From: Candidatus Hydrogenedens sp.
GTDB taxonomy: Bacteria > Hydrogenedentota > Hydrogenedentia > Hydrogenedentales > Hydrogenedentaceae
DNA length: 64,000 bases
Direction of reading: 5' to 3'
Assembly: GCA_049968235.1 (NCBI GenBank)
Contig: JBMFRC010000004.1
Span: forward strand, 190,013 to 254,012
The position numbers and the translations under genes were made by a program. The notes under the pieces are model-generated. The model worked only from the letters and a program-made list of their open reading frames with translations, had not been told where the DNA came from and ran no database searches. Numbering within the stretch: the stretch's first letter is position 1; each line of letters opens with the position of its first letter. This document shows positions 1 through 64,000 of this stretch, piece by piece.

Positions 1-1
1 A

Positions 2-168
2 CTTATTCAGACATTGATAAAAATTAATGATGAAATATATCAAATAGTGTTAAAACAAAAAGAAAATCTTCAAAAAGAAATGGGTGACTTTTTCTCACTA
101 AAAAGTCGGTTTGAAAAATACAATCCACAGGGGAAAAAGTTATCGGAAAATGTAGATTATGATGTCTA
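2..168 (+). CDS. C-terminal fragment (about 55 aa visible) of an upstream gene of unknown function. It reads ...KINDEIYQIVLKQKENLQKEMGDFFSLKSRFEKYNPQGKKLSENVDYDV and overlaps the kinase start by about 10 nt.
   Basis: Frame 2 is open from the window edge to a TAA at about 166-168. The other two plus-strand frames have early stops. Confidence 0.35.
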
Positions 169-1331
169 AACCTACAGAAAAAATGGTTTCTATTTCTCAG
201 ATAGATTTAGAGAACCTTACAAAAGCATTAGAAGAATTTACCAAAACCAGTCAATCATGGGAGCAGGCATATTCATTACTACAAAAAAGGATTTCCGAAC
301 TTAACCATGAATTGGAATTAAAAAATCATGAATTAGCAATGACATCCGAATATTTAGGTAATCTTCTGGAATCTATATCGGATGGTGTTATTGCAGTAGA
401 TCTGGAGGATAAAATAAATCGTTTTAACCGTTCTGCTTCGCTTATTTCGGGATATAAATCTTCGGAAGTTTTAGGCAAAAAATTTTCTGAAGTTTTTAAC
501 CGCCCCTTCTCTATCGAAGAAAATAATGAGAATACTTATCAACTCTGTTCGAAAACAGGGAGGCTCATTCCTATTACAGAACGAAATTCTTTTATAACAG
601 ATTCACATGGAAATGTAATAGGAAAAGTCAAAGTTTTCCAGGATTTAAGTGAAATTCTTGAGCTAAGGGCGCACATTCAACATAAGGAGAGGTTAGCATT
701 AATAGGAGAAATGTCTGCTACCATTGCTCATGAAATACGCAATCCGTTAGGGGGGATACGCGGATTTGCTTCCTTTCTGGCACAGGACTTACCCGAAGAT
801 GACCCAAGACAAAGATTTGTAAAAAAGATAATGCAAGGAATCCAGACATTAGAACACACTATCAATGATTTATTAGAGTATGCTCGCCCTATAGAATTAA
901 AACAGGAAGTAAGACCTTTATGTGAGTTAATTCGTTCCAGTTTAGAATTTCTATCCTATGATAAAAAGAATATATCCATTCTGGTGGAATGTCCTCCTGA
1001 GATAAAAACTAACTTTGATTTTATCCGCATGAAACAGGTTATCACGAACATTGTTGTAAATGCGGTTCAAAGTATTAGCACACAGGGGATAATTAAGATT
1101 AAAGGCGAAGTAGAAAATAAATTTGTTCGAATAGAAATAAAAGATAATGGCTGTGGAATAAAACCTGAAATACTACCCAAGATTTTTTCCCCATTTTTTT
1201 CGACAAAAGAAAGGGGAACAGGTTTAGGATTAGCCTTGTGTGCTAAAATTGTAGATGCACATGGAGGACAAATTAAAGCAGAAAGTGCTGTGGGCGAAGG
1301 GACTACAATCACAATATGGTTGCCTTTATAG
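159..1331 (+). CDS. Cytoplasmic sensor histidine kinase with a PAS domain, HisKA and HATPase_c domains (NtrB/AtoS-like).
   Basis: H-box ATIAHEIRNPLGGIRGF. N-box VVNAVQS. G-boxes IKDNGCGI and GTGLGLALC. No obvious TM segment. A PAS-like segment lies upstream of the H-box. Confidence 0.85.
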   Translation: MMSKPTEKMVSISQIDLENLTKALEEFTKTSQSWEQAYSLLQKRISELNHELELKNHELAMTSEYLGNLLESISDGVIAVDLEDKINRFNRSASLISGYKSSEVLGKKFSEVFNRPFSIEENNENTYQLCSKTGRLIPITERNSFITDSHGNVIGKVKVFQDLSEILELRAHIQHKERLALIGEMSATIAHEIRNPLGGIRGFASFLAQDLPEDDPRQRFVKKIMQGIQTLEHTINDLLEYARPIELKQEVRPLCELIRSSLEFLSYDKKNISILVECPPEIKTNFDFIRMKQVITNIVVNAVQSISTQGIIKIKGEVENKFVRIEIKDNGCGIKPEILPKIFSPFFSTKERGTGLGLALCAKIVDAHGGQIKAESAVGEGTTITIWLPL

Positions 1332-1363
1332 GAAGAATTCAAATAGTTCAGAAGGGATAAATT

Positions 1364-2755
1364 ATGCCAAAAGCAAAAATTCTTGTAATTGACGATGAGC
1401 CTCTCATGCGTGAATTTATCGAGGAAGCCATGACTCGTGCTGGCTATCGTGTGGTGAGTTCTGGAAGTGGCGCAGAAGGGGTAGAATTGATTAAAACACA
1501 ACCCTTTGATTTGATAATAACGGACTTAAAAATGGAACCGGTTGATGGTATGGAGGTGTTACAAGAAAGTGTTAAGGTCTCCCCGGAGATACCTGTTATC
1601 ATAATGACTGCTTACGCAACAATAGAAACCGCCATCAGGACATTAAAAGCAGGTGCAGTAGATTATCTTGTAAAGCCTTTTACTCCGGAGGCTATTGAAA
1701 TTGCAGTAAAACGGGCTCTGGACAAAGTCAAAATGAACGCAGAAAATAAGTACCTCCGTTCGGAACTGAATGCATATTTAGGTCCTCCTGAAATTATTGG
1801 AAAAAGTAAAATAATGCAAGAATTGCATGAGAAAATAAACAAGATTGCTGATTCTCGTTCCACCGTGCTTATTCGTGGAGAAACTGGAGTAGGAAAAGAG
1901 TTAGTGGCACGGACGATTCATGTCTTAAGTCCTCGAAGAGAAAAACCTTTTATAAAGGTAAATTGTGCCGCTCTTTCTTCAGGTATTCTTGAAAGTGAAC
2001 TTTTCGGGCATGAACGAGGAGCCTTCACTGGTGCTTATGAGAAAAAGATTGGTCGTTTTGAACTTGCCAATGGTGGGTCCTTATTGCTGGATGAAATAAG
2101 TGAGATTCATGTAGACCTTCAGCCCAAACTCCTTCGTGCATTACAGGAACGAGAAATTGAAAGGGTGGGCGGAACAGAGACTATATCTGTAGATGTTCGT
2201 ATTATTGCCACGTCCAATAGAAACCTTGAAGAAGCCATTGAGAAACATTCTTTCCGTCAGGATTTGTTTTACCGCTTAAATGTTATAACGATTTATGTGC
2301 CACCCCTTCGCGAAAGGAAAGAAGACATTCCCGAATTGGCAAATTATTTCTTGAAACGGTTTTCTAAAGAAAATGGGAGAAATGTTGATACCATTACCCC
2401 CAAGGCGATGGAATATTTTATGGAATATGACTGGCCTGGAAATGTTCGTGAATTGCAAAACATAATAGAACGCGCTGTGGTCCTTGCCGGTGATAAGAAA
2501 ACTCTATGTATAAAGGATTTTGAGTTTCTTAAAATAAGGAGTCATAGTGAACATAATGTTTCGCAGATGCAGACAGGTATTACCTTGGCAGAAATGGAAA
2601 AAAATATCATTCTCAAGACATTAGAACATTGTGGAGGTAATAAAACGAAATCGGCTGAGGTTTTAGGCATTAGTGTGCGAACACTTAGAAATAAATTGCA
2701 TGAATATGGATTGGTTAAACCGCAGAAAAATCGAATGGAACGCATTCCAAAATAG
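1364..2755 (+). CDS. Sigma-54-dependent response regulator (NtrC family): REC domain, AAA+ sigma-54 activator domain and Fis-type HTH.
   Basis: ILVIDDE...DLKMEP phospho-acceptor region. Walker A GETGVGKE. ESELFGHERGAFTGA (GAFTGA motif). C-terminal HTH KTKSAEVLGISVRTLRNKLHEYGL. Confidence 0.9.
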   Translation: MPKAKILVIDDEPLMREFIEEAMTRAGYRVVSSGSGAEGVELIKTQPFDLIITDLKMEPVDGMEVLQESVKVSPEIPVIIMTAYATIETAIRTLKAGAVDYLVKPFTPEAIEIAVKRALDKVKMNAENKYLRSELNAYLGPPEIIGKSKIMQELHEKINKIADSRSTVLIRGETGVGKELVARTIHVLSPRREKPFIKVNCAALSSGILESELFGHERGAFTGAYEKKIGRFELANGGSLLLDEISEIHVDLQPKLLRALQEREIERVGGTETISVDVRIIATSNRNLEEAIEKHSFRQDLFYRLNVITIYVPPLRERKEDIPELANYFLKRFSKENGRNVDTITPKAMEYFMEYDWPGNVRELQNIIERAVVLAGDKKTLCIKDFEFLKIRSHSEHNVSQMQTGITLAEMEKNIILKTLEHCGGNKTKSAEVLGISVRTLRNKLHEYGLVKPQKNRMERIPK

Positions 2756-2799
2756 AAATGGAATAAAAAATATCCTATCTTGAAATATAATTATAAAGT

Positions 2800-4983
2800 A
2801 TGAAAAAAAAAGAGACTATATTTTTTCTTTTAATTATTCTTTTTGCGATTGTAATACGGGTTATATATTTCTACTATATCTCACAACAACCTGAATTTTC
2901 ACACCCAATTATAGATCCTCAATTTAACGATTACTGGGCACATAAAATATTGTATCAGGGTAATTATCCATCTCCAACGGGAGATGACCCTATGATAGAA
3001 AATACACCTTATGGAAGACCGCCAGGTTATCCTTTTCTTCTAGCTTTTATATACTTTCTTTTCGGAGATAATTATAATTCTCCGCGGTTAATACAATTTT
3101 TTGTGGGAATTGTAAATGTTTTTTTTATGTATTATTTTGTTTCGAGAATTTTTGTGAGTAAAAAAGCAGGATTAGTTTCTGCATTTTTAATGGCTATCCT
3201 TTGGGAACCTATTTATTTTGAAGGGGAAATAAACTATCCTGTATGGGTAATCTCACTTACAATAGTTCTTTTATTTACCTCATTACGATATCTGCAAATA
3301 AAAACAACAAAATTTGTGATTCTTTCGGGCTTTTTACTAGGAATTATCGCTCTCTTTAGACCCAATGGACTTTTATTGTTACCTATGTATGTTGGAATTG
3401 TGTTTCATATATTTGGGAAACGGAACTTCAAGAAGGCTCTTGCTCATTGCATTCTCTTTTCTGTATCCGTATTCTTAATAATATCTCCTGTTTTTATTAG
3501 AAACTATATAGTCAGTAATGATTTTTTTTTGATTTCGTGTTTTGGGGGGATAAATACATACATAGGTAACAATGCCCAGTCAACGGGGGACAGTCCTACG
3601 GTCCCGAATATAATTCATTTGTGTGGAGTTGATAATTGGGATTGTTTTAATTATCGATTATTAGTAAAAGGTCTTGGGATAAAACAAGAGGGTCGTTACT
3701 ATTCATTCAAGGAGGCTTCTCAGTTCTTTTATAAAAAGGTTTATGAGTATTGGAAAAAAGAACCTATCTCTGCAATCAAATTAACGGCTCGTAAATTCTT
3801 TTTATTTTGGGGTCCTGCTATAGTTTCTGATGGAAAAGTTATTTATCATGACAGGGAAGCAACATTTCTTCGTTTATTGCCCGGTTTTCCTTTTCTGGTG
3901 GGATTATCTTTTTACTTCTTAATTTTGTTTATTCGACAGAGAAATCAATTACCTCCGGAACTTAAAACGCTTCTATTATTTATTTTTACATGGAGTTTTG
4001 TTTATTCGTTATCTGTTATTCCTTTTTTTGTTTCAGAACGATACCGAATCCCTATTATTCCACCTTTATGCATTATAGGGGGAATAGGTACCGTTTTATT
4101 TCTTAGTAATACTGGTAATCAAAATAAGTTAAACAAGTTTAAACAAATTATTATTTGTTTACTATGCCTTACCCTTGTTTATAAGACACCTGTAAAATAT
4201 GAACCGGATACACCTCGATGGTTTTACCATAAAGCCATTGTTTCCTATAAATCTCAAAATGAAAAAGATGCGGTTTACTATGCTAATAAAGCCATTTCAA
4301 AGAACCCCAATTATTCAGAAGTTTATGCCTTTCTTGGTATAATCTCTCTTAATCATCATGAGTTTAAAGAGGCAGAAAATTATTGTTTAAAAGCATTAGA
4401 AAAAAATCCTGATTATGCTATGGCAAATAATAATTTAGGTTATATTATGGAATTAGAAAAGAAATTTGACCTTGCAGAAAAGTATTACTATAAAGCATGT
4501 GAATTAAGTCCTGTATATACCCTGGCATGGATAAACCTCGGGAGAATGTATTTGTATTATCATAACCAGATTAACTTAGCAAAAGATTGTTTCGTAAAAG
4601 TAACTGAGTTAGACCCCAACTCATGGGTTGGATGGTTTCACTTAGGGAATGTATATATACAAATGGGAGAATACTCCTCAGCGGAGAAATTTCTAACAAA
4701 ATCTCTTTCATTAAATCCGGAAAATGCCCTTATTCATAATAATTTTGGTTTTTTATATATACAGAGAAAACAGTATGAAAAAGCGATAGAGTTTTTAAAA
4801 ACAGCATTAGAAAAAGAGCCACAATTTACAGATGCTATGTTTAATCTCGGGAATGCGTTTAAAGAAATGAAGCAATATGAAGAGGCAGAATATTGGTATA
4901 AAAAAGTTTTAGAAATTGACCCACAATTTACAGATGCAGTAGATAAAATCAATGAAATAAATACAAATAAAAAAACTAACTAA
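2800..4983 (+). CDS. GT-C fold membrane glycosyltransferase (ArnT/PMT_2-like, subfamily A) fused to C-terminal TPR repeats.
   Basis: Polytopic N-terminus with NDYWAHKIL...RPPGYPFLLA, parallel to the ArnT-type loop of the paralogs at 4997 and 30979. The C-terminal third carries canonical TPR repeats (AxxNLGxxY...). Confidence 0.7.
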   Translation: MKKKETIFFLLIILFAIVIRVIYFYYISQQPEFSHPIIDPQFNDYWAHKILYQGNYPSPTGDDPMIENTPYGRPPGYPFLLAFIYFLFGDNYNSPRLIQFFVGIVNVFFMYYFVSRIFVSKKAGLVSAFLMAILWEPIYFEGEINYPVWVISLTIVLLFTSLRYLQIKTTKFVILSGFLLGIIALFRPNGLLLLPMYVGIVFHIFGKRNFKKALAHCILFSVSVFLIISPVFIRNYIVSNDFFLISCFGGINTYIGNNAQSTGDSPTVPNIIHLCGVDNWDCFNYRLLVKGLGIKQEGRYYSFKEASQFFYKKVYEYWKKEPISAIKLTARKFFLFWGPAIVSDGKVIYHDREATFLRLLPGFPFLVGLSFYFLILFIRQRNQLPPELKTLLLFIFTWSFVYSLSVIPFFVSERYRIPIIPPLCIIGGIGTVLFLSNTGNQNKLNKFKQIIICLLCLTLVYKTPVKYEPDTPRWFYHKAIVSYKSQNEKDAVYYANKAISKNPNYSEVYAFLGIISLNHHEFKEAENYCLKALEKNPDYAMANNNLGYIMELEKKFDLAEKYYYKACELSPVYTLAWINLGRMYLYYHNQINLAKDCFVKVTELDPNSWVGWFHLGNVYIQMGEYSSAEKFLTKSLSLNPENALIHNNFGFLYIQRKQYEKAIEFLKTALEKEPQFTDAMFNLGNAFKEMKQYEEAEYWYKKVLEIDPQFTDAVDKINEINTNKKTN

Positions 4984-4996
4984 ATATTAAAAGAAT

Positions 4997-7642
4997 ATGG
5001 ATAACGAAAATAAAAAAAATAAAGATTGGGTAATTCTCTCGTGGATACTTTTGTTTGCGTTCTGTTTTCGGATTATTTATCTCTGGCAATTAGTAGATGC
5101 TCCAGACTTTATTGCACTTCGGCAGGACTTGGATGTTCAGGATTATCAGGCAAGAGCGATACTATCCGGAGATTGGACTGTTCGGGAAGGGGTTTCTGAC
5201 CCACATATTCCAACGACGCCGTATTATCGACCTCCGGGTTACCCATACTTCCTTGCAGTTGTATATTATTTTTTTGACGGTTCCTATCTGGCACCGCGAT
5301 TCATTCATTTTTTTCTTGGACTCGTGCATATTGTCCTAATATATTTTTTAGCCAGAATTATATTTAATAGAATCGCAGGTTTATGTGCATCTTTTCTTGT
5401 AGCCACTTATTGGGCTTTTATTTATTATGAAGGAGAAGTAAACGACCCTGCTTTATTTGTTTTTCTTGTCCCCTGTATATTATTTCTGATTTATTATGCT
5501 GTTACTAAGGACTTTATCTTGTATTCTTTTTTCTCAGGCTTATGTATTGGTATATATGCCATCATGAGACCTAATATTCTATCATTTATTCCTTTTTTAT
5601 CATTATGGATTTTGTTCTTTTTTTATAAGCAGAAAAAACTATTTAAGAGTTTCTTTCATATATTTTTTTTGATAATTGCAATTTTTACTGTGATAACTCC
5701 GGTTACAGTTCGGAATTATCTCGTATCGGGTGAATTTGTGCCTATCTCTACTTATTTTGGGGAGAATCTATTGATAGGAAATAGTGAGGATGCTGATGGA
5801 GTAACGCCGTGGTTGCCTTACCTTCAGGAATTAGAAGGAACGGGTAATTGGTCTGTATGGCATTATGATAATGTTGTAAAGGGTTTAGGGAAATTTTTGG
5901 GGAGAGAAGTTTCACATTCCGAAGCATCAAATATTTTTGCTAAAATGGCTATAAATTATATTATTCATCACCCATGGCAAACATTTTTACTCACATGCAA
6001 AAAAGCTATTTTATTCTGGAGTCCACAAGAAATTACAGAGAACAAAGTTGTAGAGGGGGAAAGACAACATTATATACCTCTGAAATATATGCCTCGATTT
6101 CCTATTGTCCTGAGTACATTTTTATTAGGTTTGTTTTTTTTGATAAAAAATATATTTTTCAATAAGACATTTAAAGATACAAATATAAATATTTATTTTC
6201 TAACACTGGTATTGTTGTTTATATTTACATATTTTGCTTCATTTCTTCCCTTTTTTGTAAATGCAAGGGCTCGTGTTCCGATATTGGGATTGATGTTCAT
6301 CATCGGCGGATACACATTTTCAGAAATTCGGTATTTATTTGTTAAGAGAAGAATAACTCCCGCTCTCATAAGTATTTTTGTTTTAGTAATACTTTTTCTC
6401 ATAACTCATATTGATATTATTCCCTATAAACCGGATATGTGCCGTTGGCATTATGACCGTGCTGACTCTTATCTCCGTGTAGGTCGTGTTGATGAAGCAT
6501 TACAGGAAGTACATGCTCTTATGTCTCGTCCGGAACGTCCTATGACTTACATGCCATTCCGGCTGGGACATGCACTTGCAAAGTTAAATTATTCCGAATT
6601 AGCTATAGATTTATTACGACTGGCACTTAGTCCTGACCCTTCAGAACAGCCTTCTATGTATAGAGAAGATATTTACTATCATATCGGTGCTTTATTTATG
6701 AAATTAAAAAGATATGATGAAGCCATCAAAGAATTTGAAAATGCTTTATCTTTAAATCCCAAAGACCCGAGAGTTCATAATGACCTAGGTGTCATTTACA
6801 AAGAACGCAATGACTTAGTAAAAGCCGAACAAGAATATAAATATGCTATTGATACAGAACCAGAATTTAATCTTGCTATAGCAAACTTGACAGAATTGTA
6901 TATTCAACAGAAAAAATACGCTGAAGCGATTGAATTGCTGGGAAATAGCCTAAAATTACAGCCTCAAAATACAGAGTTACTTTATAATTTAGGATTTGTT
7001 TATCATAATTCGGGACAACTTGAAAAAGCACTTTCCTATTACCAACAAGTATTATCTCATGATAGTAAGGAACCTAATACACTTAATAATATGGCTATGA
7101 TTTATTTAGAAAAAAATGACCTGGAAAAAGCCAAAAATACCCTGTTATGGTGTATATGCAAGAATTCCTATTTTACACTCGCATATGCGAATATGGGGGA
7201 CATTTTATATTCAGAAAACCAACTACCAAAAGCCCTATATTATTATGATAAAGGGCTTGAAACGAATTATGAACATATAGGACTTTGCGCTGCGTTAGCC
7301 TTACTTTATACAGAAATGGGTAATGCCGAGAAAGGGATTGTGGAATTAATGGATGTTTTAAAAAAACATCCAGAGTCCACCAATTTATGGTTTGCTCTGG
7401 GAAATATCTATAAAAATAGTAATCAAAATAATGAGGCTATTGGTGCTTATAATAAAGTATTAGATATAGATAGTTCTTATACATCGGCGTATAGAAATTT
7501 GATGGAAATTTATTTAAATAAAGGAGATGTTAATAAAACACTGGAAATCTTTGAAAAAGCGAAACAAAACATTAAAGATTCTGAACAAATAGAATATTTA
7601 TCCTCTCTTATCCTGGAAAAACAAGGAAATACCAATAAATGA
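4997..7642 (+). CDS. GT-C fold membrane glycosyltransferase (ArnT/PMT_2-like, subfamily A) fused to a long TPR array.
   Basis: VQDYQARAILSGDWTVREG...YYRPPGYPYFLA resembles the ArnT D-x-RYA-x-I-x-x-GDW / KPP-x-YW region. Roughly 12 TM helices, then about 10 TPR repeats. Clear paralog of 2800 and 30979. Confidence 0.75.
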   Translation: MDNENKKNKDWVILSWILLFAFCFRIIYLWQLVDAPDFIALRQDLDVQDYQARAILSGDWTVREGVSDPHIPTTPYYRPPGYPYFLAVVYYFFDGSYLAPRFIHFFLGLVHIVLIYFLARIIFNRIAGLCASFLVATYWAFIYYEGEVNDPALFVFLVPCILFLIYYAVTKDFILYSFFSGLCIGIYAIMRPNILSFIPFLSLWILFFFYKQKKLFKSFFHIFFLIIAIFTVITPVTVRNYLVSGEFVPISTYFGENLLIGNSEDADGVTPWLPYLQELEGTGNWSVWHYDNVVKGLGKFLGREVSHSEASNIFAKMAINYIIHHPWQTFLLTCKKAILFWSPQEITENKVVEGERQHYIPLKYMPRFPIVLSTFLLGLFFLIKNIFFNKTFKDTNINIYFLTLVLLFIFTYFASFLPFFVNARARVPILGLMFIIGGYTFSEIRYLFVKRRITPALISIFVLVILFLITHIDIIPYKPDMCRWHYDRADSYLRVGRVDEALQEVHALMSRPERPMTYMPFRLGHALAKLNYSELAIDLLRLALSPDPSEQPSMYREDIYYHIGALFMKLKRYDEAIKEFENALSLNPKDPRVHNDLGVIYKERNDLVKAEQEYKYAIDTEPEFNLAIANLTELYIQQKKYAEAIELLGNSLKLQPQNTELLYNLGFVYHNSGQLEKALSYYQQVLSHDSKEPNTLNNMAMIYLEKNDLEKAKNTLLWCICKNSYFTLAYANMGDILYSENQLPKALYYYDKGLETNYEHIGLCAALALLYTEMGNAEKGIVELMDVLKKHPESTNLWFALGNIYKNSNQNNEAIGAYNKVLDIDSSYTSAYRNLMEIYLNKGDVNKTLEIFEKAKQNIKDSEQIEYLSSLILEKQGNTNK

Positions 7643-8790
7643 CACATTGTGATGAAATAGAACTAAGCGTTGTATTACCTTGTTTGAATGAAGAACGGAC
7701 TATTGGACAATGTGTACAGAAAACACAAAAGGTTTTCGATAAATATCATATTAAAGGTGAAATTATTGTCGCAGATAATAATTCTACGGATAGTTCCTCA
7801 TCAATTGCGGAACAAGCAGGTGCGAAGGTAGTCAAGGTAATTACTCCTGGATACGGGAATACTCTTCGAAACGGTATAAAAGAAGCAAAAGGGAAATATA
7901 TAATCTTTTTTGATTCTGATTTATCCTATGACCCTGAGGATATTCCTCAAATATTAGAGAAATTACGAGAAGGTTATCCTATTGTTCTGGGGTCTAGGAA
8001 AAAAGGAACGATTGATAGAGGCTCTATGCCATGGTTACATAGATATATAGGCACTCCGATAATGACTTTACTTGCGAATATTTTTTTTAAGGCACATATA
8101 ACGGATATTAATTCGGGTATGCGTGGTATGTCCCGAAAAGTATTTGATGAATTAGATTTACATTCGGAAGGCATGGAATTTGCTTCTGAAATGATAGCAA
8201 AAGCACATTGGACCCAAACTAAAATAGCGGAAGTTCCTATTCATTTTCACTGTGACCAGAGGGGAAGGCGTCCACATTTACATTCTGTTCGTGATGGATG
8301 GAGACATTTACAACTTATGTTTCATTATTGTTCTATTAATTGGTTTCTTATACCGGGTTTTATATTGTTATTTTTTTCATACCTTGTATTTTTTATTCTG
8401 CCTCAGTATATGGATATTTATACATCCTTTTTTATTTCTTTACTAACCAACATTATTGCAACCCAAATTTTATTGATTGGAGTCATTGCTCAGGGTAGAG
8501 TTCGTGGTTCAAAGTTTAGATACATTCCATCAAAATATCTCCTTTTTTTATCCCGAATAATCAAAGTCGAAAAGGGTATGTTTTTGGGTTTAGGGATATG
8601 TTTTTTAGGCATGTTTTTAATGCTTTATACTCTTCGTTCAGGAATAAACATGCCAGATATAACTATAAAAATATTTTTTGGGGGTATTCTATGTTTTGTT
8701 CAGGGGGTTCAGGTTTTATTTAGTTCCATTTTAATCGGGCTGTTTGGAATTCGTGTTTCAGAAGAGGAAGAATTTTTTAGAAAATCTTAG
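7639..8790 (+). CDS. GT2 family glycosyltransferase, polyprenyl-phosphate sugar synthase type (DPM1/ArnC/GtrB-like), with C-terminal TM helices.
   Basis: VVLPCLNEERTI N-terminal GT2 signature. DSD (DxD) motif in FFDSDLSYDPEDI. Hydrophobic C-terminal tail. The ATGA 4-nt overlap with the upstream gene suggests translational coupling. Confidence 0.8.
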   Translation: MTHCDEIELSVVLPCLNEERTIGQCVQKTQKVFDKYHIKGEIIVADNNSTDSSSSIAEQAGAKVVKVITPGYGNTLRNGIKEAKGKYIIFFDSDLSYDPEDIPQILEKLREGYPIVLGSRKKGTIDRGSMPWLHRYIGTPIMTLLANIFFKAHITDINSGMRGMSRKVFDELDLHSEGMEFASEMIAKAHWTQTKIAEVPIHFHCDQRGRRPHLHSVRDGWRHLQLMFHYCSINWFLIPGFILLFFSYLVFFILPQYMDIYTSFFISLLTNIIATQILLIGVIAQGRVRGSKFRYIPSKYLLFLSRIIKVEKGMFLGLGICFLGMFLMLYTLRSGINMPDITIKIFFGGILCFVQGVQVLFSSILIGLFGIRVSEEEEFFRKS

Positions 8791-8805
8791 AGTTATAATA
8801 AAGAT

Positions 8806-10269
8806 ATGAAACATGTTGTATTTGTAATGCCACCATATCCTTATTCTCGTTCCATTGGACAGGAGGAAGGAAAAAGGCAAATTGGGTTAATGCCGCCTTT
8901 AGGTGTTGGGTATCTTACTGCATACTTAGAGCGGACAGGGAAATACCAATGTTATTTTGTCGATGCAGTTGCGGAGAGGTTATCTATTGAGGAAACTGTT
9001 TCTCGTATTCTATCATTCGAACCGGATGTAATTGGAATTTCATCTTTTACGACTTTTCTTCTCAATACTTCATATCAACTTGCACGAAGATTAAAAGAAG
9101 AATGTCCTTCGATTCCATTGTTAATGGGAGGTCCTCACACTACTTCTTTCGGGGAACAGGTGTTGAAAGACTGTCCGTATATTGATTATGTCATTCCGGG
9201 AGATGCTGAAGTTCCTCTTTTAGAGTTATTAGAAAAGATTTTTTGTGGAGATATACCGGATAAGGTAAAAGGCATCATTTATAAAAATGAAAAAGATGAA
9301 ATCGTAGATACGGGCTGTTCTATCCCTGTAGATGATATTGATACTCTACCTTTCCCCTCACGACACATTTATAACCATGAGTTATATGAGCCTTTACCGA
9401 GTTTAAGTCCCAAACGCCCTGCCATGTCGATGATTACAGCACGGGGTTGTCCATGGGCACGATGTAAATTTTGTTATCAGGGAGGGAAATATGCATCTCC
9501 ATTTCGTCGTCGGTCTCCGGAAAATGTTGTGGCAGAATTAAAATACCTTATTGAAAAATATAATGTAAAAAATATTGTATTCTGGGATGATAATTTTTGT
9601 ATCTTTCCTGAATGGATACATAAATTTTGCTCCCTTATAAAACAGGGGAAAATAAAATTAGATTGGTCTGTTTTATCGCGTGTAAATACAGTAACACCGG
9701 AAATGTTAAATGAAATGGCAGAAGTAGGTTGTTACAGTATTCAATTTGGTATTGAATCCGGAAATGAGGAAATACTTAAACTTATTCGAAAAGGTCACAC
9801 ATTAGAACAATGTCGAAATGCAGTCCGCTGGGCAAAATCCGCTGGTATGGAGACAAGGGCTTTCTTTGTTTTGGGTTTTCCTACGGAGACCCCAGCAATG
9901 AGTGAAGAGACTATTCGTTTTGCATGTGAATTAAATATCGATTATGTTGTTTTCTTTTCGTATTATGTAGCACCCGGAACACTTCTTGCCGAGATTGCTA
10001 TGAGAGAAGGGCAGTGTTTTGAATTTATAGGACAACATTTACCTTCTTACCTTCCTAATACCTATCCTGATTTGGAGACATTAACAAAGAAAGTACAATC
10101 CGCCTATCGAAGATATTACCTCAGACCTCGATATTTCGCTCGAACTATTACAAGAACGATTCGTCGTCCCCATCATTTGAAAAATCAAATAAAGGCATTT
10201 AATTATTGGCTTGGATTGAGTTTAAAAAAATGGACTCACAACAAAAATTCAACAGTTAACATAACCTAA
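8806..10269 (+). CDS. B12-binding-domain radical SAM protein (class B-like).
   Basis: N-terminal Rossmann-like B12-binding region (PPLGVGYLTAYL...DVIGISSFTT). The cysteine cluster reads GCPWARCKFC, i.e. CX4CX2C rather than the canonical CX3CX2C. The radical SAM core follows. Confidence 0.75.
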   Translation: MKHVVFVMPPYPYSRSIGQEEGKRQIGLMPPLGVGYLTAYLERTGKYQCYFVDAVAERLSIEETVSRILSFEPDVIGISSFTTFLLNTSYQLARRLKEECPSIPLLMGGPHTTSFGEQVLKDCPYIDYVIPGDAEVPLLELLEKIFCGDIPDKVKGIIYKNEKDEIVDTGCSIPVDDIDTLPFPSRHIYNHELYEPLPSLSPKRPAMSMITARGCPWARCKFCYQGGKYASPFRRRSPENVVAELKYLIEKYNVKNIVFWDDNFCIFPEWIHKFCSLIKQGKIKLDWSVLSRVNTVTPEMLNEMAEVGCYSIQFGIESGNEEILKLIRKGHTLEQCRNAVRWAKSAGMETRAFFVLGFPTETPAMSEETIRFACELNIDYVVFFSYYVAPGTLLAEIAMREGQCFEFIGQHLPSYLPNTYPDLETLTKKVQSAYRRYYLRPRYFARTITRTIRRPHHLKNQIKAFNYWLGLSLKKWTHNKNSTVNIT

Positions 10270-10285
10270 AAATAAAGGATAAACT

Positions 10286-11755
10286 ATGAGAACAAATATG
10301 TTCTTTTATTACTTCATAACAGGATTTCTATTCTCAATAATCTTTCAACAAATAGGAATAACCGAAGAAATATATAATATAGGAAACCGACGAGAAATTT
10401 TTATTGATAATAAATTAATTGATAAATTAGAGAATATATCATTTAAGTTATGTGAGCCTATTCCTGCTGAGAAGGTTTTATATTTTGATAAACCGTGGGA
10501 GGGTAAACACAGTGGATATGTGACCTTAATCCATGACCAAGACATTTATCGCCTCTATTACAGAGGACTTCCTGTTTCAAAAGCCGATGGCTCAAATGCA
10601 GAAGTTACCTGTTATGCAGAAAGCACAGATGGTATTCATTTCATTAAACCATCTTTGGGACTCTTTGAAATAGCAGGTTCAAAAGACAATAATGTAATTC
10701 TTGCTAATGATCCACCTTTTTCACATAATTTTGCTCCTTTTATAGACGAAAAGCCCAACATTCCCAAGGAAGAACGATATAAAGCAGTGGCAGGGACTTT
10801 TGATAGTGGTTTATATACCTTCGTTTCCCCAGATGGAATCCGATGGCGGAAATTATCAGAGAAACCTATACTTAAAGGGGCATCATGGAAAGATTTTGCC
10901 TTTGATTCTCAAAATGTAGCTTTTTGGTCTATTTTAGAACAAAAGTATATTTTGTATTTTCGCACCTGGAATGGTCCCAATCAAGAATATCGTTGGGTAA
11001 GTCGAACAACCAGTTCAGATTTTTTAAATTGGGAAAAACCTGTAGTAATGGATAAAGGAAATGCACCATGGGAACATATATATACCAATCAGACAATCCC
11101 TTATTTTAATGCTCCACACCTATATGTTTCAATATCAGCCCGATTTGTCCCTGGATGTAAAGTATTATTACAAGAAGAAATAAAATCCATAGGGGTTGAT
11201 ATAGATTACAGTCATGATTGTTCCGATGTAATATTCATGAGTAGTCGAGGGGATAATATATATAGCCGATTTTTTTTAAATGCTTTCTTAAAACCTGAAT
11301 ATCCTTTAGAAAACTGGGTATCCAGAACCAATTATCCTGTGCGAGGCATTGTTCCTGCAGGTGATTATCAAATGGCTTTTTATATTCAAAAAAATTATGC
11401 ACAGGACACTGCATATATTCAGCGATATTTACTTCGTCTGGATGGTTTTTCCTGTCTTTCCGCAGGATATGCAGAAGGTATTATTACCACTGTGCCGTTA
11501 ATTTTCAAAGGGGATAATCTGTTTCTTAACTTTGTTACCTCTGCTATAGGTTATATAAATGTAGAAGTTCAGGATATAAATGGAAATTCCATATCGGGAT
11601 ATGAGTTTAGTAATTCCATACCGTTGAAAGGAAATCGGATTAATTTCAAAGTATCATGGAATGATACTAATAATTTATCTTCATTGCAGGGAGCACCTAT
11701 TCGATTATCTTTTAAGATGAAAGATGCAGATTTATATGCAATCCAATTTAAGTAA
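10286..11755 (+). CDS. Exported hypothetical protein with BNR/Asp-box-like repeats; possibly a sialidase-like beta-propeller or glycoside hydrolase fold.
   Basis: Hydrophobic N-terminal signal. Three S-x-D-G/x-x-x-W/F motifs (STDGIHF, SPDGIRW, SSDFLNW). No catalytic assignment is possible from the sequence. Confidence 0.45.
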   Translation: MRTNMFFYYFITGFLFSIIFQQIGITEEIYNIGNRREIFIDNKLIDKLENISFKLCEPIPAEKVLYFDKPWEGKHSGYVTLIHDQDIYRLYYRGLPVSKADGSNAEVTCYAESTDGIHFIKPSLGLFEIAGSKDNNVILANDPPFSHNFAPFIDEKPNIPKEERYKAVAGTFDSGLYTFVSPDGIRWRKLSEKPILKGASWKDFAFDSQNVAFWSILEQKYILYFRTWNGPNQEYRWVSRTTSSDFLNWEKPVVMDKGNAPWEHIYTNQTIPYFNAPHLYVSISARFVPGCKVLLQEEIKSIGVDIDYSHDCSDVIFMSSRGDNIYSRFFLNAFLKPEYPLENWVSRTNYPVRGIVPAGDYQMAFYIQKNYAQDTAYIQRYLLRLDGFSCLSAGYAEGIITTVPLIFKGDNLFLNFVTSAIGYINVEVQDINGNSISGYEFSNSIPLKGNRINFKVSWNDTNNLSSLQGAPIRLSFKMKDADLYAIQFK

Positions 11756-11757
11756 TT

Positions 11758-11764
11758 AAGGAGG
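11758..11764 (+). promoter_or_regulatory. Shine-Dalgarno AAGGAGG, 7 nt upstream of the ATG at 11772.
   Basis: Read directly from the sequence. Shows that SD-dependent initiation is used in this genome. Confidence 0.7.
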
Positions 11765-11771
11765 TATAACT

Positions 11772-12845
11772 ATGCTTTATAAAGCATTAACATTACTTCT
11801 TGTTTTTTTCTTAAACCAACAAAACATTTTAGAAAAACCTCCTTTTTATAAGGATAAGAATAATTTGCTTTATTACATTGGAAATGGAGGAGAAATTCAT
11901 GAGATAACGAGTTTAAAAGAATGGGATATAAGGAAAAATCATATACTTCAAAATATGCTTCTTGTAATGGGTCCATTGCCAGACCGTTCCCATTTACCTC
12001 CTCTGGATGTGAAAGTTGAATCTACAGAGGATATGGGGTCATATTGGCGAAAGAAAATTACATTTAATGCTGAAAAAAATGATAGATTACCTGCTTATTT
12101 GTTGGTACCTAAAAATGTTAATGGTAAAAGACCTGCTATTGTATGTTTACATCAAACTATAGATATTGGGAAAGCCGGTCCTGTGGGTATCGGTGATTCT
12201 AAGAATCGACATCTGGCAAAAGAACTTGCTGAAAGAGGATATATTGTTATTGTCCCGGATTATCCGGGCTTTGGCGATTATAAGATTGATGTATATTCAA
12301 TGGGATATGCAAGTGCCACTGCGAAAGGTATTGGGAATCACCGTCGTTGCATTGACCTGCTACAAACAATGATTGAAGTGGATAAAGATAAAATTGGCGC
12401 TATTGGACATTCTTTAGGTGGACACAACACTCTTTTTTTAGGGGCATTTGATAAACGGATTAAAGTAATGGTTACCAGTTGCGGTTTTACCAGTATGAGA
12501 AAATATTATAATGGTGACTTAACAGGGTGGTCTCATAAAGGTTATATGCCAAGAATAAAAGAACAATATCAATGCAATCCGGACTTACTCCCTTTTGATT
12601 TTACGGAAGTTCTCGGGATATTAGCTCCCCGCCCCGTATTTATTAACGCCCCCATACATGACAATAATTTTGAAGTAACAGGTGTAGATGATTGCGTTAA
12701 TTCTGCGCAAAGGATTTATACCCTTTATAAGGCAGAAGAAAACTTAAAAGGAATTCATCCGGATTGTGGACATGATTTCCCCCCTGAAATCCGAGAAGAA
12801 GCCTATCGTTTTTTAGATAAACATTTAGGCTGGAACCCTAAATAG
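11772..12845 (+). CDS. Secreted alpha/beta-hydrolase fold serine hydrolase (dienelactone hydrolase/esterase-like).
   Basis: Signal peptide. Nucleophile elbow GHSLGG (GxSxG). Conserved downstream CGHD (His) region. Confidence 0.65.
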   Translation: MLYKALTLLLVFFLNQQNILEKPPFYKDKNNLLYYIGNGGEIHEITSLKEWDIRKNHILQNMLLVMGPLPDRSHLPPLDVKVESTEDMGSYWRKKITFNAEKNDRLPAYLLVPKNVNGKRPAIVCLHQTIDIGKAGPVGIGDSKNRHLAKELAERGYIVIVPDYPGFGDYKIDVYSMGYASATAKGIGNHRRCIDLLQTMIEVDKDKIGAIGHSLGGHNTLFLGAFDKRIKVMVTSCGFTSMRKYYNGDLTGWSHKGYMPRIKEQYQCNPDLLPFDFTEVLGILAPRPVFINAPIHDNNFEVTGVDDCVNSAQRIYTLYKAEENLKGIHPDCGHDFPPEIREEAYRFLDKHLGWNPK

Positions 12846-12846
12846 A

Positions 12847-15060
12847 TTATCTGCCTTCACTTCCTAATTTTGCTGTTAAATATTCCTCAAAAAAAGACTC
12901 AATAAAAATTCCTTTATCTTTCAATTCATAATATTCCCGCAATGCTTTTTTATAATTCTTTTCTATGAAAATGGAATCAAGAAGATTTTTCCATGACCGG
13001 TATTGCCCATTTTCACATTGTATAGCGGAATAGAACCAATTTTTTGCTTCTTCCTCATTACCTTGAGATAGTGAAATAACACCTAAGGCAATTCGTGGAA
13101 GAGCAATATCAGGATTTATATGGATAATAAAGCGAAGTTTTTCTTGTGTGGTTTTCATATCGCCGTTTATCGATGTCATTATAGCATCAAAACATAGGTA
13201 TGCCAATTTCAAATCTTTATCTAACAGAATCGCTTTTTGAAGGAAATATTCTTTATATCCCGGATTTATGTTTCTCTGACTTATCTGATAATATCTCAGG
13301 GATTTTGTAAGTGTGGTGATATTTCCCCCACTTTTGAGAGTATTATATAAATTCTGAAATTGCAATTTTTGTAATGGGTCATTATTAATCAATTTCTCAA
13401 TTAGATACATTGCACACTCTTTGTGATTGGTTTCGACATTGGCAAGGGCAAAATCAGATATTGTAAATTTAAGGGAATCATTTTCAAATTCTTTGCCTGC
13501 CTGATGAGAATATCCACCTCCTTGTTGGAATAGTACTTTATATAATCGGATAGGTTCTATACCGTATAAATCATAAGTTTCATATTGAATTTGGTTGTTA
13601 CTTAACAAACATTCCAATTCAGGGGAACCAAAATCGCCGAAATAAAAGGAGATATAAACAAACCATATTTTATCCGACAAACAACTTGATTTTCTTTGAA
13701 ATAGTTCATGAATAATTGGAATGAACGTGCTTATATCTTCAACAAAGGACACCGGTATTTTTTCATTTTTAAGATTAAATGTAAAGACATCTTTATTGAT
13801 TGCTTGATACACAAATACAGGGGAGTTCTCTTTATCTGAATTTTGTTTTTCTATAAAATGAACTGTATCTTGCCAATTTGTTCTTTGGGGTCCCGGAAGA
13901 GTAATGATTAATTGATAACACAATATTAATATCAAGAAGATTAATAGTAAATAACCAATAATTTTGTGCTTATTTATTTTTATTAAACTACCATAAAGCA
14001 AATATATTGCAAGGCTACAATATAAGGTATATCTTGGGAATATACATGGTCTCCATATAATAGACAGGACATATAATAATAACGGGGGGATTAAGATTAT
14101 TAACAATAAAAGAACTATTCCATACCTTAATTTTAATTCACTTTCATTATCAACATGCCTAAAAACAAACCTAAAACTTAAAATCATCACTATTGTAGTT
14201 ATAACCAATAGAGAAGCATCAAATATAGAATGTATATTTATAAAATATTTGGGGATAACTTCTTCTATAACTCTTACCTGATATGTCATTTTTACTGCGT
14301 CATCAGCAAATAAATCTCCAAGAAATTCAAATAGTGTCGGTATTTTAAACCAGGAAGACTGTTCCGATGAATAATAATGTATACTTGATATATACACGAT
14401 TGAGGGAATACTAATTAATATTTGAGATGCAATAAAGTAGTATTTCTTATAATCGCTTGTATAAAAAACATAAAATATCCATACTATTTCGATTATAAGG
14501 ATAATTACAGCAAAAGGATGTGTCCATAATAAAAGGATGTTTATTAATGTTAAAGTAATCCAATTTTTTCTATTACGATTCTCAGAATATAAAAGCAAAA
14601 AATATATGGACAGAGTAAACAAAAGTGTTAATAAAACATACATTCGTATTCCCTGTCCAAAAAAACGATGAATCGGAGATATAGCGAAAAAAAATCCCGC
14701 CAACAAGCCCATCTTTTCTGAATTGAATCTTCGACCTATAAGGAATAGAACAGGGATAGTCATTACACTTAACAGAATGGATAGTAAACGCAGACCTATA
14801 ACAGAGGGGGAAACATAATGCCAGAAAAGGTATTCGAGTATATAATAAACAGGCATAGTGGCAGGGTCATAAAGAGGATTTAAGAAAAGGAATTCCTTTA
14901 ATGATTCAGCATTAATATGCACTAAACTGGAATACTCATCCCACCAGACCGATTCATCTGAAATGTTATATATACGAATAACAAAAGCCAATAGGACAAT
15001 AAGTGAACAATAAACTAACACGTGTATTTTATGTTTTTTTTGTCCTTTTATTTTTTCCAC
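12847..15060 (-). CDS. GT-C fold membrane glycosyltransferase (PMT_2-like, subfamily B with a WWDEY loop motif) carrying a C-terminal TPR-like region.
   Basis: After the first TM helix comes WWDEYSSLVHIN (a DE motif in loop 1, typical of PMT/ArnT-type GT-C enzymes). Many TM helices follow, then TPR-like C-terminal repeats. Convergent with the gene at 11772, with a 1-nt gap. Confidence 0.7.
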   Translation of the reverse strand: MEKIKGQKKHKIHVLVYCSLIVLLAFVIRIYNISDESVWWDEYSSLVHINAESLKEFLFLNPLYDPATMPVYYILEYLFWHYVSPSVIGLRLLSILLSVMTIPVLFLIGRRFNSEKMGLLAGFFFAISPIHRFFGQGIRMYVLLTLLFTLSIYFLLLYSENRNRKNWITLTLINILLLWTHPFAVIILIIEIVWIFYVFYTSDYKKYYFIASQILISIPSIVYISSIHYYSSEQSSWFKIPTLFEFLGDLFADDAVKMTYQVRVIEEVIPKYFINIHSIFDASLLVITTIVMILSFRFVFRHVDNESELKLRYGIVLLLLIILIPPLLLYVLSIIWRPCIFPRYTLYCSLAIYLLYGSLIKINKHKIIGYLLLIFLILILCYQLIITLPGPQRTNWQDTVHFIEKQNSDKENSPVFVYQAINKDVFTFNLKNEKIPVSFVEDISTFIPIIHELFQRKSSCLSDKIWFVYISFYFGDFGSPELECLLSNNQIQYETYDLYGIEPIRLYKVLFQQGGGYSHQAGKEFENDSLKFTISDFALANVETNHKECAMYLIEKLINNDPLQKLQFQNLYNTLKSGGNITTLTKSLRYYQISQRNINPGYKEYFLQKAILLDKDLKLAYLCFDAIMTSINGDMKTTQEKLRFIIHINPDIALPRIALGVISLSQGNEEEAKNWFYSAIQCENGQYRSWKNLLDSIFIEKNYKKALREYYELKDKGIFIESFFEEYLTAKLGSEGR
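14728..15033. repeat. About 300-bp segment duplicated at 22608..22890 (roughly 90% identity, one internal indel).
   Basis: Direct DNA comparison, e.g. gatagtaaacgcagacctataacagagggggaaacataatgccagaaaaggtattcgagtatataataaacaggcatagtggcagggtcataaagaggatttaagaaaaggaattcctttaatga occurs in both copies. Confidence 0.8.
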
Positions 15061-15364
15061 AAGAAAGCCTTAAATCACAAGTTATAAGATAGAATTACAT
15101 ACTTACAGTTTAGCAATTGGGTGTTCGTGAATTCCATAGCCCCTTTGTAGCACGATGAATAAATATAAATGTTCAATATCAACAGGAAATAAGACATTTA
15201 TAAAAGTATATAGCAATAAGAAATAAGATAAAGCAGATAATATTAGAAAGCAAGAAGGAGAAATATATACTTGCGATTAAGTATCACCTAAATGCGAATA
15301 CTATTCTGCAAAAACGAAAGATGATTAAAGAACCGAAAGAACCTATAAAACAATCGTAAAACTG

Positions 15365-15983
15365 TTGTATCTACGCCCGAGGATGATAATGAAAGTAGAA
15401 GAATTGAGAAAACTTGATGATAAATCATCACGATCCCATAAACTACGAACCGTGTTCAATCTGAAGAATGACCAGAAAGCAGAGAATGTTAAAGCATTTT
15501 TAGATGAGTTGATGGCAGTCTATCCTTATCCAATACGAATGATACCGACCAATAATGGTAAGGAATCTACTAACTGCTTCTGCCGGGGTAGAAAACAACC
15601 CTCCGGTAAATATATCTTTGGGCACCTCTGTCAGAGACTCGTTATAGGATACTGACTGACTTTCCCTATACACCGGAAATAAATGGTTAGTAGAAGGTTT
15701 TAATGGTATAATAACAGAAATATTAAAACAACATTATTTCACGGATTACAAAAAGTCGATGGATAAATCAAACCAGTATACCTATTGTTATAATTATGTT
15801 CATAAACAACAATTATTAAACAACAAAAGCCCAGCAGAGGCATTAGGTAAATGGTATAATAAAAAATCTTTCCTTTTTCGCCCTCTTTTATTCTATCAAA
15901 TTACATCTTTTCAAAACCTAGCAATTAATTACTATGAGAAAGAAAATCAGACGCAAAGTTATCCCTCAAACCTATTAAACTGA
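15365..15983 (+). mobile_element. Degenerate IS transposase remnant (rve/DDE integrase core, IS3/IS481-superfamily-like). It is 5'-truncated and frameshifted, so it is a pseudogene.
   Basis: Fragment 1 reads ...IRMIPTNNGKEST (the DNG-x-EF region). After a frame change, a second frame reads LTDFPYTPEINGLVEGFNGIITEIL...YNYVHKQQLLNNKSPAEALGKW, matching the PQTNGxVERFN...YNxxRPHxaLgxxTPxE C-terminus. No intact ORF and no N-terminal HTH/DD region. Confidence 0.6.
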
Positions 15984-18249
15984 GTACTTGTTGATACCGC
16001 ATTTCCATTATCTTATTATTAGAGATAACAGGTTCTTTATGCAAAATCTTTCTAAGTTCTTGTTCACTCTTCCATTTATATGGGAAACAGCCCAAGGGAA
16101 GTATACATTGCGAATCTTCCAATTTATGTTTCGCAAAATGGTTTAAGTAATGAGCTGGACAAAAACCATAGTTCATCAATTTTTCAGATTCTTTGGCGAG
16201 AGATCTGTAGTCCTTACTCTTCAAAGCGTTCCAAATAGGTCTCATTGTATAGTAGAAAAATATATTTAACCTTTTGCACTTATTAAATACTTTTTCTGCC
16301 TCATCAGGATTAGTTTCCAAAAGAGATAATGCATATGGAAAACTTATCCAGGAGATAATATCTATTCCTGGCTTTAATAAATTTTCAATCCAGCAAGATT
16401 TCCCAATGGATATCCAATCCATAGCCACCTGAATATACGAGCCTCTTTCAGGTGTCTCGTCTGGATTTATATAGTGGGACAAAATAATCCCATCTAAAGA
16501 ATTTACCTCATTTTCAAAGCATAGTTTAAGGTTGGCCATCAATTCCTCAGGAAGTTCCTTTTTTAACCGAAAGTCTGAAGTTTTTCCGTCAACAATATTC
16601 TTAAGGTTATCTTCTACTCGAAACCCGAAATACGCTAAACCTTCAAAAAATGGAAATTCCTTCACAGTAAAATAAATAAGGTGATTCTCCTCCCACTCTT
16701 TCCTTATTGACGGTGCTAATATCCCATATTCTGTCCTCAGAACGACCCACACCGTATATTCCGAAGGAAGATGCTTAATAAGGTATACGAGGGCATCAGT
16801 GGCTAAATGGAGGGACCCCGCAGAAATTAAGACAGGCTCTTTCTGTTTTAGTCTGGAGCACCAGTGATAGTAAAAAATTGGTGTAATCTCCTGATGAGCA
16901 ATAATGAATATATCTTTACCGCTTACATCTTGGGACAAAAGGTCTGTGCATTCATTCCAGGCAGTATATGGCTTCCCTTGTTGATACATAAGATATTGAA
17001 GAAAAATATATCCCAGCACAACCAAAACCAATAATACCTTCAAAATTCTCTTAGAAGAAGCCCACCTAAAAACCAAATTAATCAGTAGCCCCCACCGAAT
17101 AATCAAAGCAGGCAAAAGAAAGCGGAGTGTCATTACAGGAATCTTTGACACCAGGGTAAATCCTACAAAAAACAATGGCATCAAAAACGCTAAACATATT
17201 AGCGTAAACTCCGGAAGTTCGTCATGTATTGTCTTATCCTTGATACGAGAAAACATCTCCACCAAAAAATAAAATAGTAGAATCAACTCAAAGACAACAT
17301 TCCCGCCCTTAAGGGAATAAACCAATATTTTGTCGACAGCACTTGCAATCATATTAGTAAAATCACTATAGCCAAAGATGGAGAAAATTAAAATTGCAAA
17401 CGATGCAAATCGGGGAACTTCATCATCATAAATCCCAAACACATAATTAAAAATAGTAAATAAACAAATTTGAGGTGTATATGCTACATTAGAAGGCATA
17501 GCAAACAAATCGAGATAAAGCAAAACTAAACAACCCATAAGTAGATTTAACAAACCGAGCATCAGAATTTTTTTCGACCTGTTATTGAGGAAAAAGTAAA
17601 TGATAATCCCCGCCTCAAAGAAGAGTAACCACATATAAATATAATAGGTCAGCAGTAATAAGAGATTTACAAAAATTAGGAGTAAACATTGAGATGTTCT
17701 TATTTCTCCTTCATTCCTTTTGATAAGATTAAAAAATAAATAAAGAGAGCAGATAGAAAGGGAAAAACCCGACGCATGAGGTCTTAAAAGCATACTGTAC
17801 CATAAAAAAGTTGGAATAGTAGCGATTGTCATTGCGGATAAAAAACAAACAATTTCATTCCGGAAAAAAATCTTGAATAATCGGTAGCCAAAAATAACAG
17901 TAAATATACTTGCAATTATAGAGAACAATCTAAAAGATTCCGGAGATATACCCAGCAACTTCACAAATATATAAAATATAGTCAAATAAACAGGGGCAAC
18001 TTCAGGTCCCTGCGTTCCCACCATTTGGATAAAAGTGTACAAATCCTGAACCTTCAAATATGCTACTCCCCAAAAATACTCATCAAACCATATAGAAGGC
18101 TTTTGAGATAAGAACAAAATTAATAAGCAGGTGAGAACTACAAGAATACCTATCGGCAAATACCTTTTTTTTACTAATATCAAAGAGTTATCCATACCTA
18201 TCTCCAAATTACATAATATCTCGAATTCGTATGAGGTCCATAATCTCAC
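15925..18249 (-). CDS. GT-C fold membrane glycosyltransferase (PMT_2-like, subfamily B, WFDEY motif) with a distinct Cys-containing C-terminal domain.
   Basis: WFDEYFWGVAYL after TM1, then polytopic. The C-terminal roughly 330 aa is shared with the 18209 paralog (…HFAKHKLEDSQCILPLGCFPYKW). Confidence 0.7.
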   Translation of the reverse strand: MRLWTSYEFEILCNLEIGMDNSLILVKKRYLPIGILVVLTCLLILFLSQKPSIWFDEYFWGVAYLKVQDLYTFIQMVGTQGPEVAPVYLTIFYIFVKLLGISPESFRLFSIIASIFTVIFGYRLFKIFFRNEIVCFLSAMTIATIPTFLWYSMLLRPHASGFSLSICSLYLFFNLIKRNEGEIRTSQCLLLIFVNLLLLLTYYIYMWLLFFEAGIIIYFFLNNRSKKILMLGLLNLLMGCLVLLYLDLFAMPSNVAYTPQICLFTIFNYVFGIYDDEVPRFASFAILIFSIFGYSDFTNMIASAVDKILVYSLKGGNVVFELILLFYFLVEMFSRIKDKTIHDELPEFTLICLAFLMPLFFVGFTLVSKIPVMTLRFLLPALIIRWGLLINLVFRWASSKRILKVLLVLVVLGYIFLQYLMYQQGKPYTAWNECTDLLSQDVSGKDIFIIAHQEITPIFYYHWCSRLKQKEPVLISAGSLHLATDALVYLIKHLPSEYTVWVVLRTEYGILAPSIRKEWEENHLIYFTVKEFPFFEGLAYFGFRVEDNLKNIVDGKTSDFRLKKELPEELMANLKLCFENEVNSLDGIILSHYINPDETPERGSYIQVAMDWISIGKSCWIENLLKPGIDIISWISFPYALSLLETNPDEAEKVFNKCKRLNIFFYYTMRPIWNALKSKDYRSLAKESEKLMNYGFCPAHYLNHFAKHKLEDSQCILPLGCFPYKWKSEQELRKILHKEPVISNNKIMEMRYQQVLSLIGLRDNFASDFLSHSN

Positions 18250-20458
18250 CGTATCGGGTTTCTATTTTTTGATTCACTGTTTTATTAGGCTCTTTAAGCA
18301 AAATATCCCTTAATCTACTCTCACTATTTGTAGTGAATGGGAAAACACCTATGGGGAGAACACATTTTGAACCTTCTAACTTATGTTCCGCAAGATGATA
18401 AAACACATAAGCAAAAAAATAACCGTCATTTAGGAGCCTCTCAGATTCTTTCTTCAATAATGAATACTCATTCTTTTTAAGGTATTCCCAAATATTGGAA
18501 AACACAAAAGCAAAGTAAGGATTTTGCCCTTTTAGTCTCCGAAATATTTCCTCAGCCACATTCTGATTTTCCAACTCTGATAAAGCATACCCAAAAGTTA
18601 CCCAAGAAGTTAGTTTCTGATATTGCTTTAAAAGAATTCTTGCCCAATCCGACTTTCCTAATCTTATAAGGTCGAGGATTATATGTATAACATTAGTCAT
18701 GCCTATTTCATCCCCAAAATCCCTATAGCGAGCCAATATAATTTTCTCTTCCTCCGTAAACTCATTCTTAAGATTAGCCTGGAGCAGGGGCACCAATGGA
18801 CTAGACGAGTATAAGGATTCTTCTACATAAGGCGACTCTTCCTTCACCTTAAGATTTTCCTCGACGGAAAATATATAACACAAAATCCCTTCCCAAGAAG
18901 GGAATCTTGCCAAGGAGTATCTTAAATTGTATTCATCATAAACGGCGGTCATTTTTTGTTCGAAACTTGGGTCCCACTTAGTATTGTATATAATGCATAT
19001 CTTATGTTCAGGGGGAAGTTGCTTAACCAAATAGAGGAGGAAATCCAGAGAAGTATCTAAAGAATCCGAGGTAAAGATAGAAGGAAACTTTCTCCTTGTC
19101 TTTTCCCGCCAATTGTATTTGAACACAGCACAATCCACATCTGAACCACAAATTATGATGTCATCTTCTCTGAGGTTTTCATTAACATATTGAACGCATC
19201 CTTCCCAATCCGTATAAATACTATTTGCTCTAAACAAAAGATATTGATGTAATGCCCATATTAAAATAACAGCAACAACAAACCACTTTAGTAGAACTTT
19301 TTTAGTATTCCAATTATTCAACATAATAAACAACCAACAGAACTTTGCAACATAACAAACTAAAATATATCGAGCCACCAGAACATTACCACCAGAAATA
19401 AAAGACCAGCCGGCGAAAACAATAGGGCATACAAAGGCAAGTAAGTATATAAATAACAGTTTTTCATCGAATGTCCAAAAGCCTTTTATCAATTTCCAAG
19501 TTGTAGCTAGGAACGAAGCGAAAAGTACCAACGCAATCAATCCGCCTCCAACATTTAAAACTACTAACGGAGCAACATCACATATCTTTTGAATCATCGG
19601 TGGAGGTACATTCGGAGCAATAATCGGCTGAATATAAACACTCCAAGAAACATAAGAAGGCACTTCAAAATTTCTCACCCCAAAAATTATTTCCAACACC
19701 TCCAAAAATGAGTAATTTAAGGGAAGTGCCAAAAACTGGTTGCCATAAAAAACATAAACCAAATACATAAAACCTAAAGAAAAAACTATCAGGTTGAGGA
19801 TAGTAGGAAGTAAATACACAAATTTATCTCTAATTACCCTTAGGAAAAGCAAAAAAATCTCAACAGCAATAATCCAAATAAAGAGATAGTGTGATAAAAC
19901 CATAAAAATATTAATTACAGGAAGAGAAAAAATAAAAAAAAGTGAATTTTTCCTCTCCGAAGACAAACAGCGAATAAGTAAATATAATGAGATAAAAGCA
20001 AACATCTGAACTATGGAGTGATACCTCAAAGAAAAGGCATTCCACAAAAATAGGGGAAAGGATACAAATAATAAACTCGCGGCGAGAGCATATCTTCGTG
20101 GTAACAAACTTTTTGCAATAAGGTAGATAAAATTGGCACTCACAATGTTAAAAAGAACTATTACCCATCGAAAAGATTCCACTGAAACACCTAACCTTCC
20201 ACAAATTAAATAAAGGAAAAAAAAATAAAGAGGAGGGCCCTGGGGGCCATAAGATAAGATATACAGATAAAAAGTAGTGAAACTCGGAACATTTAGGTAG
20301 TCTAACCCTCCTAAATACTCATCTCCCCAAACAGACGGCTTTTGAGCGATTAATAATATAAATGTTAATGTTATAATCGACAATAATAAGTGTTCAATAC
20401 TTCCTATCCGACGGGACAAGTTCCAATATTTACCTATATATATCATGTTAAAATCCAA
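18209..20458 (-). CDS. GT-C fold membrane glycosyltransferase (PMT_2-like, subfamily B, VWGDEY motif); tandem paralog of 15925.
   Basis: VWGDEYLGGLDYL loop motif. Polytopic. C-terminal domain homologous to that of 15925 (…HLAEHKLEGSKCVLPIGVFPF). Its 3' end overlaps the start of 15925 by about 40 nt. Confidence 0.7.
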   Translation of the reverse strand: MDFNMIYIGKYWNLSRRIGSIEHLLLSIITLTFILLIAQKPSVWGDEYLGGLDYLNVPSFTTFYLYILSYGPQGPPLYFFFLYLICGRLGVSVESFRWVIVLFNIVSANFIYLIAKSLLPRRYALAASLLFVSFPLFLWNAFSLRYHSIVQMFAFISLYLLIRCLSSERKNSLFFIFSLPVINIFMVLSHYLFIWIIAVEIFLLFLRVIRDKFVYLLPTILNLIVFSLGFMYLVYVFYGNQFLALPLNYSFLEVLEIIFGVRNFEVPSYVSWSVYIQPIIAPNVPPPMIQKICDVAPLVVLNVGGGLIALVLFASFLATTWKLIKGFWTFDEKLLFIYLLAFVCPIVFAGWSFISGGNVLVARYILVCYVAKFCWLFIMLNNWNTKKVLLKWFVVAVILIWALHQYLLFRANSIYTDWEGCVQYVNENLREDDIIICGSDVDCAVFKYNWREKTRRKFPSIFTSDSLDTSLDFLLYLVKQLPPEHKICIIYNTKWDPSFEQKMTAVYDEYNLRYSLARFPSWEGILCYIFSVEENLKVKEESPYVEESLYSSSPLVPLLQANLKNEFTEEEKIILARYRDFGDEIGMTNVIHIILDLIRLGKSDWARILLKQYQKLTSWVTFGYALSELENQNVAEEIFRRLKGQNPYFAFVFSNIWEYLKKNEYSLLKKESERLLNDGYFFAYVFYHLAEHKLEGSKCVLPIGVFPFTTNSESRLRDILLKEPNKTVNQKIETRYGEIMDLIRIRDIM

Positions 20459-20761
20459 TCATCATCATTATCATAGAGTATAAAACCCCAACTAAATAGG
20501 AGTAATATATGAAGAGAAGTTTTAACAAATCAATTCAATAGTACTATACAACAAATCGTAAATATCCATCTATAAAACTACTAATAACAACTAAGTTCAA
20601 AAAAATTTCAATTAGAGTGGTAAGAACATAAAACAAAAATCTGTCAGTTTGTAATGGTAGTATTTGGAGGATGAAAATTATAATACACGTTTTGTAGTAT
20701 AATAAAGGAATATATTGTGTTATGTTTGTGTTTTATTGAAAAAAAGGGTAAAAGATAGTTT

Positions 20762-22300
20762 ATGAATGTTTTATTAGTTTCACTCCAAAAAAATTTTAGT
20801 ATTATTGGCTTAAAACTCTTACACGAGATATTACGCAGAGAGGGCTTTAATTCTAACATTTTATACATACCGGGCTTCCCACAGGATTCAAAAAATCTCG
20901 ATTCTCTAAAAGGATATATAAAAGATTTTTCACCAGAATGGATAGGGGTAAGTCTTACATCAACAGAGTATAAATATGCAAGGGATTTTACATTATTTAT
21001 GAAAAAAAACTTTGACATCCCGGTAATATGGGGTGGAGTAGAACCTACTGTTTCGCCCGAGCACTGTATAGATTATGCTGACTATGTGTGTATAGGAGAA
21101 GGGGAGAAAGCAGTTATAGATATTTCAAATGTTATAAAAAATGGTAAAAAGTTAGAAAATATTAACAATTTAGCATTCAGAGATGGAAAAGAAATTCATA
21201 GAAATCCATTAAACCCTTTAATTGAGAACTTGGATGAGTTACCTTTTATACCTCGTGTACCCTCTAACTCATTCTTGTTATACAAAGGTAAATTACTAGA
21301 ACTAACTCATAAACTGGTTAGAAAAAATACAGTACTCCACGCAAGCATTTACAGAGTCATAAATAGCCGCGGATGTCCAATGCACTGTACTTTTTGCATA
21401 AATTCCTTCTACTTTGATTTGTATCCCACCTATCATTTTAGGACTGCTTCACCTAAACACATAATAGAAGGTATAGTCCGTGGTCTGCAGGAGCCACTAC
21501 CAGTTGCAGTTATATCATTTTTAGATGAAAACTTCTTCGCCCGCAAAAAAGAAGACTTGGACATGTTCTTCAAACTATACAAGGAAAGGGTAAACATCCC
21601 GTATATCATCTATTCTTCCCCGAATTACATCACCGATGAAAATCTTGAAAAGGCAATTGATTCAGGACTACGAGGTATTCAAATAGGTTTACAGAGCGGA
21701 AGTGAATCAGTCTGCAAAAACATTTACAAAAGGACTGTCTCCATCAAAAAATTCTTGGAAAGTGTAGAAAGAGTAAAAAGATATGATGTTGTCCCTAATA
21801 TTGATGTCATCTGCGATAACCCATTCGAGACACTCGAAGATGACTTAGCGACAATCGAAGTTTTGTGCAAAATTCCAAAACCTTACTTTTTCTATCTGCT
21901 TTCTTTAACATTCTTTGAAGGTATCCCTCTGAGAAAAATAGCTGAAGAAAAAAAACCCGAAGTTCTTCATGACCCACATGTAAAAGATATCCTCATAACC
22001 AAACCTACAACCGTAAACAGACTAAAACATTTAGCTGGCATATCTCCGTCTAAAATTGTCATGTTCTTCAGCAAGTGGTATAAGAAAAATCCTGATTCAG
22101 TAATACTAAAAATACTTGTAGAAATTTGCTTTTGGTTCACACTAATTTTCATCCAACCATTTGTATTTCTCTGGATACTTTATATCTTTAGCAAAAAGTC
22201 TATAAAGCAAATGTTAAAGTATCTTTACTATTTTGTCGATTTCCGTATATTCAAAACCTTCAACTTCTGGCGAACTTCTAAAGACACAGCCCAAACATAA
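20762..22300 (+). CDS. B12-binding-domain radical SAM protein with a hydrophobic C-terminal tail.
   Basis: N-terminal B12-binding-like region. Canonical cluster RGCPMHCTFC (CX3CX2C). C-terminal TM segments (ILVEICFWFTLIFIQPFVFLWILYIF). Confidence 0.75.
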   Translation: MNVLLVSLQKNFSIIGLKLLHEILRREGFNSNILYIPGFPQDSKNLDSLKGYIKDFSPEWIGVSLTSTEYKYARDFTLFMKKNFDIPVIWGGVEPTVSPEHCIDYADYVCIGEGEKAVIDISNVIKNGKKLENINNLAFRDGKEIHRNPLNPLIENLDELPFIPRVPSNSFLLYKGKLLELTHKLVRKNTVLHASIYRVINSRGCPMHCTFCINSFYFDLYPTYHFRTASPKHIIEGIVRGLQEPLPVAVISFLDENFFARKKEDLDMFFKLYKERVNIPYIIYSSPNYITDENLEKAIDSGLRGIQIGLQSGSESVCKNIYKRTVSIKKFLESVERVKRYDVVPNIDVICDNPFETLEDDLATIEVLCKIPKPYFFYLLSLTFFEGIPLRKIAEEKKPEVLHDPHVKDILITKPTTVNRLKHLAGISPSKIVMFFSKWYKKNPDSVILKILVEICFWFTLIFIQPFVFLWILYIFSKKSIKQMLKYLYYFVDFRIFKTFNFWRTSKDTAQT

Positions 22301-22607
22301 GAAAATCAACCTGGTCTCAAGCACAATTAGAATATTCGATAACGACAAGTGTATTGGGTACCACGAAGAAATTCAAAATTTAGCAAGTTAATATCTAAAA
22401 CTAAAAAAACTCCTTTCATCAGTCTGCGAATAATCAATTCATTTAATTAAAAAGTATTCAGCCCACTTTATTACCACTTCACAATTAAAATAAAGAATAT
22501 ATATCCAATATTAAGAGGACGATATGAGAATTTAAGAAACGATAGAATTTGAAGGAGTTTACTACCCACCTTCTGCTGAGTAAAAAAAACAGCCCTCAGG
22601 AAAATAT

Positions 22608-22890
22608 ATCTTCGACCTATAAGAAATTGGACATAGATAGTAAACGCAGACCTATAACAGAGGGGGAAACATAATGCCAGAAAAGGTATTCGAGTATATA
22701 ATAAACAGGCATAGTGGCAGGGTCATAAAGAGGATTTAAGAAAAGGAATTCCTTTAATGACCCAGCATTTATATGAACTAAACTGGAATACTCATCCCAC
22801 CACCCTGATTCATCTGAAGTTTTATATATACAAATAACAAAAGCCAATAAAATAATAAGCAAACAAAAAACAAACACTTGTATATTATGT
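22608..22890. repeat. Second copy of the roughly 300-bp GT-C 5'-end segment (partner of 14728..15033).
   Basis: Direct DNA comparison, as for the partner copy. Confidence 0.8.
22617..22877 (-). pseudogene. Truncated 5' fragment (about aa 14-100) of a subfamily-B GT-C glycosyltransferase gene; a duplicate of the 5' end of the gene at 12847..15060.
   Basis: The translation VFVFCLLIILLAFVICIYKTSDESGWWDEYSSLVHINAGSLKEFLFLNPLYDPATMPVYYILEYLFWHYVSPSVIGLRLLS is nearly identical to the N-terminus of the intact paralog. It terminates after MSNFL. The ORF track start is a GTG. Confidence 0.7.
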
Positions 22891-23389
22891 CTCTTAGGTA
22901 ATAATCCGGGATTTTGGATTATTTCCCCTGTCTTATCCTTCCAGTAAATCCCATTAATATTCTGTAATGACTCTTTTTCCGGAAAAGTTTCTATAATCTG
23001 CTTTAATGCAATTTCGCCTTCCCCGGGACCAGAATATCTATATCTACATCGTCAAAGACACCTTTTCGGACTGCAGAAGCATGTGGTCATCCTACAATAA
23101 TCCATGCAGAAGGACAGGCTGTTCTAAGCATAGGAATTAATGAAGGCAATAAATAGGCAAAGGTTGTAAAAGTAGATATACCTATAATATCGGGATTAAA
23201 TTCTTTAATACGCCCGCATAATTCTTCTACGCTATAATTTTCTAATCTTTGATTTAATATGCCTATATCAATATCTCTTAACGCCCTTCGGAGATACGCC
23301 GAAAGATAAAGTAAACCCATAGGAGGTGTGGCTAATGGATATAAAGGCCTTCGTAAACCCAGATTAACTAAAAACAATCTTTTCTTCAT
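22878..23389 (-). pseudogene. Decayed 5' portion of a third B12-binding radical SAM gene. It has an in-frame stop and a frameshift, and it is fused in frame to the GT-C fragment at 22877.
   Basis: MKKRLFLVNLGL...PPMGLLYLSAYL...NPDIIGISTFTTF aligns to the N-terminus of the 8806 protein. After the stop (IIVG*), PHASA...IDILVPG and then, in another frame, GEGEIALKQIIETFPEKESLQNINGIYWKDKTGEIIQNPGLLPKRHNIQ. These continue the alignment (GGPHTT...IDYVIPGDAEVPLLELLEKIF..IPDKVKGIIYKNEKDEIVDTG..PFPSRHIYNHE). Confidence 0.6.
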
Positions 23390-23439
23390 TTATCTCGGAC
23401 CTAAATAGTTAAAATTATACACCAAATTTTTTTATCATT

Positions 23440-24612
23440 TCAGATAGCATGGAAAAATTTTTCATAGGTATGTGCTGGTATAGCATGAAATTTACATAAA
23501 ATCCATACCAACCATTTAAATTTTCGAAGTAAGGGATAATACGAGGGATAGTCTGTAAAGTACTTATTGGGTGCATTAATAATTGCCTCAAATTCTTCAC
23601 GACTTATACCTTGTTTTCTTAAACAATGTTCAACTCGTTCTTCATCTTCAAAAAATGGAACTTCTCGTAACGCTCTTAATGCGGATTCGCGAGATATTAC
23701 ACCCGTTCTGACTTTTGCAGATAGTTCTACTACACGCCAGTCAAAACCGAATTTTCTCCGGGCATAATAGTAAACCAGAGTAAACAGTTCATTATCCAGG
23801 TGATGTTGCCCTGTATCCTGCCAATCAAATTTCTCTTTTAATAATTTCTCTACTTTTTCCCCCGTATCATCATAGTAATTGGTAATATTTATTACACGGA
23901 TTCTTTTCCAGAGAATCCAATAAATCATATCCTTTAATTCTACATTTTGAAAATGCTTTAACGGTATTGTGCAATATCGTTTGACAATAGCACGCGTATA
24001 TTTCCCGTCAATGTAGTTCCATTTCAATGGCGTTATCCCTTCTTCACGGAAGGAATGACTTAAAATAATGTAATGGACATTCTCGGCAACTGCAGTTCGA
24101 TATAAACTACTTGCAATGCCTATATCATCTGTTAGGTCAATATAAGGGACACAGGCGCGGATAGTTGCATTAGTCAATTCTCGTGATTCAGGCCAGTCCA
24201 TAATTATTGTATGTAATTCTACATCTAATTTATCGCAGAGTTTGGCAAGGTTTGTTTTGGCAATTTCCGAGTCCCAACCGTTATCAAAATGAACAGCCAG
24301 AGGACGCAATTTCATTATTTCCTTAACATAATATAAACAATAAGAAGTATCTCTCCCACCACTGACCCCAACTATACAATCGTATTTTTTTTCTTTTCCA
24401 TCGTTTCTTATCTTCTCTGCAATTTTTTGCAATATCATTGCTCCTTTTTCGCCGGTAGGAAAACGCCTATCCAATTTATCATGTATGTGGCAGAAATTAC
24501 ATATACCTTGATGATCTAAATAAACTCCCGGAATAGATGTATCCATAACACATCGTTTGCATAATGTTTTATCTTCATTTTGTCGAAACATATATCTACC
24601 AACTCTATTCAT
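23440..24612 (-). CDS. N-acetyl sugar amidotransferase (PP-loop ATP pyrophosphatase; WbuX/WbpG/LfnA/PseA family).
   Basis: N-terminal Cys4 zinc ribbon (CKRCVMDTS...CNFC). PP-loop VGVSGGRDTSY (SGGxDS). Followed by hisF/hisH paralogs, as in known acetamidino-sugar loci. Confidence 0.8.
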   Translation of the reverse strand: MNRVGRYMFRQNEDKTLCKRCVMDTSIPGVYLDHQGICNFCHIHDKLDRRFPTGEKGAMILQKIAEKIRNDGKEKKYDCIVGVSGGRDTSYCLYYVKEIMKLRPLAVHFDNGWDSEIAKTNLAKLCDKLDVELHTIIMDWPESRELTNATIRACVPYIDLTDDIGIASSLYRTAVAENVHYIILSHSFREEGITPLKWNYIDGKYTRAIVKRYCTIPLKHFQNVELKDMIYWILWKRIRVINITNYYDDTGEKVEKLLKEKFDWQDTGQHHLDNELFTLVYYYARRKFGFDWRVVELSAKVRTGVISRESALRALREVPFFEDEERVEHCLRKQGISREEFEAIINAPNKYFTDYPSYYPLLRKFKWLVWILCKFHAIPAHTYEKFFHAI

Positions 24613-25427
24613 AATCGTGATAATTCTAAATCAATCGGTTTTTTGGGGTCTCTTTTCCGAACATGTTCAGGTCGAAAATGCTCTAATAATTGTTCTTCTG
24701 TAGGATAAGTTATTAATACTGTTCTTCGAGGACCGTAAAAAAGGAAGAATGCCCCACATGCTACTGCAGAAACTCCCGAAAAATAATAGGCATCCGCTAA
24801 ATCTTTTACAGAACCTGCACCTCCGCAAGCAATTACAGGAATCTGGACATTATCTACAATCACTTTTATTAATTCCAAATCATATCCTTCAAGAGTCCCA
24901 TCTCTATCAATACTTGTAATTAATATTTCACCTGCTCCTTCTTCCTCCGCTCTTTTCGCCAATTCGATTGGATTCAATCCTGTTGATTTTCGTCCTCCAT
25001 GTGTGAATACTTCATATTTGCCATTTACTCTACGGACATCAATGGATACTACAATACATTGTCTTCCAAACTGTTCAGCGGATTTTTTTAATAAATCGGG
25101 AACCTCAATTACAGAAGTGTTAAGGACCACTCTATCAGCCCCTGCATTCAGTAATTCTCTTATGGTATTAATATCACGAATTCCGCCTCCAACTGTAAAC
25201 GGCATGGATGTTTCCGCAGATATTTGTTTCACTATCTCTATTTCTGGAGAGCGATTTTCAAGTGTTGCTACAATATCTAACAAGATTAATTCATCTACAT
25301 TATGTTGATTAAAAACACGAGCTGCATTAATGGGACAACCCACATATTTCGGATTGGTAAATTGGATTGTTTTTTCCAATCCCCAATGTCGTAATAAAAG
25401 GACAGGTATCACTCTAACTTTTAGCAT
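24609..25427 (-). CDS. Imidazole glycerol phosphate synthase cyclase subunit paralog (HisF-like; WbuZ/HisF2-type, LPS-associated).
   Basis: (beta/alpha)8 HisF signatures (VIPVLLL..., DELILLDI, GGGIR, VIACGGAG). 4-nt overlap with the upstream gene. Confidence 0.85.
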   Translation of the reverse strand: MLKVRVIPVLLLRHWGLEKTIQFTNPKYVGCPINAARVFNQHNVDELILLDIVATLENRSPEIEIVKQISAETSMPFTVGGGIRDINTIRELLNAGADRVVLNTSVIEVPDLLKKSAEQFGRQCIVVSIDVRRVNGKYEVFTHGGRKSTGLNPIELAKRAEEEGAGEILITSIDRDGTLEGYDLELIKVIVDNVQIPVIACGGAGSVKDLADAYYFSGVSAVACGAFFLFYGPRRTVLITYPTEEQLLEHFRPEHVRKRDPKKPIDLELSRL

Positions 25428-26109
25428 TCAATACCTCGTTTAAAAAATTTTGTATTAACATTGTACCACTGATATAACTCTTTTCGGGATGAAATTGAGT
25501 TCCATAAATATTCTTGTTTTGATATAAGGAAATAAATGGAATTCCATATTCCGTTATTCCCAGTTTTCCATTAATTTCCTTAAATGGAACAAAATAAGAA
25601 TGAGCAAAATAAAAATTAGGGGTTTCTATCATTCCGGATAACAATGATAATTCTTCTTTATAAACCTTTACATCGTTCCAACCGATATGTGGTACGCGAA
25701 TAGGGTCTTTAACTACATCTCGTATATGACAAACTCTTGCAGGTATCCATCCTAATCCCTTTGATTTTCCTTCCTCACTGAATTCTGTCATAATTTGAAA
25801 GCCTAAACAAATACCCAAGACGGGCTTTTTTAATTCTAATACATAATGATTTAATCTTCTGGTCAAGCCTATCTTTGTAAGGAAATCCATAGCACTTCCG
25901 CAAGCACCAACTCCAGGTAAGACAATTGCATCGAATTTATCCAACTCAATTTCATTACTAACAACTTCAATAGCAACTCCGGTTTTAGCAAAACAACGAT
26001 ATACTGAATGTATATTTCCTGCGGAGTAATCAATAATTCCAATTTTTATATTTTTATCTTGAAATATTTTCATTCCCACGGAAACTATCCTTGTTTTGTG
26101 CCACCACAA
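25414..26109 (-). CDS. Glutamine amidotransferase subunit paralog (HisH-like; WbuY/HisH2-type).
   Basis: Class I GATase: GVGACGSAM catalytic Cys region, and His/Glu in ...GTQFHPEKS. Confidence 0.85.
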   Translation of the reverse strand: MWWHKTRIVSVGMKIFQDKNIKIGIIDYSAGNIHSVYRCFAKTGVAIEVVSNEIELDKFDAIVLPGVGACGSAMDFLTKIGLTRRLNHYVLELKKPVLGICLGFQIMTEFSEEGKSKGLGWIPARVCHIRDVVKDPIRVPHIGWNDVKVYKEELSLLSGMIETPNFYFAHSYFVPFKEINGKLGITEYGIPFISLYQNKNIYGTQFHPEKSYISGTMLIQNFLNEVLNAKS

Positions 26110-27799
26110 AATTATTCAAAAACAGGTAATCCAGTCCTGACTCTATAAATGTCTGTAAGGCTTCTTCTGGAGTCCGAACAATGGGTGATTCATGCATATT
26201 GAAACTTGTATTCAGTATTACACTGGTTCCTGTTAATTCCTTATAATTTTTTAATATTTTATAAAAAGTCGGATTATTTTCTTTTTTTACAAGTTGGGCT
26301 CGCGTTGTTCCATCTATATGTACAACGGCACCATGTTGTTCTTTCATCTTTTGTGTACTTCGAAAACAGCATGTCATAAATTCACCTGCATGCCTTGCTT
26401 TTTCATATCCTATCAAAAACTGTTCCGCGTCCTCATATAAAAGAGCCGGAGCAAAAGGCATAAAATCACTTCGTTTTAACATAATGTTTAACTTTCCTGT
26501 TATATCCCGCATTGTAGAATCACATAAGATAGAACGATTACCTAAAGCACGTGGTCCCCATTCCATTTTATCATAAAATCGTGCAATAATTTTTTTATGA
26601 TAAAGACTTTCTGCTATAAATTGAAATATTTTTGTATCATCAAATTCCTGAAATGGAAGATTATATTTAAGTATTGCTGATTTAATTTCTTCGTTACTAA
26701 AACAATCTCCCCAAAATGCGTGCGGGAGGGGCTGGGGATTGAAATGGAATTGCGAACATATAGCCCCCAGGCTCAGTCCCCCATCTCCCATGTTTGGATA
26801 TACAAATAATTCTTCGACTTCTGGTAATTCATGTATTTTTTGATTTAGCAACACATTAGCAAATACTCCTCCTGCAACGGCTACCTTATTAAGTCCTGTT
26901 TTCTTTAGCCAATATTGAATTAAAGAACCAATTGTCTGTTCTAAGATATTTTGTGACCATGCACATAAATCCTCTCTTGAATATTTTTGTAATAATTGCA
27001 AAAGCCAGTCTCTTAATTTTTTACCATGAGGACCTTTGTATAAGAGAAGATTTTCATTCCATGAAAATGGGTTTTCATCTTTAATTTTGGATGCATCTCC
27101 ATGGGCAGAAAGTCCCGTAAGTTTTCCTTCATCTCTACAAGGAACAAAGCCTAATACCTCTGTTAAATTTTCAAAAAATAGGCCAAAAGAACTTTTAGCA
27201 GAGGATTTCCATAACCTTGTTATAATATTTCCATGTCCTTGAGAAACAGTTAAGGATAGTCCATCCCCCATTCCATCTGCAGTAACAATAAGTGCATTAT
27301 CATACCCCGAACAGAAATAACTTCCCCATGCATGGGCTTCGTGATGCTCAATAAAATAAATAGGGATATGAGGAGGAAGAAAGGGTAATCGCTTATGAAT
27401 TATTTTTTTCAAAATGACAGATAATTTTTTTTTCATTCCTTCGGATGGATTCATATAACTAATAGGATTATAAGAAACAGCCCATTCTGTAATATTACTC
27501 CAATATGTTTTACTTTTTTGATTTTTTTCTCGCCTTGAAAGAAATGCTTTTTTTTGTAAATTTGGGAATAAGCGAAAAAATGGGAATGGGGTTACAAATC
27601 CAGAGACACATACTCCTTCTATATCTTTCCAGGTTAAACCTGTTTGTTTTAAGGCATTTTCTAACGATAGGTATGGAAAGCCTCCCTCATTTTTTCTTTG
27701 TGTGTATCGTTCCTCGTTGGACATAAATAAAATTTTATCATCATCACAAAGAGTAACACCCGCGTCAAAAAAATCTTCACTAATTCCCAATATAATCAT
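26054..27799 (-). CDS. Carbamoyltransferase (NodU/CmcH/TobZ family O-carbamoyltransferase).
   Basis: N-terminal ILGISEDFFDAGVTLCDDDKILFMSNEERYTQRKNEGGFPY. Metal-binding IEHHEAHAWGSY. YrdC/Kae1-like architecture across 581 aa. Confidence 0.85.
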   Translation of the reverse strand: MIILGISEDFFDAGVTLCDDDKILFMSNEERYTQRKNEGGFPYLSLENALKQTGLTWKDIEGVCVSGFVTPFPFFRLFPNLQKKAFLSRREKNQKSKTYWSNITEWAVSYNPISYMNPSEGMKKKLSVILKKIIHKRLPFLPPHIPIYFIEHHEAHAWGSYFCSGYDNALIVTADGMGDGLSLTVSQGHGNIITRLWKSSAKSSFGLFFENLTEVLGFVPCRDEGKLTGLSAHGDASKIKDENPFSWNENLLLYKGPHGKKLRDWLLQLLQKYSREDLCAWSQNILEQTIGSLIQYWLKKTGLNKVAVAGGVFANVLLNQKIHELPEVEELFVYPNMGDGGLSLGAICSQFHFNPQPLPHAFWGDCFSNEEIKSAILKYNLPFQEFDDTKIFQFIAESLYHKKIIARFYDKMEWGPRALGNRSILCDSTMRDITGKLNIMLKRSDFMPFAPALLYEDAEQFLIGYEKARHAGEFMTCCFRSTQKMKEQHGAVVHIDGTTRAQLVKKENNPTFYKILKNYKELTGTSVILNTSFNMHESPIVRTPEEALQTFIESGLDYLFLNNFVVAQNKDSFRGNENISR

Positions 27800-27829
27800 G
27801 AATAATCAATCCTTTGAATTGAAAACAAT

Positions 27830-28816
27830 TTATATCCATAGAGCATTCCAGATTGCAGAAGGATTTAAATTCCATATTAAAGCAAGTTCTACTATCGGTG
27901 CACACCAACAGGTTGCACAACCTATAGGAACTGTTAATTGTTTTATTGACTTCTCGAAATTTTTTTCTGTTTCTTTTTTCTGTTTATACAGTTTTCGTGT
28001 TCCAAACAAGTGGCAGGAAAGTATCGTTCCATCCGGTTCTATTGTATATGTTAACCGACCTGCACAACACCATATTTTCGTGGGATGAGGCCAGTTGCTT
28101 AAATATTTTAAGCCTGCAAATGAATTGCGTACAGGTGCCCCCTGTTTTTTATTTTTTATAATGTACTGTATCGTATCAAAATACTCATCTTTATTAGGAG
28201 CAATTGGATTGGGTTTTAATGATGAATCCAGATGTAGAGTTGCAGGTTGAAACATTACTTTAATATGTTCTTCCTGAGCCTTTTGCAAAACATAATCTAT
28301 TGTTTTTATATTTAGTTTTGAAATTACACATAAAAAAGATGTAGATATATTTTTCATTTTGCAATATTTTACAACCTCAAATAAATGTTTGTAGGTCCCT
28401 TTACCTCGGATTTCATCATGTATCTCTTCGGGACCATCAAAACTTAAATTAATATGGTCAATATACTTCTCAATTCCGTCATGTTTTTCTATGTTTACCC
28501 CCGTAGAACTTAAAAAAATGTTCAATCCAAGTGATTTTGAATGTTGCAAAATTGTCATTATATCTTTTTTAATTAATGGTTCTCCTCCACCAAATGTAAT
28601 CCATCTTACACCTGATTTGTATAAGATTGTTAATCTTTCTATAATTTCTTCCGTATCTAACTCATTTATAGAAACTTCACGAGAACCACAGTAAAGGCAC
28701 TGATAAGGACAACGAAAAGTTAAATTCCATTCTACAAACAATGGTGCATTTATCCCTAATATTTTTGTTTTTATCCATGATTTTAAGAGTGCAGGGACGT
28801 TTTTTATTTTCTTCAT
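27830..28816 (-). CDS. Radical SAM enzyme with a C-terminal SPASM/twitch-type auxiliary Cys cluster domain.
   Basis: FRCPYQCLYCGS (CX3CX2C). C-terminal CCAGR...SCHLF...GCATCWCAP cysteine-rich region typical of SPASM domains. Confidence 0.8.
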   Translation of the reverse strand: MKKIKNVPALLKSWIKTKILGINAPLFVEWNLTFRCPYQCLYCGSREVSINELDTEEIIERLTILYKSGVRWITFGGGEPLIKKDIMTILQHSKSLGLNIFLSSTGVNIEKHDGIEKYIDHINLSFDGPEEIHDEIRGKGTYKHLFEVVKYCKMKNISTSFLCVISKLNIKTIDYVLQKAQEEHIKVMFQPATLHLDSSLKPNPIAPNKDEYFDTIQYIIKNKKQGAPVRNSFAGLKYLSNWPHPTKIWCCAGRLTYTIEPDGTILSCHLFGTRKLYKQKKETEKNFEKSIKQLTVPIGCATCWCAPIVELALIWNLNPSAIWNALWI

Positions 28817-29745
28817 TGAATACTTTCTTCCAAATGAATCTTTTTATATAATTTCAATCGAAATAGTGCTAACCAACCTACGGGAATCCATATCCAGAAT
28901 GTAATTATACGAAACAGTCCTATAACAAGGATTATTTCTGGCAACTGAACCTTAAGCCAGTGCAGAGAAATACTCATTGTTGTTTCAACAATCCCAATTC
29001 CTCCGGGGATTCCGCTACATATTGCGAGGAAGAGATTTCCCAACACAATCATTTCTGCTTGAGTTAAATATATTCCTGATTCTTTTCCTCCTAACAATAA
29101 ATAAAAAATAAGACCGTTAACAGCCCAACCTATTGAACAACCTATGCAAAATATGATGAGGAATAAAGGATGTGATAAATCATCTGCCAGTGATATTTTG
29201 AATTTTGATAACAAGGGCTTTGACATTTTAATGAATAAAGGGAACATAATTAATATTAAAAGTGAAAGAATTATCGGCAGGAGAAAAGTATTCGCATAAA
29301 ATCCTAAGGACATAATTATTATTAAAAATGCTCCTTCAAAAACACATAATAAAAATAGAAATTCTAAAGACATTGCCTTTGAGAGGGAAATATCTGTTGT
29401 TTTTGTAATTATATATCCTCTTAAAGCCCTTCCTAACTGTGCGGGCAATATAATTCCTGCTCCAGAACTCAGGTAAATCCAAACTGACTTCATTATAGGA
29501 ACATTTGCAGAATACTTTTTGAGCATACATCTCCATAAATAATAATCCAATATCCAGTCTAACAACCGTAAAGAACATGCAAACAGGAACAATCGCCATC
29601 TATTTATAATTAAATTCTTTATATCTGTAAGATTCTCTTCTCTTATCTGATAAATTCCAAAACAAGTTATTACAAAAAGAAGAACAAAACCAGATATATG
29701 TAGTAAATTTAATATTTTGTCTTTATTTTTTATAAAATTAAACAT
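28813..29745 (-). CDS. Polytopic membrane protein, flippase-like (UPF0104 / LPG-synthase-TM-region family-like).
   Basis: About 8 TM helices. Gly-rich segments (GIPGGIGIVETT). ATGA overlap with the downstream rSAM/SPASM gene. Confidence 0.5.
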   Translation of the reverse strand: MFNFIKNKDKILNLLHISGFVLLFVITCFGIYQIREENLTDIKNLIINRWRLFLFACSLRLLDWILDYYLWRCMLKKYSANVPIMKSVWIYLSSGAGIILPAQLGRALRGYIITKTTDISLSKAMSLEFLFLLCVFEGAFLIIIMSLGFYANTFLLPIILSLLILIMFPLFIKMSKPLLSKFKISLADDLSHPLFLIIFCIGCSIGWAVNGLIFYLLLGGKESGIYLTQAEMIVLGNLFLAICSGIPGGIGIVETTMSISLHWLKVQLPEIILVIGLFRIITFWIWIPVGWLALFRLKLYKKIHLEESIQ

Positions 29746-29769
29746 TAGTTAAATTATTTTAATTTAGGA

Positions 29770-30966
29770 TTGTATATGATACCACGACGATGGATACATA
29801 TTTTACCTGCTGAATATAACGAAGTTCTAAATCCTTCCCCGGAAGTACTATCCAATTACGATATTATTTCCCGATGGGAAAATGAGTTCCGTTCTTTTAT
29901 AGGTTCTCCAAATGCTGTTTCTTTGCCCTCTGGAAGAGTTGGACTAAAACTTATATTACAACATTTGAATCTTAAAGAGAATGACGAAATAATTATTCCT
30001 GCACTCACATTGAAAGCACTGGTAAGTATTATAACATCATCAGGACTAAAACCTGTTTGTGCAGATATAAACCCTAAAACATTAAATATAGACCCTGAAT
30101 CGGTTCAGAATTTAATTTCACCCCGAACAAAAGCTATAATCGCTTTACATACTTTTGGGAATCCTTGCTTAATTGAAAAAATATGCAAAATAGGTCAGGA
30201 AAATAATATCCCTGTTATTGAAGATACTGCTCATGCTTGTGGTGCCAGAATTCAGAATCAATTTGCGGGGACATTCGGATATGCTGGTTTTTTTAGTTTT
30301 GATATATCCAAGCCCGTAAATACATACGGGGGTGGAATGGTTACCAGTGAAGATTCGTCACTTATTGACTTCATTCGAGAATACAATAAAAAACTTATTA
30401 TAGATACAGTTGAAATAACCAGGAAAGCAAAGTCTATTAAGTTAGAACAGACGTTATATAACATAAAACTCATGTATCCTATTCTTTATTTAAGACTGTT
30501 CCGACCCTTTTTTAAGTCCCTTGAGTTTGTATACCGTAAAATTCAAAGTGTCCCTCCCGAGAATGTTCAGTTTACACCTCTACAAGCAAGTATAGGCATA
30601 GAAAAATTACCTTTCTTAAGTTCAAAAGTAGAACAAAGAAATGAAGTGGCACAATTATATCGTAAGTTATTATCTGATAAAATTAATATTCCTTATGTAA
30701 GACCTGATTGTATACCTTCTTATTACATGTTTGTTGTTATTCTTCCTAAAAAATCTCATAATATCTGTTCTTCCCTTCTTTTTCGTGGTATTGATACTGC
30801 ATTTGAGGAAGAAATAATTGATGATGTTTCTCTAATAATTGAAAAATCACATTGTCCAAACGCTAATAAGGTATACCCAAATTTGTTAGCCTTACCTTTC
30901 TATGATGGTATTTCACAAGATACTATTGAATATATCTGTAATTGTTTAAATAAACTTGTGGAATAA
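29770..30966 (+). CDS. DegT/DnrJ/EryC1/StrS family PLP-dependent sugar aminotransferase/dehydratase.
   Basis: Conserved FSFDISKP PLP-lysine region, plus ALHTFGNP and EDTAHACGA motifs. The true start may be the MIPRRW Met at about 29776. Confidence 0.85.
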   Translation: MYMIPRRWIHILPAEYNEVLNPSPEVLSNYDIISRWENEFRSFIGSPNAVSLPSGRVGLKLILQHLNLKENDEIIIPALTLKALVSIITSSGLKPVCADINPKTLNIDPESVQNLISPRTKAIIALHTFGNPCLIEKICKIGQENNIPVIEDTAHACGARIQNQFAGTFGYAGFFSFDISKPVNTYGGGMVTSEDSSLIDFIREYNKKLIIDTVEITRKAKSIKLEQTLYNIKLMYPILYLRLFRPFFKSLEFVYRKIQSVPPENVQFTPLQASIGIEKLPFLSSKVEQRNEVAQLYRKLLSDKINIPYVRPDCIPSYYMFVVILPKKSHNICSSLLFRGIDTAFEEEIIDDVSLIIEKSHCPNANKVYPNLLALPFYDGISQDTIEYICNCLNKLVE

Positions 30967-30978
30967 AATAAAAAACTA

Positions 30979-33900
30979 TTAATCGGAAAGACCGATTCGT
31001 TTAATTCTTTGCTTTATATCGTCATTTTGAGGATTGAGGCTTATAACTTCTGAAAATACTTTTTTTGCATTATTTTTATCGTTTATTTTGAGGTATGTTT
31101 CCCCTAATTCTATTAACACTTCTGTAAGTGTTTCTAGTGGGACATCTTTTACTTTTAGTTTTTGAACTGCTTCTTGAAAAAGTTGTATTGCCTGTTGATA
31201 ATCACCTATCTCTTTTTTAAATTCAGCATAAGTTGCCCAGCCTTCACCATCACCGGGGTATATATCCAACGCAGTTTTATAAGCCTTCTCTGCCTCCTCG
31301 TATCTTTTCTGCTTTCTATACAAATTTCCTAAATTCCTCCATGCAAGAGGAAATTTGTATTCTAAATTTATCGCTTCCTTTAAATGTTCTTCTGCTAAAT
31401 CAAACATACCCACCTGAAAAGCATAAAATCCTAAGGCATTGTGCAGGTTATGGTCATGAGGCTGTTTTTCTAATGCTTTTTCAAAATAAGGAATTACTTT
31501 TTCCAATTCCCCTTTTACATAAAAGGCATCAGCAATATTATATAGAGCGTTTATTAGGTCGGGTTTTATGGATAATGATTTTTGATAAAGTTCTATTGCT
31601 TTGTCAATATCCCCCGACACAAAAGCATGATACCCTAAATTATTATATGCCAGCGGATTTTTATCGTCTATTTTCAGAGCTTTGTTATACATTTCTTCCG
31701 CTTCTTTTGTTTTCCCTAATCGGTCGTATAAAACTCCTAGGTCATAAGGGACATAAGAATTATTTGGGCTATTTATCATCGCCTTCCGGTATAAGTCTAT
31801 TGCTTGCTCTGTATTCCCCTTCTTTTCTGCCAACTGTGCTAGGTTATAGTATGCCAATTCATCATCAAGTCTTATTTTTAAGGCTTCATAAAATTTACTT
31901 TCCGCTTCTTCCCACTTATTTAACTTGACTAATAAACTCCCCCAGTTGTTCAATACTAAAGTAAAATCAGGAACAATTTCTAATGCCTTTTTAAAGTGCT
32001 CTATGGCTTCTTCAGGTTTATCGTCTTGTATTAAGATTGCTAATTCTCGATGTGCTCGTGCATCCTTCGCATTCATTTCTATTGCTTTTTCAAAATATGC
32101 TATCGCTTCTTCTTTTTTTCCCATCCTTGACAATACCTGTCCTGTCATATAATATACATTCTGAGAGGAGGGGTCAATATTTAATGCTAACTTTAATTTT
32201 TCTAATGACTTTTCATACTCTCCTTTATTAGCATAAATAGCACCCATTTTGGCTATAACATAAGAAAACTGAGGATAGGCTTCTAACGCTTTTTCATAAC
32301 AGGTAATCGCTTGTTCATAGTCTTTCCTCATTTCCATAATCTCTCCCAACTCATTCCATGCCCGAGCATCCCTAACATTTAGTTCTATTGCTTTTCGAAA
32401 ATAAACCTCCGCTTCATCCATTTTTTTCTGTTTCTTTAAAGCACATCCTAAAAGATAAATACTGTCTTGATATTCCGGATTTAGTTGAATTGCCTTTTTA
32501 AAATTATTCACAGCCTCTTGTAAGTTATCTTTGGCAAAAAGAATCCTTCCCAATCGCTCATAGGCATAGGCAAAATCGGGTTTAGCAGATACTGCTCGTC
32601 GGTAATATTCTTCTGCTGTATCCCATTCGCCATCATCCGCATGAATATTCCCCAATTCACAGAGTGCTCTTGCATCCTCTGGATTTAAATCTATCGCTTT
32701 TAACAAAGTATCTCTCGCTTCTTCAATTCGACCTATATTCCTCAATTCTCGACCTATAAGAAAATATACATCTTGATATGAAGGGTCTGTCTCCAACGCC
32801 TTTTTGTAAAAAGTCAGAGCATCTTCAGACCGTCCTTGTGATGAGAGTATTCTGCCATATTTATCCAGGACATAAGTAAAATCGGGTATAATTTGCAGAG
32901 CCTTTTCATAATGTATAAGTGCTTCCTTCCAATTTCCCTGGTGTTCAAGAATTTCTCCTATCTCGTTGTGGGCACGGGCATCATTCGGATTTAATTCAAG
33001 CGACTTTATAAAATATTTCTCTGCCTTCACTTCATCTTTTAATGCAAGATAAGTTTTTCCAAGATAATAAAACATATCTTGATAATCGGGGGCTAATCGG
33101 ATGCCTTTCTCGAACTGTTCTTTTGCCTCGTGAAAATAACCCGATTTAAATAAGTCCTTGCCTAACCGATGATGCATATAGGGTAAACTTTTAGGCATGT
33201 AAAGAAGTGTCTGTGCTTCTTCCAGAGCCTTTTGAATTTCTCCTCTTCTTAAATACGAATCGGCTCGTTGATAATGCCACCTTGCCAAATCTGGTTCAAA
33301 GGGAACCCATCGGATAGAAATAAGAATAAAGCATACAAGGAGTAGTGACAACCAACGCGTTAAAGATAAAGTATCTTTATTTTTTATACATACCCACAAA
33401 AAATAAATAAAGTTTGCACCTATTAAAAAGAACAAAGGGAGAACAGGAACGCGTGCTCTCCCATTCACAAAAAACATCAAGAAACTGCCTAAATAAGTGA
33501 TAATAAATAAATAAATTAACAATAACAATTCGTTAGAATATGAACTATTCGATAGAAAAAGAAATTTTGAAATATTGTCTTTGCTTAACCCAGATTTTAT
33601 GTTTAAAAAAATAAGAATTGTGCCTGCAATAAAAAGCCCGCCTGCCCATGGAAAAGTGGGGAGATATTTCAGAGGAGGGTAATGTTTTATTTCGTAATAC
33701 ACAACTTTATTACAGGTAATTTCGATAGGACACCACAGTAAAATTGCTTTTTTAATAATCTGTATAATTGTTTTTTCAGGATGCGTTTTAATATATTCCA
33801 ATGCTTTCTTTGTAAATATCATTGAAGCATCTGCATGTTTCAAGTTTTTTATCCCCAATTCTTTACCCAATCCTTTTACCACATTCACATAATCACGGGC

Positions 33901-34749
33901 AGTCCAGTTTCCAGTACCTTCTAATTTTTGTAAATATTGATTCCATGGAGTTGTGCCGTCTGCTTCCGGATTATTACCTATAAAAAGATTTTCCCCAAAG
34001 TATGTAGAAATAAGCACCCACTCACCTGATGCAATATAGTTACGGAGTGTAATAGGTATGATAGGGATAAAAGTAAAGATAAAAAGCACAACCCATGATG
34101 GAATAAAAGAAAAATATTTTTTTTCTTTGAATGTAATCCATACCATCCATAAGGCTATAAAAGGTCCAAAGGACAAAATATTCGGTCTCATAGTTGCATA
34201 AGTACCAATGGACAAGCCCAGAGGAATGCACCAGTACCATTTTTTATGGATACTCCAACGATATAGGACATAAAAGATAAAAACAACCAAAAAAACGAAT
34301 AAAGCGGGGTCGTTTACTTCTCCTTCCCAATATATAAAGACACTATAGGTAGAAAGTAAAAAACTGAAAATTAATCCTACAATTTCATTAAATATTGCTT
34401 TCCCTAAATAAAATGAGAGCAAAACTGTCAGGACACCTGCTATGGCATTAAAAATACGGGGGGTCAGGTAACTATCTGAAATAAAACGATAAAGAAAACT
34501 TAGAAAATATCCATGACCTGGTGGACGAAAAAAAGGTGTTGTGCGCATTTCGGGGTCGGTTACACCTTCAGGAACACTCCAATCGCCTGTTACTATTGCA
34601 CGAGCAAAGTAATCTTGAACCTCCGGGTCCTGTTGTAGTGCTGAATAATCGGGAGCATGTTTATATACTTCATAAAGATACCAAATTCTCAGAAACACCG
34701 CTATTAGAATGATTAGAAATAAAACAAACCTAACTTTATTTTCCTTCAC
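30979..34749 (-). CDS. Giant (1256 aa) GT-C fold membrane glycosyltransferase (ArnT/PMT_2-like, subfamily A) fused to about 20 TPR repeats.
   Basis: VQDYFARAIVTGDWSVPEG...FFRPPGHGYFLS. Clear paralog of 4997. The C-terminal roughly 800 aa is almost entirely TPR motifs. Confidence 0.75.
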   Translation of the reverse strand: MKENKVRFVLFLIILIAVFLRIWYLYEVYKHAPDYSALQQDPEVQDYFARAIVTGDWSVPEGVTDPEMRTTPFFRPPGHGYFLSFLYRFISDSYLTPRIFNAIAGVLTVLLSFYLGKAIFNEIVGLIFSFLLSTYSVFIYWEGEVNDPALFVFLVVFIFYVLYRWSIHKKWYWCIPLGLSIGTYATMRPNILSFGPFIALWMVWITFKEKKYFSFIPSWVVLFIFTFIPIIPITLRNYIASGEWVLISTYFGENLFIGNNPEADGTTPWNQYLQKLEGTGNWTARDYVNVVKGLGKELGIKNLKHADASMIFTKKALEYIKTHPEKTIIQIIKKAILLWCPIEITCNKVVYYEIKHYPPLKYLPTFPWAGGLFIAGTILIFLNIKSGLSKDNISKFLFLSNSSYSNELLLLIYLFIITYLGSFLMFFVNGRARVPVLPLFFLIGANFIYFLWVCIKNKDTLSLTRWLSLLLVCFILISIRWVPFEPDLARWHYQRADSYLRRGEIQKALEEAQTLLYMPKSLPYMHHRLGKDLFKSGYFHEAKEQFEKGIRLAPDYQDMFYYLGKTYLALKDEVKAEKYFIKSLELNPNDARAHNEIGEILEHQGNWKEALIHYEKALQIIPDFTYVLDKYGRILSSQGRSEDALTFYKKALETDPSYQDVYFLIGRELRNIGRIEEARDTLLKAIDLNPEDARALCELGNIHADDGEWDTAEEYYRRAVSAKPDFAYAYERLGRILFAKDNLQEAVNNFKKAIQLNPEYQDSIYLLGCALKKQKKMDEAEVYFRKAIELNVRDARAWNELGEIMEMRKDYEQAITCYEKALEAYPQFSYVIAKMGAIYANKGEYEKSLEKLKLALNIDPSSQNVYYMTGQVLSRMGKKEEAIAYFEKAIEMNAKDARAHRELAILIQDDKPEEAIEHFKKALEIVPDFTLVLNNWGSLLVKLNKWEEAESKFYEALKIRLDDELAYYNLAQLAEKKGNTEQAIDLYRKAMINSPNNSYVPYDLGVLYDRLGKTKEAEEMYNKALKIDDKNPLAYNNLGYHAFVSGDIDKAIELYQKSLSIKPDLINALYNIADAFYVKGELEKVIPYFEKALEKQPHDHNLHNALGFYAFQVGMFDLAEEHLKEAINLEYKFPLAWRNLGNLYRKQKRYEEAEKAYKTALDIYPGDGEGWATYAEFKKEIGDYQQAIQLFQEAVQKLKVKDVPLETLTEVLIELGETYLKINDKNNAKKVFSEVISLNPQNDDIKQRIKRIGLSD

Positions 34750-34818
34750 ACACTTTTCCTTACAAATCTACTGGAGCAAATAACTCAAAAAATATAGTAA
34801 GAAGATACAAATTTTACA

Positions 34819-34971
34819 TTACAAAGCGTATATAAACGGCGAAATAACTCCAGCATTTCCTGCAAAGATAAATAAGGCAGCCAGTAATAGTAGGGTTATG
34901 ATAATAGGTGCGAGCCAATATTTCTTTCGAACCTTTAGAAAATCCCAAAATTCCTTTAATAATTCTTTCAT
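34819..34971 (-). CDS. Small (50 aa) single-TM membrane protein resembling the SxtK/DUF5989 family. Not in the ORF track.
   Basis: My own translation: MKELLKEFWDFLKVRKKYWLAPIIITLLLLAALFIFAGNAGVISPFIYAL. GGAGG lies 8 nt upstream of this ATG. A longer MEALF- start is possible at 34986. The FLKxRKKxWLxPII...LLL pattern matches my recollection of DUF5989. Confidence 0.45.
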   Translation of the reverse strand: MKELLKEFWDFLKVRKKYWLAPIIITLLLLAALFIFAGNAGVISPFIYAL

Positions 34972-35058
34972 GAACAATGCCTCCATAGTTTTACTTTATA
35001 ATTTATTATACAAAATTGTCTATTTTAATGGGAAAAGAGTAAAGCCAATCTATATAAG

Positions 35059-35673
35059 TTATTTTTCGACGCTTTTCAGTTTTATCAAAAAAGGCATAAT
35101 AAGTTCCTGAATTCTTATCCCTATTTCTTCAACTCTTCTTGAATATAAATGATATGCAACTAACGAAGGAATTGCAATAATTAATCCGGCCACTGTTGTT
35201 ATCAGTGCTTTGGATATACCCTGTGCCAACATCTGTGCATTTCCGAGACCACCTATCGTAATCACATTAAATATATCAACCATCCCTAAAACTGTCCCAA
35301 GTAAACCCAGCAAGGGACTGATTACAGATATTATTTGTAGCACAGTAAGACCGCGTTCTAAGTAGGACAACTGAGTCCTACCTAATGTATTAATATGTTC
35401 GACAAGAACATCTTTAGGTTCATTACGAAGATTAATTACCTCACTAACAAGAATACCAAGAGGTGAAACTTTCCGCTGAGATAGAGAACGGATAGTTTCA
35501 AGTTCTTTTAACATGTTCGGGTAAGAAAGTAATTGAGTAAGTTCATCAGGTATATTTTTTTTCATTCTCAATGCAAAAAAACGTTCAAATATTATAGCCA
35601 ATGCTATAACAGAGCATATCGCAAGAGGATACATAACCCAACCACCTTGATATAGCATATTCATCCAACTCAT
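35059..35673 (-). CDS. MotA/TolQ/ExbB family proton-channel protein.
   Basis: Three TM segments with the typical ExbB/TolQ C-terminal half (...LGLLGTVLGMVDIF...AQGISKALITTVAGL). Confidence 0.8.
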   Translation of the reverse strand: MSWMNMLYQGGWVMYPLAICSVIALAIIFERFFALRMKKNIPDELTQLLSYPNMLKELETIRSLSQRKVSPLGILVSEVINLRNEPKDVLVEHINTLGRTQLSYLERGLTVLQIISVISPLLGLLGTVLGMVDIFNVITIGGLGNAQMLAQGISKALITTVAGLIIAIPSLVAYHLYSRRVEEIGIRIQELIMPFLIKLKSVEK

Positions 35674-35691
35674 ATGAATCTCCTTTAATTA

Positions 35692-36657
35692 CTACAAAAA
35701 ACTAAATGTCCACCGAATTTGTAAATTTCTATTCTTGTATATATCAGGAACCTGAAAAGGAAACGGCGAAAAAGGTGCTGATTTCTGCAATGCTTGTTTA
35801 CAAATACCTGCAAACAATAGGTCTTCAGGTTCACCGATAATATCTATTTTAACAATTTTACCTTCTGAACTTATCTCGCAATCAATCACGACTTCTGTTG
35901 GTTTTGTCCCTGAATATCGAGTTAATAAATAATGTAACCAGTATTTTTCAACTTTCCGTTGAATTTCCTTTAAATAGGGTGCCAACTGGTCTTGAATCGC
36001 TTCAAAACCAAGTATCCCCTCTTTTTTTACCTGGTTATAAATCTTTCCCTGTGGGTTCTGGAATGCCTTCCCTGAATATTCAGGTTCTACAATCTCTTCT
36101 GGACTTTGCTCTTTTATTAATTTTTCATCATTCGTATTATCTTCTTTTTTAGGGAGTATTGTTCCCCCTTTTTCTCTATGAAGTATTGCTCCCATAGGAA
36201 GATTATTTTTCACTGCTTCTTTATGTTGTATCTTAGTTGTTTTTTTTGTTTGAGGAATAATATTAGCCACCTGCATTTTTTCCGTTTCAGAACCTAATGT
36301 TTCAATTTTTGGATTTTCAACTAATGGTGGTCCCGGAATATCTCCCTCACTTTTAACAGGAGCAGAAGAAATAGAATTAGCCTCTGCAATATTTTCAGTT
36401 TTTGAGGGCACTTCATCTGTTGGTTCTATAACTTCTACCAGTTTTTTTATTGTATTTTGCTGTTCCTGCTTTACAAATTCGACTCTTATAGACTTCTCTT
36501 TTGAAATATACGGGGTTGGTTGGGAATATAAAGATGTCTTTATTAGAATTCCAAGAATACAACAATGGATTATTAGGGAAAACAATATATAAACAGATAT
36601 TGTTTTCGTATAAGATATTTGTTTCCTATTTGGAGCCGAAAAATAAATGCCATTCAT
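35692..36657 (-). CDS. TonB-like energy transducer: N-terminal TM anchor, Pro/Glu/Lys-rich spacer, and a C-terminal TonB-type domain.
   Basis: TM anchor ISVYILFSLIIHCCILGILI. Low-complexity P/E/K-rich middle. C-terminal roughly 90 aa with alternating hydrophobic pattern (VVIDCEISSEGKIVKIDIIG...). Confidence 0.6.
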   Translation of the reverse strand: MNGIYFSAPNRKQISYTKTISVYILFSLIIHCCILGILIKTSLYSQPTPYISKEKSIRVEFVKQEQQNTIKKLVEVIEPTDEVPSKTENIAEANSISSAPVKSEGDIPGPPLVENPKIETLGSETEKMQVANIIPQTKKTTKIQHKEAVKNNLPMGAILHREKGGTILPKKEDNTNDEKLIKEQSPEEIVEPEYSGKAFQNPQGKIYNQVKKEGILGFEAIQDQLAPYLKEIQRKVEKYWLHYLLTRYSGTKPTEVVIDCEISSEGKIVKIDIIGEPEDLLFAGICKQALQKSAPFSPFPFQVPDIYKNRNLQIRWTFSFL

Positions 36658-36678
36658 TAGAAATTTCTATTTTCTGGT

Positions 36679-37722
36679 TTACTTGCCCGATTTAAGAAAA
36701 ACAATTTTCTCGTTTTCAATATAATACGAATATGATATATCCAACCACTGAAAAGTCAACAAATCCAAGGCTAATTTAAGTTTCATTTTATTTAAGTAAC
36801 ACGGATTCACAGGCAAGTTTTCGGTTCCGGGCATCATCTCAATGGTAAGCCCTGTTTGATTTGCAAGCACGGGAGCCACTTTAGATAATGGTAACGCTCC
36901 CTCATAAAAAGGAAGGGTTACTTTCTTATCTAATGGAACATATCTGGGTAAGGAAATAATTACTTCTTTATCTAATGAAGTTTCTTTTGTCCCCACATTA
37001 AAAATTTTACAATCAACAAGTTGGGTTTTTCGCATATTTAATATAGTATAGAAAAATATAAAATCGTCGGTAGCACACCATTGAATATTCTGAGGAACAA
37101 TACGGGCACTTTTCAATATCATTTCCAATGCTACACTTAAAGACTTCTGTGAGATAACAATCTCTCCCACAGGTAATTCTGCTATGCTATTATCTGCAAC
37201 AATATTACAACCATAAGTAAAATTAAGACTATTTAGAACATTAAATAATTTTGTTCCTGCTCCAAATCCTGCAGTTACTGTTATATGTTCATATTTTGAG
37301 GGTAATTTATCAGATAGGGATAATCGTGTTAGATTTTCATATATAGATTGTTCCGTCGGGTATAAAAAATAATAACCATTTATTTCCTGTAAGGACATGT
37401 TTGTCGTTGATGATATTTGTTGAATTAAATTTCCTATTTCTTTTTCAGGCTTATCAATTTGAACCCATCGTGTTTCAGCACCATTAACAACTGAAATGGA
37501 TAAAGGATAGTCCCCTCCTAATTTTCTAATCACGACATTTAATAAAGCGGACTCCTTAATAAGGTCAAATACATTCTCATTTTGTATAATCTCTTCTTGA
37601 AAATTATTTTGTTCTTCCTTTGGAGTAGATTTGCAGGATATACCAGCAATAAGGGAAAGAAATGATACAATGATAAAACACAATAATTTTTTTTGCATAG
37701 GATTTCTTATAAAAGTCTGCAT
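36679..37722 (-). CDS. Hypothetical exported protein or lipoprotein; first gene of the TonB/ExbB operon.
   Basis: Signal peptide ending ...LIAGISCKS. No recognisable domain. Confidence 0.5.
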   Translation of the reverse strand: MQTFIRNPMQKKLLCFIIVSFLSLIAGISCKSTPKEEQNNFQEEIIQNENVFDLIKESALLNVVIRKLGGDYPLSISVVNGAETRWVQIDKPEKEIGNLIQQISSTTNMSLQEINGYYFLYPTEQSIYENLTRLSLSDKLPSKYEHITVTAGFGAGTKLFNVLNSLNFTYGCNIVADNSIAELPVGEIVISQKSLSVALEMILKSARIVPQNIQWCATDDFIFFYTILNMRKTQLVDCKIFNVGTKETSLDKEVIISLPRYVPLDKKVTLPFYEGALPLSKVAPVLANQTGLTIEMMPGTENLPVNPCYLNKMKLKLALDLLTFQWLDISYSYYIENEKIVFLKSGK

Positions 37723-37812
37723 AGTTTTTAATTATGTAATTACAGGTCAAATATCATACAATCTTATATCATATAACGAAAAAAAGTAAAAATTCTTTTC
37801 TTGTAAAAAACT

Positions 37813-38415
37813 ATGTTTCAGTTATCTGTTTATATTCTATTCTGGTGTTTGATTAATGGAGCACAAACTTTTTATGGTGAAGTTCCTGAAAATATTCCCA
37901 CTTTTTTGATAAAAATTCAACGAGAACAAAGCGAGTTTTATGGAGGTATTATTGTTCAGGGACAATGGGTAGATAATGCTTCCCTGCCTGAATTGAAAAG
38001 CAAATCGGTTGAAATTGTTGTAGATACACCCTGGGAAACGCCCCAAATTCATCGTCGTGAATTAGGTCACCGAATTGAACTTTCGTATGAAGCACCTGTA
38101 TTACGTAAAAAAAGACTGGAAGACGGCTGGAAAAAAGCAGGTTATGTACTTTTAGATAATCCACAGGGGAAAAAAGTTATTAAAGAGACTACTTATAAAC
38201 AAGCATTACAGGCAATAGAAATGGCTCAATCTATCTATCAGCAAAATCAGCCACCTGAATTATTGTATAGTCCAAGTGGGGTTGCATTTGATTCTAATAC
38301 CAATAAAAATACTTTTATGAAACAGTGGATTTTCCATATTTTGATAGTAGTTTCAGGGATATTGTGTTTATCTTTCATTATTTGGAAGTTTTTGTTAACC
38401 TCTCATTCCTCGTAA
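37813..38415 (+). CDS. Hypothetical protein with an N-terminal signal peptide and a C-terminal TM anchor.
   Basis: Hydrophobic N-terminus and C-terminus (WIFHILIVVSGILCLSFIIW). Confidence 0.45.
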   Translation: MFQLSVYILFWCLINGAQTFYGEVPENIPTFLIKIQREQSEFYGGIIVQGQWVDNASLPELKSKSVEIVVDTPWETPQIHRRELGHRIELSYEAPVLRKKRLEDGWKKAGYVLLDNPQGKKVIKETTYKQALQAIEMAQSIYQQNQPPELLYSPSGVAFDSNTNKNTFMKQWIFHILIVVSGILCLSFIIWKFLLTSHSS

Positions 38416-38435
38416 AATATCTCTCCTATATTAAC

Positions 38436-40076
38436 TCAAATTAACCCTTTAATCTCATAAGCCACAATGAATTGTTCTTTATTCTTTACCTTAAAGGTAC
38501 CAATGGGAGAACCTCTAACCCTTCCTTTTAATTCTGCCCATGCTTCATTTCCCACAACAACTGTTCCCGGATTTGCCATATCACACAAATGTTTTGCTGA
38601 ATTTACCCTATCCCCAACAACGGTATATTCCATTCGTTTCGGAGAACCAATAAATCCTGCAACTACTTCACCCGTTTCAATACCAATACCCAATTGGAAG
38701 GCAGGTTTCCCCTCAGAAATTCTTAAAACATTCAGTTCCTCATTTCTTTTTAATATATCTAATGAAGCACAAACAGCAGCGTATGTATCATCCCCTGTAG
38801 AGATAGGTGCACCAAATATAGCCATAATCTCATCACCTATATATTTATCTAATGTCCCATTCCATGCAAAAATAATTTCTGTCATTGCGGTAAAATGTTC
38901 ATTTAATAAAAAGAGTAATTCTTGTGGAGAAAGTCGTTCCGCCATTTGTGAAGAACCTCGAATGTCGCAAAACATTGTAGTAACTCTTTTCTTTTCTCCC
39001 CCCAATTGAATTGCAGAACCTTTACTTATAATTTGTTCTACAACAATATCAGGAAGAAATCGTCGGAAGTTCTCTCTCTTGCGTTCTTCCTCAATCATCT
39101 TTGTATTTAATTGAGCATTTTCTATAGCAAGGGCAATCTGATTTCCCATCGAACAGAATAGTTCCAAATCATCCTCATCAAAAAAAGCCTTTTTCCTAAT
39201 TGAATCAATATAAATAGAACCTAAAATTCTATCTTCAATTCGTAAAGGGACACACATAGCACTTATTATTTTCCGTGCAATAACACTCTCCCTATTTCCA
39301 AACTCCATATCCGCTGAACGGTCCATCATAAGTACAGGTTCCCCCTCAATTGCAGATTTCCCGGCGATGCCCATACTCGGTGAACTTGCTTCTAACCCGG
39401 AATCCATTGCCCGAGATACTTTGGTAACTAATGCATTTTTAGTTTCATCCTTCAAAAGAATAAAACCTCGCTCAGCACCCAGAACTTCTATCACAAGGTC
39501 TAATACCTGAGCAAGTTTTGAATCTAAATGATGTGCAGAACCCATAATCTGAGTTGCTTTGTATAACGCATCTAACCGTCGATATGCACGACTTAGTTTC
39601 TTTATATCAATTGACGGAGTAATTACTTCCTTTGCTTTTTGAAGGGTCGGTTCTGTTTGGTCTCGAGATATTTTAAATAGAGTATTTTTAACTTCTTCTA
39701 TTTCTTCTCGAACATGTTCCATTCGGTTTATATATTTACTTTCATGGCTATCCTTTTTCTGAGAATCTTTCAAATCTTTTTTAGGAATATCGTCTCTAAA
39801 AACAATTCTGCATTTACTGCCCAGCCATATTTCATCCAGATGTTTAAGTTTCTGTTCTATAATTCTTTGTCGATTGACATAGGTCCCATTCAAACTTTTC
39901 AGGTCTGTAATAATATAGGCTCCATCTTTCATATAAATCTTTGCATGATGTCGAGATATTTCTTCTGTGGACAAAACCACATCACAATCATTCGACCTAC
40001 CTAAAATTATCTCTTTCTCTTCAATAGGGACCGTCTGTGTTGAAATTCCTTGTTGTTCAATAATCAAGAAAGGCAC
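38436..40076 (-). CDS. FHA domain - GAF domain - class III adenylate/guanylate cyclase (CHD) three-domain signalling protein.
   Basis: FHA: GRSNDCDVVL...SRHHAKIY...DLKSLNGTYVN. Central GAF-like region. C-terminal cyclase core VTTMFCDIRGSS...FGAP...GDxVN. Confidence 0.85.
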   Translation of the reverse strand: MPFLIIEQQGISTQTVPIEEKEIILGRSNDCDVVLSTEEISRHHAKIYMKDGAYIITDLKSLNGTYVNRQRIIEQKLKHLDEIWLGSKCRIVFRDDIPKKDLKDSQKKDSHESKYINRMEHVREEIEEVKNTLFKISRDQTEPTLQKAKEVITPSIDIKKLSRAYRRLDALYKATQIMGSAHHLDSKLAQVLDLVIEVLGAERGFILLKDETKNALVTKVSRAMDSGLEASSPSMGIAGKSAIEGEPVLMMDRSADMEFGNRESVIARKIISAMCVPLRIEDRILGSIYIDSIRKKAFFDEDDLELFCSMGNQIALAIENAQLNTKMIEEERKRENFRRFLPDIVVEQIISKGSAIQLGGEKKRVTTMFCDIRGSSQMAERLSPQELLFLLNEHFTAMTEIIFAWNGTLDKYIGDEIMAIFGAPISTGDDTYAAVCASLDILKRNEELNVLRISEGKPAFQLGIGIETGEVVAGFIGSPKRMEYTVVGDRVNSAKHLCDMANPGTVVVGNEAWAELKGRVRGSPIGTFKVKNKEQFIVAYEIKGLI

Positions 40077-40153
40077 GATATCCCAACTCCTTTTAATAAC
40101 ATACCATTATAGGAATTGATATTTACATTTAACATGAAAATTTTTCTGAATCG

Positions 40154-42697
40154 TTAAGGAATATAAGGTTCTATAGATATTTTATCTGAAGCAATTCCTT
40201 GAAGTTTCGCTGTAAACTCCCAGGCTGCACCTTGATTATATATAGCCATTAACAACACATTGTCTTTTTGTAATTTAATGTTAAATTGGTCCTGGTCAGG
40301 AGTCATGGTTCTTCCCTCTGCAAAAGAATGAACCCGTATTCCATTGAGCCATACTTTAACACCATCATTACTTCCCAATAACATCTTTGCTTCAACAGGT
40401 TCAGGTACTGTAATCTTGCACGCAACATAGGCAACGCATTCTACCTCACCCCCGGAATATTCAGCCAGGTCTGCATAAATCAAACCTTCTCCACGAACCT
40501 TTAATGGTAAGATACGCCAATCCTTAACAGAATTTATTTCTGTTTCGGGGGGGAAAGAAACTTCATCAAATAATCGCCTTGCTCCATAATCTTCCATTCG
40601 ATATGGACCACTTATACTCCATGAACAGATATATTCCCCTTTATTTTTCAATCCATTCAACAAATTTTCTAACTCCTTCGCCTGATTATCTTTCAGGTTA
40701 GGGAGCATTTCTTCTAAAATGGGTATTGTTCTTGAAGGATAAGAGAAACTGATATTCTTCGCCACAGTAAATCTTGCATTTGCCCAATCTGCTTTTACTG
40801 CATCGTTGATGTTCATTCCTTCTATGAAATCCAATACCTCTAACATAGTTAATTTTGCAAGACCACCCAAAATATTTTTTTGGAGTGAAGGATTATTTCC
40901 TGCCATTTTCCAGAGATTTATATAGTAATCATATTTTTGCTTATCTGTTAGATTTAATGTCCTTAATATATTTAAGGAACTTAAAATTCCGGCATTCTTA
41001 ATCTCTTCATTGGTCTCTTTTGAAATTTCACTTACTATCTTTTGCAAAGTATCTGCATCATCACATTGCCCTAAAGATTGTAAGATACTTACTTTTAAAT
41101 TAGGTTCACCTGACCATAAATCTTTAAGCATTGCACATGCTTCTGGGCTTTTAATATTGCCTAATAAGGTTATTAAAGATTTCTTTTGTAAATCATTTTT
41201 ACATTTCTTCCATTGCTCTGTTATAAGCATTATTTTACGACCTTCATCACCTGTTCTATCAATAATTAAAGAAATAGCAGGTATGTAAGCAGAACTATTT
41301 TCTGCATTCGCCATAAGTTTATCAAATAGAAACGGCAAATCCGATTCGTTTCCCAGAACTGCATAATAATTCAATGCTTCATCAAAAATATCTTTGTCAT
41401 CTTTGGATATTGCATCACGAATAACTTCTTTTGCTTCCATTGACCTGCGCTCTGTTAGTAGGTCAACGGCTAATCTTTTAACATCGGCATTCCCCTTCTG
41501 GATTTTTTCAATCAAGTATTTGTTTGCATCGGGATTGTCCAATTTTATTAATGCATCTTTGGCTATTTCTTTAATTTCACGAGAACCATTCATCGCAATA
41601 TTCATTAACGGTTTCATGGCACGATTATCTCCCATTCGGCCAAGACATTGAATTGCGGATATTTTTACTTCTCCATCTACATTTTCGGCAAGGTTTACAA
41701 CCTCTGAAATAGCACCTGTAATTTTGCGAGAAGCAATTACTTCTAATATTCCCAGTTGAAGCCTTGAATTTGCTGTTTTTAATGTATTTACACATTTTTC
41801 CATAAGTAATTTATCGGGGAAAGATTTATCTTTCAATAAATCAATACCGGTCGAAGAGAGGATTACATCTTCATTTCCAATACTTTGCCAAACTTCATTA
41901 AAAGCCTCCTTGCCTTTTAACTGGACTAATCCTCTCAGAGCATACCCTCTACTTACAGGCATTGTCTTATCATTGGCAAATATGGATGAATAAATTTGTA
42001 AAGCCATATCTTTTTCAGACAAATCTTCTGCTAATTGACCGGCAATTTTCAAGAGAGCAGACTGCACATTAGAATTTTCGAGCATAGATTTATTTTTAGC
42101 CCAGTTCCATAGTATATTCCCTGCTTCTTTTCCACCTATAGAACCAAGTGCAATTACCGCAGAATTTTGTATTTTTTGTGATGGGTTCTCCAGATATTGG
42201 GATAATACTTCAATAGATAGAGAATCTTTTCTTCTTCCCAGCGAGTTGATAAGAGCGATTTTATCATCTTCAGGGGTAGATTCTTGTTTCAATACCTGTA
42301 TAAGAGATTGTGTTGCTTCTTTGCCGGGGATTTGCTCTAATATTCGGCAACCGATATCAATCGTTTCCTTATCTTTTAATAATGGTTCAATTCCCGGAAC
42401 TGCGGATGGTGTAGCAATTACAACTAATTGGCGAGCAAGAAATCTCTTCCCATCAATAGAACATTTTGGTAAAATTGCTACAAGTTGTTTTGATAACTGC
42501 TCCTGTTTCGCAGGATTATTTTGAGTTGTTTTTACTGCCTCTAAAATAGGCTCTAATGGTTCACGGTTCATACCAAACTTATAGGTTTGCAAATAATTTA
42601 GGGCATCTTTAATGTTTGGAATCTCCTGAGCGGAGATAATGGATGTTAAGAATATCAATGTCAGGAATATGTTCATTAAAATGTAATTATTTTTCAT
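40154..42697 (-). CDS. Secreted HEAT/PBS-lyase-like repeat protein with a C-terminal roughly 170-aa domain of unknown function.
   Basis: Signal peptide. Repeated ...LG.IG...A...L... HEAT-like units through most of the length. The C-terminal segment (CSWSISGPYRMEDYG...) is not assignable. Confidence 0.65.
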   Translation of the reverse strand: MKNNYILMNIFLTLIFLTSIISAQEIPNIKDALNYLQTYKFGMNREPLEPILEAVKTTQNNPAKQEQLSKQLVAILPKCSIDGKRFLARQLVVIATPSAVPGIEPLLKDKETIDIGCRILEQIPGKEATQSLIQVLKQESTPEDDKIALINSLGRRKDSLSIEVLSQYLENPSQKIQNSAVIALGSIGGKEAGNILWNWAKNKSMLENSNVQSALLKIAGQLAEDLSEKDMALQIYSSIFANDKTMPVSRGYALRGLVQLKGKEAFNEVWQSIGNEDVILSSTGIDLLKDKSFPDKLLMEKCVNTLKTANSRLQLGILEVIASRKITGAISEVVNLAENVDGEVKISAIQCLGRMGDNRAMKPLMNIAMNGSREIKEIAKDALIKLDNPDANKYLIEKIQKGNADVKRLAVDLLTERRSMEAKEVIRDAISKDDKDIFDEALNYYAVLGNESDLPFLFDKLMANAENSSAYIPAISLIIDRTGDEGRKIMLITEQWKKCKNDLQKKSLITLLGNIKSPEACAMLKDLWSGEPNLKVSILQSLGQCDDADTLQKIVSEISKETNEEIKNAGILSSLNILRTLNLTDKQKYDYYINLWKMAGNNPSLQKNILGGLAKLTMLEVLDFIEGMNINDAVKADWANARFTVAKNISFSYPSRTIPILEEMLPNLKDNQAKELENLLNGLKNKGEYICSWSISGPYRMEDYGARRLFDEVSFPPETEINSVKDWRILPLKVRGEGLIYADLAEYSGGEVECVAYVACKITVPEPVEAKMLLGSNDGVKVWLNGIRVHSFAEGRTMTPDQDQFNIKLQKDNVLLMAIYNQGAAWEFTAKLQGIASDKISIEPYIP

Positions 42698-42715
42698 TTT
42701 TTATCTCCTTTTTGT

Positions 42716-44044
42716 TTAACCTAATGTCCAGGGTGCTCTCATAGAAGGTTGCATCATACGGTTGGCTTCATCATCGTTGATAAACATTTCTTTTTCAGGG
42801 TCCCAATTTAATTTTCGTCCGAGTCTCATCGCAATATTTGCCATATGACACATAGTTGCTGTGTGATAACCTACTTCAACAGGAGCCGTCGGGTCTTTGC
42901 GGGATTTAACGCATTCGATAAAATTCTTATGGTGACCCTTACTTCTTCCTAAATGTATTTCATTTGGGGCTATGGTTTCTTGAAGTAATGAAGGAGGATT
43001 TGCACGGAGGTCACCTCCATGAATATAAATAAAAATCCAGCCCTTATCACCCTCAAATTTAATCCCGCGAGGACCTATACTCTTCCCTAACAATTCGACA
43101 CCATTAGCATATTCAAATCGAAATTCATAACTCATTGCAGTATTAAATAATCCTTCTTTCGGGAAGAAACCTTTTCCTTCTACAGAGATAGGGAAAGTAT
43201 CATCCGTTCCGTTACCTAATTGACCTAAATCTATAATATGAGCACCACGGTCTGTCATTTCTCCACCACTATAGTCTAGAATATAACGGAACCAGAAATG
43301 GCATCTTTTTTCGGTATAGGGTTCTTTTGGAGCAGGTCCCAGCCAGAAGTCATAATCAAAACCGGGAGGTATGGGCATTTCGGGCTGTGGAGGAATTGGA
43401 GTATGATTATCTACAGGCATATTTACTCGTATCGTATGTAATTTCCCTATTCTTCCATTCCTTACCAATTCGCATGCATACCTTGCGTTGTCACGGGAAC
43501 GCTCATGACTACCTGTCTGAAATACTCTGCGATATTTACGAACTGCTTCTACTACTGCTTTACCTTCCGGAATAGAATTTGCCAATGGTTTTTCGCAATA
43601 AATATCTTTTCCTGACTGAGCAGACATAATAGATATAATAGGATGCCAATGGTCAGGAGTTGCTATCATTACTGCATCTACATCTTTGCGTGCAATTACA
43701 TCTCTAAAATCGTGATACACATCACAACCTTTGTAATTTGGTATATTTTTCTTCTCTGCATAAAAATCATTTACTATCTTTTGGGCTTCCTGTGCATGAT
43801 TGTCATCTACATCACAAACAGCAACCACTTGCACTTCAGGTAGATTTAAAAAAGCCTTCATATCATATTTACCCTGACCTCCAACGCCAATACAGGCAAC
43901 TGTAATCCGTTCATTAGGCAAAGCAGATGGTTCTGCTCCCCAAACATAGGAAGGGATAATCATTGGTGCAACAGATATTCCTGCCGTTCCCATAAGAACA
44001 TTTTTCATAAATGTCCTTCGTGAATAATAATTTGTTTTATTCAT
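42716..44044 (-). CDS. Tat-exported Gfo/Idh/MocA family NAD-binding oxidoreductase (GH109-like architecture).
   Basis: Twin-arginine signal SRRTFMKNVLMGTAGISVA. Rossmann motif GVGGQG. Gfo/Idh/MocA EKP motif (YCEKPLA). Confidence 0.85.
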   Translation of the reverse strand: MNKTNYYSRRTFMKNVLMGTAGISVAPMIIPSYVWGAEPSALPNERITVACIGVGGQGKYDMKAFLNLPEVQVVAVCDVDDNHAQEAQKIVNDFYAEKKNIPNYKGCDVYHDFRDVIARKDVDAVMIATPDHWHPIISIMSAQSGKDIYCEKPLANSIPEGKAVVEAVRKYRRVFQTGSHERSRDNARYACELVRNGRIGKLHTIRVNMPVDNHTPIPPQPEMPIPPGFDYDFWLGPAPKEPYTEKRCHFWFRYILDYSGGEMTDRGAHIIDLGQLGNGTDDTFPISVEGKGFFPKEGLFNTAMSYEFRFEYANGVELLGKSIGPRGIKFEGDKGWIFIYIHGGDLRANPPSLLQETIAPNEIHLGRSKGHHKNFIECVKSRKDPTAPVEVGYHTATMCHMANIAMRLGRKLNWDPEKEMFINDDEANRMMQPSMRAPWTLG

Positions 44045-44211
44045 AGGATAAACTCCAATTTAATTTTAATAACCAATATCTATTTTTTACCCAATAAAAA
44101 AATATATAGCAATTTTAATGCAAATAGAGGTGTTAAATAAAGCAAGCGACTACTCTAAAATAATCTATCACAAGGAAGAATGTATCTTATAAGAATTTTT
44201 CACTTTTGGAA

Positions 44212-45762
44212 CTATTTTACTTCTAAAAGTGATTGGGCTGTAACGGTCTTTATTTGATACCATGCTCGGAACAAAGAGACTCGTGCAGAAGCAAGCCTTC
44301 CCTCTGCTTCAATTAAATCTTTCTGTGCCTGATTTAACCGCACCAAAGATGTCTGCCCTGCTTTATATTCCTGTTCCACCAAATCTCTATTTTTTCTGAC
44401 ATATTGGGCATTTTCTCTTTGTAGTTTTAACTGTTCCTGTGCAGATTTTAATTCCTGAAGGGTACTTTGGACATCTGTTATAACATCAATTCTCCCTGCA
44501 TAGTAATTTTGCTCCGCTTCCCGAAGTTTTGCCCTTGCTTCTGCGCGTAATGCGCGATTTTTACCACCCGTAAAGAGGTTATATGAGACATCTACACTTA
44601 CCGTAGTAGCAAAGTCATCGGAACGAAATTCACTATCTACAGTCCGTGTCGCTGAACGGGATAAAGAGACTCCTATTTGTGGGAATAAAGTAGAACGACT
44701 TTGCCCAACCTGTGCTTCGGTTTGTTGAACAATTAATGTCAACATCTTCAAATCAGGTCTGCTTTGTAAGGCAAGTGATAATAATTCGTCCACATTCGGA
44801 GTTTCCAAATCTTTATCGGTTTCATCTTTTAAAGGTGTTAACTTTACATTATCTGGAAGTACACCTGTATTCAAACCCATTACACCTGCTAAGGATATTC
44901 GTGCAATTTCACGATTTTGACGAGCATTTATAATTTGTGCTTCTGCGGACCTCAATAGAACTTCAAAATTTAGGACATCGCTTAAAGAACCTGCTCCTAA
45001 TTCTTGTTTTACTTTTGCTTCATAGAGTTGTCTTTCGTTAAATGCTTTATCTGCTTCTGCTATACGAAGATTCTCCTCTGCTAATTGCACAGCATAAAAA
45101 CTATTTGCTACTGCAGATAATAACATACGGATGGCTTCCTGTTGGGATTCTTCCGTTGCCTTTTCACCTAATTTTGCAAGAGCAACAGAATATTTACGGG
45201 CAAAACCATCAAATAAGGTATAGCGAATGATAAAATTTATTGCATAGTTATTTTGTGATTCCGGAATGCTATTACTTGCTTGATATGCAGAAATCCACGA
45301 GTTTAATACGGTCTCCCATGGGATTGAGGATAGAATATCTGAACCAGTTGTTCCTCCGGCACTTCTAAGAACAGATTGAGAGATTGTATTTGAACTCTGT
45401 TGCCAAACAGCATTCTGTGAATGACGGATAGCAGTATCTGACAACTCTGTGTGTGAAGCGGTATAATTGGCAATAATTTGTGGATAGTACTGAGATAATG
45501 CTTGTTTAACCTTCTGTCGGGCTTGCTCTATCCGTTCGGACACTGCCTTTAATGAGGGGTTCTGTTCTAATGCTATTTTTTGTGCTGTTTGCAGGTCTAA
45601 ATATTCAGGAAGTTCCTGTGTAATCGGGGGAGTATTTCCTGATTGTAATGGGAATGTATCTGTATTTGTATCTTGTGAACTACCTGAAAAACACACGAAT
45701 ATACATAAACTTCCAATCCATATACAGAATAATTTTTTAATATCGAAATTTGCGAATTCCAT
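44212..45762 (-). CDS. TolC-like outer membrane efflux protein (OMF), partner of the RND pump.
   Basis: Signal peptide. Two OEP repeat halves rich in Q/A/L coiled-coil segments. Confidence 0.8.
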   Translation of the reverse strand: MEFANFDIKKLFCIWIGSLCIFVCFSGSSQDTNTDTFPLQSGNTPPITQELPEYLDLQTAQKIALEQNPSLKAVSERIEQARQKVKQALSQYYPQIIANYTASHTELSDTAIRHSQNAVWQQSSNTISQSVLRSAGGTTGSDILSSIPWETVLNSWISAYQASNSIPESQNNYAINFIIRYTLFDGFARKYSVALAKLGEKATEESQQEAIRMLLSAVANSFYAVQLAEENLRIAEADKAFNERQLYEAKVKQELGAGSLSDVLNFEVLLRSAEAQIINARQNREIARISLAGVMGLNTGVLPDNVKLTPLKDETDKDLETPNVDELLSLALQSRPDLKMLTLIVQQTEAQVGQSRSTLFPQIGVSLSRSATRTVDSEFRSDDFATTVSVDVSYNLFTGGKNRALRAEARAKLREAEQNYYAGRIDVITDVQSTLQELKSAQEQLKLQRENAQYVRKNRDLVEQEYKAGQTSLVRLNQAQKDLIEAEGRLASARVSLFRAWYQIKTVTAQSLLEVK

Positions 45763-46354
45763 ATTGTTTTATTAACTCCTCTGTTTGTTGTAATTTTTCG
45801 GGGGGAACATTTTCAATACGATGACCTATTTTTCGTGCTGGGACCCCTGCCCATATTTCCAGAGGTCCTACTTTCGTATCCTCTACAAGGACACTACCCA
45901 CACCAATAATAGCACCATCTCCAATTTCTACCCCTGGATGTATATAACATCGGCTTCCTACAAGGACATCATCTCCGATAATAATCGGTTTGGCTATATG
46001 GGGTGTTAAAGCAAAATGCTCTTTTGTCCCCCAGAATACATGATTTGTATCTCGAATAACTGTAAATTCCGCAACAGCGGTATTACTTCCAATTTGTATC
46101 AATGCTGTAGATTCTAAAATTGTATAGTAACTCAATAGTGAATGGGTCCCCATTATTATTTTTCCTTCTTTATGAGTGCGAAGTATCACATAATCCCGAA
46201 ACCGGCAATAATCCCCGCACTCCACATGTCCCTCTATGGTAAAGTGTTTTCCTTGAATACGACATTTTTTTCCTTTCCTGGCAAATTTCAAGCCATGATA
46301 ATAACTTCGCCAGCGAACTAAAAAAGCCTCAAACATGTTATACAATTCCTCCAA
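45737..46354 (-). CDS. Hexapeptide-repeat (left-handed beta-helix) acetyltransferase (WbbJ/WcaF-like).
   Basis: IGDDVLVGSRCYIHPGVEIGDGAIIGVGSVLVED hexapeptide repeats. Sits between the RND and OMF genes and overlaps the OMF start by about 26 nt. Confidence 0.75.
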   Translation of the reverse strand: MEELYNMFEAFLVRWRSYYHGLKFARKGKKCRIQGKHFTIEGHVECGDYCRFRDYVILRTHKEGKIIMGTHSLLSYYTILESTALIQIGSNTAVAEFTVIRDTNHVFWGTKEHFALTPHIAKPIIIGDDVLVGSRCYIHPGVEIGDGAIIGVGSVLVEDTKVGPLEIWAGVPARKIGHRIENVPPEKLQQTEELIKQYGIRKFRY

Positions 46355-46363
46355 TATCTATTT

Positions 46364-49300
46364 TCATAAGGAACTATTTTCTAATTGCTGTTTTTGTTCT
46401 AACATTGAAAATACAGGCTCTACTTCTTCAGGTTTTGGAATTCTTCGATTTCTAATTGTATATGCTAATCTTCGAATATCATTTAATACACCAATAATAG
46501 CAGGTATAAATAGAAGTGTAACACTAGTCGCAAACACTAATCCTATAGCTAACGAGACTGCCATCGGTTTCAGGAACTGTGCTTGCATATCTCGTGTAAA
46601 AAGCAAACTTATAAGCCCTCCAAATGTAGTAACTGAAGTTAAGAAAATAGCACGAAATCTTCTCTTACCCGCCTGGAGAATAGAAGAAATAAAACTATTC
46701 CCTTCGCCAAGGTTTGCATTAAAGCAATCAACAAAAACAATAGCATCATTAACAACTACTCCGGAAAGGGCAACAATACCGAATAGACTCATAAGTGTAA
46801 CAGTTTGTCCGAACAATAAATGTCCAATCAATGCGCCTACAACTCCAAATGGAATGGTAAGCATAATTAATAGCGGTTGAGAATAAGAATGGAATATCGA
46901 GGAAATAATTAGGAAAATTAATAACAATGCAATAGGAAAACCCACTTTTAAGGAGCTAAGGGCATCACTACTATTTTGTTGAGGTCCTTCAAACGACCAT
47001 ATTAATCCCGGATATTTCCTTTGGAGCAATGGGAGGAAATTACTTGTTAAATCGCCAATAATTTCTGTTGAATTTGCTTTTGTTGTTTCTATATCTGCTG
47101 TTACGACAACTCTTCGCATCCCATCAACACGGGTTATTGAAGAAAATCCAGGAGTATAATCTACATCAGCAACAGCAAATAAAGGAACTTCATATCCTTG
47201 ATTGGTTCGTATGCGAACTTGATTTAATATAGAAAGATAACTTCGGTCCTCACGGGGATAACGAACCCGTATGCGAATATCATCTCTACCTCTTTGTATT
47301 CGGACAGCCTCTTCTCCGAAGAAGCCACCCGCTAATTGTCTTCCTAATGAATCCAGAGTTATCCCCAATGTTTGTGCCTCTGGTTTCAGATAAAATCTCG
47401 CTTCAATTTTTGCAGGTCGATAATCATCCTCAATTTGATAAACTCCATCATAAGTTTTAAGTTTCTCTTTTATCTCCTGGCTTGCACGAATCAGATCTTG
47501 AAGGTTTTCACTCCTTAACCACAACTCAATACCTGTTCCACGGGGACCTCCTCCACTTACATCATATTTCTGTTTTAATGTTCCGGGGATAGTCCCTGTT
47601 TCTTTTGCCCACATGGAAGATAATTTCTTGGCATGAATCCCTCTTCGTTCTGTGGGTAACAATTCTACACGGATTTCACCTACATTACTCCCCCCCTGAG
47701 CCGAAAAACCGCTACTGCTCTGACCCACAACACTGTAAACATTCTGAACTAAAGGTTCACCACTTATTGTTGTTGTTTTTTCTACTAATCGTTTCAAGGC
47801 GGATTCCATCCTCTTCACCGCATCTTTTGTAACATGAAACGGTGTCCCGGAGGGAAACTCAACCTGTGCCATTAAATAGTCCCCATCAGCCTCAGTAAAA
47901 ACTTCAAATTTAATAATTTGCCCCCGAACAAGTCCCATTATTGTTAATAATATAGCAATAGAGGCAGTTAACGAAATGTAACGATGCCTTAACATGGCAT
48001 TTAAAAACGGAAGATATATTTTGTCAACAAAAGCATCAAGGGAATCGCTGAAGAACCATCTTAATTTTTTCAGAGGATGTTTCCGATTATCCGAATTCGA
48101 AATGGTATGAGATAAATCAGGCAAGTCATTAAGGTGAGCGGGGAGTAAGAAGAGAGATTCAAATAGTGATACACTCAACGCTGATATAACAACAATTGGT
48201 AAAATACGGATAAACTTACCCATAATTCCACTTACAAACATTAATGGGATAAATGCGGCTATTGTTGTTGTTACAGCCCCTATCACGGGCAGCCCCACTT
48301 CTTCTACACCCGTTAACGCCGCTTTCATGGGTGGCAATCCTCGCTGGCGATGATAGTATATTGCCTCTCCTATAACAATCGCATCATCAACCAACATACC
48401 TAATACCATGATTAGTCCAAACAATGACATCATATTTATAGTATCCCCATGAATATACATAATACTGATAGCCCCAGCAAAGGAAATAGGAATACCTAAA
48501 GTAACGAAAAAGGACAAACGAGCATCCATTAATAACAACAACATCAAAATAACGATAACTAACCCTTGAACACCATTCATTTCAAGCAAATTTAACCGGG
48601 CTCGAATGAGCCGGGCACTATCGTTCCACACGGAGATTTTTACACCCGGAGGCAATTGTTTTTGTTTCGCCTCTACATATTTATGGACCGCATCGGATAT
48701 AGCTATATCATCTTCCTCCTGTGTTTTGAAACATGAAATCAAAACTGATTTTTCTCCATTAAAATCTGCCTCTAAGGGGTCTTCATTAAAATCATCTCGT
48801 ATTTCCGCTACTTGGTCCAGAGTAATCACTTCACCTGTAGGTTTGGCTAATACTACTATCTTAGCCAATTCATCCGCATAATATTTTCTACCTATTGTTC
48901 GAATACGTATTTCGGCTCCTTTAGAACGAATAAGTCCCCCAGAAATGTTTAAGTTTCCGGAACGAATTGCTGATGCCACCTGTGAAAATGTTAACCCCAA
49001 CTTTTGAAGTTTTTCTTCGGAAATTTCAATTCCTATTTCATACTGTTTCGCACCAAAAATAAAAACCTGTGATAGTTCCGGAAGTGCCTGTAATTCATCT
49101 TTTATCTGTTCTGCCCACTCTTTTAAGATTTTATCGGGTAAATTTCCGGATAATGCAACCTGAATAACTTCACGGCGAATAGTTACTTCATTTGTTATTG
49201 GTTTCTCTGCGTCTTTTGGAAATGTAGAAATAGAATCAATGGCATTACGAACCTTATCATATACCTTACTTAAATCATAACTATCCATTACCTCAATATT

Positions 49301-49576
49301 TGCCATCCCCATATTTTCCGAAGCAACGGTAGTATATCGTTTAATTCCTTCCACAGTATCCAGTGATTCTTCAATTTTACGACAGATGCCTTCCTCAACT
49401 TCTTCAGGGTCTGCACCGGGATAAATTACCTGCACTGTTATCATATCTAAAGAAAATTCAGGGAACAACTCTCTTCGAATTAATAAGAGAGAAATTATTC
49501 CCCCAATTAGGATAACTGCAGTCAGTATATTTGCAAAAACACGGTTTCCAACAAAATACCCTAAGAACTGATTCAT
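46364..49576 (-). CDS. RND family efflux transporter (AcrB/HAE1-type), inner membrane subunit.
   Basis: 1070 aa. 12-TM pseudo-twofold architecture with two large periplasmic loops and typical AcrB N-terminus (…FVGNRVFANILTAVILIGG). Confidence 0.9.
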   Translation of the reverse strand: MNQFLGYFVGNRVFANILTAVILIGGIISLLLIRRELFPEFSLDMITVQVIYPGADPEEVEEGICRKIEESLDTVEGIKRYTTVASENMGMANIEVMDSYDLSKVYDKVRNAIDSISTFPKDAEKPITNEVTIRREVIQVALSGNLPDKILKEWAEQIKDELQALPELSQVFIFGAKQYEIGIEISEEKLQKLGLTFSQVASAIRSGNLNISGGLIRSKGAEIRIRTIGRKYYADELAKIVVLAKPTGEVITLDQVAEIRDDFNEDPLEADFNGEKSVLISCFKTQEEDDIAISDAVHKYVEAKQKQLPPGVKISVWNDSARLIRARLNLLEMNGVQGLVIVILMLLLLMDARLSFFVTLGIPISFAGAISIMYIHGDTINMMSLFGLIMVLGMLVDDAIVIGEAIYYHRQRGLPPMKAALTGVEEVGLPVIGAVTTTIAAFIPLMFVSGIMGKFIRILPIVVISALSVSLFESLFLLPAHLNDLPDLSHTISNSDNRKHPLKKLRWFFSDSLDAFVDKIYLPFLNAMLRHRYISLTASIAILLTIMGLVRGQIIKFEVFTEADGDYLMAQVEFPSGTPFHVTKDAVKRMESALKRLVEKTTTISGEPLVQNVYSVVGQSSSGFSAQGGSNVGEIRVELLPTERRGIHAKKLSSMWAKETGTIPGTLKQKYDVSGGGPRGTGIELWLRSENLQDLIRASQEIKEKLKTYDGVYQIEDDYRPAKIEARFYLKPEAQTLGITLDSLGRQLAGGFFGEEAVRIQRGRDDIRIRVRYPREDRSYLSILNQVRIRTNQGYEVPLFAVADVDYTPGFSSITRVDGMRRVVVTADIETTKANSTEIIGDLTSNFLPLLQRKYPGLIWSFEGPQQNSSDALSSLKVGFPIALLLIFLIISSIFHSYSQPLLIMLTIPFGVVGALIGHLLFGQTVTLMSLFGIVALSGVVVNDAIVFVDCFNANLGEGNSFISSILQAGKRRFRAIFLTSVTTFGGLISLLFTRDMQAQFLKPMAVSLAIGLVFATSVTLLFIPAIIGVLNDIRRLAYTIRNRRIPKPEEVEPVFSMLEQKQQLENSSL

Positions 49577-50922
49577 GAAACAGATTCCTTATCTCCCGAT
49601 TTCTGGATTTCTAATAGTGAATTTTCTATTGGATTAATCAAACGCGTTGTAACAACAACAGTTCCTGGATTAAGACCACTCACAATAACTTCATCACCTT
49701 GAATATATAATCTTTCCACCTGAACCGATTTCAATCGGTCATTCTCTGCGGTATATACTGTCCCTTCAAAACTTACAGCGGTGTCCGGTAACCGATATAC
49801 ACTTGATAATGTTTTGCCCGGAATTTTTACCTGACAGAACATACCCTGAACCAGTGGCATTTTATCATCAGACACCGAAAAAATATTTTCCTTTTCAATA
49901 CGAACAACTGCATAAATAGTCCTGGTTTTCTCGTCATATCTTTCGACACGATGTAGTAACCCTTTCCATTTATGATTTTCTTTATCTTCTGTCCATAGAA
50001 TTTCACATTCTTTAGGCTCTAATGGTGGAAACCATGCAGAATCAATATTTATATTATCCTTTTGAAATGGAAGCCACTGTGTTGCCTGTTTCGCATCTAA
50101 AGGGACGGATATTTCCAGAATGGAATCATCTGAAAGTGTCATTACAACAGAACCAGGGGTTACATATTGTCCTGCTTCAAGATTCACTGTTTTAATCCGT
50201 GCATTAAAAGAAACCTTTACCTGGGTTCGCGATAAATTTATTTCTGCCTGAGATAACTGAGATTCTGCATTTTTCACTGCTTCCTCTGATTCCCTGACTC
50301 GTAAAGGATACAAATCGATAGATTGAACTAATAAATTATAAGCGTCTAATGCTTGATTATATGCCCGTTCCGTTTGCTCAACATTGGATTGCGTACCTAC
50401 TTTATCTCGTTCAAATAACTGTTTCACTCGTTGGAATTCTGAATAAGCAAGATCTTTAGTACGCTCTAATGTTTTAAGCCGTTCTTTATCGGAGGCAAAC
50501 TGTTCTTGTGTTCTTTTCAATGCCTGCTTTGCCTGTTCCAAACTTGCCTGCGCAGATTTTAGTCGAACTTGATAATCACTGGGGTCTATTTCAAATAAGA
50601 CTTCCCCGGCAGGGATAACCTCACCGGCTTCCAATCTTGGATGAATACGAATAACACGCCCTGATACTTCCGGCGCTATAGGGACCGTTGCTAAGGTTCG
50701 AACTTCTCCAAATCCATTTAATATAATCGGAACATTTTCCGGTTGCACCTGAATTACATCAACAGGGATGGGACGTTCTTCCTGTTCTGCTTGTGCTGGA
50801 GGTTTACGAAAGGAAGAAAAGAAAACAAAAGAAATTATTCCCAACAGCAAAATTAGAATAGCGATTACAAATGAGAATAATTTTGCAAATGTAATATATT
50901 TTTTTACTTCTTCGTTACTCAT
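49573..50922 (-). CDS. RND efflux periplasmic adaptor (membrane fusion protein, HlyD/AcrA family).
   Basis: N-terminal TM anchor, long coiled-coil hairpin, beta-barrel C-terminus. ATGA overlap with the RND gene. Confidence 0.85.
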   Translation of the reverse strand: MSNEEVKKYITFAKLFSFVIAILILLLGIISFVFFSSFRKPPAQAEQEERPIPVDVIQVQPENVPIILNGFGEVRTLATVPIAPEVSGRVIRIHPRLEAGEVIPAGEVLFEIDPSDYQVRLKSAQASLEQAKQALKRTQEQFASDKERLKTLERTKDLAYSEFQRVKQLFERDKVGTQSNVEQTERAYNQALDAYNLLVQSIDLYPLRVRESEEAVKNAESQLSQAEINLSRTQVKVSFNARIKTVNLEAGQYVTPGSVVMTLSDDSILEISVPLDAKQATQWLPFQKDNINIDSAWFPPLEPKECEILWTEDKENHKWKGLLHRVERYDEKTRTIYAVVRIEKENIFSVSDDKMPLVQGMFCQVKIPGKTLSSVYRLPDTAVSFEGTVYTAENDRLKSVQVERLYIQGDEVIVSGLNPGTVVVTTRLINPIENSLLEIQKSGDKESVS

Positions 50923-50936
50923 AAAACTTCCTCACT

Positions 50937-51410
50937 TTATTTATTGTTATTCTGAACAGACATTAAGTATTCTCTTATCTTTTTATAAACATCAACCCAT
51001 TGGGAGGATGTTTCATCACCTAAACCTTTTAATAATTCACCTATACCTTTTAACACTTGATTTTCATGCCATTTCATAGATTCACTGGCTTCCGGACTTA
51101 ACCTTATTTGAATTTCTCGACGGTCCTCAGATGACTGCTCACGAACTACCAGTCCCAATTCTACCAATCGGTCCAACATGAGACTTGCCGCAGAAGGGGA
51201 TACATTAAGATATTCCGACAATTCTTTTAAGTTTAAAGGCTCAAAGTTTTTTATCGTCATTAACATATGAAACTGGGGCATAGTAAGGTTATGCTCGAAC
51301 TTTAATTTTTCCTTTTCAGGGGAACAGCAATGAAACCGGCTATGTATCCATTTCTGAATCATTTGAATTGTTTTTAATATCTCATAGGCTGACTGTTCAT
51401 ATCGTTCCAT
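50937..51410 (-). CDS. MarR family transcriptional regulator.
   Basis: Winged HTH LTMPQFHMLMTIKNF...LSEYLNVSPSAASLMLDRLVELGLV. Confidence 0.8.
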   Translation of the reverse strand: MERYEQSAYEILKTIQMIQKWIHSRFHCCSPEKEKLKFEHNLTMPQFHMLMTIKNFEPLNLKELSEYLNVSPSAASLMLDRLVELGLVVREQSSEDRREIQIRLSPEASESMKWHENQVLKGIGELLKGLGDETSSQWVDVYKKIREYLMSVQNNNK

Positions 51411-51449
51411 TATGCATCTCCAACAATTTGTGTAATGCTATCTCTATCT

Positions 51450-51827
51450 TTATATTTTTTTCTTAACTACTTCAATAATTTCATGGACTAATTCGTCCGT
51501 AACAACTGTTTTCCCTTTTTCAACACCTAAATCTGTTATCACAATATGTTCAAATGGTATTTGTCTCTTCTCAAATATTTTCTTCCCACAGGAAACAGGA
51601 CAACCATCTATTACTACATTCCTATCTGCTCCCAAAGCAGATTGGATAAAACCTGAAGAATCAGAGGCTACTCCAGAAAGGCATGAACCACGACATACCT
51701 TCTCTTTTACTAAATTTCTCATAACCCGGTCTGCAATCAGGCCTGTGTTAGCAATACCTGAACATGCGTAAACAAGAATAGTGCCTTTTTCATCAGAACA
51801 ATTACATTGTATAAAATCAATTCCTTT
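51450..51827 (-). CDS. DGC-domain (putative metal-binding) small protein. The ORF track reports 51450..51722, but the conserved N-terminal Cys segment extends upstream with no canonical start codon.
   Basis: The VIDGCPVSCGKK DGC motif lies in the annotated part. Upstream and in frame: ...GIDFIQCNCSDEKGTILVYACSGIANTGLIADRV(M)RNL..., open to about 51827. Confidence 0.5.
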   Translation of the reverse strand, partial: KGIDFIQCNCSDEKGTILVYACSGIANTGLIADRVMRNLVKEKVCRGSCLSGVASDSSGFIQSALGADRNVVIDGCPVSCGKKIFEKRQIPFEHIVITDLGVEKGKTVVTDELVHEIIEVVKKKI

Positions 51828-52001
51828 TTAAATAATTTATCAAATTATTTTATAATAAAATAATTAAAAAATCAAATTATTTTTTTTATTTATTATTTAA
51901 CTATCAAAATATTTTATTTTTTTATTAATAAACATTTGAAATAGACAAAAAGTTCCCTTTCTATATTTTTTACCGTTATAATATTGAATAAATGATTATA
52001 T
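51828..52001. promoter_or_regulatory. AT-rich divergent intergenic region with a 13-bp perfect direct repeat ATCAAATTATTTT (51839-51851 and 51871-51883) and a TATAAT-like -10 box at about 51975.
   Basis: Read directly from the sequence. Lies between the DGC/MarR side and the AmmeMemoRadiSam operon. Confidence 0.4.
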
Positions 52002-52985
52002 TTGATTAAGATGACTACATTAATAAAATGTGAACTTTGTCCTCGTTATTGCATTCTTGAAGATGGTCAAAAGGGGGAGTGTCGTATTCGCATAAATATA
52101 GAGGGGAAACTTTATACTGTTACTTATGGGCATCCTTGTTCTATTCACATTGACCCTGTTGAAAAAAAACCTCTATATCATTTTTTACCGGGGACACCTA
52201 TCCTATCCCTTGCTACGGTAGGTTGTAATCTTCATTGCAAAAATTGCCAAAATTGGGAAATATCTCAGACAGAACCATACCAATTAGTAACGGAATATGT
52301 AGAACCTGATAAAATTTCCGATCTGGCTGTTCAGTATCATTGTCCTTCCATCGCTTATACCTATACGGAACCACTGGCTTATTATGAATACACTTACGAG
52401 TGCTGTAAAATATCTATTGAAAAAGAATTAAAAAATGTTCTTGTAACTGCGGGATATATTAATGAAGAACCTTACAAACGATTACTACCTTTTATCCATT
52501 CTGCAAACATAGATTTAAAAGGCTTTTCGGAGGAATTTTACAGAACTGTATGCGATGGAACGCTAAAACCTGTATTAAGAACACTGGAATTAACTAAAAA
52601 TGCAGGGGTTGAATTAGAGGTTACAAATTTAGTCATTCCAACATTAAATGATAAAGATGAAGACCTAAAAAAACTTTGTGAATGGGTCGCACATAATTTG
52701 GGGAAAGATACACCGTTGCATTTTTCCCAATTTTATCCACGATATAAAATGACACATTTACCTCCAACACCATTAGAGACTCTTCTAAAAGCACGTCAAA
52801 TTGCTTTAAATGAAGGTTTACAATTTGTATATATCGGTAATATTATTCACAGAGAAAGTTCAAATACCTATTGTCCTTCCTGTAAAACTTTACTTGTTGA
52901 GCGATATGGTTTTAGTGTGCTTCAAAATAATATTTCACAGGGGAAATGTCCCAAATGTAACACGGAGATATATGGAGTATGGTAA
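52002..52985 (+). CDS. AmmeMemoRadiSam system radical SAM enzyme.
   Basis: Family-specific N-terminal Cys motif CELCPRYCILEDGQKGECRIR, followed by ...EKKPLYHF...GCNLHCKNCQNWEISQ (CX3CX2C). Confidence 0.85.
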   Translation: MIKMTTLIKCELCPRYCILEDGQKGECRIRINIEGKLYTVTYGHPCSIHIDPVEKKPLYHFLPGTPILSLATVGCNLHCKNCQNWEISQTEPYQLVTEYVEPDKISDLAVQYHCPSIAYTYTEPLAYYEYTYECCKISIEKELKNVLVTAGYINEEPYKRLLPFIHSANIDLKGFSEEFYRTVCDGTLKPVLRTLELTKNAGVELEVTNLVIPTLNDKDEDLKKLCEWVAHNLGKDTPLHFSQFYPRYKMTHLPPTPLETLLKARQIALNEGLQFVYIGNIIHRESSNTYCPSCKTLLVERYGFSVLQNNISQGKCPKCNTEIYGVW

Positions 52986-53198
52986 TAAATAGACGAAGAT
53001 TTTTATCATATATTTTAACTGCTGTAATTACGAAACAGGGTATTAAAAAACCCTCATTAATCCGGCAAACTTACGCAATACCTCTTTACAATAAGGAACT
53101 TTCTAAATATAATAAGAAAAGTATTTTTTCGTCCAAACCTTCACCATGGATGGGTTAAAATTTAATATAATAAAACAGAATAAATAAGGGGATATTTA

Positions 53199-54734
53199 AT
53201 GAAATATTATTATTTTATTATTTTGTTCTTTCTATTCATTGTTGTTATTCCATTTGCATGTGGTGATAATTCTAATTCGGATAAGGAAAAAGAAATGCAG
53301 TTACCAAAAGTTTATAAATCATTAATAGCAGGTCAATGGTATGATGCATCTCCCGAGAAACTTAGACAGCAAATTTCGGAGATGTTTAATAATGCTAATG
53401 TAGAATCCGCAGGAAATGTGATAGGGCTTATATTACCTCATGCGGGTTATACATACTCAGGATTAACTGCATGTAAAGGAATTAAAACAACGGAAAAATC
53501 TTTACACTCAAGAATAATTATATTAGGGACAAGTCACAGAGCACCTTTAGAGAATATAGTAAGTGTTCCATCTGTGGATTTTTATGAAACTCCATTAGGA
53601 CAAATACCTCTTGACGTGGATACTATTCAAGAATTAAAAAAATTCCCATATTTTAAGGAAGTTCCTTTAGCACAACAGGGAGAGCATAGCGTTGAAATTG
53701 AACTGCCATTGTTACAATACTTAAAAAAAGATTTTAAATTAATCCCTTTAATTTGTGGACGATTGGATATTGAAACGACAGAAAAAATAGCCCGGATATT
53801 ACAAAATTACATAGATGAAAAAACATTGGTTATTGCCAGTAGCGATTTTACTCATTACGGACACAATTACAATTATGTCCCTTTTAGTGAGAATATTCCG
53901 GAAAATATTAAAGAATTAGATATGGGAGCATATCAATATATAGAGAAACGAGATGTGAAGGGATTTTATGAATATATCAAAAGAACAGAAATTACTATTT
54001 GTGGTCCGTATGGGATTGGAGTTTTGATGTATCTATTACCCGAAAATACTCAAACAAAACTTTTAGAATATAAACAATCCGGTGAAATTGTAAATGATTA
54101 TCAGAATTCTGTAAGTTATTTCAGTATTGTTTTTACCGGGACATGTGAAAAGAAAGAAAGGACTCCTATGAATAGTTCAACGACATTAACATCTGAAGAG
54201 AAAAAAGATTTATTAAAATTGGCACGCTGGACACTTGAATATGTGTTAGAACATAACAAATTGCCTGCGGATAACGAAATACCTATTAAAATAACAGAAA
54301 CAATGAAAACGCCACGCGCCGCATTTGTTACATTAAAAATAAATGATGATTTACGAGGTTGTATCGGTGAAATTTTTGCAACGAAATCTATGTATAGGTC
54401 GGTTCTTCAGAATGCATATAATGCAGGCTTTAAAGACCCCCGATTTTATCCTATTACAAAGGATGAACTACCTAAGATTAAAATTGATATATCCCTTCTA
54501 ACACATCCCAAAAAAATAAATCATTATACCGAGATTGAATTAGGCAAACATGGAATTATTCTAAAAAAAGGGTATAACCAGGCTTTATTCCTACCACAGG
54601 TAGCCCCGGAACAGAATTGGAATTTACAGCAAACTCTGGAACATCTGTCTATGAAAGCGGGTTTACCGCCGGATGGATATAAAGAAGGTGCTGAATTTGA
54701 AGTTTTTGAAGCAGAGGTATTCCACGAAGAGTAA
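53199..54734 (+). CDS. Fusion of a Memo-like domain (AmmeMemoRadiSam protein B) and an AMMECR1 domain (protein A), with an N-terminal signal peptide or lipoprotein-like leader.
   Basis: Memo motifs AGQWY, PHAGYTYSG, GTSH, SSDFTHYG. AMMECR1 motif LRGCIGE in the C-terminal half. Leader MKYYYFIILFFLFIVVIPFACGDNSNSDKEKE. AAGGGGA SD before the first ATG. An alternative internal start (MQLPKV, about 53295) would remove the leader. Confidence 0.8.
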   Translation: MKYYYFIILFFLFIVVIPFACGDNSNSDKEKEMQLPKVYKSLIAGQWYDASPEKLRQQISEMFNNANVESAGNVIGLILPHAGYTYSGLTACKGIKTTEKSLHSRIIILGTSHRAPLENIVSVPSVDFYETPLGQIPLDVDTIQELKKFPYFKEVPLAQQGEHSVEIELPLLQYLKKDFKLIPLICGRLDIETTEKIARILQNYIDEKTLVIASSDFTHYGHNYNYVPFSENIPENIKELDMGAYQYIEKRDVKGFYEYIKRTEITICGPYGIGVLMYLLPENTQTKLLEYKQSGEIVNDYQNSVSYFSIVFTGTCEKKERTPMNSSTTLTSEEKKDLLKLARWTLEYVLEHNKLPADNEIPIKITETMKTPRAAFVTLKINDDLRGCIGEIFATKSMYRSVLQNAYNAGFKDPRFYPITKDELPKIKIDISLLTHPKKINHYTEIELGKHGIILKKGYNQALFLPQVAPEQNWNLQQTLEHLSMKAGLPPDGYKEGAEFEVFEAEVFHEE

Positions 54735-54736
54735 TT

Positions 54737-57700
54737 GTGAAGAAATATTTTTTACCCATTGCATTAGGTTTCTTTTCAATCACAGCACAAGCATTGCTTG
54801 TGCGTGATTTTCTACATTGTATCGAAGAAAATGAACTTTCATTAGGTATTCTTTATTTTTTCTGGTTCTTGTGGATTATCCCCGGTTCTCTTGTGGGAAA
54901 ACTTTTATATAAATATTCCCATCTTTTTCCTGTTATCTCCCTTTTTTATATTCCATCATGGCTATGGGGACACTTTTTGGTTCGTAATTCGCGAGATATC
55001 TCAGGCATCGCTACCTATGAACTTTTTGACATTCATTCTCTTTTTTTATACTCCGCAATAGCACCTGCAGGAATAAGTTTTCTTACAGGATTTTTATTTA
55101 CCCATTGTTCCTTATGGTGGCAGGATAATTTTACATATGGAGAAAGCAATTCCAAACCTTCGACGGTAGTTCGTTATGTATATGCTTATGAGGCTTTCGG
55201 CGCAGTATTAGGTGGAATTACTACTTCATTTAGTATTTACCTCGGATTTTCCCATTGGATACCTTTTTGTATTTCCGTAGGATTCCTAATTATTTCCTCT
55301 CTTTTATTATTGGACTATCCATTTTTGAAAAAGGCATTTCTTATCATTCTTCTCCCCTTACTCCTGCTATCAGCATTCCTGCTGGAAACATGGGAAAATA
55401 AATCTTTGTGGGAATATATTACAAAAAATGAAAATTTTAAGGGAAAAATAATTACCCAAAAGGGAGAATATTTATATGGATATGATACCAACCAATTTAT
55501 ACTTTTAAGAAATCTCAAACCTACATTAAGGTTTCCAAATCAAGAATATGGCTTACAGTTACTATCTACTTTTATTGCTCAGAAAAACGATGCTACAAAC
55601 ATTTTACTCATTGGAGAGCCTTTCGTTTATACATTACCTTATCTAATAAATATTAAGAGCATCGAAAAAATTTTATGGATACCTTTTGATTTTGAATTAT
55701 CTACAAAAATTATTTCACTATTGCCTGAAAATTCCCTATTCAATAATAAAAAACTCATTTTCCCGCATAATGAACCTCGTTCTTTTTTGAAAAGCACTAA
55801 TGACAAGTTTGACATTATTCTTGTTTATACGGATAACCCACAAACTATTTCTTCTAATCAATACTTAACAGATAGTTTTTTTAGTTTACTCAAAATTCAC
55901 CTTACAGATAAAGGCATGGCAGGGATTCGAATGTCGGGAGGAGAAAATTTTTTAGGTGGAGAAATATCAGCACTTGGTTCGTCTATATATTTTACTTTCC
56001 AACAGGTATTCAAAGTTAACGCACTAAAACCCGGTGAAGAAACCTGGTTATTTGGCTCTTTGAATTACCCTATAAGTGAACATGTGCCGACCCTTGAACA
56101 ACGATTGTCTAACATATCAGAACAAATCCCGGAAATCAAACCCGGTATCGTAAGAGATCTATATCCCGCTGATAGAATTATTTTTCAAAAAAATCGCTAC
56201 GAGGAAATTAAGAAATTTATCCGTGAAGATTATTTGATTAATACGGAAGACAAATATCTCGGTTTTCTGTATAGCAATCTTTTTTATCTCTGGAAGCAGG
56301 GCTATTCGGGACTGTTAGATAAAATTGATATTATTAAGCAAATTACTCTTTTCCTTTTATTTTCATCTCCTTTATGCTTCTTATTAGCACGCTGGATATA
56401 CAAAAGGAAGTCAATCCGAAAAGGGAAAGAAAAAATTTTTGCTACTACTTTAGAAACATATTTCGCTATTCTTGCTATTGGGACCATTGGCATGGGAATT
56501 TCTATTCTTCTACTTATACAATTTCAATACTGTTATGGAACACTCTCAACTTATATTGGTCTCTTATCATCAATGTTTATGCTGGGACTTTCAACAAGTC
56601 CCATTACCTTTAATTCATTGTATGCGGATAAAAATCATAAGCAATCGTTTTTTGTTGTTTTCTCTCTTTTTTCTATCTGTGCTATTTATACACTTGCGAT
56701 ACTTTTTGAATTGTCCGTTCATTTTTATACCTACCTCGTTATACTCTTTTTATGGGGGCTTTCGTTAGGCTTTCTTCTCTCCATGTTTCTTAATACATTA
56801 GATAAAGAATCAACTACTTCTCAGATTGCGGTAAATTTAGAGATATGGGACCACCTTGGAGCAGGGCTAGGGGCTTTTATATTTCCAATTATTCTACTCC
56901 CTCTGTTCGGATTGCAGTTTTCTGTCGGATTTATTCTCTTATCTCTGCTACTGGTTCTTTTATTTATACCTCTTCTTCAAACAATTCCTGTCTGTAAGTC
57001 TTCATCGTGGGGAAGAGTTTACGGCTATACCTTATTCCCCATCCTTGTATTATGTTTTATCTCTACGGAGATATATCATCGTTCCACAGTTCCCTTACCA
57101 GGAGATGCATTTACAAAAATTGCTCAAGAATTATCTGATGGTGGAAAACTTCAACTTGAAACAATAACGCTTCCTGATAATAGACAACTCCGTTATTATA
57201 CAGTTACAAAAAAAGATGAAAATCAGAATAAAAATATCTCATATATTTTTTCTACTGCTTCATTATTTAAGGTAATTGGATATGGTGGGGAAATGGATAT
57301 CGCCGTTAAGGTATCTCGGGAAGGAAATATTGAAAACATTAAAGTTATTCAATCCAATGAAACCCCTGATTATTTGTCCCGGGTTGAAGATTACTTCTTT
57401 TTATATAAAGGGAAAAATATATTTCAGCCTGAAAGTATCTCGGAAATAGATAGTGTAAGTGGAGCAACAACAACCGCTGATGCTGTGAAGCGTGCTGTCC
57501 AATTTGCGGGAAAAGAATTTGCACAAATTATCCAGAGCAACAACATAACTCAAACAAAAACATCGTTCAATTATGATTTTTCTGCCCCAACGACATACTC
57601 CATATATATCTTCCTCTTATTTATTCTTCTGGCTATAATTTTTCGATTTTTCCATAGTGACTTACTACGGACATTATGGTTAATCTGTGTAGTATTGATT

Positions 57701-58294
57701 TTAGGTTTCTGGCTAAATATCCAATATGGTCTATATTTTATCGTTCAACTTTTATATGTGGATAAGTTACAATTTCATTTAAATGTCCCAACCCTTTTAA
57801 TTATTGGTATTCCTGTGCTCATTTTAATAAACGGCAATATTTATTGTGGGTATTTATGTCCATTTGGAGCGTTGTCCGAACTAATAAGCAAACTGGATTG
57901 GATAAACAAAAAAATAATCCCAACAAAACAAACATGGTATATAACCCGACAGTTTAAATACATTCTTGCTTTTGTATTTTTCTCTACATATTTTTTTAAG
58001 AGAGAAGTAAAAATGATAGATATTGACCCTTTGCTTTCCTTTTTTACTCTGGATATATCAAACTATATAACAATATTTGGAATTTGTGTTTTATTGGCAA
58101 GTTTTTTATATAACCGTTTTTGGTGTAGGGTACTTTGTCCCACAGGTGCTTTTTTAAGTTTAATTCAATCTCTTCGAATATTTTCATTTTTCTGGCAAAA
58201 AACTTTCCCTACACATTGTGACCTTGGAATATCAAGACCTGAAGAAATAGACTGTATTCAATGTAATCGGTGTTATAAACATGAAAAAAAATGA
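54737..58294 (+). CDS. Giant (1185 aa) polytopic membrane fusion protein. N-terminal TM block, degenerate spermidine-synthase-like (PABS/MTase-fold) segment, second TM block, FMN-binding (FMN_bind) domain, and a NapH/NosR-type TM domain with two CX3CP motifs plus a C-terminal CxxCxxC Fe-S motif.
   Basis: SpeE-like: NILLIGEPFVY...DKFDIILVYTDNPQT...FFSLLKIHLTDKGMAGI. FMN_bind: DSVSGATTTADAVKRAV. CX3CP: CGYLCPFGAL and WCRVLCPTGAF. Terminal HCDLGISRPEEIDCIQCNRC. Starts 2 nt after the Memo-AMMECR1 stop. Confidence 0.6.
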   Translation: MKKYFLPIALGFFSITAQALLVRDFLHCIEENELSLGILYFFWFLWIIPGSLVGKLLYKYSHLFPVISLFYIPSWLWGHFLVRNSRDISGIATYELFDIHSLFLYSAIAPAGISFLTGFLFTHCSLWWQDNFTYGESNSKPSTVVRYVYAYEAFGAVLGGITTSFSIYLGFSHWIPFCISVGFLIISSLLLLDYPFLKKAFLIILLPLLLLSAFLLETWENKSLWEYITKNENFKGKIITQKGEYLYGYDTNQFILLRNLKPTLRFPNQEYGLQLLSTFIAQKNDATNILLIGEPFVYTLPYLINIKSIEKILWIPFDFELSTKIISLLPENSLFNNKKLIFPHNEPRSFLKSTNDKFDIILVYTDNPQTISSNQYLTDSFFSLLKIHLTDKGMAGIRMSGGENFLGGEISALGSSIYFTFQQVFKVNALKPGEETWLFGSLNYPISEHVPTLEQRLSNISEQIPEIKPGIVRDLYPADRIIFQKNRYEEIKKFIREDYLINTEDKYLGFLYSNLFYLWKQGYSGLLDKIDIIKQITLFLLFSSPLCFLLARWIYKRKSIRKGKEKIFATTLETYFAILAIGTIGMGISILLLIQFQYCYGTLSTYIGLLSSMFMLGLSTSPITFNSLYADKNHKQSFFVVFSLFSICAIYTLAILFELSVHFYTYLVILFLWGLSLGFLLSMFLNTLDKESTTSQIAVNLEIWDHLGAGLGAFIFPIILLPLFGLQFSVGFILLSLLLVLLFIPLLQTIPVCKSSSWGRVYGYTLFPILVLCFISTEIYHRSTVPLPGDAFTKIAQELSDGGKLQLETITLPDNRQLRYYTVTKKDENQNKNISYIFSTASLFKVIGYGGEMDIAVKVSREGNIENIKVIQSNETPDYLSRVEDYFFLYKGKNIFQPESISEIDSVSGATTTADAVKRAVQFAGKEFAQIIQSNNITQTKTSFNYDFSAPTTYSIYIFLLFILLAIIFRFFHSDLLRTLWLICVVLILGFWLNIQYGLYFIVQLLYVDKLQFHLNVPTLLIIGIPVLILINGNIYCGYLCPFGALSELISKLDWINKKIIPTKQTWYITRQFKYILAFVFFSTYFFKREVKMIDIDPLLSFFTLDISNYITIFGICVLLASFLYNRFWCRVLCPTGAFLSLIQSLRIFSFFWQKTFPTHCDLGISRPEEIDCIQCNRCYKHEKK

Positions 58295-58595
58295 TTTTAT
58301 TTTTTTTACCGTTTCATTACTTTATGTTATTGCCTTTTTTGTCATTTTTATCTATCATATTCTACCTGAAAAATTACCAACAGAATTATCTTATATACAA
58401 ACAGAAGGGGATTCTATAAAACCGACAGGAACTGCAACGGATATTGAAAAAATTAAAAGCATGATACAAAACAATCAACTTTCTGATAAGGAAGCGTTGT
58501 TTTACAAAAAATTGCAGGAAGAGGGAAAAAAAAATCCTCAAAAACATCAACAAATCCGTAATCGTTGGAGACGAGGTAAACAAAGAGATAATTAG
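58281..58595 (+). CDS. Small membrane-anchored hypothetical protein (single N-terminal TM, Lys/Gln-rich tail).
   Basis: FFTVSLLYVIAFFVIFIYHIL TM segment. Overlaps the giant ORF by 14 nt. Confidence 0.4.
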   Translation: MKKNDFIFFTVSLLYVIAFFVIFIYHILPEKLPTELSYIQTEGDSIKPTGTATDIEKIKSMIQNNQLSDKEALFYKKLQEEGKKNPQKHQQIRNRWRRGKQRDN

Positions 58596-58677
58596 TCTTG
58601 TTTTAAAATATAAATTCTTTTTAAAATTTGTTAACATAAAAGCCAATTTCCGAAGTAAATCTGCAGGAGTTATTTTA

Positions 58678-60849
58678 ATGAATCACGAACAAACAACTAT
58701 CTTTTCCGAAATTCAAACATTAGATTTATTAGAAAAATATAAAATACCTGTGGCAGGATTTCGCATCTGTCATAATTTAAATGAAGTTGTTTCGTCTGCA
58801 CAAGAATTAGGATTCCCGATAACTATAAAAGGCATGGTGGAAGGGATTGCCCATAAAAGCGATTGGGGATTAGTAAAAACAGATATAAAATCAGAAGAAG
58901 ATTTACTCAAAGTAGTGAAAGAGATTCAAAACAACGCACAAGATAAGTGTTTATCCGGATTTTTATTACAAAAACATATTTATGGTAAACGAGAACTTAT
59001 CGTGGGGGGGATGAAACATAATGAATATGGTTTATGTGTTTACATTGGAATAGGCGGTATTTTCGTAGAAGCGTTAGAGGATGCATCTTTTCGTTCTGTT
59101 CCCATTCGTGAAATTGACCTACAAGAAATGATTTATGAATTGCATTTCAAAAAAATCTTTCAATCATTTCGTGGAGACCCTCCTGTTGATATACAAAAAC
59201 TTTTCCAGGTAGTAAAATCCATTGAAAATCTATTAAATAATGAAAAAGAAATCAGTCAATTTGAACTTAATCCCATTTTAATACATTGCGACACACCCAT
59301 TGCAGTAGATGCCCTTGCAATTAAAGGGGATATCATAATAACTGATAAACAATCTGAGATAATATCGCTTGATTTTAATAAATTATTAAGACTATTTGAA
59401 CCGGAAAGTATAGCCATTGTTGGTATAACAGATACTCCAATTAAATGGGGCTTTCGTGTCCTGTTCAATACTTTAGAAGGTGGGTATACCGGAAAAATAT
59501 ATGGCGTTAATCCGAAGCGAAGTGAGGTCCTAAATATTCCTTGTTATCCCTCTATTTTGGATATACCCGAAGTGGTTGATTTAGCAGTTATTATTGTCCC
59601 TCCACATGCGGTTCTACCTTCAGTTCAGGAATGTGTTCAAAAGGGTATTCAAGTCGTTCTTGTTATAACGGCAGGTTTTGGAGAATTGAATGATGAAGAG
59701 GCTCAATCTGCTCAGGAGAAATTAAGACAAATTGCTCGAGAAAATGACCTATATCTTATCGGTCCTAATTGTGCGGGTGTGGTTAGTCCAGTTCCTAAAA
59801 AACTATACTGTTCCATGATAGGAAGATACCCACAACCTGGTGGTTTAAGTATTCTATCACAAAGTGGAAACATTGGAAACACGGCTATGAGTTGGGCGAT
59901 GGAACATCATTTAGGACTATCACGATTTATCAGCACAGGCAACGAAGCAGTTATTAAAAATTACCACTACCTGAACTTTTTTGGTTCTGACCCTAAAACA
60001 AAAGTGATATTTTCTTATATTGAAAGTGCTAAAGATATTCGGATTTTCTTTGATGAATTAAAACATGTAACGAAGAAAAAACCGGTTATAGTATTGAAAG
60101 GAGGCAAAACCCATGCGGGTTCTCGTGCCGCTTCTTCCCACACTGGAGCATTAGCTACTGATTACCGATTATTTCGCGGAATTTGTGTTCAACAAGGGGG
60201 AATCTTAACTGAAGATATTTATGAAGCAATGGAAACAGCTCATCTTCTTTCGAATGTTCCACTTCCTCGAGGCAGAAATGTAGGTATTTTATCTCAGGGA
60301 GGTGGTTGGGGTGTGATTTCTGCAGATGTATGCACAAAAGCAGGTTTAAATGTTGTTCCTCTTTCTGAAAATACATTAAAAAAATTAGATGCTATTATGC
60401 CTAAATGGTGGAATCGGACAAATCCTGTAGATATGGTCGCAGGAACAGATATGGACTTATTTAAAAATTCTATGGAGATATTGATACAGGACGAAGAAAT
60501 CGATATTTTGGTTATCTTAGGTATTGGCTACATCGCAAGTGCTTATGTGCGTTTACAAAATTCGGAACGAGCAAAAAGTTTGAGGCTTGATAAATTATCT
60601 GAATTTGGAACCCAATTGGAGATAAAGGATGCAGAAGAAATTGCAAGACTTATGCAAACATACCAAAAACCCATTATAGTAGCTTCTGATACGACCATTT
60701 TATCACATGGTCAAAATATAAACCCCGTATTAAAAAAACTTGAAGAAATGAACATCTATGTTTTTCAAAATCCAAACAGCATGGCAAAAGCCATCGCTCA
60801 TCTTTGCCAATACAGCGAATATATCCGGGCTACTCCTCGCATTTTTTAA
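58678..60849 (+). CDS. NDP-forming acyl-CoA synthetase (acetate--CoA ligase, ADP-forming family), with domains in beta-alpha order: ATP-grasp first, then CoA-binding/ligase-CoA.
   Basis: N-terminal ATP-grasp (LLEKYKIPVAGF...GFPITIKG). Then CoA-binding Rossmann SIAIVGITDTPIKWGFRV. Then the ligase-CoA domain. GGAG SD upstream. Confidence 0.75.
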   Translation: MNHEQTTIFSEIQTLDLLEKYKIPVAGFRICHNLNEVVSSAQELGFPITIKGMVEGIAHKSDWGLVKTDIKSEEDLLKVVKEIQNNAQDKCLSGFLLQKHIYGKRELIVGGMKHNEYGLCVYIGIGGIFVEALEDASFRSVPIREIDLQEMIYELHFKKIFQSFRGDPPVDIQKLFQVVKSIENLLNNEKEISQFELNPILIHCDTPIAVDALAIKGDIIITDKQSEIISLDFNKLLRLFEPESIAIVGITDTPIKWGFRVLFNTLEGGYTGKIYGVNPKRSEVLNIPCYPSILDIPEVVDLAVIIVPPHAVLPSVQECVQKGIQVVLVITAGFGELNDEEAQSAQEKLRQIARENDLYLIGPNCAGVVSPVPKKLYCSMIGRYPQPGGLSILSQSGNIGNTAMSWAMEHHLGLSRFISTGNEAVIKNYHYLNFFGSDPKTKVIFSYIESAKDIRIFFDELKHVTKKKPVIVLKGGKTHAGSRAASSHTGALATDYRLFRGICVQQGGILTEDIYEAMETAHLLSNVPLPRGRNVGILSQGGGWGVISADVCTKAGLNVVPLSENTLKKLDAIMPKWWNRTNPVDMVAGTDMDLFKNSMEILIQDEEIDILVILGIGYIASAYVRLQNSERAKSLRLDKLSEFGTQLEIKDAEEIARLMQTYQKPIIVASDTTILSHGQNINPVLKKLEEMNIYVFQNPNSMAKAIAHLCQYSEYIRATPRIF

Positions 60850-60899
60850 ATTATTTTTTACTAATTAAAATATTTTTTTTTACTTTCAATCTTAAATTA

Positions 60900-61760
60900 T
60901 TACTTGGCAATTCGTGGTTTAATAATGTGCTCTATCCAATTGATAAATTCGCATTCGCGGATTTTATCGTCAATTAAATCGTCATCAATCTTATATTGCC
61001 AGCGAATATATTTCAGGGAAGGATTTTCATATACCATTTCGAGGCGTGTTACATATATCATCATGTCTTCGTGGTCACGGAACATTCCTTGTTGGATAAG
61101 TTTAGGTTCACGGGCGATAATTAACCTTGCGACCTCGTGAAGGTTATATTCGGGATGATATTGGGTTGCCCAGAAAATTCCTTTTTTATAATGCACTTCG
61201 CATGCTTGAACAGTACTCCAATCGTTGCCCGCCAATAAGATTGCACCATCGGCTAATTTTGTTACTTGGTCATCGTGGCTGACGAAATGAGAATATACCT
61301 CAGGCTTTCCCTTAAACATGGGATGTTTCTTCCCTTCTTCTGTCAATCGGATTTTTGTCGCAATTCCCATTTCTCTACCTCTGGGGTGAGGTTCTACTTT
61401 TCCACCGGCGGAGTAATTGGCTAACTGAATTCCCCAACAACTTCCTATTTGAGGAATACCTGCTTCATAACAACGCTGACACAAACGGATATGGGCTTGA
61501 ACGCGAGGGTCATCTTCATGATAAATCGTCAGATTACATCCCGGCCAGATAACACCTGTGTATTGGCTTAATTGTTCATCGGTCGGTGGAACAGCCCCTT
61601 CATCACTACTGTACCAGATGTAATATTCTGCCTCTGGTAAATATTTTACAAGTAAATCTGCATAAAGCACTCCGGCAAGTTTCATTCCTACCTGATCGAA
61701 TTGTTCACGGCTCTTTATGGGATAGCCATCTACTATAAGAAATCGAGGGACTTTAGTCAT
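60900..61760 (-). CDS. Class I glutamine amidotransferase-like protein.
   Basis: Nucleophile elbow IGSCWGIQL and a YHPE His/Glu pair. Family assignment is uncertain. Confidence 0.5.
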   Translation of the reverse strand: MTKVPRFLIVDGYPIKSREQFDQVGMKLAGVLYADLLVKYLPEAEYYIWYSSDEGAVPPTDEQLSQYTGVIWPGCNLTIYHEDDPRVQAHIRLCQRCYEAGIPQIGSCWGIQLANYSAGGKVEPHPRGREMGIATKIRLTEEGKKHPMFKGKPEVYSHFVSHDDQVTKLADGAILLAGNDWSTVQACEVHYKKGIFWATQYHPEYNLHEVARLIIAREPKLIQQGMFRDHEDMMIYVTRLEMVYENPSLKYIRWQYKIDDDLIDDKIRECEFINWIEHIIKPRIAK

Positions 61761-61814
61761 ATGAACTACTCCTTTACTACTTTTTTATTTTTCTTTATTC
61801 ATAAAAAACATTAT

Positions 61815-62576
61815 TTAGTTATCTGTGTCCATTTCTTGAATAATACGGGGTAAATCTTCATATTTTTTGCAAACAGCATCCGGACACGTTCCTTCTAAAG
61901 GTCTTTCTTTTACGGCTGTTAAAAGCACACCTCTTGCACCTACAGATTGTGGTCCTAAAATATCATTGTGCGGACGGTCTCCGACATGCACGATATTTTT
62001 TAATTCAATATTAAAATGGCGGGCTACCGCTTCAAAAACAGCCGGATGTGGCTTGGATACTCCTATTTCGTCCGAAAAGACAAAATAGTCAAAATAGGTA
62101 TACATGCCTGCTTCTTGTAATAAAATTCTCAAATTCCTGCCGGGTGTAAAAATAGCGTCTGATATGATAGATAATTTATATTGTTTGCTTAATTTTTGTA
62201 ATGCATCTACAGCCCCCGGAACAGGGTCAGGCATATATTGGATTTCCATATCTTCATATGATTCTACTATCTCATTAAAAACATCTTCAGGTAGAGAACG
62301 ACCTAATCCTTCCAGTAGAACAGAAACTCGTTCTGCAACAGTCCATGTAACGAGTTGGTCATGCCATACTTTACGAAAGGCTGAATCCACTACATCGAAA
62401 GCAGTATCAACGATGTTACGGTCAATAGGTGATATTTTTGATAACGCATTATGAAGCATTTCTCGTCGTGCAACTTTCTTGCTTTTCAATCCCGCCTTTG
62501 TTCTTTTAGGTTCATCACTATCATCTACAAAAAGGCAATCCCACAAATCAAAAGTAATAACTTTAACTTTCGCCAC
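61815..62576 (-). CDS. HAD superfamily hydrolase.
   Basis: Motif I ITFDLWDCLF (DxD). Motif IV HVGDRPHNDI. Confidence 0.8.
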   Translation of the reverse strand: MAKVKVITFDLWDCLFVDDSDEPKRTKAGLKSKKVARREMLHNALSKISPIDRNIVDTAFDVVDSAFRKVWHDQLVTWTVAERVSVLLEGLGRSLPEDVFNEIVESYEDMEIQYMPDPVPGAVDALQKLSKQYKLSIISDAIFTPGRNLRILLQEAGMYTYFDYFVFSDEIGVSKPHPAVFEAVARHFNIELKNIVHVGDRPHNDILGPQSVGARGVLLTAVKERPLEGTCPDAVCKKYEDLPRIIQEMDTDN

Positions 62577-62661
62577 TATTCATTCTCCAGTTTGTAATAA
62601 TAAAAAAAACATTTTTTATGTATGAAATTAAAGAAGGGAAAAAGATGTACAATTATAACAA

Positions 62662-63525
62662 CTATGAACGCCATTTGAAAACAGTTATAACCGGGAAGTG
62701 GTCTGATGGATACCTGCCTTCCTTGTTATTGATGATTGTCTCGCATTTAATCGGATGGAATGGTCCTTGATATAAAATCCAATCGATGCGATAATCAGAA
62801 TTCAGGTCCGGGTCTTTAAATCCACACCATGTTGTTAAAGGACCTAATTTTTCATCTGCTTTTAACCATGAGTCGTTAAAGCCATTATTAACAAAAATCT
62901 TCCACGGTTCTGATTTTTCACCTACCGCATTAAAATCGCCTGTAATTATCACTGGCAAGTTTTCATTTTCCTTTTTGATTCTATTGCAAATAATTTCTGC
63001 TCCTTTTTGACGCGCTATTTCCCCTTTATGGTCAAGGTGCGTATTAATATAAAGAATTTCTTTACCCGAAGGTTTATGTTTTAATTTCAACCAGGTAACA
63101 ATTCGTGTGCAGGCGGTATCCCATGATTTGGAGCCTGGCTCTTCTGGGGTTTCTGAAATCCAGAAATATTTTGTGTCTAAAACTTCCCATAAATCTTTTT
63201 TATAAAATATGGTCGTTTGTTCACTGGAACCATCTTTTTCTCTACCCCTTCCCACATAGGAATATGAAGGAATTTTTTCTGCAATATATTTTGCTTGGAA
63301 ATCAAGGCACTCCTGTGTTCCCAATAAGTCTGGGTCATGATTTTTAATTACTTCGACGAGAATATCCTTTCTTTTATTCCAGTGATTGGGACCGTCCATA
63401 GCAGTGCCATAACGAAGATTGAAAGTCATTATTGAAATTGTTTCTTCTGCAAAAGTATGTTCTTGGAAGAAACAAATGTTAAAAAGAATAAGAAACAAAA
63501 AAATAAAGAATGTTGTCTGTTTCAT
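62662..63525 (-). CDS. Exported endonuclease/exonuclease/phosphatase (EEP) family protein.
   Basis: Signal peptide. IMTFNLRYG N-terminal motif, GTQE, and terminal SDHFPV motif. Confidence 0.8.
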   Translation of the reverse strand: MKQTTFFIFLFLILFNICFFQEHTFAEETISIMTFNLRYGTAMDGPNHWNKRKDILVEVIKNHDPDLLGTQECLDFQAKYIAEKIPSYSYVGRGREKDGSSEQTTIFYKKDLWEVLDTKYFWISETPEEPGSKSWDTACTRIVTWLKLKHKPSGKEILYINTHLDHKGEIARQKGAEIICNRIKKENENLPVIITGDFNAVGEKSEPWKIFVNNGFNDSWLKADEKLGPLTTWCGFKDPDLNSDYRIDWILYQGPFHPIKCETIINNKEGRYPSDHFPVITVFKWRS

Positions 63526-63634
63526 ATCATTTTCCTTTTTATATTATTTCATCATTAAACTTAAATCTTACGAAATGATTTTTTCATTTATCAAATTAAG
63601 GTATAAACAAATCCATTCAAATCATAGCATGAAT

Positions 63635-63670
63635 AAAAAAGCACAGATTACATAAAAATGTAACCTGTGC
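63635..63670 (-). terminator. Intrinsic terminator: 12-bp stem (one mismatch), 6-nt loop, followed by a T-tract on the minus strand.
   Basis: gcacagattaca-taaaaa-tgtaacctgtgc (63641-63670). A6 on the plus strand at 63635-63640, which is T6 on the minus strand just 3' of the stem. Confidence 0.55.
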
Positions 63671-63698
63671 TTGGAAAAGTAGTAATTATTGCCCTACT

Positions 63699-63794
63699 TT
63701 ACTTTTTGCAGCCGGCTTTCTTTGCAGGAGCTTTCTTTGCAGCGGCTTTCTTTGCAGGAGCCTTCTTTGCAGCGGCCTTTTTTTCTGTAGCCAT
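63699..63794 (-). CDS. Tiny (31 aa) Lys/Ala-repeat basic protein: MATEKKAAAKKAPAKKAAAKKAPAKKAGCKK. It resembles the histone H1-like / AKKA-repeat nucleoid-associated tails.
   Basis: My own translation. AAGGAGA SD lies 7 nt upstream. The terminator hairpin lies about 30 nt downstream. The underlying DNA is four tandem 15-bp repeats (ctttctttgcagg/cgg). Confidence 0.4.
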   Translation of the reverse strand: MATEKKAAAKKAPAKKAAAKKAPAKKAGCKK

Positions 63795-64000
63795 TTCCAT
63801 TCTCCTTTTTATTAGTTTACATAAATTGTTAGTTACACAGGGTATACGCAACTTTTATATTGTGTATACCGATAATATTTATACTATATATTGATAGTCT
63901 TTGTCAACATAATTTATATTTTTCATTAAATACTTTTATTTTCATATAAAATTATTATTTTATTTATGTTCATTTTTTTCACTAATTTTATCCGAAGGAA

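Follow-up and report, generated by a model that had tools for sequence, protein, structure and literature searches.

A probable sugar-tailoring cassette in Hydrogenedentota

The genomic window analysed here, a stretch of 64 kb from Candidatus Hydrogenedens sp., carries a seven-gene cassette at positions 23440-30966 that we read, with slightly more confidence than doubt, as an Arn-like module for the tailoring of polyprenyl-phosphate-linked sugars, part of a lipid-carrier-based periplasmic glycosylation that is conserved in Hydrogenedentota. We favour this reading because the window also encodes an ArnC/AglJ-like glycosyltransferase (GT2) and six GT-C paralogs, three of them with TPR arrays, and because, in agreement with the first-pass annotation, no Wzx, Wzy or WaaL was found among the scanned ORFs (most of those of at least 100 aa, a set from which only three at 60.9-63.5 kb and one of 104 aa at 58281-58595 fall out). 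All seven ORFs of the cassette are present, with domain matches far above chance (Table 1), and profile searches upheld the domain assignments made earlier from the sequence, apart from a SPASM label discussed below.

Six of the genes form one tightly packed unit, in which the amidine triad (WbuX, HisF2, HisH) follows a carbamoyltransferase (CarbT), a radical-SAM enzyme (rSAM) and a UPF0104 protein, as had been proposed, and this order is kept in at least eight related loci. The 4-nt overlaps that had been described throughout hold at two junctions only, WbuX/HisF and rSAM/UPF0104; HisF and HisH overlap by 14 nt, HisH and CarbT by 20 nt, and a gap of 30 nt lies between CarbT and rSAM. The divergent spacer between DegT and UPF0104 is only ∼30 nt long. 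The HisH ORF (25414-26109, minus strand) reaches a TTG at 26109 with the ATG at 26073 as its likely start, and the DegT ORF spans 29770-30966 (plus strand), its likely start, the ATG at 29776, being preceded by AGGA.

Table 1. Features of the cassette and its surroundings, in window coordinates.
Feature	Position	Strand	Size and basis
Two GT-C (PMT_2) + TPR paralogs	2800..7642	+	727 aa and 881 aa; PF13231 44.2 and 42.9 bits vs 26.1
GT2 with four C-terminal TM helices	7639..8790	+	PF00535; TM prediction
B12-binding radical-SAM enzyme	8806..10269	+	487 aa; adjoins GT2; PF02310 + PF04055
Three GT-C-type polytopic membrane proteins	12847..20458	-	737, 774, 749 aa; PF13231, paralogy, TM counts
Remnants: B12-binding rSAM (aa 3-176, frameshifted) + GT-C N-terminus (aa 8-95)	22632..23389	-	tblastn, PF02310
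WbuX-type PP-loop N-acetyl-sugar amidotransferase	23440..24612	-	390 aa; last gene of operon; TIGR03573
HisF2/AglZ/WbuZ-type TIM-barrel partner, proposed ammonia-channel subunit	24609..25427	-	272 aa; NF038364
HisH2 class-I glutaminase	25414..26073	-	219 aa from ATG 26073; TIGR01855, PF00117
NodU/CmcH/TobZ-family carbamoyltransferase (CarbT)	26054..27799	-	581 aa; PF02543 + PF16861
Radical-SAM enzyme (rSAM), uncharacterised family, truncated SPASM/twitch-like C-terminus	27830..28816	-	328 aa; PF04055
UPF0104 / LPG_synthase_TM (PplT) polytopic membrane protein, predicted lipid-linked-substrate flippase	28813..29745	-	310 aa; first gene of operon; PF03706
DegT/DnrJ/EryC1 PLP sugar aminotransferase	29776..30966	+	396 aa from ATG; divergent from operon; PF01041
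GT-C (PMT_2-type) glycosyltransferase with long C-terminal TPR array	30979..34749	-	1256 aa; convergent with DegT

The amidine triad and the carbamoyltransferase

The triad consists of the same three families, encoded by adjacent and translationally coupled genes, as the systems that convert acetamido into acetamidino groups on sugars in E. coli O145 (WbuX/WbuY/WbuZ), P. aeruginosa O5 (WbpG-HisH2-HisF2) and Methanococcus maripaludis (AglX/AglY/AglZ). WbuX passes the cut-off of the NCBIfam amidotransferase family (TIGR03573, 218.6 bits vs 203.2, E 1.5e-64); it has no match in Pfam, its PP-loop (VGVSGGRDTSY) and N-terminal CxxC...CxxC can be read directly from the sequence, its sole solved relative is 8wex, an 'N-acetyl sugar amidotransferase', and its identity across Hydrogenedentota is 57-91%. 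HisF2 passes the AglZ/HisF2 cut-off (NF038364, 327.7 bits vs 310), stays narrowly under that of WbuZ (TIGR03572, 288.2 vs 299.7) and fails that of the hisF equivalog (TIGR00735, 232.2 vs 294.55). When aligned to HisF structures, it carries Leu in place of the catalytic Asp11 and retains Asp130. HisH (TIGR01855, 197.6 bits vs 105.4; PF00117 also matched) has an intact glutaminase triad, with a GICLG nucleophile elbow and the His/Glu of FHPE read directly. The curated cut-offs passed and the Asp11 to Leu exchange thus sustain the acetamidino-type assignment that had been made for these genes. A bona fide histidine pathway, singled out beforehand as the alternative, was rejected on the failed hisF cut-off, the exchange of Asp11 and the lack of other his genes among the scanned ORFs of the window.

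Unlike in the known loci, the triad is appended 3' of CarbT in a UPF0104-rSAM-CarbT operon, has GT-C genes around it where the others have a Wzx/Wzy or AglB-type cluster, and is dispensable in many of the related loci. A fused HisF-WbuX ORF occurs once among the relatives (P0443), and in one genome WbuX lies ∼420 kb away from the remaining operon, which shows that physical coupling of these enzymes is not required.

Both expected domains were matched in CarbT, Carbam_trans_N with 93.0 bits and Carbam_trans_C with 187.2 bits. The protein shares the Kae1-like plus YrdC-like two-domain build of the O-carbamoyltransferases TobZ, NovN, GdmN and NodU, with metal and nucleotide motifs aligned. Among proteins of solved structure it scores best with NovN (E 2.6e-57), TobZ and GdmN, in alignments that span most of CarbT (residues ∼128-569 with NovN) and include HHxxH and DGxG, and it stays far under the cut-off of the NodU equivalog (86 bits vs 1000). 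The nearest characterised relatives modify antibiotics or Nod factors, whereas the gene partners of CarbT imply an envelope sugar.

A radical-SAM enzyme linked to a DegT aminotransferase

The rSAM protein matches Radical_SAM with 76.7 bits. Its earlier description as SPASM-type failed at both domain thresholds (no match to SPASM, PF13186; 21.5 bits vs a cut-off of 27 for TIGR04085, over profile positions 1-69 of 93) and stands only in the sense of a truncated, twitch-like relative. An alignment (A1) displays a CPYQCLYC motif and conserved C249, C267, C299, C302 and C304, and these five C-terminal cysteines suggest a truncated, twitch-like auxiliary-cluster domain. The AF2 model (pLDDT 91.4) matches the fold of BlsE best, then those of CteB, PqqE, SuiB, SkfB and anSME; the enzyme belongs to the SPASM/twitch clade, with a sugar-nucleoside enzyme, BlsE, as its best fold match.

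DegT (211.5 bits to PF01041, with the Lys in FSFDISKP read directly) has LegC, PseC, ArnB and DesI as its best equivalogs, all far under their cut-offs. The rSAM family adjoins DegT in other lineages and also occurs fused to it, with either partner first. Such natural fusions, rSAM-DegT with 2 and DegT-rSAM with 3 cluster members, from 3 and 5 contigs, were recovered in independent assemblies, and each half shows full-length homology to its counterpart in the window (31-34% identity), DegT being 33-34% identical to the DegT halves of the rSAM-DegT fusions. DegT lies within 3.5 kb of rSAM in 16 of 32 loci, and DegT or CarbT is present in 27 of the 32. Because of this adjacency and the natural fusions, rSAM is better explained as the partner of DegT than as the source of an extra, unspecified modification, as had been suggested. 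The conserved locus has no SDR 4,6-dehydratase, and the scanned part of the window encodes a single NAD-type oxidoreductase, 12 kb away at 42716-44044, so that DegT is without a conventional supplier of keto-sugars; rSAM may be the source of the keto group that DegT requires. This dehydrogenase chemistry is just one option beside those of an epimerase, a dehydratase or a decarboxylase.

KdnB/KdnA (Kdo8N) and the butirosin enzymes BtrN/BtrS offer comparisons for the rSAM-DegT pair. In BtrN/BtrS, as in the conserved locus, the genes of a SPASM/twitch-clade radical-SAM enzyme and of a DegT-family aminotransferase are linked, with no NAD-dependent keto-former. BtrN, a twitch enzyme, performs the two-electron oxidation of a secondary alcohol and is among the known two-electron oxidants of the clade (PMC9012708). 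The window enzyme differs from BtrN in its marginal similarity (E 1.6e-3, radical-SAM core region only), its own cysteine pattern and a conserved hydrophobic or amphipathic C-terminal helix, and the context of the pair is envelope glycosylation instead of aminoglycoside synthesis.

Conservation and modularity of the locus

The order ExbB, GT-C/TPR, DegT (divergent), UPF0104, rSAM, CarbT, HisH, HisF, WbuX, GT-C is conserved in six related loci (L001, L002, L003, L006, L008 and L009) at 53-87% identity, with a gene for a B12-binding radical-SAM enzyme between WbuX and GT-C in L001, L002, L006 and L009. In the window, remnants of these two genes are found (65% and 69% identity to the L001 proteins by tblastn; PF02310 matches a 100-aa ORF at 23087-23389), and in relatives both are intact, directly downstream of WbuX. 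A hypervariable O-antigen locus was considered and rejected, since the order is kept down to ∼55% identity.

The cassette is no indivisible unit: related loci are modular, with UPF0104-rSAM-CarbT as a core travelling together and the amidine triad as an optional add-on. CarbT is directly downstream of rSAM in 25 of 46 loci of the family, and GT9 genes stand at the head of related operons in L004 and L037.

Surrounding glycosyltransferases

Conserved synteny, the GT2 and the six GT-C paralogs corroborate the link to GT-C enzymes that had been drawn for the cassette. The 1256-aa GT-C protein next to DegT, with TPR matches and ∼10 predicted N-terminal TM segments, is paralogous to those of 881 and 727 aa; its synteny is conserved, and its orthologue in L001 carries PF13231 (PMT_2). 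Among the other three, the 749-aa protein scores 32.2 with PF13231, the 737-aa protein 21.2, under the gathering threshold, and the 774-aa protein aligns along its entire length with that of 749 aa at 31% identity. The top NCBIfam matches of the GT2 (AglJ, PpgS, dolichyl-P hexose transferase and ArnC) are all under cut-off; it is a candidate polyprenyl-phosphate sugar synthase (ArnC/AglJ/PpgS-like) of the same pathway. The 487-aa B12-binding radical-SAM enzyme, whose top NCBIfam matches (HpnJ, BchE) are under cut-off too, is possibly a C-methylase or a rearranging tailoring enzyme.

A proposed pathway and its alternatives

Starting from the observed gene families, operon packing, synteny, modularity and rSAM-DegT linkage, we infer all of the reactions, the sequence in which they run, which sugar and which acceptor are involved, as well as the placement of all modifications on one single sugar. 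The GT2 would load a HexNAc-type sugar onto polyprenyl phosphate; rSAM would then oxidize a sugar C-OH to a ketone as BtrN does, a step needing neither NAD nor O2, and DegT would convert the ketone to an amine. HisH would release ammonia from glutamine, HisF2, lacking the cyclase acid Asp11, would serve as a channel only, and WbuX would use ATP to activate the acetamido carbonyl and form the acetamidino group. The TobZ/NovN-type CarbT would proceed through carbamoyl-adenylate to carbamoylate either a hydroxyl or the amine introduced by DegT. Once complete, the lipid-linked sugar would be flipped by UPF0104 to the periplasmic side, where the six GT-C paralogs would transfer it to acceptors, probably envelope proteins or the LPS core.

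The Arn system (PmrHFIJKLM) comprises the ArnB aminotransferase, the ArnC GT2, lipid-stage tailoring by ArnD, the ArnE/F flippase and the GT-C enzyme ArnT. Shared with it are the overall logic and a set of parts: a DegT aminotransferase, a membrane-anchored GT2 resembling polyprenyl-phosphate sugar synthases, tailoring enzymes, a flippase candidate and PMT_2-type GT-Cs. Unlike Arn, the system described here has no ArnA-type dehydrogenase, does not reach the ArnB and ArnC equivalog cut-offs, has UPF0104 in place of SMR-like ArnE/F and six GT-Cs, of which three are TPR-bearing, and would perform a far richer tailoring (amidine, carbamoyl, radical SAM, B12-rSAM).

Some observations speak against the scheme. 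UPF0104-rSAM-CarbT trios of the L087 type stand alone without DegT, so that amination of the rSAM product is not obligatory. WbuX requires an acetamido group and the conserved locus has no N-acetyltransferase, so the amidine may be formed on the 2-acetamido group that the sugar had from the start and have nothing to do with the amine from DegT. Neither the GT2 nor DegT reaches any equivalog cut-off, 15-20 kb separate the GT2 from the operon, and rSAM is weakly BtrN-like, with peptide maturases as its closest sequence relatives.

The tailoring could also take place on a nucleotide sugar instead of the lipid carrier. The known WbuXYZ, WbpG-HisH2F2 and AglXYZ triads are located in O-antigen, EPS or N-glycan clusters. 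Sphingomonas provides an EPS example of this setting (PMC11340318). We consider it rather unlikely that the cassette modifies cytoplasmic UDP- or CMP-sugars destined for a polysaccharide of the Wzx/Wzy or ABC type whose genes lie at another place, the nearby GT-C and UPF0104 genes being unrelated. The usual action of DegT enzymes on nucleotide sugars and the distant WbuX gene of one genome agree with such a role; the scanned ORFs, however, contain no initiating phosphoglycosyltransferase or nucleotidyltransferase besides lacking Wzx, Wzy and WaaL, GT-C synteny is more stable than that of O-antigen loci, and UPF0104, found with rSAM in ∼18 loci, is translationally coupled to it by the 4-nt overlap.

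UPF0104 itself (75.3 bits vs 33.4 for PF03706; 30.9 vs 43.2, under cut-off, for TIGR00374; ∼8 predicted hydrophobic segments) leads to a further and somewhat less probable alternative. Proteins of this family are predicted to act as flippases in the gpgSDF and hexSDF systems, and AglD has one as its C-terminal domain (PMC12713373, PMC5898192), the role of stand-alone or enzyme-linked members (GpgF, the AglD domain) being a predicted one only. The operons gpgSDF (P. aeruginosa GlcN-PG) and hexSDF (C. difficile) join a synthase, a head-group modifier and a predicted UPF0104 flippase, and share with the window a UPF0104/PF03706 gene co-operonic with enzymes altering a lipid-borne sugar (PMC12713373, PMC5898192). 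By analogy with these systems or MprF, rSAM and CarbT, plus the triad where present, would modify a glycolipid or phospholipid head group that UPF0104 flips to the outer leaflet, with no glycan transfer. The pairing of UPF0104 with head-group modifiers in the experimentally studied operons found (PMC12713373; bioRxiv 10.1101/2022.03.11.483950), the C-terminal helix of rSAM and the overlapping three-gene operon of L087, with no adjacent GT-C, GT2 or DegT, are in favour of this. Yet the modifier of gpgSDF/hexSDF is a deacetylase, the window operon has neither a synthase glycosyltransferase within it nor an adjacent GpgS/HexS-type synthase, the WbuX family is known from N-acetyl sugars only, and the operon sits among six GT-C genes and the GT2 in a synteny conserved in its lineage.

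A secondary-metabolite (aminocyclitol/aminoglycoside-like) or RiPP cluster is very improbable: the resemblance of rSAM, DegT and CarbT to BtrN, BtrS and TobZ, the proximity of CarbT to antibiotic enzymes and of rSAM to the peptide maturases SkfB, CteB and PqqE (its nearest solved sequence relatives), and the GFO_IDH_MocA and AP_endonuc_2 genes that follow an rSAM-DegT pair in L088, reminiscent of inositol chemistry, are set against the absence of an inosose or 2-deoxy-inosose synthase, of a precursor peptide ORF, leader peptidase, dedicated exporter or resistance gene in the operon and its flanks, and against a gene order conserved across the phylum and associated with envelope enzymes of the GT-C, GT9 and GT2 kinds, where natural-product clusters are typically patchy.

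The Arn-like module thus remains our preferred reading, with the 1256-aa GT-C/TPR protein as a candidate user of the tailored lipid-linked sugar. Its parts are all of known enzyme kinds, except for one uncharacterised radical-SAM family, and the locus is conserved within the uncultured phylum Hydrogenedentota.

Organization of the locus

The region 23440-30966 holds six closely packed minus-strand open reading frames (ORFs) and one divergent plus-strand ORF, all seven of which were assigned by Pfam and NCBIfam scans together with motifs read directly in the translations. The genes for the amidotransferase (WbuX) and HisF2 overlap by 4 nt, those for HisF2 and HisH by 14 nt, those for HisH and the carbamoyltransferase by 20 nt (counting HisH from the ATG at 26073), and those for the radical-SAM enzyme and the UPF0104 protein again by 4 nt, while a gap of 30 nt separates the carbamoyltransferase from the radical-SAM gene. 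For the divergent DegT gene, the likeliest start codon is the ATG at 29776, which an AGGA precedes; the spacer to the UPF0104 gene would then be only ~30 nt.

Features of the locus and of its surroundings, in window positions, with the family matches that define them
Feature	Position	Strand	Evidence
PAS histidine kinase and NtrC-type sigma-54 activator	159-2755		
GT-C protein	2800-4983		PF13231 (PMT_2) above threshold
GT-C protein	4997-7642		PF13231 above threshold
GT2, candidate polyprenyl-phosphate sugar synthase	7639-8790		
489-aa protein (region)	10286-12845		no Pfam or NCBIfam match
GT-C protein, intact	12847-15060		
Last 18 codons of broken B12-binding radical-SAM gene	15166-15113		
Segment inserted or rearranged	15167-22631		
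GT-C protein	18209-20458		PF13231 above threshold
Broken B12-binding radical-SAM gene and duplicated GT-C N-terminus	22632-23389		
WbuX-type N-acetyl-sugar amidotransferase	23440-24612	-	TIGR03573 218.6 bits (cut-off 203.2); no Pfam domain
AglZ/HisF2	24609-25427	-	NF038364 327.7 bits (cut-off 310)
HisH	25414-26109	-	TIGR01855 197.6 bits (cut-off 105.4)
Two-domain carbamoyltransferase	26054-27799	-	PF02543 93.0 bits, PF16861 187.2 bits
Radical-SAM enzyme	27830-28816	-	PF04055 76.7 bits (threshold 29.5)
UPF0104 / LPG_synthase_TM / PplT	28813-29745	-	PF03706 75.3 bits (threshold 33.4)
DegT aminotransferase	29770-30966	+	PF01041 211.5 bits
GT-C/TPR protein	30979-34749		PF13231 above threshold in the L001 orthologue
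Palindromic hairpin	30981-30997		
GFO_IDH_MocA oxidoreductase	42716-44044		
Hexapeptide-repeat acyltransferase	45737-46354		
Radical-SAM gene	52002-52985		
Memo-AMMECR1 fusion protein	53199-54734		

A scan of the window for sigma-70 promoters and terminators returned 56 sites versus 59.5 expected from shuffled sequence, i.e. no enrichment, and all that stood out was a hairpin where the DegT and GT-C genes converge (GT-C standing for the polytopic membrane glycosyltransferases discussed below). This 17-nt palindrome, AATCGGAAAGACCGATT, sits at the 12-nt gap between the two genes and was found on both strands by the terminator scan, which makes it a candidate bidirectional terminator. The histidine kinase and its sigma-54 activator lie directly upstream of the first GT-C genes; the sigma-54 promoter consensus had 0 matches in the whole window, and we therefore draw no link between this regulator and the operon.

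Predicted enzymes of the operon

The match of WbuX to TIGR03573 passes the curated NCBIfam cut-off and covers profile positions 3-343 of 344, and the protein displays a PP-loop of the SGGxD(S/T) ATP-pyrophosphatase type (VGVSGGRDTSY) as well as an N-terminal Cys4 ribbon (CKRC...CNFC). Its predicted activity is the conversion of an acetamido to an acetamidino group on a sugar. The only solved relative, 8wex, is an entry named N-acetyl sugar amidotransferase that matches over the aligned region. WbuX is neither QueC nor an asparagine synthetase. HisF2 scores below the equivalog of true HisF (TIGR00735, 232.2 bits versus a cut-off of 294.55) and narrowly misses that of WbuZ (TIGR03572, 288.2 versus 299.7 bits). 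When aligned to the sequences of HisF crystal structures, it has Leu in place of the catalytic Asp11 and retains Asp130 (T. maritima numbering). No other histidine-pathway domain (HisA, B, C, D, G, I) was found in the scanned ORFs, which cover nearly all of the 64-kb window. A bona fide HisF, the cyclase of ImGP synthase, was rejected based on the Asp11 replacement, the missed equivalog and the lack of his genes in these ORFs. HisH, a class-I glutamine amidotransferase (PF00117), carries the glutaminase Cys-His-Glu triad (GICLG and FHPE); the TIGR01855 model does not tell HisH from HisH2 paralogs. The first-pass annotation had proposed an acetamidino-forming PP-loop amidotransferase with its own HisH and HisF, as opposed to QueC or asparagine synthetase and a true histidine pathway; since neither reassignment was borne out, the triad call stands. 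Outside of the window, a 656-aa ORF in a relative (P0443) has HisF2 (PF00977) fused to WbuX (65% identity). If real, this fusion would lend the triad Rosetta-stone support; it was seen once, on a contig of 5 kb, and may have arisen artificially from gene calling across the 4-nt overlap.

The carbamoyltransferase matches both of its Pfam domains above the gathering threshold, and its Kae1-like motifs HxxxH (IEHHEAHAW) and DGxG (ADGMGDG) align to NovN, in agreement with the earlier assignment to the NodU/CmcH type; the NodU equivalog itself was missed (NF041651, 86.4 bits versus a cut-off of 1000). The UPF0104 protein, for which ~8 hydrophobic segments are predicted, is polytopic and belongs, as first annotated, to UPF0104 (PF03706), its score for TIGR00374 being below cut-off (30.9 versus 43.2 bits). 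Its role as a flippase is a prediction from family membership: in gpgSDF and hexSDF, proteins of this kind are the predicted flippases, and in AglD they make up the C-terminal domain (PMC12713373; PMC5898192; bioRxiv 10.1101/2022.03.11.483950).

The radical-SAM family

All components of the operon belong to known kinds, except for the radical-SAM enzyme, whose family is large and uncharacterised. When 1.84 billion representatives were searched exhaustively with the family profile, 3,877 proteins matched at E<=1e-30, and >150 clusters (50% identity) scored above 300 bits; this overturned the tiny, phylum-restricted family that a word-indexed search (86 matches) had suggested. The cluster motif CPYQCLYC (CxxxCxxC) is invariant in a 28-member alignment of the family, in which five C-terminal Cys are conserved (249, 267, 299, 302, 304) versus the seven of the SPASM motif, which binds two auxiliary clusters. 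PF13186, the SPASM domain, had no match in the enzyme, even for the isolated C-terminus at E 10, nor in any family member of the first word-indexed search, and TIGR04085 reached 21.5 bits against a cut-off of 27, with only profile positions 1-69 of 93 covered. The initial label of a SPASM-type enzyme was thus withdrawn.

The family profile matches SkfB (E 1.4e-29) in an alignment that takes in the twitch region, and then CteB, PqqE and BlsE. The best fold match of the AlphaFold model (pLDDT 91.4) is BlsE (E 5e-13, TM 0.65), then come CteB, PqqE, SuiB, SkfB, viperin, MoaA, anSME and DesII, with TM values of 0.55-0.68 for BlsE, SkfB, MoaA and anSME; no single functional neighbour stands out in this fold search. 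Collectively, the SkfB alignment, the fold matches and the sub-threshold SPASM scores would place the enzyme in the SPASM/twitch clade and point to a shortened auxiliary domain, which is best seen, from profiles and model, as twitch-like rather than SPASM. Twitch domains comprise a C-terminal beta-hairpin and helix and bind one auxiliary Fe-S cluster. A BtrN-type dehydrogenase by sequence kinship was tried and rejected, the profile aligning to BtrN over the radical-SAM core only (E 1.6e-3).

Conservation and modularity

A 100%-identical partial match to the carbamoyltransferase exists in a Candidatus Hydrogenedentota MAG, and among species representatives Ca. Hydrogenedens terephthalaticus comes closest (83-88% amino-acid identity, locus L034). 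The order ExbB, GT-C/TPR (~1250 aa), divergent DegT, UPF0104, radical-SAM enzyme, carbamoyltransferase, HisH, HisF, WbuX and GT-C is kept in six related loci (L001, L002, L003, L006, L008, L009) at identities from 53% to 87%. WbuX is the most conserved member, with 57-91% identity in many Hydrogenedentota. Such conservation of order and sequence is unlike that of a serotype-variable O-antigen locus, and points to a lineage-wide envelope feature.

Four of these loci (L001, L002, L006, L009) have a B12-binding radical-SAM gene between WbuX and GT-C. This gene (479 aa in L001) is broken in the window, residues 3-157 and 123-176 lying in two different frames, and a duplicated GT-C N-terminus (aa 8-95) directly follows the remnant. 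Its last 18 codons are found just upstream of an intact GT-C gene, and the ~7.5 kb in between, an insertion or rearrangement when compared with L001 and L006, hold two extra GT-C paralogs and another B12-binding radical-SAM gene on the opposite strand. The 489-aa protein adjoins an alpha/beta-hydrolase (glucuronyl-esterase/peptidase_S9-like) between B12-binding radical-SAM and GT-C genes, and its synteny is kept in L001, L006 and L008 at 70-77% identity; an apparent hydrophobic leader can be read at its N-terminus, and transmembrane prediction gave no segment above threshold. Elsewhere in the window, a further radical-SAM gene stands directly upstream of a Memo-AMMECR1 fusion gene (52002-54734), together the 'AmmeMemoRadiSam' trio of unknown function.

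Beyond the conserved order, the window proteins were compared by tblastn with the surroundings of 54 members of the radical-SAM family in related loci. The carbamoyltransferase lies immediately downstream of the radical-SAM gene in 25 of the 46 loci with enough flank, and UPF0104 upstream of it in 18 of 47, a count that is too low given identities of 25-30%, while HisH and HisF are present in 10 and WbuX in 8 of 35 loci. At one locus (L087), UPF0104, radical-SAM and carbamoyltransferase genes overlap each other and stand alone amid unrelated genes. The core module is thus UPF0104, radical-SAM enzyme and carbamoyltransferase, and the amidine triad an accessory docking downstream of the carbamoyltransferase; of the cassette described at first pass, the genes and the triad hold, and its being a single unit does not. 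Two loci (L004, L012) have an operon of GT9, UPF0104, radical-SAM, carbamoyltransferase, HisH and HisF genes with WbuX not adjacent, an arrangement that prompted the idea of HisH and HisF serving the carbamoyltransferase instead. This was rejected as unsupported, since a 69%-identical WbuX is encoded ~420 kb away in the L004 genome, the triad there being complete but split.

Linkage of the radical-SAM family to DegT

The DegT protein was correctly called an aminotransferase: its PLP-binding Lys is read in FSFDISKP, unlike the His of ColD-type dehydratases. It missed all equivalogs tried (PseC, LegC, ArnB, DesI) at 138-140 bits versus 420 or more. DegT lies <=3.5 kb from the radical-SAM gene in 16 of 32 loci, and either carbamoyltransferase or DegT is present in 27 of them. 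The two genes are direct neighbours in L011, L019, L088, L016, L032, L037 and the Omnitrophota loci L038-L042. Three fusions occur among the best 150 family clusters: radical-SAM-DegT (P0296), DegT-radical-SAM (P0304) and B12-binding radical-SAM-radical-SAM (P0354). Both DegT fusions were found more than once, in independent assemblies, one having 2 members (3 contigs) and the other 3 (5 contigs). Along its whole length, the DegT of the window shares 33-34% identity, as well as an N-terminal IPRR motif, with the DegT half of either fusion; identity between the radical-SAM enzyme of the window and the fused radical-SAM half is 31%. In a neighbour-joining tree, adjacency to DegT extends across the family, including its deep branches, and adjacency to the carbamoyltransferase is found in the Hydrogenedentota crown. 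In Omnitrophota (L038-L044), tandem radical-SAM relatives are interleaved with DegT, and up to five B12-binding radical-SAM genes occur per 20 kb, which suggests very radical-SAM-rich sugar tailoring loci.

DegT enzymes need a keto substrate. Neither an SDR dehydratase nor an N-acetyltransferase is encoded in the conserved locus, and the nearest NAD-type oxidoreductase to the operon, the GFO_IDH_MocA gene, is 12 kb off. This gene and the hexapeptide acyltransferase, possible in principle as WbpB/WbpD-like enzymes, were set aside because they are 12-15 kb away, are not in the conserved synteny, and the acyltransferase lies inside an RND operon. The acyltransferase, oddly placed in that efflux operon (MarR, HlyD-like, AcrB, acyltransferase, OEP) and not syntenic, could in principle supply N-acetylation to the sugar pathway. 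Given the need of DegT for a ketone and the lack of a conventional supplier in the conserved locus, the simplest reading is that the radical-SAM enzyme would generate the keto substrate for DegT, and it is best seen as the partner of DegT. In butirosin synthesis, the twitch dehydrogenase BtrN acts with the DegT-family aminotransferase BtrS (PMC9012708), a pairing of a twitch-clade radical-SAM enzyme with a DegT-family aminotransferase as proposed here. By this analogy, we infer a BtrN-like, ketone-forming role because of the linkage to DegT (adjacency and fusions), not because of sequence kinship. Epimerase, dehydratase or decarboxylase chemistry, known in the SPASM/twitch clade, is also possible. 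The observation made at first pass is confirmed, and with three amendments (a twitch-like auxiliary domain, a modular locus, and a radical-SAM partner of DegT) its interpretation is largely right.

Proposed destination of the sugar

Six polytopic proteins of the GT-C type are encoded in the window, all within 35 kb (2800-7642, 12847-20458, 30979-34749), and fall into two paralog groups (727/881/1256 aa with TPR arrays, and 737/774/749 aa). Paralogy ties all six together; the 774-aa protein, which has no Pfam match, shares 31% identity with the 749-aa protein of the PMT_2 type. Three of them have the PMT_2 and TPR architecture known from eukaryotic TMTC O-mannosyltransferases. The GT2 protein has four predicted C-terminal TM segments, and its best NCBIfam matches, all below cut-off, are to sugar synthases acting on polyprenyl or dolichyl phosphate: AglJ, PpgS, ArnC and DPhHxTase (dolichyl-P hexose transferase). 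Of the window ORFs of at least 100 aa that were scanned (all except one of 104 aa at 58281-58595 and three at 60.9-63.5 kb), none matched Wzx, Wzy, WaaL or an initiating phosphoglycosyltransferase; the lack of the first three had been noted at first pass. The GT-C paralogs, the GT2 protein, the lack of Wzx/Wzy/WaaL and the UPF0104 flippase candidate together match the logic of Arn/Gtr systems, the likeness consisting of GT2, flippase-candidate and GT-C parts, with GT2 having only below-cut-off matches. The sugar would be loaded onto polyprenyl phosphate, tailored and then flipped, and the GT-C enzymes would transfer it in the periplasm. As acceptors, the TPR arrays of the GT-C enzymes suggest proteins, and the GT9 genes heading related operons in L004 and L037 hint at LPS core as one possibility.

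A pathway that runs entirely on nucleotide sugars and supplies a polysaccharide system not linked to the locus seems unlikely to us. A system modifying lipid head groups in the style of gpgSDF, which fits the stand-alone trios of UPF0104, radical-SAM and carbamoyltransferase genes, is quite improbable for the locus, and a natural-product (aminoglycoside-like) or RiPP cluster is hardly credible, as precursor, scaffold-synthase and export genes are absent.

Returning to the lipid-carrier route and the DegT partnership, both may tentatively be joined, in a reading that we regard as possible at best. The radical-SAM family would consist of sugar C-H oxidising enzymes dedicated to DegT, providing anaerobes with a route to amino sugars that needs neither NAD nor O2 and whose substrates may be linked to a lipid instead of a nucleotide; UPF0104 would be the cognate flippase. 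Carbamoylation and amidination would have been combined with this route in Hydrogenedentota, giving a strongly cationic or zwitterionic sugar that TPR-bearing GT-C enzymes would install as a phylum-wide envelope feature.

Significance

Anaerobic digesters and sediments commonly harbour Hydrogenedentota, which are uncultured so far, and to our knowledge nothing is known of their envelope chemistry. The locus predicts a conserved and chemically unusual sugar with amino, acetamidino and carbamoyl groups, which would reach several GT-C transferases by an Arn-like lipid-carrier route. What is new is the gene combination, for which literature searches gave no match, and its placement in a GT-C system. 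UPF0104 flippase candidates are poorly understood, and the locus adds a second class of enzymes to their deacetylase partners. The most valuable lead is the testable coupling of the radical-SAM enzyme to DegT: repeated adjacency and natural fusion give a sizeable family a testable function, the formation of keto sugars for transamination, which, if true, would make radical chemistry a further route to the amino sugars of glycoconjugates.

Follow-up and report, generated by a model that had tools for sequence, protein, structure and literature searches.

A TonB/ExbB-like gene pair with no adjacent exbD, and a DUF5989 peptide that probably belongs to the neighbouring sugar-modification genes, in Candidatus Hydrogenedens

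The locus lies in a 64-kb (64,000 nt) stretch of Candidatus Hydrogenedens DNA, referred to here as the window, within which all positions are counted. Its minus strand carries a lipoprotein gene (36679-37722; 347 aa), the first of a Ton/Tol-like module, followed by genes for a TonB/TolA-like protein (35692-36657; 321 aa), a putative ExbB/TolQ-like proton-channel subunit with three transmembrane (TM) helices (35059-35673; 204 aa) and, beyond an intergenic spacer (34972-35058), a single-pass membrane peptide of 50 aa (34819-34971). This is the order given in the original prediction, and all four ORFs were recovered. The small ORF spans 34819-34986 (55 aa) from its first ATG and 34819-34971 (50 aa, MKELL...) from its second; 8 nt ahead of the latter lies the predicted Shine-Dalgarno (SD) sequence of its own, GGAGG at 34984-34980. 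The gap that separates it from the ExbB-like gene is 72 bp long if the 55-aa start is used and 87 bp with the SD-supported one, and no ORF, whether of the size of ExbD/TolR or smaller, fits into it, as had also been foreseen. Further along the minus strand are a 1256-aa membrane glycosyltransferase of the PMT_2 (GT-C fold) type with a long TPR array (30979-34749) and a NodU/CmcH-type carbamoyltransferase (26054-27799; Carbam_trans_N and Carbam_trans_C). On the other side of the module are hyp200, a conserved 200-aa membrane protein encoded on the plus strand and thus divergent from the module (37813-38415), and an FHA-GAF-class III nucleotide cyclase on the minus strand (38436-40076; Pfam domains).

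The 50-aa peptide matches the Pfam family DUF5989 (PF19451) with 71.4 bits (E 6.1e-20; cutoff 27), its residues 3-50 covering positions 2-48 of the 49-position profile, in agreement with the SxtK/DUF5989 likeness first proposed for it. Eight residues are invariant in 121 DUF5989 sequences (W9, F11, K16, W19, P22, P45, F46 and Y48) and R15 is kept in 99%; the window peptide contains all of these as well as L20, each 99-100% conserved in the same set. Asp and Glu have a frequency of 0.00 at TM positions 19-38 of these 121 family members, and the TM helix is followed by only about 12 extracytoplasmic residues, with no periplasmic domain. Among relatives the peptide is 92-100% identical, compared with 61-88% for the ExbB-like and 41-75% for the TonB-like protein. 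Since it is this well preserved despite its more diverged neighbours, we regard the peptide as the product of a real gene.

No function has been assigned to the DUF5989/SxtK family, the saxitoxin cluster included (PMC2679770), and a literature search on DUF5989 returned nothing relevant. The genomic company of the family is nevertheless characteristic. Of 80 metagenomic loci, 65 (81%) have a carbamoyltransferase within 1.5 kb of DUF5989 and 56 (70%) an SxtJ gene within the same distance, which bears out the original statement that the family usually stands beside carbamoyltransferase genes in an SxtI-J-K context. ExbB was found near DUF5989 in one of the 80 loci, 5 kb away, and a TonB-like gene in none. 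The family also occurs in archaea and Patescibacteria. Loci L013-L020 bear further on this context, L020 showing the arrangement carbamoyltransferase-SxtJ-DUF5989-PMT_2. DUF5989 is a peptide that crosses the membrane once, with its N-terminus inside, and is normally accompanied by SxtJ and a carbamoyltransferase. Like SxtK and other DUF5989 proteins, the window peptide combines a full-length HMM match with a single-pass architecture of about 50 aa and the shared motifs W-x-F-L-K-V-R-K-K-x-W-L-A-P...P-F-I-Y, and its gene island includes a carbamoyltransferase; unlike them, it has no SxtJ in the window, its carbamoyltransferase is not adjacent, and it is directly coupled to the GT-C (PMT_2)/TPR gene.

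This last gene begins 69 bp after DUF5989, and the AAGGA ahead of its GTG start is conserved in the closer relatives. PMT_2 is matched by the N-terminal 500 aa of its product (E 2.8e-10), which also contains more than 20 TPR repeats. In another Hydrogenedentes genome (L010-12) the same DUF5989-PMT_2/TPR pair stands behind a mechanosensitive channel gene, without TonB or ExbB, at 77% identity to the window for DUF5989 and 53% for PMT_2/TPR. The PMT_2/TPR gene therefore directly follows DUF5989 in both Hydrogenedentes contexts, and within our sample a PMT_2-type gene directly 3' of DUF5989 was seen only there, in L020 and, weakly, in L017. The sole carbamoyltransferase of the window is located 7.0 kb downstream of DUF5989, matching the 7 kb of the original prediction. 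Positions 2800-34750 are rich in PMT_2/TPR paralogues, GT2, B12-rSAM, WbuX/HisH/HisF and DegT genes and include a flippase-like gene; no second DUF5989 copy was found for the other PMT_2/TPR paralogues of the window. We conclude that the peptide belongs to these neighbouring cell-surface sugar-modification genes. The claim that either of the two roles considered for the peptide would be new was overstated, since its gene borders a glycan island in which a carbamoyltransferase is present.

The spacer ahead of DUF5989 was examined by a promoter scan and by comparison with relatives. The scan gave a promoter-like TTCCCA (35034-35029)-18-TATAAT (35010-35005) with 10 of 12 consensus matches. This is to be read against an AT-rich genome, in which 20 such sites were found where 15.7 were expected. 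In six relatives the stretch upstream of DUF5989 keeps TATAAT and GGAG unchanged, while the flanks of these elements have diverged, and we regard the site as a putative promoter. Neither a terminator between the ExbB-like gene and DUF5989 nor a structured RNA in the spacer was detected (fold no better than shuffles, z +0.73).

The ExbB-like protein matches MotA_ExbB (PF01618) with 92.6 bits (E 2.1e-26; Pfam cutoff 22.9). The nearest NCBIfam models are TolQ (TIGR02796; 87.1 bits, cutoff 221) and ExbB (TIGR02797; 61.7 bits, cutoff 206.2), and the protein thus falls below both equivalog cutoffs. T127 and T160, the Thr residues of TM2 and TM3 that correspond to T148 and T181 of E. coli ExbB, are kept in 119/119 members of its subfamily. 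In canonical complexes these two pore threonines surround the ExbD Asp. K155 of the window protein occupies the TM3 position of ExbB Glu176 and TolQ Glu173, where the 119 subfamily members have Lys in 103 cases, Gln in 10 and Glu in six. The Lys at this position may indicate a different mechanism.

The assignment of the second gene to the TonB/TolA group is carried by a predicted fold, searches at the sequence level having failed: the TonB_2 match (20 bits, E 7.7e-4) is below the Pfam cutoff of 22, no TonB was found among PDB sequences by profile search, and hhalign against E. coli TonB gave a probability of 1.9%. In the AF2 model a TM helix (residues 16-43) is followed by some 170 disordered residues (44-216), not conspicuously Pro-rich, and by a C-terminal domain (CTD; 217-321) modelled at pLDDT ~96. 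In a Foldseek search of the PDB with this CTD, TolA-III, TonB, HasB and FusB CTDs made up all of the top 20 matches and 25 of the top 27, with probabilities up to 1.0 and a highest TM-score of 0.72 (2x9a_B). The N-terminal TM helix carries S27-x3-H31, in which H31 is nearly invariant (at least 90% of 59 sequences), and it is followed by a conserved post-TM motif; C260 and C286 are invariant in the CTD. The family comprises 83 proteins, and every named member is from Hydrogenedentes.

The module thus resembles Ton and Tol systems in its ExbB/TolQ-type subunit with three TM helices and conserved pore threonines, and in a partner with an S-x3-H TM helix, a long disordered linker and a modelled TolA-III/TonB-CTD fold. 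Unlike those systems, it places the TonB-like gene before the ExbB-like one, scores far under the ExbB/TolQ equivalog cutoffs, usually has Lys or Gln in place of the pore Glu, carries the two invariant Cys in the TonB-like CTD, and includes no gene for a TonB-dependent receptor, TolB or Pal in its cluster.

The lipoprotein, which is often found near the TonB-like/ExbB-like pair in relatives, is modelled as a series of repeated domains whose fold resembles STN/secretin N0. No sequence match to Pfam STN (PF07660) was obtained, nor anything else at E<=1 except one noise hit. The domains compared were the C-terminal signalling domains of FecR/PupR, the signalling domains of FecA/PupA/FpvA and the N0 domains of GspD/PilQ/InvG; unlike these, the window domains occur as repeats in a lipoprotein that stands on its own and lacks an anti-sigma, barrel or secretin part. 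The nearby hyp200, which has no Pfam match, accompanies the lipoprotein and the TonB-like/ExbB-like genes in the window clade and in L009 and L026, with a weak instance in L107. We considered it as a divergent ExbD and rejected it (hhalign probability against ExbD 0.1%; hydrophobic segments without Asp). In L009, L024 and L026, as in the window clade, the cyclase gene is again close to the pair. The module was also considered as an anti-phage defence system, but PADLOC gave no match; the one resemblance seen was that of the cyclase domain to PycC cyclases.

Neither ExbD nor TolR turned up in the 64-kb window or at 25 further loci when these were searched by tblastn with the E. coli proteins and, over all six-frame ORFs, with a small HMM and phmmer, bearing in mind that ExbD is poorly conserved (PMC12505986) and such a search correspondingly weak. 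An exbD gene hidden by a frameshift or a mis-called frame, named at the outset as a possible refutation, was likewise not encountered near the cluster, the six-frame search being a weak test. No unassigned ORF of suitable size stands beside the ExbB-like gene; no ExbD/TolR gene flanks the pair here or at any of the 17 pair-bearing loci (eight contexts), and the precomputed annotations of the pair-bearing loci contain no PF02472. L021 ends in a truncated 89-aa gene that was examined as a possible TolR; its translation is not membrane-like. The pair itself is conserved in eight independent contexts, the window clade included, and in seven of them (L009, L021, L022-23, L024-25, L026, L107-109 and L110) it has neither ExbD nor DUF5989 beside it. 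To our knowledge, all characterised MotA/ExbB/TolQ-type motors require a B subunit, and it is encoded next door. A literature search on ExbD-less ExbB systems and on Ton systems of Hydrogenedentes returned nothing relevant. The absence of ExbD beside the pair is conserved in every relative sampled, a point that the original prediction did not contain, and it is more notable than the peptide.

Conservation of the neighbourhood was followed in the same loci. The order lipoprotein, TonB-like, ExbB-like, DUF5989, PMT_2/TPR is kept in the window clade (L001-L008), and there the proposed TonB-ExbB-small-ORF synteny holds; it does not extend to the seven other contexts, and among those sampled DUF5989 adjoins the pair only in the window clade. 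The pair without the peptide, and DUF5989-PMT_2/TPR without TonB or ExbB, argue against the peptide as the functional end of a TonB-ExbB operon and favour the other option that had been offered, an unrelated hitch-hiker.

At a probability of about 0.7, we favour a reading in which two unrelated units adjoin. The lipoprotein, TonB-like and ExbB-like genes would form unit A, in which, by analogy with Ton and Tol systems, the channel would energise the TonB/TolA-type protein spanning the periplasm, with the STN/N0 lipoprotein as its likely periplasmic partner. With both pore threonines retained in the ExbB-like protein, the B subunit would most probably be provided by an exbD/tolR gene at another genomic site. 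Unit B would consist of DUF5989, with its own -10 box and SD, and the PMT_2 (GT-C)/TPR glycosyltransferase. Given the L010-12 pair behind a different gene and the invariant TATAAT and SD upstream, DUF5989 would lead the adjacent envelope-glycan island of about 32 kb, with unit B as its upstream edge; the peptide itself would most likely act as a small adaptor in the membrane when lipid-linked glycans are modified. Weighing against this reading are the nature of the promoter call, which relies on similarity to a consensus in AT-rich DNA, the position of the window DUF5989 outside its usual trio (no SxtJ, carbamoyltransferase 7 kb off), the Lys in the place of Glu176, and the supply of the B subunit from elsewhere, which we purely infer. 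In addition, no terminator was found between the ExbB-like gene and DUF5989 and their adjacency persists down to 61% ExbB identity, so the two may still be co-transcribed and share a clade-specific functional link.

B-subunit genes normally lie directly downstream of A-subunit genes (PMC12505986), which is where DUF5989 is found, and the peptide is single-pass, N-in and extremely conserved. That it takes the place of ExbD at the centre of an ExbB-like pentamer, a form of the substitution originally suggested, is nevertheless hardly credible: a B subunit of the ExbD/TolR/MotB type has a protonatable Asp in its single TM helix and, in the periplasm, a folded domain of at least some 90 aa, and DUF5989 offers neither (acidic TM residue in 0/121), so that we consider this role largely refuted. 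The seven contexts of the pair without it, the ties of its family to carbamoyltransferase and SxtJ, the presence of that family in archaea and Patescibacteria, and the peptide-plus-GT-C pair without ExbB point the same way. The pair could instead be a true energiser or anchor free of any B subunit, perhaps working through the His in the TonB-like TM helix and a Lys ring replacing Glu176. We think this unlikely, even though ExbD is missing beside the pair in eight independent contexts in departure from the normal A-then-B order (PMC12505986), Lys or Gln replaces Glu in 113 of 119 ExbB-like members, and H31 and the post-TM motif are so well kept. The fully conserved threonines suggest that there is still room for a canonical B helix, and the absence of ExbD is known from sampled loci rather than whole genomes. 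Moreover, S-x3-H is the usual TonB/TolA signature for attachment to the outer face of the pentamer.

The persistence of the five-gene order down to 61% ExbB identity, the short gaps and the lack of a terminator would also suit an arrangement in which, in the Hydrogenedens clade, the Ton/Tol-like module and DUF5989-GT-C/TPR work together, for example on a surface glycan whose export or modification would be energised, with the peptide as a clade-specific accessory of one long operon; the sulfatase-family envelope enzyme inserted between the TonB-like and ExbB genes in L022-25 agrees with such a role. However, each unit is found independently elsewhere within the phylum, the -10 box ahead of DUF5989 is conserved, and adjacency in a single clade can be explained by descent alone, which makes this improbable. 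Also distinctly unlikely is a Hydrogenedentota-specific trans-envelope device composed of the ExbB/TolQ channel, the TolA/TonB spanner and the STN/N0 lipoprotein, with no B subunit, a Lys ring for Glu and, perhaps, cyclase-linked signalling.

For the peptide, the result under the favoured reading of two adjoining units chiefly guards against mis-annotating DUF5989 as part of a Ton system. It also sharpens the context of the family, in the frequencies of carbamoyltransferase (81%) and SxtJ (70%) at sampled loci and in the GT-C coupling of Hydrogenedentes; this context points to a membrane role in lipid-linked glycan modification and bears on what SxtJ/SxtK may do in the carbamoylation of saxitoxin. 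Of greater consequence is the TonB-like/ExbB-like/STN-lipoprotein module, all known instances of which come from genomes labelled Hydrogenedentota. Its lost linkage to a B subunit and its altered conserved pore residue would mean either that B subunits are freely shared or that the energiser is mechanistically different. Were the device indeed to lack a B subunit, the MotA/ExbB/TolQ motor superfamily would gain its first 5:0 member, and a possible link to the neighbouring FHA-GAF nucleotide cyclase might offer a route of cell-surface signalling.

The module lies on the minus strand in the predicted order, as ORF coordinates and Pfam assignments show: a 347-aa lipoprotein gene (36679-37722), a TonB/TolA-like gene (35692-36657, 321 aa), an ExbB/TolQ-like gene (35059-35673, 204 aa) and a 50-aa small ORF (34819-34971). 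The successive gaps are 21, 18 and 87 bp (the last being 72 bp from an upstream in-frame ATG), and the small ORF lies 69 bp from the 1256-aa gene at 30979-34749. The small ORF does carry its own Shine-Dalgarno sequence, GGAGG, 8 nt 5' of the ATG at 34971. Pfam assigns its product to DUF5989 (SxtK, PF19451), as suspected, at 71.4 bits (cutoff 27), and the ExbB-like protein to MotA_ExbB at 92.6 bits; the TonB-like protein reaches just 20 bits for TonB_2, under the cutoff of 22. The original prediction further held that no ExbD/TolR gene accompanies the ExbB-like gene, and E. coli ExbD and TolR, used as tblastn queries, indeed gave no match in the 64-kb window, the GC content of which is 34%. The window's ExbB-like sequence is identical to one in the Candidatus Hydrogenedens MAG GCA_049969095.1.

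The AlphaFold2 model of the TonB-like protein comprises a transmembrane helix (residues 16-43) with an S-x3-H motif, a disordered stretch of about 170 residues and a C-terminal domain modelled with confidence (pLDDT ~96), which contains two invariant Cys residues. In a Foldseek search of the PDB, all of the top 20 matches and 25 of the top 27 were TolA domain III or the C-terminal domains of TonB, HasB or FusB. The ExbB-like protein scores far under the NCBIfam equivalog cutoffs for both TolQ and ExbB, TolQ being the nearer. The equivalents of E. coli ExbB T148 and T181 are kept in 119/119 members; at the position matching E176, 103 members have Lys, 10 have Gln and 6 have Glu. The module thus resembles Ton/Tol systems in fold and pore Thr residues, but differs from them in having no adjacent gene for the B subunit (the ExbD/TolR-type partner).

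This absence is conserved. The ExbB-like subfamily (41-88% identity, ~205 aa) and the TonB-like family (83 proteins) contain named members from Hydrogenedentes only, and one TonB-like family precedes the ExbB-like gene in eight independent contexts (the window clade L001-L008, L009, L021, L022-23, L024-25, L026, which is a 7.9-Mb chromosome, L107-109 and L110). The next gene is DUF5989 (in the window clade only), a convergent gene or an unrelated one; in none of the eight is an ExbD-like ORF found downstream, which is unusual, as genes for B subunits ordinarily come directly after those for A subunits (PMC12505986). In one lineage (L022-L025, about 4270-6000) the two genes are separated by an inserted one for a sulfatase/phosphodiesterase-family protein of 542-557 aa; upstream lie a Helicase_C_3 gene and a weak PilZ gene, which recur together upstream in L026. 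In L008 (3405-4019) the ExbB-like gene is apparently split into ORFs of 55 and 133 aa, yet aligns end to end by tblastn, so that the split marks either a pseudogene or an artefact of assembly or masking. L021, which comes from another Hydrogenedentes genome, carries a gene for TolB and one for a 243-aa TolA-like (TonB_2) protein, both convergent to the pair (7249-9315, minus strand). No tolQ or tolR is visible upstream of them, where an 820-bp ORF-free stretch is followed by a transposase-like fragment, so the ExbB-like protein might be this organism's TolQ.

The lipoprotein belongs to a family of 157 clusters at 50% identity, has no Pfam match, and carries a nearly invariant Cys30 following its signal peptide. 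Its confident structural model (pLDDT 91.8, pTM 0.84) depicts a string of STN/N0-type domains, which in known systems are periplasmic docking modules tied to TonB-dependent signalling or secretins. The pair has a gene of this family as a neighbour in the window clade and in L009, L026 and L107. L107 shows that the family also forms part of larger proteins: a 993-aa protein there (6689-9670, minus strand), convergent to the pair, includes the STN-repeat domain, which matches the family HMM at E 1e-100. Other recurrent neighbours are a 200-aa membrane protein (37813-38415, plus strand) and an FHA-GAF-class III nucleotide cyclase (38436-40076, minus strand), the latter lying beside the pair in distant relatives too (L009, L024, L026). 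PADLOC PycC matches of the cyclase domain (E 3e-17) are probably due only to the shared cyclase fold. An 847-aa HEAT-repeat protein (40154-42697, minus strand) has a conserved ~150-aa C-terminal domain, found in L009 too, next to the cyclase. An ordinary RND efflux operon, ahead of which lies a MarR regulator, occupies 44212-51410 (minus strand) and encodes an OEP outer-membrane factor, a hexapeptide transferase, an AcrB-type pump and an HlyD-type adaptor.

The small peptide is, on sequence grounds, a real gene product, 92-100% identical among relatives whose ExbB-like and TonB-like proteins are 61-88% and 41-75% identical. Across 121 DUF5989 family members, W9, F11, K16, W19, P22, P45, F46 and Y48 never vary, and R15 is kept in 99%. 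A basic K-V-R-K-K stretch precedes the transmembrane helix and thus indicates an N-in topology. Neither Asp nor Glu occurs at positions 19-38 in any of the 121, and the helix is followed by just ~12 residues, so that both defining features of ExbD/TolR/MotB, the protonatable transmembrane Asp and the folded periplasmic domain, are missing; the proposal that the peptide substitutes for ExbD is rejected. The other option offered, an unrelated hitch-hiker, is supported by the independent occurrence of DUF5989 and the pair. DUF5989 is a known family, of which this peptide is a new member found in a variant context. Annotated DUF5989 peptides extend to Patescibacteria and to MAGs of archaea (Hodarchaeales, Nanoarchaeia), a very broad distribution for so short a peptide (50 aa) that keeps ~60% identity.

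The usual setting of DUF5989 was scored with local HMMs in 80 metagenomic loci. Within 1.5 kb, a carbamoyltransferase was present in 65 and SxtJ in 56, most remaining loci being truncated contigs, which confirms the suggested SxtI-J-K association and agrees with the proposal that SxtJ and SxtK, entered as 'unknown', work with the carbamoyltransferase SxtI (PMC2679770). ExbB occurred near DUF5989 once, at 5 kb, and the TonB-like family in none of the 80. The long contigs sampled (L013/14, L017/18, L019, L020) show SxtJ-DUF5989-carbamoyltransferase or carbamoyltransferase-SxtJ-DUF5989 within polysaccharide clusters; in L020 the latter order continues with PMT_2, and in L017 a weak PMT_2 protein is next after it. 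In L010-12, from a different Hydrogenedentes genome, DUF5989 (77% identical) lies directly upstream of a PMT_2/TPR gene, the N-terminal 500 aa of which are 53% identical to the window's, and its upstream neighbour is a mechanosensitive channel, not TonB/ExbB.

The window's only DUF5989 copy is the first gene of a large (~32 kb) envelope-glycan island at 2800-34750. Its PMT_2 (GT-C) genes number at least four (2800-4983, 4997-7642, 18209-20458 and 30979-34749; three with TPR arrays), with a weak fifth at 12847-15060; the three full-length PMT_2/TPR proteins are mutually 27-37% identical. The island also holds a GT2 glycosyltransferase, two B12-binding radical-SAM enzymes (8806-10269, 20762-22300) and a further radical-SAM enzyme, WbuX, HisH-like and HisF-like genes (23440-26109), a carbamoyltransferase (26054-27799), a flippase-like LPG_synthase_TM protein and a DegT aminotransferase; no SxtJ was found in the window.

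Comparative genomics thus separates, at the level of sequence, two independent units: the lipoprotein and the pair, and DUF5989 with the PMT_2/TPR gene. In the spacer between them, a TATAAT (35010-35005) and the GGAG of the Shine-Dalgarno sequence are invariant in six relatives amid divergent flanking bases, and TTCCCA lies 18 nt 5' of TATAAT. The spacer contains no detectable terminator or stable RNA structure, so read-through into DUF5989 is possible. A clade-specific functional link between the units is unlikely. The first unit would be Ton/Tol-like, in that a channel of the ExbB/TolQ type is coupled to a spanner of the TolA/TonB type, which in turn may contact the STN lipoprotein. Strict retention of the pore Thr ring makes it probable that this unit takes its B subunit from an exbD/tolR locus elsewhere; a motor working without any B subunit, consistent with the missing downstream gene, seems unlikely. 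DUF5989 may be an adaptor in the membrane that serves glycan carbamoylation or glycosyl transfer, in this locus with the GT-C/TPR enzyme.

No published description of an ExbD-less TonB-like/ExbB-like/STN-lipoprotein module was found in an incomplete coverage of the literature. This module, rather than the peptide, is the part worth following, as a new variant of Ton/Tol-type systems.

Follow-up and report, generated by a model that had tools for sequence, protein, structure and literature searches.

The radical SAM, Memo and AMMECR1 genes of Candidatus Hydrogenedens sp. belong to one conserved block of five genes, which also encodes a 59-aa twin-arginine protein, an 1185-aa giant membrane protein and a 104-aa single-pass protein. 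All lie on the plus strand at positions 52002–58595 of the window, the whole 64,000-nucleotide stretch analyzed, and the ORF check finds every one of them at the coordinates of Table 1. This AmmeMemoRadiSam block is kept in about 165 uncultured species. We know of no function assigned to the AmmeMemoRadiSam system, which is normally cytoplasmic. The reading we tentatively favor is that the five genes make up one machine, which would place the system on the outward side of the cytoplasmic membrane, with a Tat-exported radical SAM enzyme fed by the giant protein. The giant protein and the 59-aa export-signal protein offer a new experimental handle on Memo/AMMECR1/radical-SAM function.

Table 1. 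Genes, domains and motifs of the five-gene block (window positions)
Feature	Position	Strand	Family or basis
AmmeMemoRadiSam-type radical SAM enzyme; pyruvate formate-lyase activase relative	52002..52985	+	TIGR04337, Pfam Radical_SAM
59-aa protein, MVINRRRFLSYILTAVIT...SKPSPWMG	52979..53158	+	ORF list; counterparts after radical SAM gene in 53 loci
Memo-AMMECR1 fusion, 511 aa	53199..54734	+	Pfam, TIGR04336/TIGR04335, AF2, Foldseek
Fusion: leader helix with Cys21	53199-53261	+	
Fusion: Memo domain	53325-54131	+	Pfam Memo
Fusion: AMMECR1 domain	54213-54722	+	Pfam AMMECR1
Giant, residues 1-229: MFS-like N-lobe (TM1-6) and extra TM7 leading out of membrane	54737..55423	+	
Giant, residues 233-528: spermidine-synthase-fold domain, predicted periplasmic	55433..56320	+	
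Giant, residues 530-781: extra TM8, K/R-rich cytoplasmic loop, MFS-like C-lobe, outward extra TM15	56324..57079	+	
Giant, residues 790-935: RnfG/NqrC-type FMN-binding domain, outward	57104..57541	+	PF04205
Giant, residues 954-1185: NapH/NosR-type membrane Fe-S module	57596..58294	+	PF12801 Fer4_5
Giant, residues 1037-1042: CX3CP motif 1, CGYLCP	57845-57862	+	
Giant, residues 1130-1135: CX3CP motif 2, CRVLCP	58124-58141	+	
Giant: Cys4 site, C1161...C1173xxC1176xxC1179	58217-58273	+	
104-aa single-pass protein: TM helix, then conserved ...DIEKIKSMIQNNQLSDKEALFYKKLQ, predicted periplasmic	58281..58595	+	

Relatives of the giant protein are encoded in 169 stretches of species-representative genomes. 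In 60 of 64 loci the gene immediately 5' of the giant gene is the Memo-AMMECR1 fusion; the radical SAM gene lies upstream in 55 of 57. The syntenic block is common to Hydrogenedentota and the PVC phyla (loci in Hydrogenedentota, Planctomycetota, Verrucomicrobiota, Kiritimatiellia and Lentisphaerae). It persists across phyla at 25–30% protein identity with genes that often overlap or nearly abut, and broad conservation among the neighboring genes is limited to those of the module. The arrangement is far beyond chance. An earlier note on this DNA had taken the giant gene and the AmmeMemoRadiSam genes for one module; of about 80 loci from several phyla, nearly all have the two side by side. This synteny argues against an unrelated giant protein that genomic hitch-hiking brought here, be it a polyamine transporter or a NapH-like quinol dehydrogenase of respiration; in the neighborhoods compared, no respiratory reductase gene is conserved near the giant gene. 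We regard hitch-hiking as very improbable, although stand-alone MFS-fold/spermidine-synthase-fold relatives occur in other contexts and six Pirellulales loci carry polyamine genes (pyruvoyl arginine decarboxylase and agmatinase) a few genes downstream.

The radical SAM enzyme scores 386.7 bits against TIGR04337 (cutoff 220) and 65.5 bits against Pfam Radical_SAM, and its true start is likely ATG 52011. The cluster motif CNLHCKNC occupies residues 75–82; further cysteine motifs are found near the N-terminus (CxxCxxxC...C) and the C-terminus (CxxC...CxxC). Homologs from 65 loci are 53–91% identical. A signal peptide is absent, and the enzyme's Pfam matches include no SPASM, twitch or RRE peptide-recognition domain.

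The fusion protein matches Pfam Memo with 206 bits (residues 43–311) and Pfam AMMECR1 with 170 bits (residues 339–508), and also TIGR04336 (228 bits) and TIGR04335 (166 bits), both above cutoff. The triad named in the earlier note is confirmed for all three families, as is its order of Memo before AMMECR1 within the fusion. An NCBI protein 100% identical to the fusion is entered as AmmeMemoRadiSam system protein B (Candidatus Hydrogenedens sp.). The AF2 model (pLDDT 91, pTM 0.86) superposes in Foldseek on MEMO1 (7l5c, 7kq8, 3bcz; TM 0.86–0.88) and AMMECR1 (1vaj; TM 0.82), and the Memo part also matches LigB and DOPA dioxygenases. Residues H81, H113, D216, H219 and C268 are invariant and align with conserved MEMO1 residues; R386-G-C388-I-G390 and D413/R415 are invariant in the AMMECR1 part. 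The catalytic residues of both parts are thereby shown to be intact.

The fusion begins with the leader MKYYYFIILFFLFIVVIPFAC, preceded by an AAGGGG ribosome-binding site. A hydrophobic leader is found in every fusion homolog examined, so the leader reported earlier is genuine and does not come from a mis-called start. About half of the homologs have a cysteine at the lipobox position; the P-F-A-C lipobox of the window protein is non-canonical. Residues 15–33 are disordered in the AF2 model, and a disordered tether runs from the leader to about residue 37. Together these features indicate an outward orientation, and tethering of the fusion outside the membrane via a signal/lipoprotein-type leader and a disordered linker is well supported by prediction. 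Such a leader, of Sec or lipoprotein type rather than Tat, also fits a pre-export maturation, in which a cytoplasmic radical SAM enzyme acts on unfolded Memo-AMMECR1, for example on the RGCIG cysteine, before Sec export. This would parallel the anaerobic sulfatase-maturating enzyme, with the small Tat protein as a periplasmic subunit of a giant/Memo-AMMECR1 complex. PflA-family enzymes do have proteins as substrates, and the AMMECR1 catalytic cysteine is exposed and invariant (PMC2034487). We consider this unlikely: the pair of radical SAM and small-protein genes survives without a nearby Memo-AMMECR1 gene, the tight coupling between the two is unaccounted for, and the MFS and spermidine-synthase-fold domains are left without a role.

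The domain composition of the giant protein is settled. Between its two MFS lobes, an additional helical hairpin carries an inserted spermidine-synthase-fold domain. Residues 574–741 match the membrane domain of PRK03612, and the N-lobe motif E152/G155/G159 is repeated as D705/G708/G712 in the C-lobe. The inserted domain scores 17 bits against Pfam PF01564, below the 22.9 cutoff, and its fold, suspected in the earlier note, is recovered with TM 0.65–0.73. In an alignment with 14 homologs (25–82% identity), D318, D359, E403, N404, F405, G407 and E409 are invariant in this domain, and its GGENFLGGE loop is conserved. Its glycine loop is degenerate in the window's clade (LLIGEPFVY), while GxGxG (VLVIGSGLGLC) is kept in most Planctomycetota homologs; the residue that we take, from our own mapping, to align with the spermidine-synthase catalytic Asp varies among homologs.

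The FMN-binding domain scores 53 bits against PF04205, above cutoff, with a partial match to RnfG TIGR01947. It carries the ApbE flavinylation motif D905-x-x-S-G-A-T911 (T911 codon 57467–57469), in which G909, A910 and T911 are invariant among the 14 homologs; SGAT sits over TGST in the alignment with RnfG (9eri_G). The C-terminal module matches PF12801 Fer4_5 in two stretches (47.5 bits, above cutoff), and both CX3CP motifs and the Cys4 cysteines are invariant in the same alignment. These matches bear out what had been proposed before: an FMN_bind domain, a pair of CX3CP motifs and a CxxCxxC site. The NosR/NapH likeness that had been given to the giant protein is confined to its last third; the whole protein matches the NosR and NapH models partially (46 bits, cutoff 1000, and 43 bits, cutoff 213) and fails both cutoffs.

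Prediction supports well a giant protein with 20 TM helices, with the FMN and spermidine-synthase-fold domains outside and the CX3CP motifs and Cys4 site on the cytoplasmic side; the spermidine-synthase-fold domain is placed outside because of TM counts and charge bias. An ApbE gene adjoins the locus in two lineages (upstream in L014 and L015, downstream in L066, L069 and L070), and none is found within the 64-kb window. This topology and the adjacent ApbE gene, together with the above-cutoff FMN_bind and Fer4_5 matches, the invariant SGAT Thr, CX3CP and Cys4 residues and the resemblance to the NapH-like flavinylated class, point to an electron conduit. The NapH-type Fe-S module would pass electrons from the cytoplasm or the quinol pool to a covalent, ApbE-installed outer FMN, as in NosR and PceC. 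The coupling of Memo/AMMECR1 chemistry to transmembrane electron transfer, raised in the earlier note, is strengthened by topology and context; unproven, it is still a reading from context. The cytoplasmic Cys4 site and CX3CP motifs could instead dock and reduce the radical SAM enzyme directly, with the hydrophobic leaders as anchors that hold the soluble parts inside, where SAM is present, and RRxF as the remnant of a Tat-like handle, comparable to that of NarG. The non-canonical lipobox and Tat motif of the window would suit such an arrangement, which is nevertheless rather improbable. Positive N-termini and lipobox cysteines of the leaders predict export, the hydrophobic stretches of the small proteins are too short for a TM anchor, and an FMN_bind domain with an ApbE motif belongs outside the cytosol (PMC8238504) and would be left without a partner.

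The 213-bp interval between the radical SAM and fusion genes is not an empty gap; it holds the conserved 59-aa gene, whose start overlaps the radical SAM stop codon (ATGGTAA). Counterparts lie directly 3' of the radical SAM gene in 53 loci, and every comparable locus has one. The N-terminus of the protein resembles a twin-arginine signal, the C-terminal core is basic and the last three residues are W-x-G. R5, R6, F8, W57 and G59 are invariant in the alignment, with RRxF at the extreme N-terminus; in two related loci the RR pair is lost and SRG stands instead. The uncharged stretch (h-region) has a median of 15 residues (range 11–21). A Lentisphaerae copy passes TIGR01409 (21.4 bits, cutoff 16.7), and the window copy is below the cutoff. 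In the Hydrogenedens clade dN/dS is 0.12–0.26. A profile search of 1.84e9 representatives matched 366 clusters; among the 150 matches listed, lengths run from 48 to 103 aa and fusion to a larger protein does not occur. In the alignment and the matches listed the protein ends exactly at G, and longer variants have insertions between signal and core. The gene stays paired with the radical SAM gene even without nearby fusion and giant genes (including loci L013 and L040).

These features suggest a Tat escort: RRxF is invariant, the h-region is of 11–21 residues, the small protein is free-standing in all matches listed, and its gene overlaps the radical SAM gene in the window and stays with it elsewhere. 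The small protein would bind the radical SAM enzyme and is a candidate escort. The same protein could also be a substrate. A cytoplasmic radical SAM enzyme would modify it at or near W-x-G, Tat would export it and Memo-AMMECR1, aided in redox chemistry by the FMN/NapH module, would process it outside; the outcome would be a cofactor, a signal or a part of the envelope made from the peptide. Radical SAM enzymes mature C-terminal peptides in this way, MftC on the MftA C-terminus in mycofactocin and PqqE on PqqA. The functional analogy lies in a short peptide gene beside a radical SAM gene, here an obligate pair, and in conservation at the extreme C-terminus: beyond the signal, nothing but the W and the final G is invariant, as is usual for a modification site dependent on a free C-terminus, and the insertions spare the core, as might be expected if the core is what functions. 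By its Foldseek matches Memo is a member of the superfamily of aromatic-ring dioxygenases, making an indole substrate conceivable. We hold this reading to be possible but doubtful. The enzyme is PflA-like and, unlike those maturases, has no SPASM or RRE domain among its Pfam matches; precursor genes usually lie 5' of the maturase, whereas this one is downstream, overlapping and translationally coupled, with a Tat signal on the peptide. The MFS fold and the outward spermidine-synthase-fold domain are left unexplained, canonical cytoplasmic AmmeMemoRadiSam systems have no known peptide of this kind, and we know of no precedent for Tat export of a peptide of ~35 residues.

In the favored reading of an exported system, the radical SAM enzyme would fold in the cytoplasm, where its Fe-S clusters have to be assembled, bind there the translationally coupled 59-aa protein and leave via Tat as its hitchhiker. 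Hitchhiker export has precedents in the MelC1 caddie of the Streptomyces tyrosinase MelC2 and in the hydrogenase small subunit (HybO-HybC). As a functional analogy, these share a small signal-bearing protein beside a signal-less cofactor enzyme, with an invariant twin-arginine motif; here the putative escort has only ~35 residues after cleavage and the putative cargo is a radical SAM enzyme. The outer FMN domain would take the role of flavodoxin, a precedented radical SAM reductant, and reduce the cluster of the radical SAM enzyme, the metal site of Memo or both. Given the confirmed spermidine-synthase fold and the GxGxG that most homologs retain, the MFS-fold transporter and the outward domain may supply a small, positively charged co-substrate, for which SAM or a closely related compound is the most economical guess. 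Radical SAM enzyme, Memo and AMMECR1 would together act on an envelope or outer-leaflet substrate. Several points stand against this reading. To our knowledge there is neither an extracytoplasmic radical SAM enzyme nor a SAM exporter, and the reading does not explain how SAM would be supplied, or 5'-deoxyadenosine removed, outside the cell. Oxygen destroys radical SAM clusters readily, and many of the Pirellulales live aerobically. The potential of an RnfG-type FMN may be insufficient to reduce such a cluster. The sub-cutoff TIGR01409 score of the window protein, SRG for RR in two related loci, the degenerate glycine loop, the predicted nature of the topology and the lack of an ApbE gene in the window weigh on the same side.

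The locus has the three families of the AmmeMemoRadiSam system (TIGR04335/TIGR04336/TIGR04337), adjacent, on one strand and with intact catalytic motifs. Memo-AMMECR1 gene fusions, and the radical SAM neighborhood, were already noted in 2007 (PMC2034487). It differs in the export/lipoprotein-type leader on the fusion, the twin-arginine mini-protein gene after each radical SAM gene and the giant protein (MFS/spermidine-synthase/FMN/NapH-type) with its tail as an integral part of the block. The literature searched, with one likely relevant paper outside the search, describes none of leader, mini-protein or giant protein as AmmeMemoRadiSam features. 'NapH-like' flavinylated extracytosolic electron-transfer systems are a published class that serves enzymes outside the cytosol, with mostly unknown partners (Meheust et al. 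2021, PMC8238504). With this class and NosR/PceC the giant protein shares the order of an outward FMN_bind domain with ApbE Thr, TM helices with two cytoplasmic CX3CP motifs and a cytoplasmic Cys-rich Fe-S site, and ApbE genes are sometimes adjacent in both. Unlike these systems, it has one Cys4 site instead of two ferredoxin motifs, its module follows an MFS fold and a spermidine-synthase fold in the same polypeptide, nos, pce, nirS and exaA genes are absent, and the candidate partner is Memo-AMMECR1 and/or the radical SAM enzyme. With PRK03612-type membrane spermidine-synthase-like proteins (MFS/spermidine-synthase fusions) it has in common a polytopic domain and the spermidine-synthase fold; its own domain is predicted outside the cell, is below the Pfam cutoff with a degenerate glycine loop in the window, and sits between the MFS lobes on the extra hairpin.

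The giant gene starts at GTG 54737, 2 nt past the fusion stop codon, and overlaps the membrane-anchored 104-aa ORF by 14 nt, the spacing and overlap given in the earlier note. Beyond that note are the 59-aa gene, the MFS-fold membrane domain, the outward placement of the spermidine-synthase-fold domain and the origin of the 104-aa ORF. This ORF matches no Pfam or NCBIfam family and is homologous to C-terminal extensions of the giant proteins P0011, P0013 and P0014. Of 67 giant proteins, 58 carry the tail within their own chain, which makes the ORF a split-off C-terminus; the tail is separate in nine, namely in the Hydrogenedentota clade and in L004 and L019.

The block at 52002–58595 is a bona fide AmmeMemoRadiSam locus and carries all the defining features of one. 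The genes of the radical SAM enzyme, Memo and AMMECR1 share one strand and fit within 2.8 kb, and this arrangement recurs in other loci. The four plus-strand ORFs are exactly as described in an earlier note on this DNA, made from the sequence alone, which overlooked a fifth ORF of 59 codons. The radical SAM enzyme scores 386.7 bits against TIGR04337 (cutoff 220), and the runner-up models, those of pyruvate formate-lyase activases, stay far under their own cutoffs. Its CxxxCxxC motif reads CNLHCKNC at residues 75–82 and is accompanied by an N-terminal CxxCxxxC...C and a C-terminal CxxC...CxxC motif. A shorter PflA-like radical SAM paralog (~295 aa), paired with a histidine-phosphatase-family gene, recurs 3–6 kb downstream of the module on the opposite strand in Planctomycetota (loci L034, L050, L053, L054, L058, L060, L073, L081 and L083).

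Table. Positions of the module genes and of other features of the window
Feature	Position	Strand	Basis or remark
AmmeMemoRadiSam-type radical SAM enzyme	52002–52985, probable start ATG 52011	+	TIGR04337
59-codon small ORF	52979–53158	+	within the 213 bp between radical SAM gene and fusion
Promoter-like match	53085–53113	+	TTTACA, 17 nt, TATAAT; 11/12
Memo-AMMECR1 fusion	53199–54734	+	Pfam, PF01875 206 bits + PF01871 170 bits
104-aa tail ORF	overlaps giant gene by 14 nt	+	homologous to C-terminal extension of longer giant homologs
A8 homopolymer	58284–58291		CATGAAAAAAAATGA
Acyl-CoA synthetase-like gene	58678–60849	+	82 nt past tail gene
DGC-domain protein, MarR regulator, RND efflux pump and membrane-fusion partner	50937–51722, 46364–50922	-	
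Envelope-glycan-type cluster	2800–7642	+	
Envelope-glycan-type cluster	18209–20458	-	
Envelope-glycan-type cluster	7639–10269, 20762–22300, 26054–30966		
ORF in glycan cluster	10286–11755	+	no Pfam match at E <= 1e-5
ORFs in glycan cluster	12847–15060, 15925–18249, 23440–24612	-	no Pfam match at E <= 1e-5
1256-aa TPR protein	30979–34749	-	

The Memo part of the fusion scores 228 bits against TIGR04336 (cutoff 26) and the AMMECR1 part 166 bits against TIGR04335 (cutoff 99). An identical NCBI protein is titled 'AmmeMemoRadiSam system protein B [Candidatus Hydrogenedens sp.]'. Residues H81, H113, D216, H219 and C268 align to the conserved His, Asp and Cys residues of MEMO1 and are invariant in 39 homologs. 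The AMMECR1 motifs LRGCIGE and DPRF are both present, and RGCIG and DPRF are likewise invariant in these homologs. The AF2 model (pLDDT 91, pTM 0.86) consists of a short N-terminal helix, a disordered segment at residues 15–33 and two packed domains. The Memo domain matches human MEMO1 with a TM of 0.86–0.88 at 32% identity (0.88 for 7l5c), and the AMMECR1 domain matches archaeal AMMECR1 (1vaj) with a TM of 0.82. The hydrophobic leader proposed earlier for the fusion is borne out by an AAGGGG ribosome-binding site at its start and by the conservation of the leader across ~60 homologous loci, where a positive N-terminus and a hydrophobic stretch always lie upstream of the Memo domain and are followed by a Pro/Glu/Lys-rich spacer. 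About half of the fusion homologs have a Cys at the lipobox position, some in a canonical setting (ISGC, VSSAC), while the others have a plain hydrophobic leader, a signal or an anchor. Because P-F-A-C in the window is non-canonical with respect to the lipobox [LVI][ASTVI][GAS]C, and because only about half of the homologs carry that Cys, the lipoprotein-like nature of the leader is no more than plausible. There is good support for an exported fusion, or one tethered outside. Of the promoter-like matches in the region, the best sits within the small ORF, 86 nt 5' of the fusion start. Operon boundaries were sought by a promoter and terminator scan, which was dropped since the counts (38 promoter-like sites vs 36.5 in shuffled sequence, and 5 terminator-like sites vs 3.8) are no better than those of shuffled sequence.

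The giant protein of 1185 aa shows the twelve-helix, two-lobe MFS fold, and its AF2 model (pLDDT 76.5, pTM 0.63) contains ~20 membrane helices. The AF2 helices and the fold searches lead us to read the two seven-helix halves of the model as the N- and C-lobes of this fold. An extra helical hairpin, TM7/TM8, would display the spermidine-synthase-fold domain outside, and an extra helix, TM15, would lead to the outward FMN domain. Charge counts over 14 homologs predict that the N-terminus is inside, that both large soluble domains are outside and that the CX3CP motifs and the Cys4 site are inside. An assembly of the system on the cytoplasmic face, the side predicted for these Fe-S motifs, is very unlikely; the two soluble domains and the leader-bearing fusion are predicted on the other side. 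The FMN_bind domain, the two CX3CP motifs and the Cys cluster, all named in the earlier note, are confirmed by the scores of PF04205 (53 bits) and of two Fer4_5 stretches (PF12801, 47.5 bits), both over cutoff within the one protein, and by invariance in 14 full-length homologs of 25–82% identity. The invariant elements are the flavinylation motif D-x-x-S-G-A-T911, both CX3CP motifs, a GGENFLGGE loop and the Cys4 site C1161 + C1173-x2-C1176-x2-C1179. Matches to the NosR, NapH and RnfG models are partial only.

Foldseek finds a complete spermidine-synthase fold, N-terminal β-hairpin domain included, in agreement with the spermidine-synthase-like fold claimed in the earlier note, and the protein stays under both family models (PF01564, 17.0 vs cutoff 22.9; TIGR00417, 18.8 vs 249.6). 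The glycine loop is degenerate in the clade of the window, where it reads LLIGEPFVY. Most Planctomycetota homologs keep GxGxG, which suggests from the alignment that an adenosyl-type ligand site is ancestral in this domain. Unlike spermidine synthase, which is cytoplasmic, the domain is predicted outside, lacks the Gly-rich dcSAM loop in the window and varies among homologs at the Asp of the DP motif, the position of the catalytic Asp. The genomic context of stand-alone MFS/spermidine-synthase-fold relatives (P0016 and P0019) is uninformative.

The 'NosR/NapH-like' label of the earlier note stands for the shared FMN_bind and CX3CP motifs but not for family membership. The giant protein has an FMN_bind domain with a putative flavinylated Thr (S-G-A-T911) and two CX3CP motifs in common with NosR, yet it scores only 45.9 bits against the NosR equivalog NF046105 (cutoff 1000), over residues 969–1154 only, and has one Cys4 site where NosR has two C-terminal ferredoxin-type [4Fe-4S] motifs. 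Against NapH/MauN (TIGR02163) it scores 42.7 bits (cutoff 213) over residues 1026–1161. Membership in NosR or NapH was rejected on the failed cutoffs and the single Cys4 site. No nos genes occur among the conserved neighbours or among the window ORFs scanned, which are those outside 35059–46354. By family criteria the giant protein belongs to none of NosR, NapH and spermidine synthase; it shares folds and motifs with them. Its last third probably fits the 'NapH-like' flavinylated class, operationally defined by a PF12801 protein that contains or adjoins an FMN_bind domain in a flavinylation gene cluster (PMC8238504). Systems of this class pass electrons through the membrane to enzymes outside the cytosol; NosR and PceC are the members that have been studied, and for most of the class the partners are unknown (PMC8238504). 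Memo, AMMECR1, radical SAM and spermidine synthase are not mentioned in that work. ApbE adjoins the block, upstream or downstream, in 5 related loci of two lineages, and none is found by tblastn in the 64-kb window. ApbE is the flavin transferase required for covalent FMN.

The tail ORF is a genuine gene that belongs with the giant protein as one unit. The membrane-anchored 104-aa ORF that the earlier note placed over the end of the giant gene corresponds to an extension that, in the longer giant homologs, comprises a TM helix and a conserved LS..EA.FYKK motif. Of 67 giant proteins, 58 carry the tail as a fused part; in the Hydrogenedentota clade and two further loci it is a separate ORF. A SHOCT label for the motif (..I..LI....LS..EA.FYKK) was discarded, as no such match is found in Pfam or NCBIfam at E <= 10. 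The A8 homopolymer falls exactly at the giant/tail overlap. A programmed frameshift at this junction was considered and rejected: the tail is read in the +1 frame, and no +1 shift site can be recognised. Because a shift site is lacking and the split is conserved in ~8 diverged genomes, we read giant and tail as two overlapping genes; low-level frameshifting at A8 may nevertheless give some fused giant-tail product.

A scan of one genome per species yields 169 stretches encoding a relative of the giant protein. They belong to Hydrogenedentota, Planctomycetota (Pirellulales, Phycisphaerae, Sedimentisphaerales), Verrucomicrobiota, Kiritimatiellia and Lentisphaerae/Victivallales, with a few in bins labelled Nitrospirales, and the closest match is in Ca. 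Hydrogenedens terephthalaticus (82% identity). The fusion lies immediately 5' of the giant gene in 60 of 64 assessable loci and the radical SAM gene lies 5' of it in 55 of 57; clustering of all neighbouring ORFs reveals no other gene broadly conserved beside the block. Set beside these counts, a giant gene that is simply an unrelated neighbour is highly improbable. Three related loci (L013, L040 and L057) have the giant gene and no Memo-AMMECR1 within the fetched flank. The tail is fused to the giant gene in L013 and L040, with the radical SAM and small-protein genes just upstream, and in L057 the radical SAM gene is downstream on the opposite strand. The fusion may be located elsewhere in these genomes or may be dispensable. 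We consider it likely that the block forms a single module that faces outward and includes a transmembrane electron conduit. For this conduit, the outward-tethered Memo-AMMECR1 is an evident partner, and the coupling of Memo/AMMECR1 to transmembrane electron transfer, as first suggested in the earlier note, gains support from the context, an outward-tethered fusion beside a putative NapH-like flavinylated conduit. Among other neighbours, a DUF72 gene comes after the giant gene in 13 loci. A pyruvoyl-dependent arginine decarboxylase and an agmatinase, of the putrescine pathway, lie a few genes 3' of it in six Pirellulales loci only (L034, L046, L052, L053, L054 and L079). A link between these polyamine genes and the spermidine-synthase-fold domain is possible; it was not taken as evidence, and with this distribution the genes are treated as lineage-specific, order-level synteny.

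The ATG of the small ORF overlaps the stop codon of the radical SAM gene. Its product starts with MVINRRRFLSYILTAVIT and ends with SPWMG, and an equivalent ORF is found 3' of the radical SAM gene in 53 loci, those in which the two could be delimited. When 28 sequences are aligned, the sole invariant positions are an N-terminal R-R-x-F and an extreme C-terminal W-x-G, while a YPG motif and one Ala are nearly invariant. The gene has a dN/dS of 0.12–0.26 in the Hydrogenedens clade. Searched with a profile, 1.84 billion representative proteins yield 366 clusters, and no Pfam or NCBIfam model matches the family. Among the 150 of 366 matches listed, members are 48–103 residues long, the profile match reaches the C-terminus nearly always and no fusion to another domain is seen. 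Longer members have insertions between the signal and a conserved core of ~32 residues. The N-terminus shows an S/T-R-R-x-F-L-K-like motif and a short, moderately hydrophobic h-region. The median length of the uncharged run that follows RR is 15 residues, which fits a signal peptide; a membrane anchor would need a longer one. Against the generic Tat-signal model TIGR01409 (cutoff 16.7), a Lentisphaerae copy scores 21.4 and a Pirellulales copy 14.0, and the window protein gives no match. In L009 (Hydrogenedens sp.) and L010 (a bin labelled Nitrospirales) the twin arginine is replaced (..EISRGVFLN..) and the C-terminal core with a W-A-G end is retained, a natural variant that bears on whether Tat targeting is essential.

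The radical SAM gene and the small ORF are the tightest pair in the module, because the pair persists in L013 and L040, where Memo-AMMECR1 is absent from the locus, and also where fusion and giant gene are both absent within 7 kb. Two readings of this pair compete. In the one that we tentatively favour, the single hypothesis that uses every part, the folded Fe-S radical SAM enzyme would be exported by Tat, hitchhiking on the small protein as a ~6 kDa caddie. Low-potential electrons would leave via the NapH-type Fe-S module and the covalent FMN of the giant protein, and the FMN domain outside would supply them to the enzyme in the role of flavodoxin. The MFS fold and the spermidine-synthase-fold domain would deliver SAM or a related (adenosyl) cation, and Memo-AMMECR1, tethered alongside, would complete the chemistry on an envelope substrate. 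Such export with FMN electrons and a SAM or cation supply is possible, if short of probable; its fullest form, a first radical SAM system outside the cytoplasm to which the giant protein supplies both SAM and electrons, is somewhat doubtful. We know of no precedent for hitchhiker export of a radical SAM enzyme, and SAM supply and oxygen sensitivity are real objections. The main rival takes the small protein as a substrate, which the radical SAM enzyme would modify at the invariant C-terminal W-x-G before export. It accounts for the pair and the W-x-G end, leaves the MFS fold and the outward spermidine-synthase-fold domain unexplained and is somewhat less likely than the export reading. A role as a pre-export maturase, which would likewise keep the enzyme's work ahead of export, is distinctly unlikely.

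The conservation of Memo and AMMECR1 extends from archaea to humans. Work on MEMO1 has dealt with the migration of cancer cells and with the handling of copper and iron, and AMMECR1 is part of the region that is lost in AMME syndrome. To our knowledge, neither protein has an established biochemical function, and AMMECR1 is still called 'uncharacterised' in a 2026 preprint. In the literature other than Burroughs et al. (JBC 2019), which may cover parts of it, we found no description of the architecture, the small protein or the tail, and, with the same exception, no functional study of the AmmeMemoRadiSam system. The module is a new form of this orphan system and brings with it two protein families that lack annotation, that of the small protein with its Tat-like signal and that of the tail motif. 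It places Memo and AMMECR1 in a concrete physical context and points to specific partners: a putatively flavinylated conduit for electrons across the membrane, a transporter fold with an adenosyl- or polyamine-type domain, and a 59-residue protein that is either escort or substrate. Each partner is directly testable, which narrows a long-standing question about both proteins. Should the radical SAM enzyme indeed be exported, radical SAM chemistry would reach into the periplasm, beyond its accepted range. The module would also give the 'NapH-like' flavinylated systems, whose functions are mostly unknown (PMC8238504), a further type of partner.

Upstream, the DGC, MarR and RND genes are divergent from the module across an AT-rich spacer of 279 bp, and at the 43%-identity level (L003) they are not next to it. 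The RND pump and its partner are assigned from sequence and synteny, not from a family scan. Downstream, the single-chain ADP-forming acyl-CoA synthetase-like protein has ATP-grasp_5 N-terminal to CoA_binding and Succ_CoA_lig. Its gene and the GATase, HAD and Exo_endo_phos genes that follow are syntenic only in Hydrogenedentota (10 loci), and we therefore regard it as lineage synteny outside the core module. Elsewhere the window holds a large envelope-glycan-type cluster, within which the four ORFs lacking a Pfam match encode 390–774 aa. It encodes three PMT_2 (ArnT/PMT-like) membrane glycosyltransferases that are paralogs of one another, two of which carry long TPR arrays in the same chain, together with a GT2 glycosyltransferase, two B12-binding radical SAM enzymes, one further radical SAM enzyme, a carbamoyltransferase, a HisF/HisH-like pair, an LPG_synthase_TM protein and a DegT aminotransferase. 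The 1256-aa protein consists almost entirely of TPR repeats.
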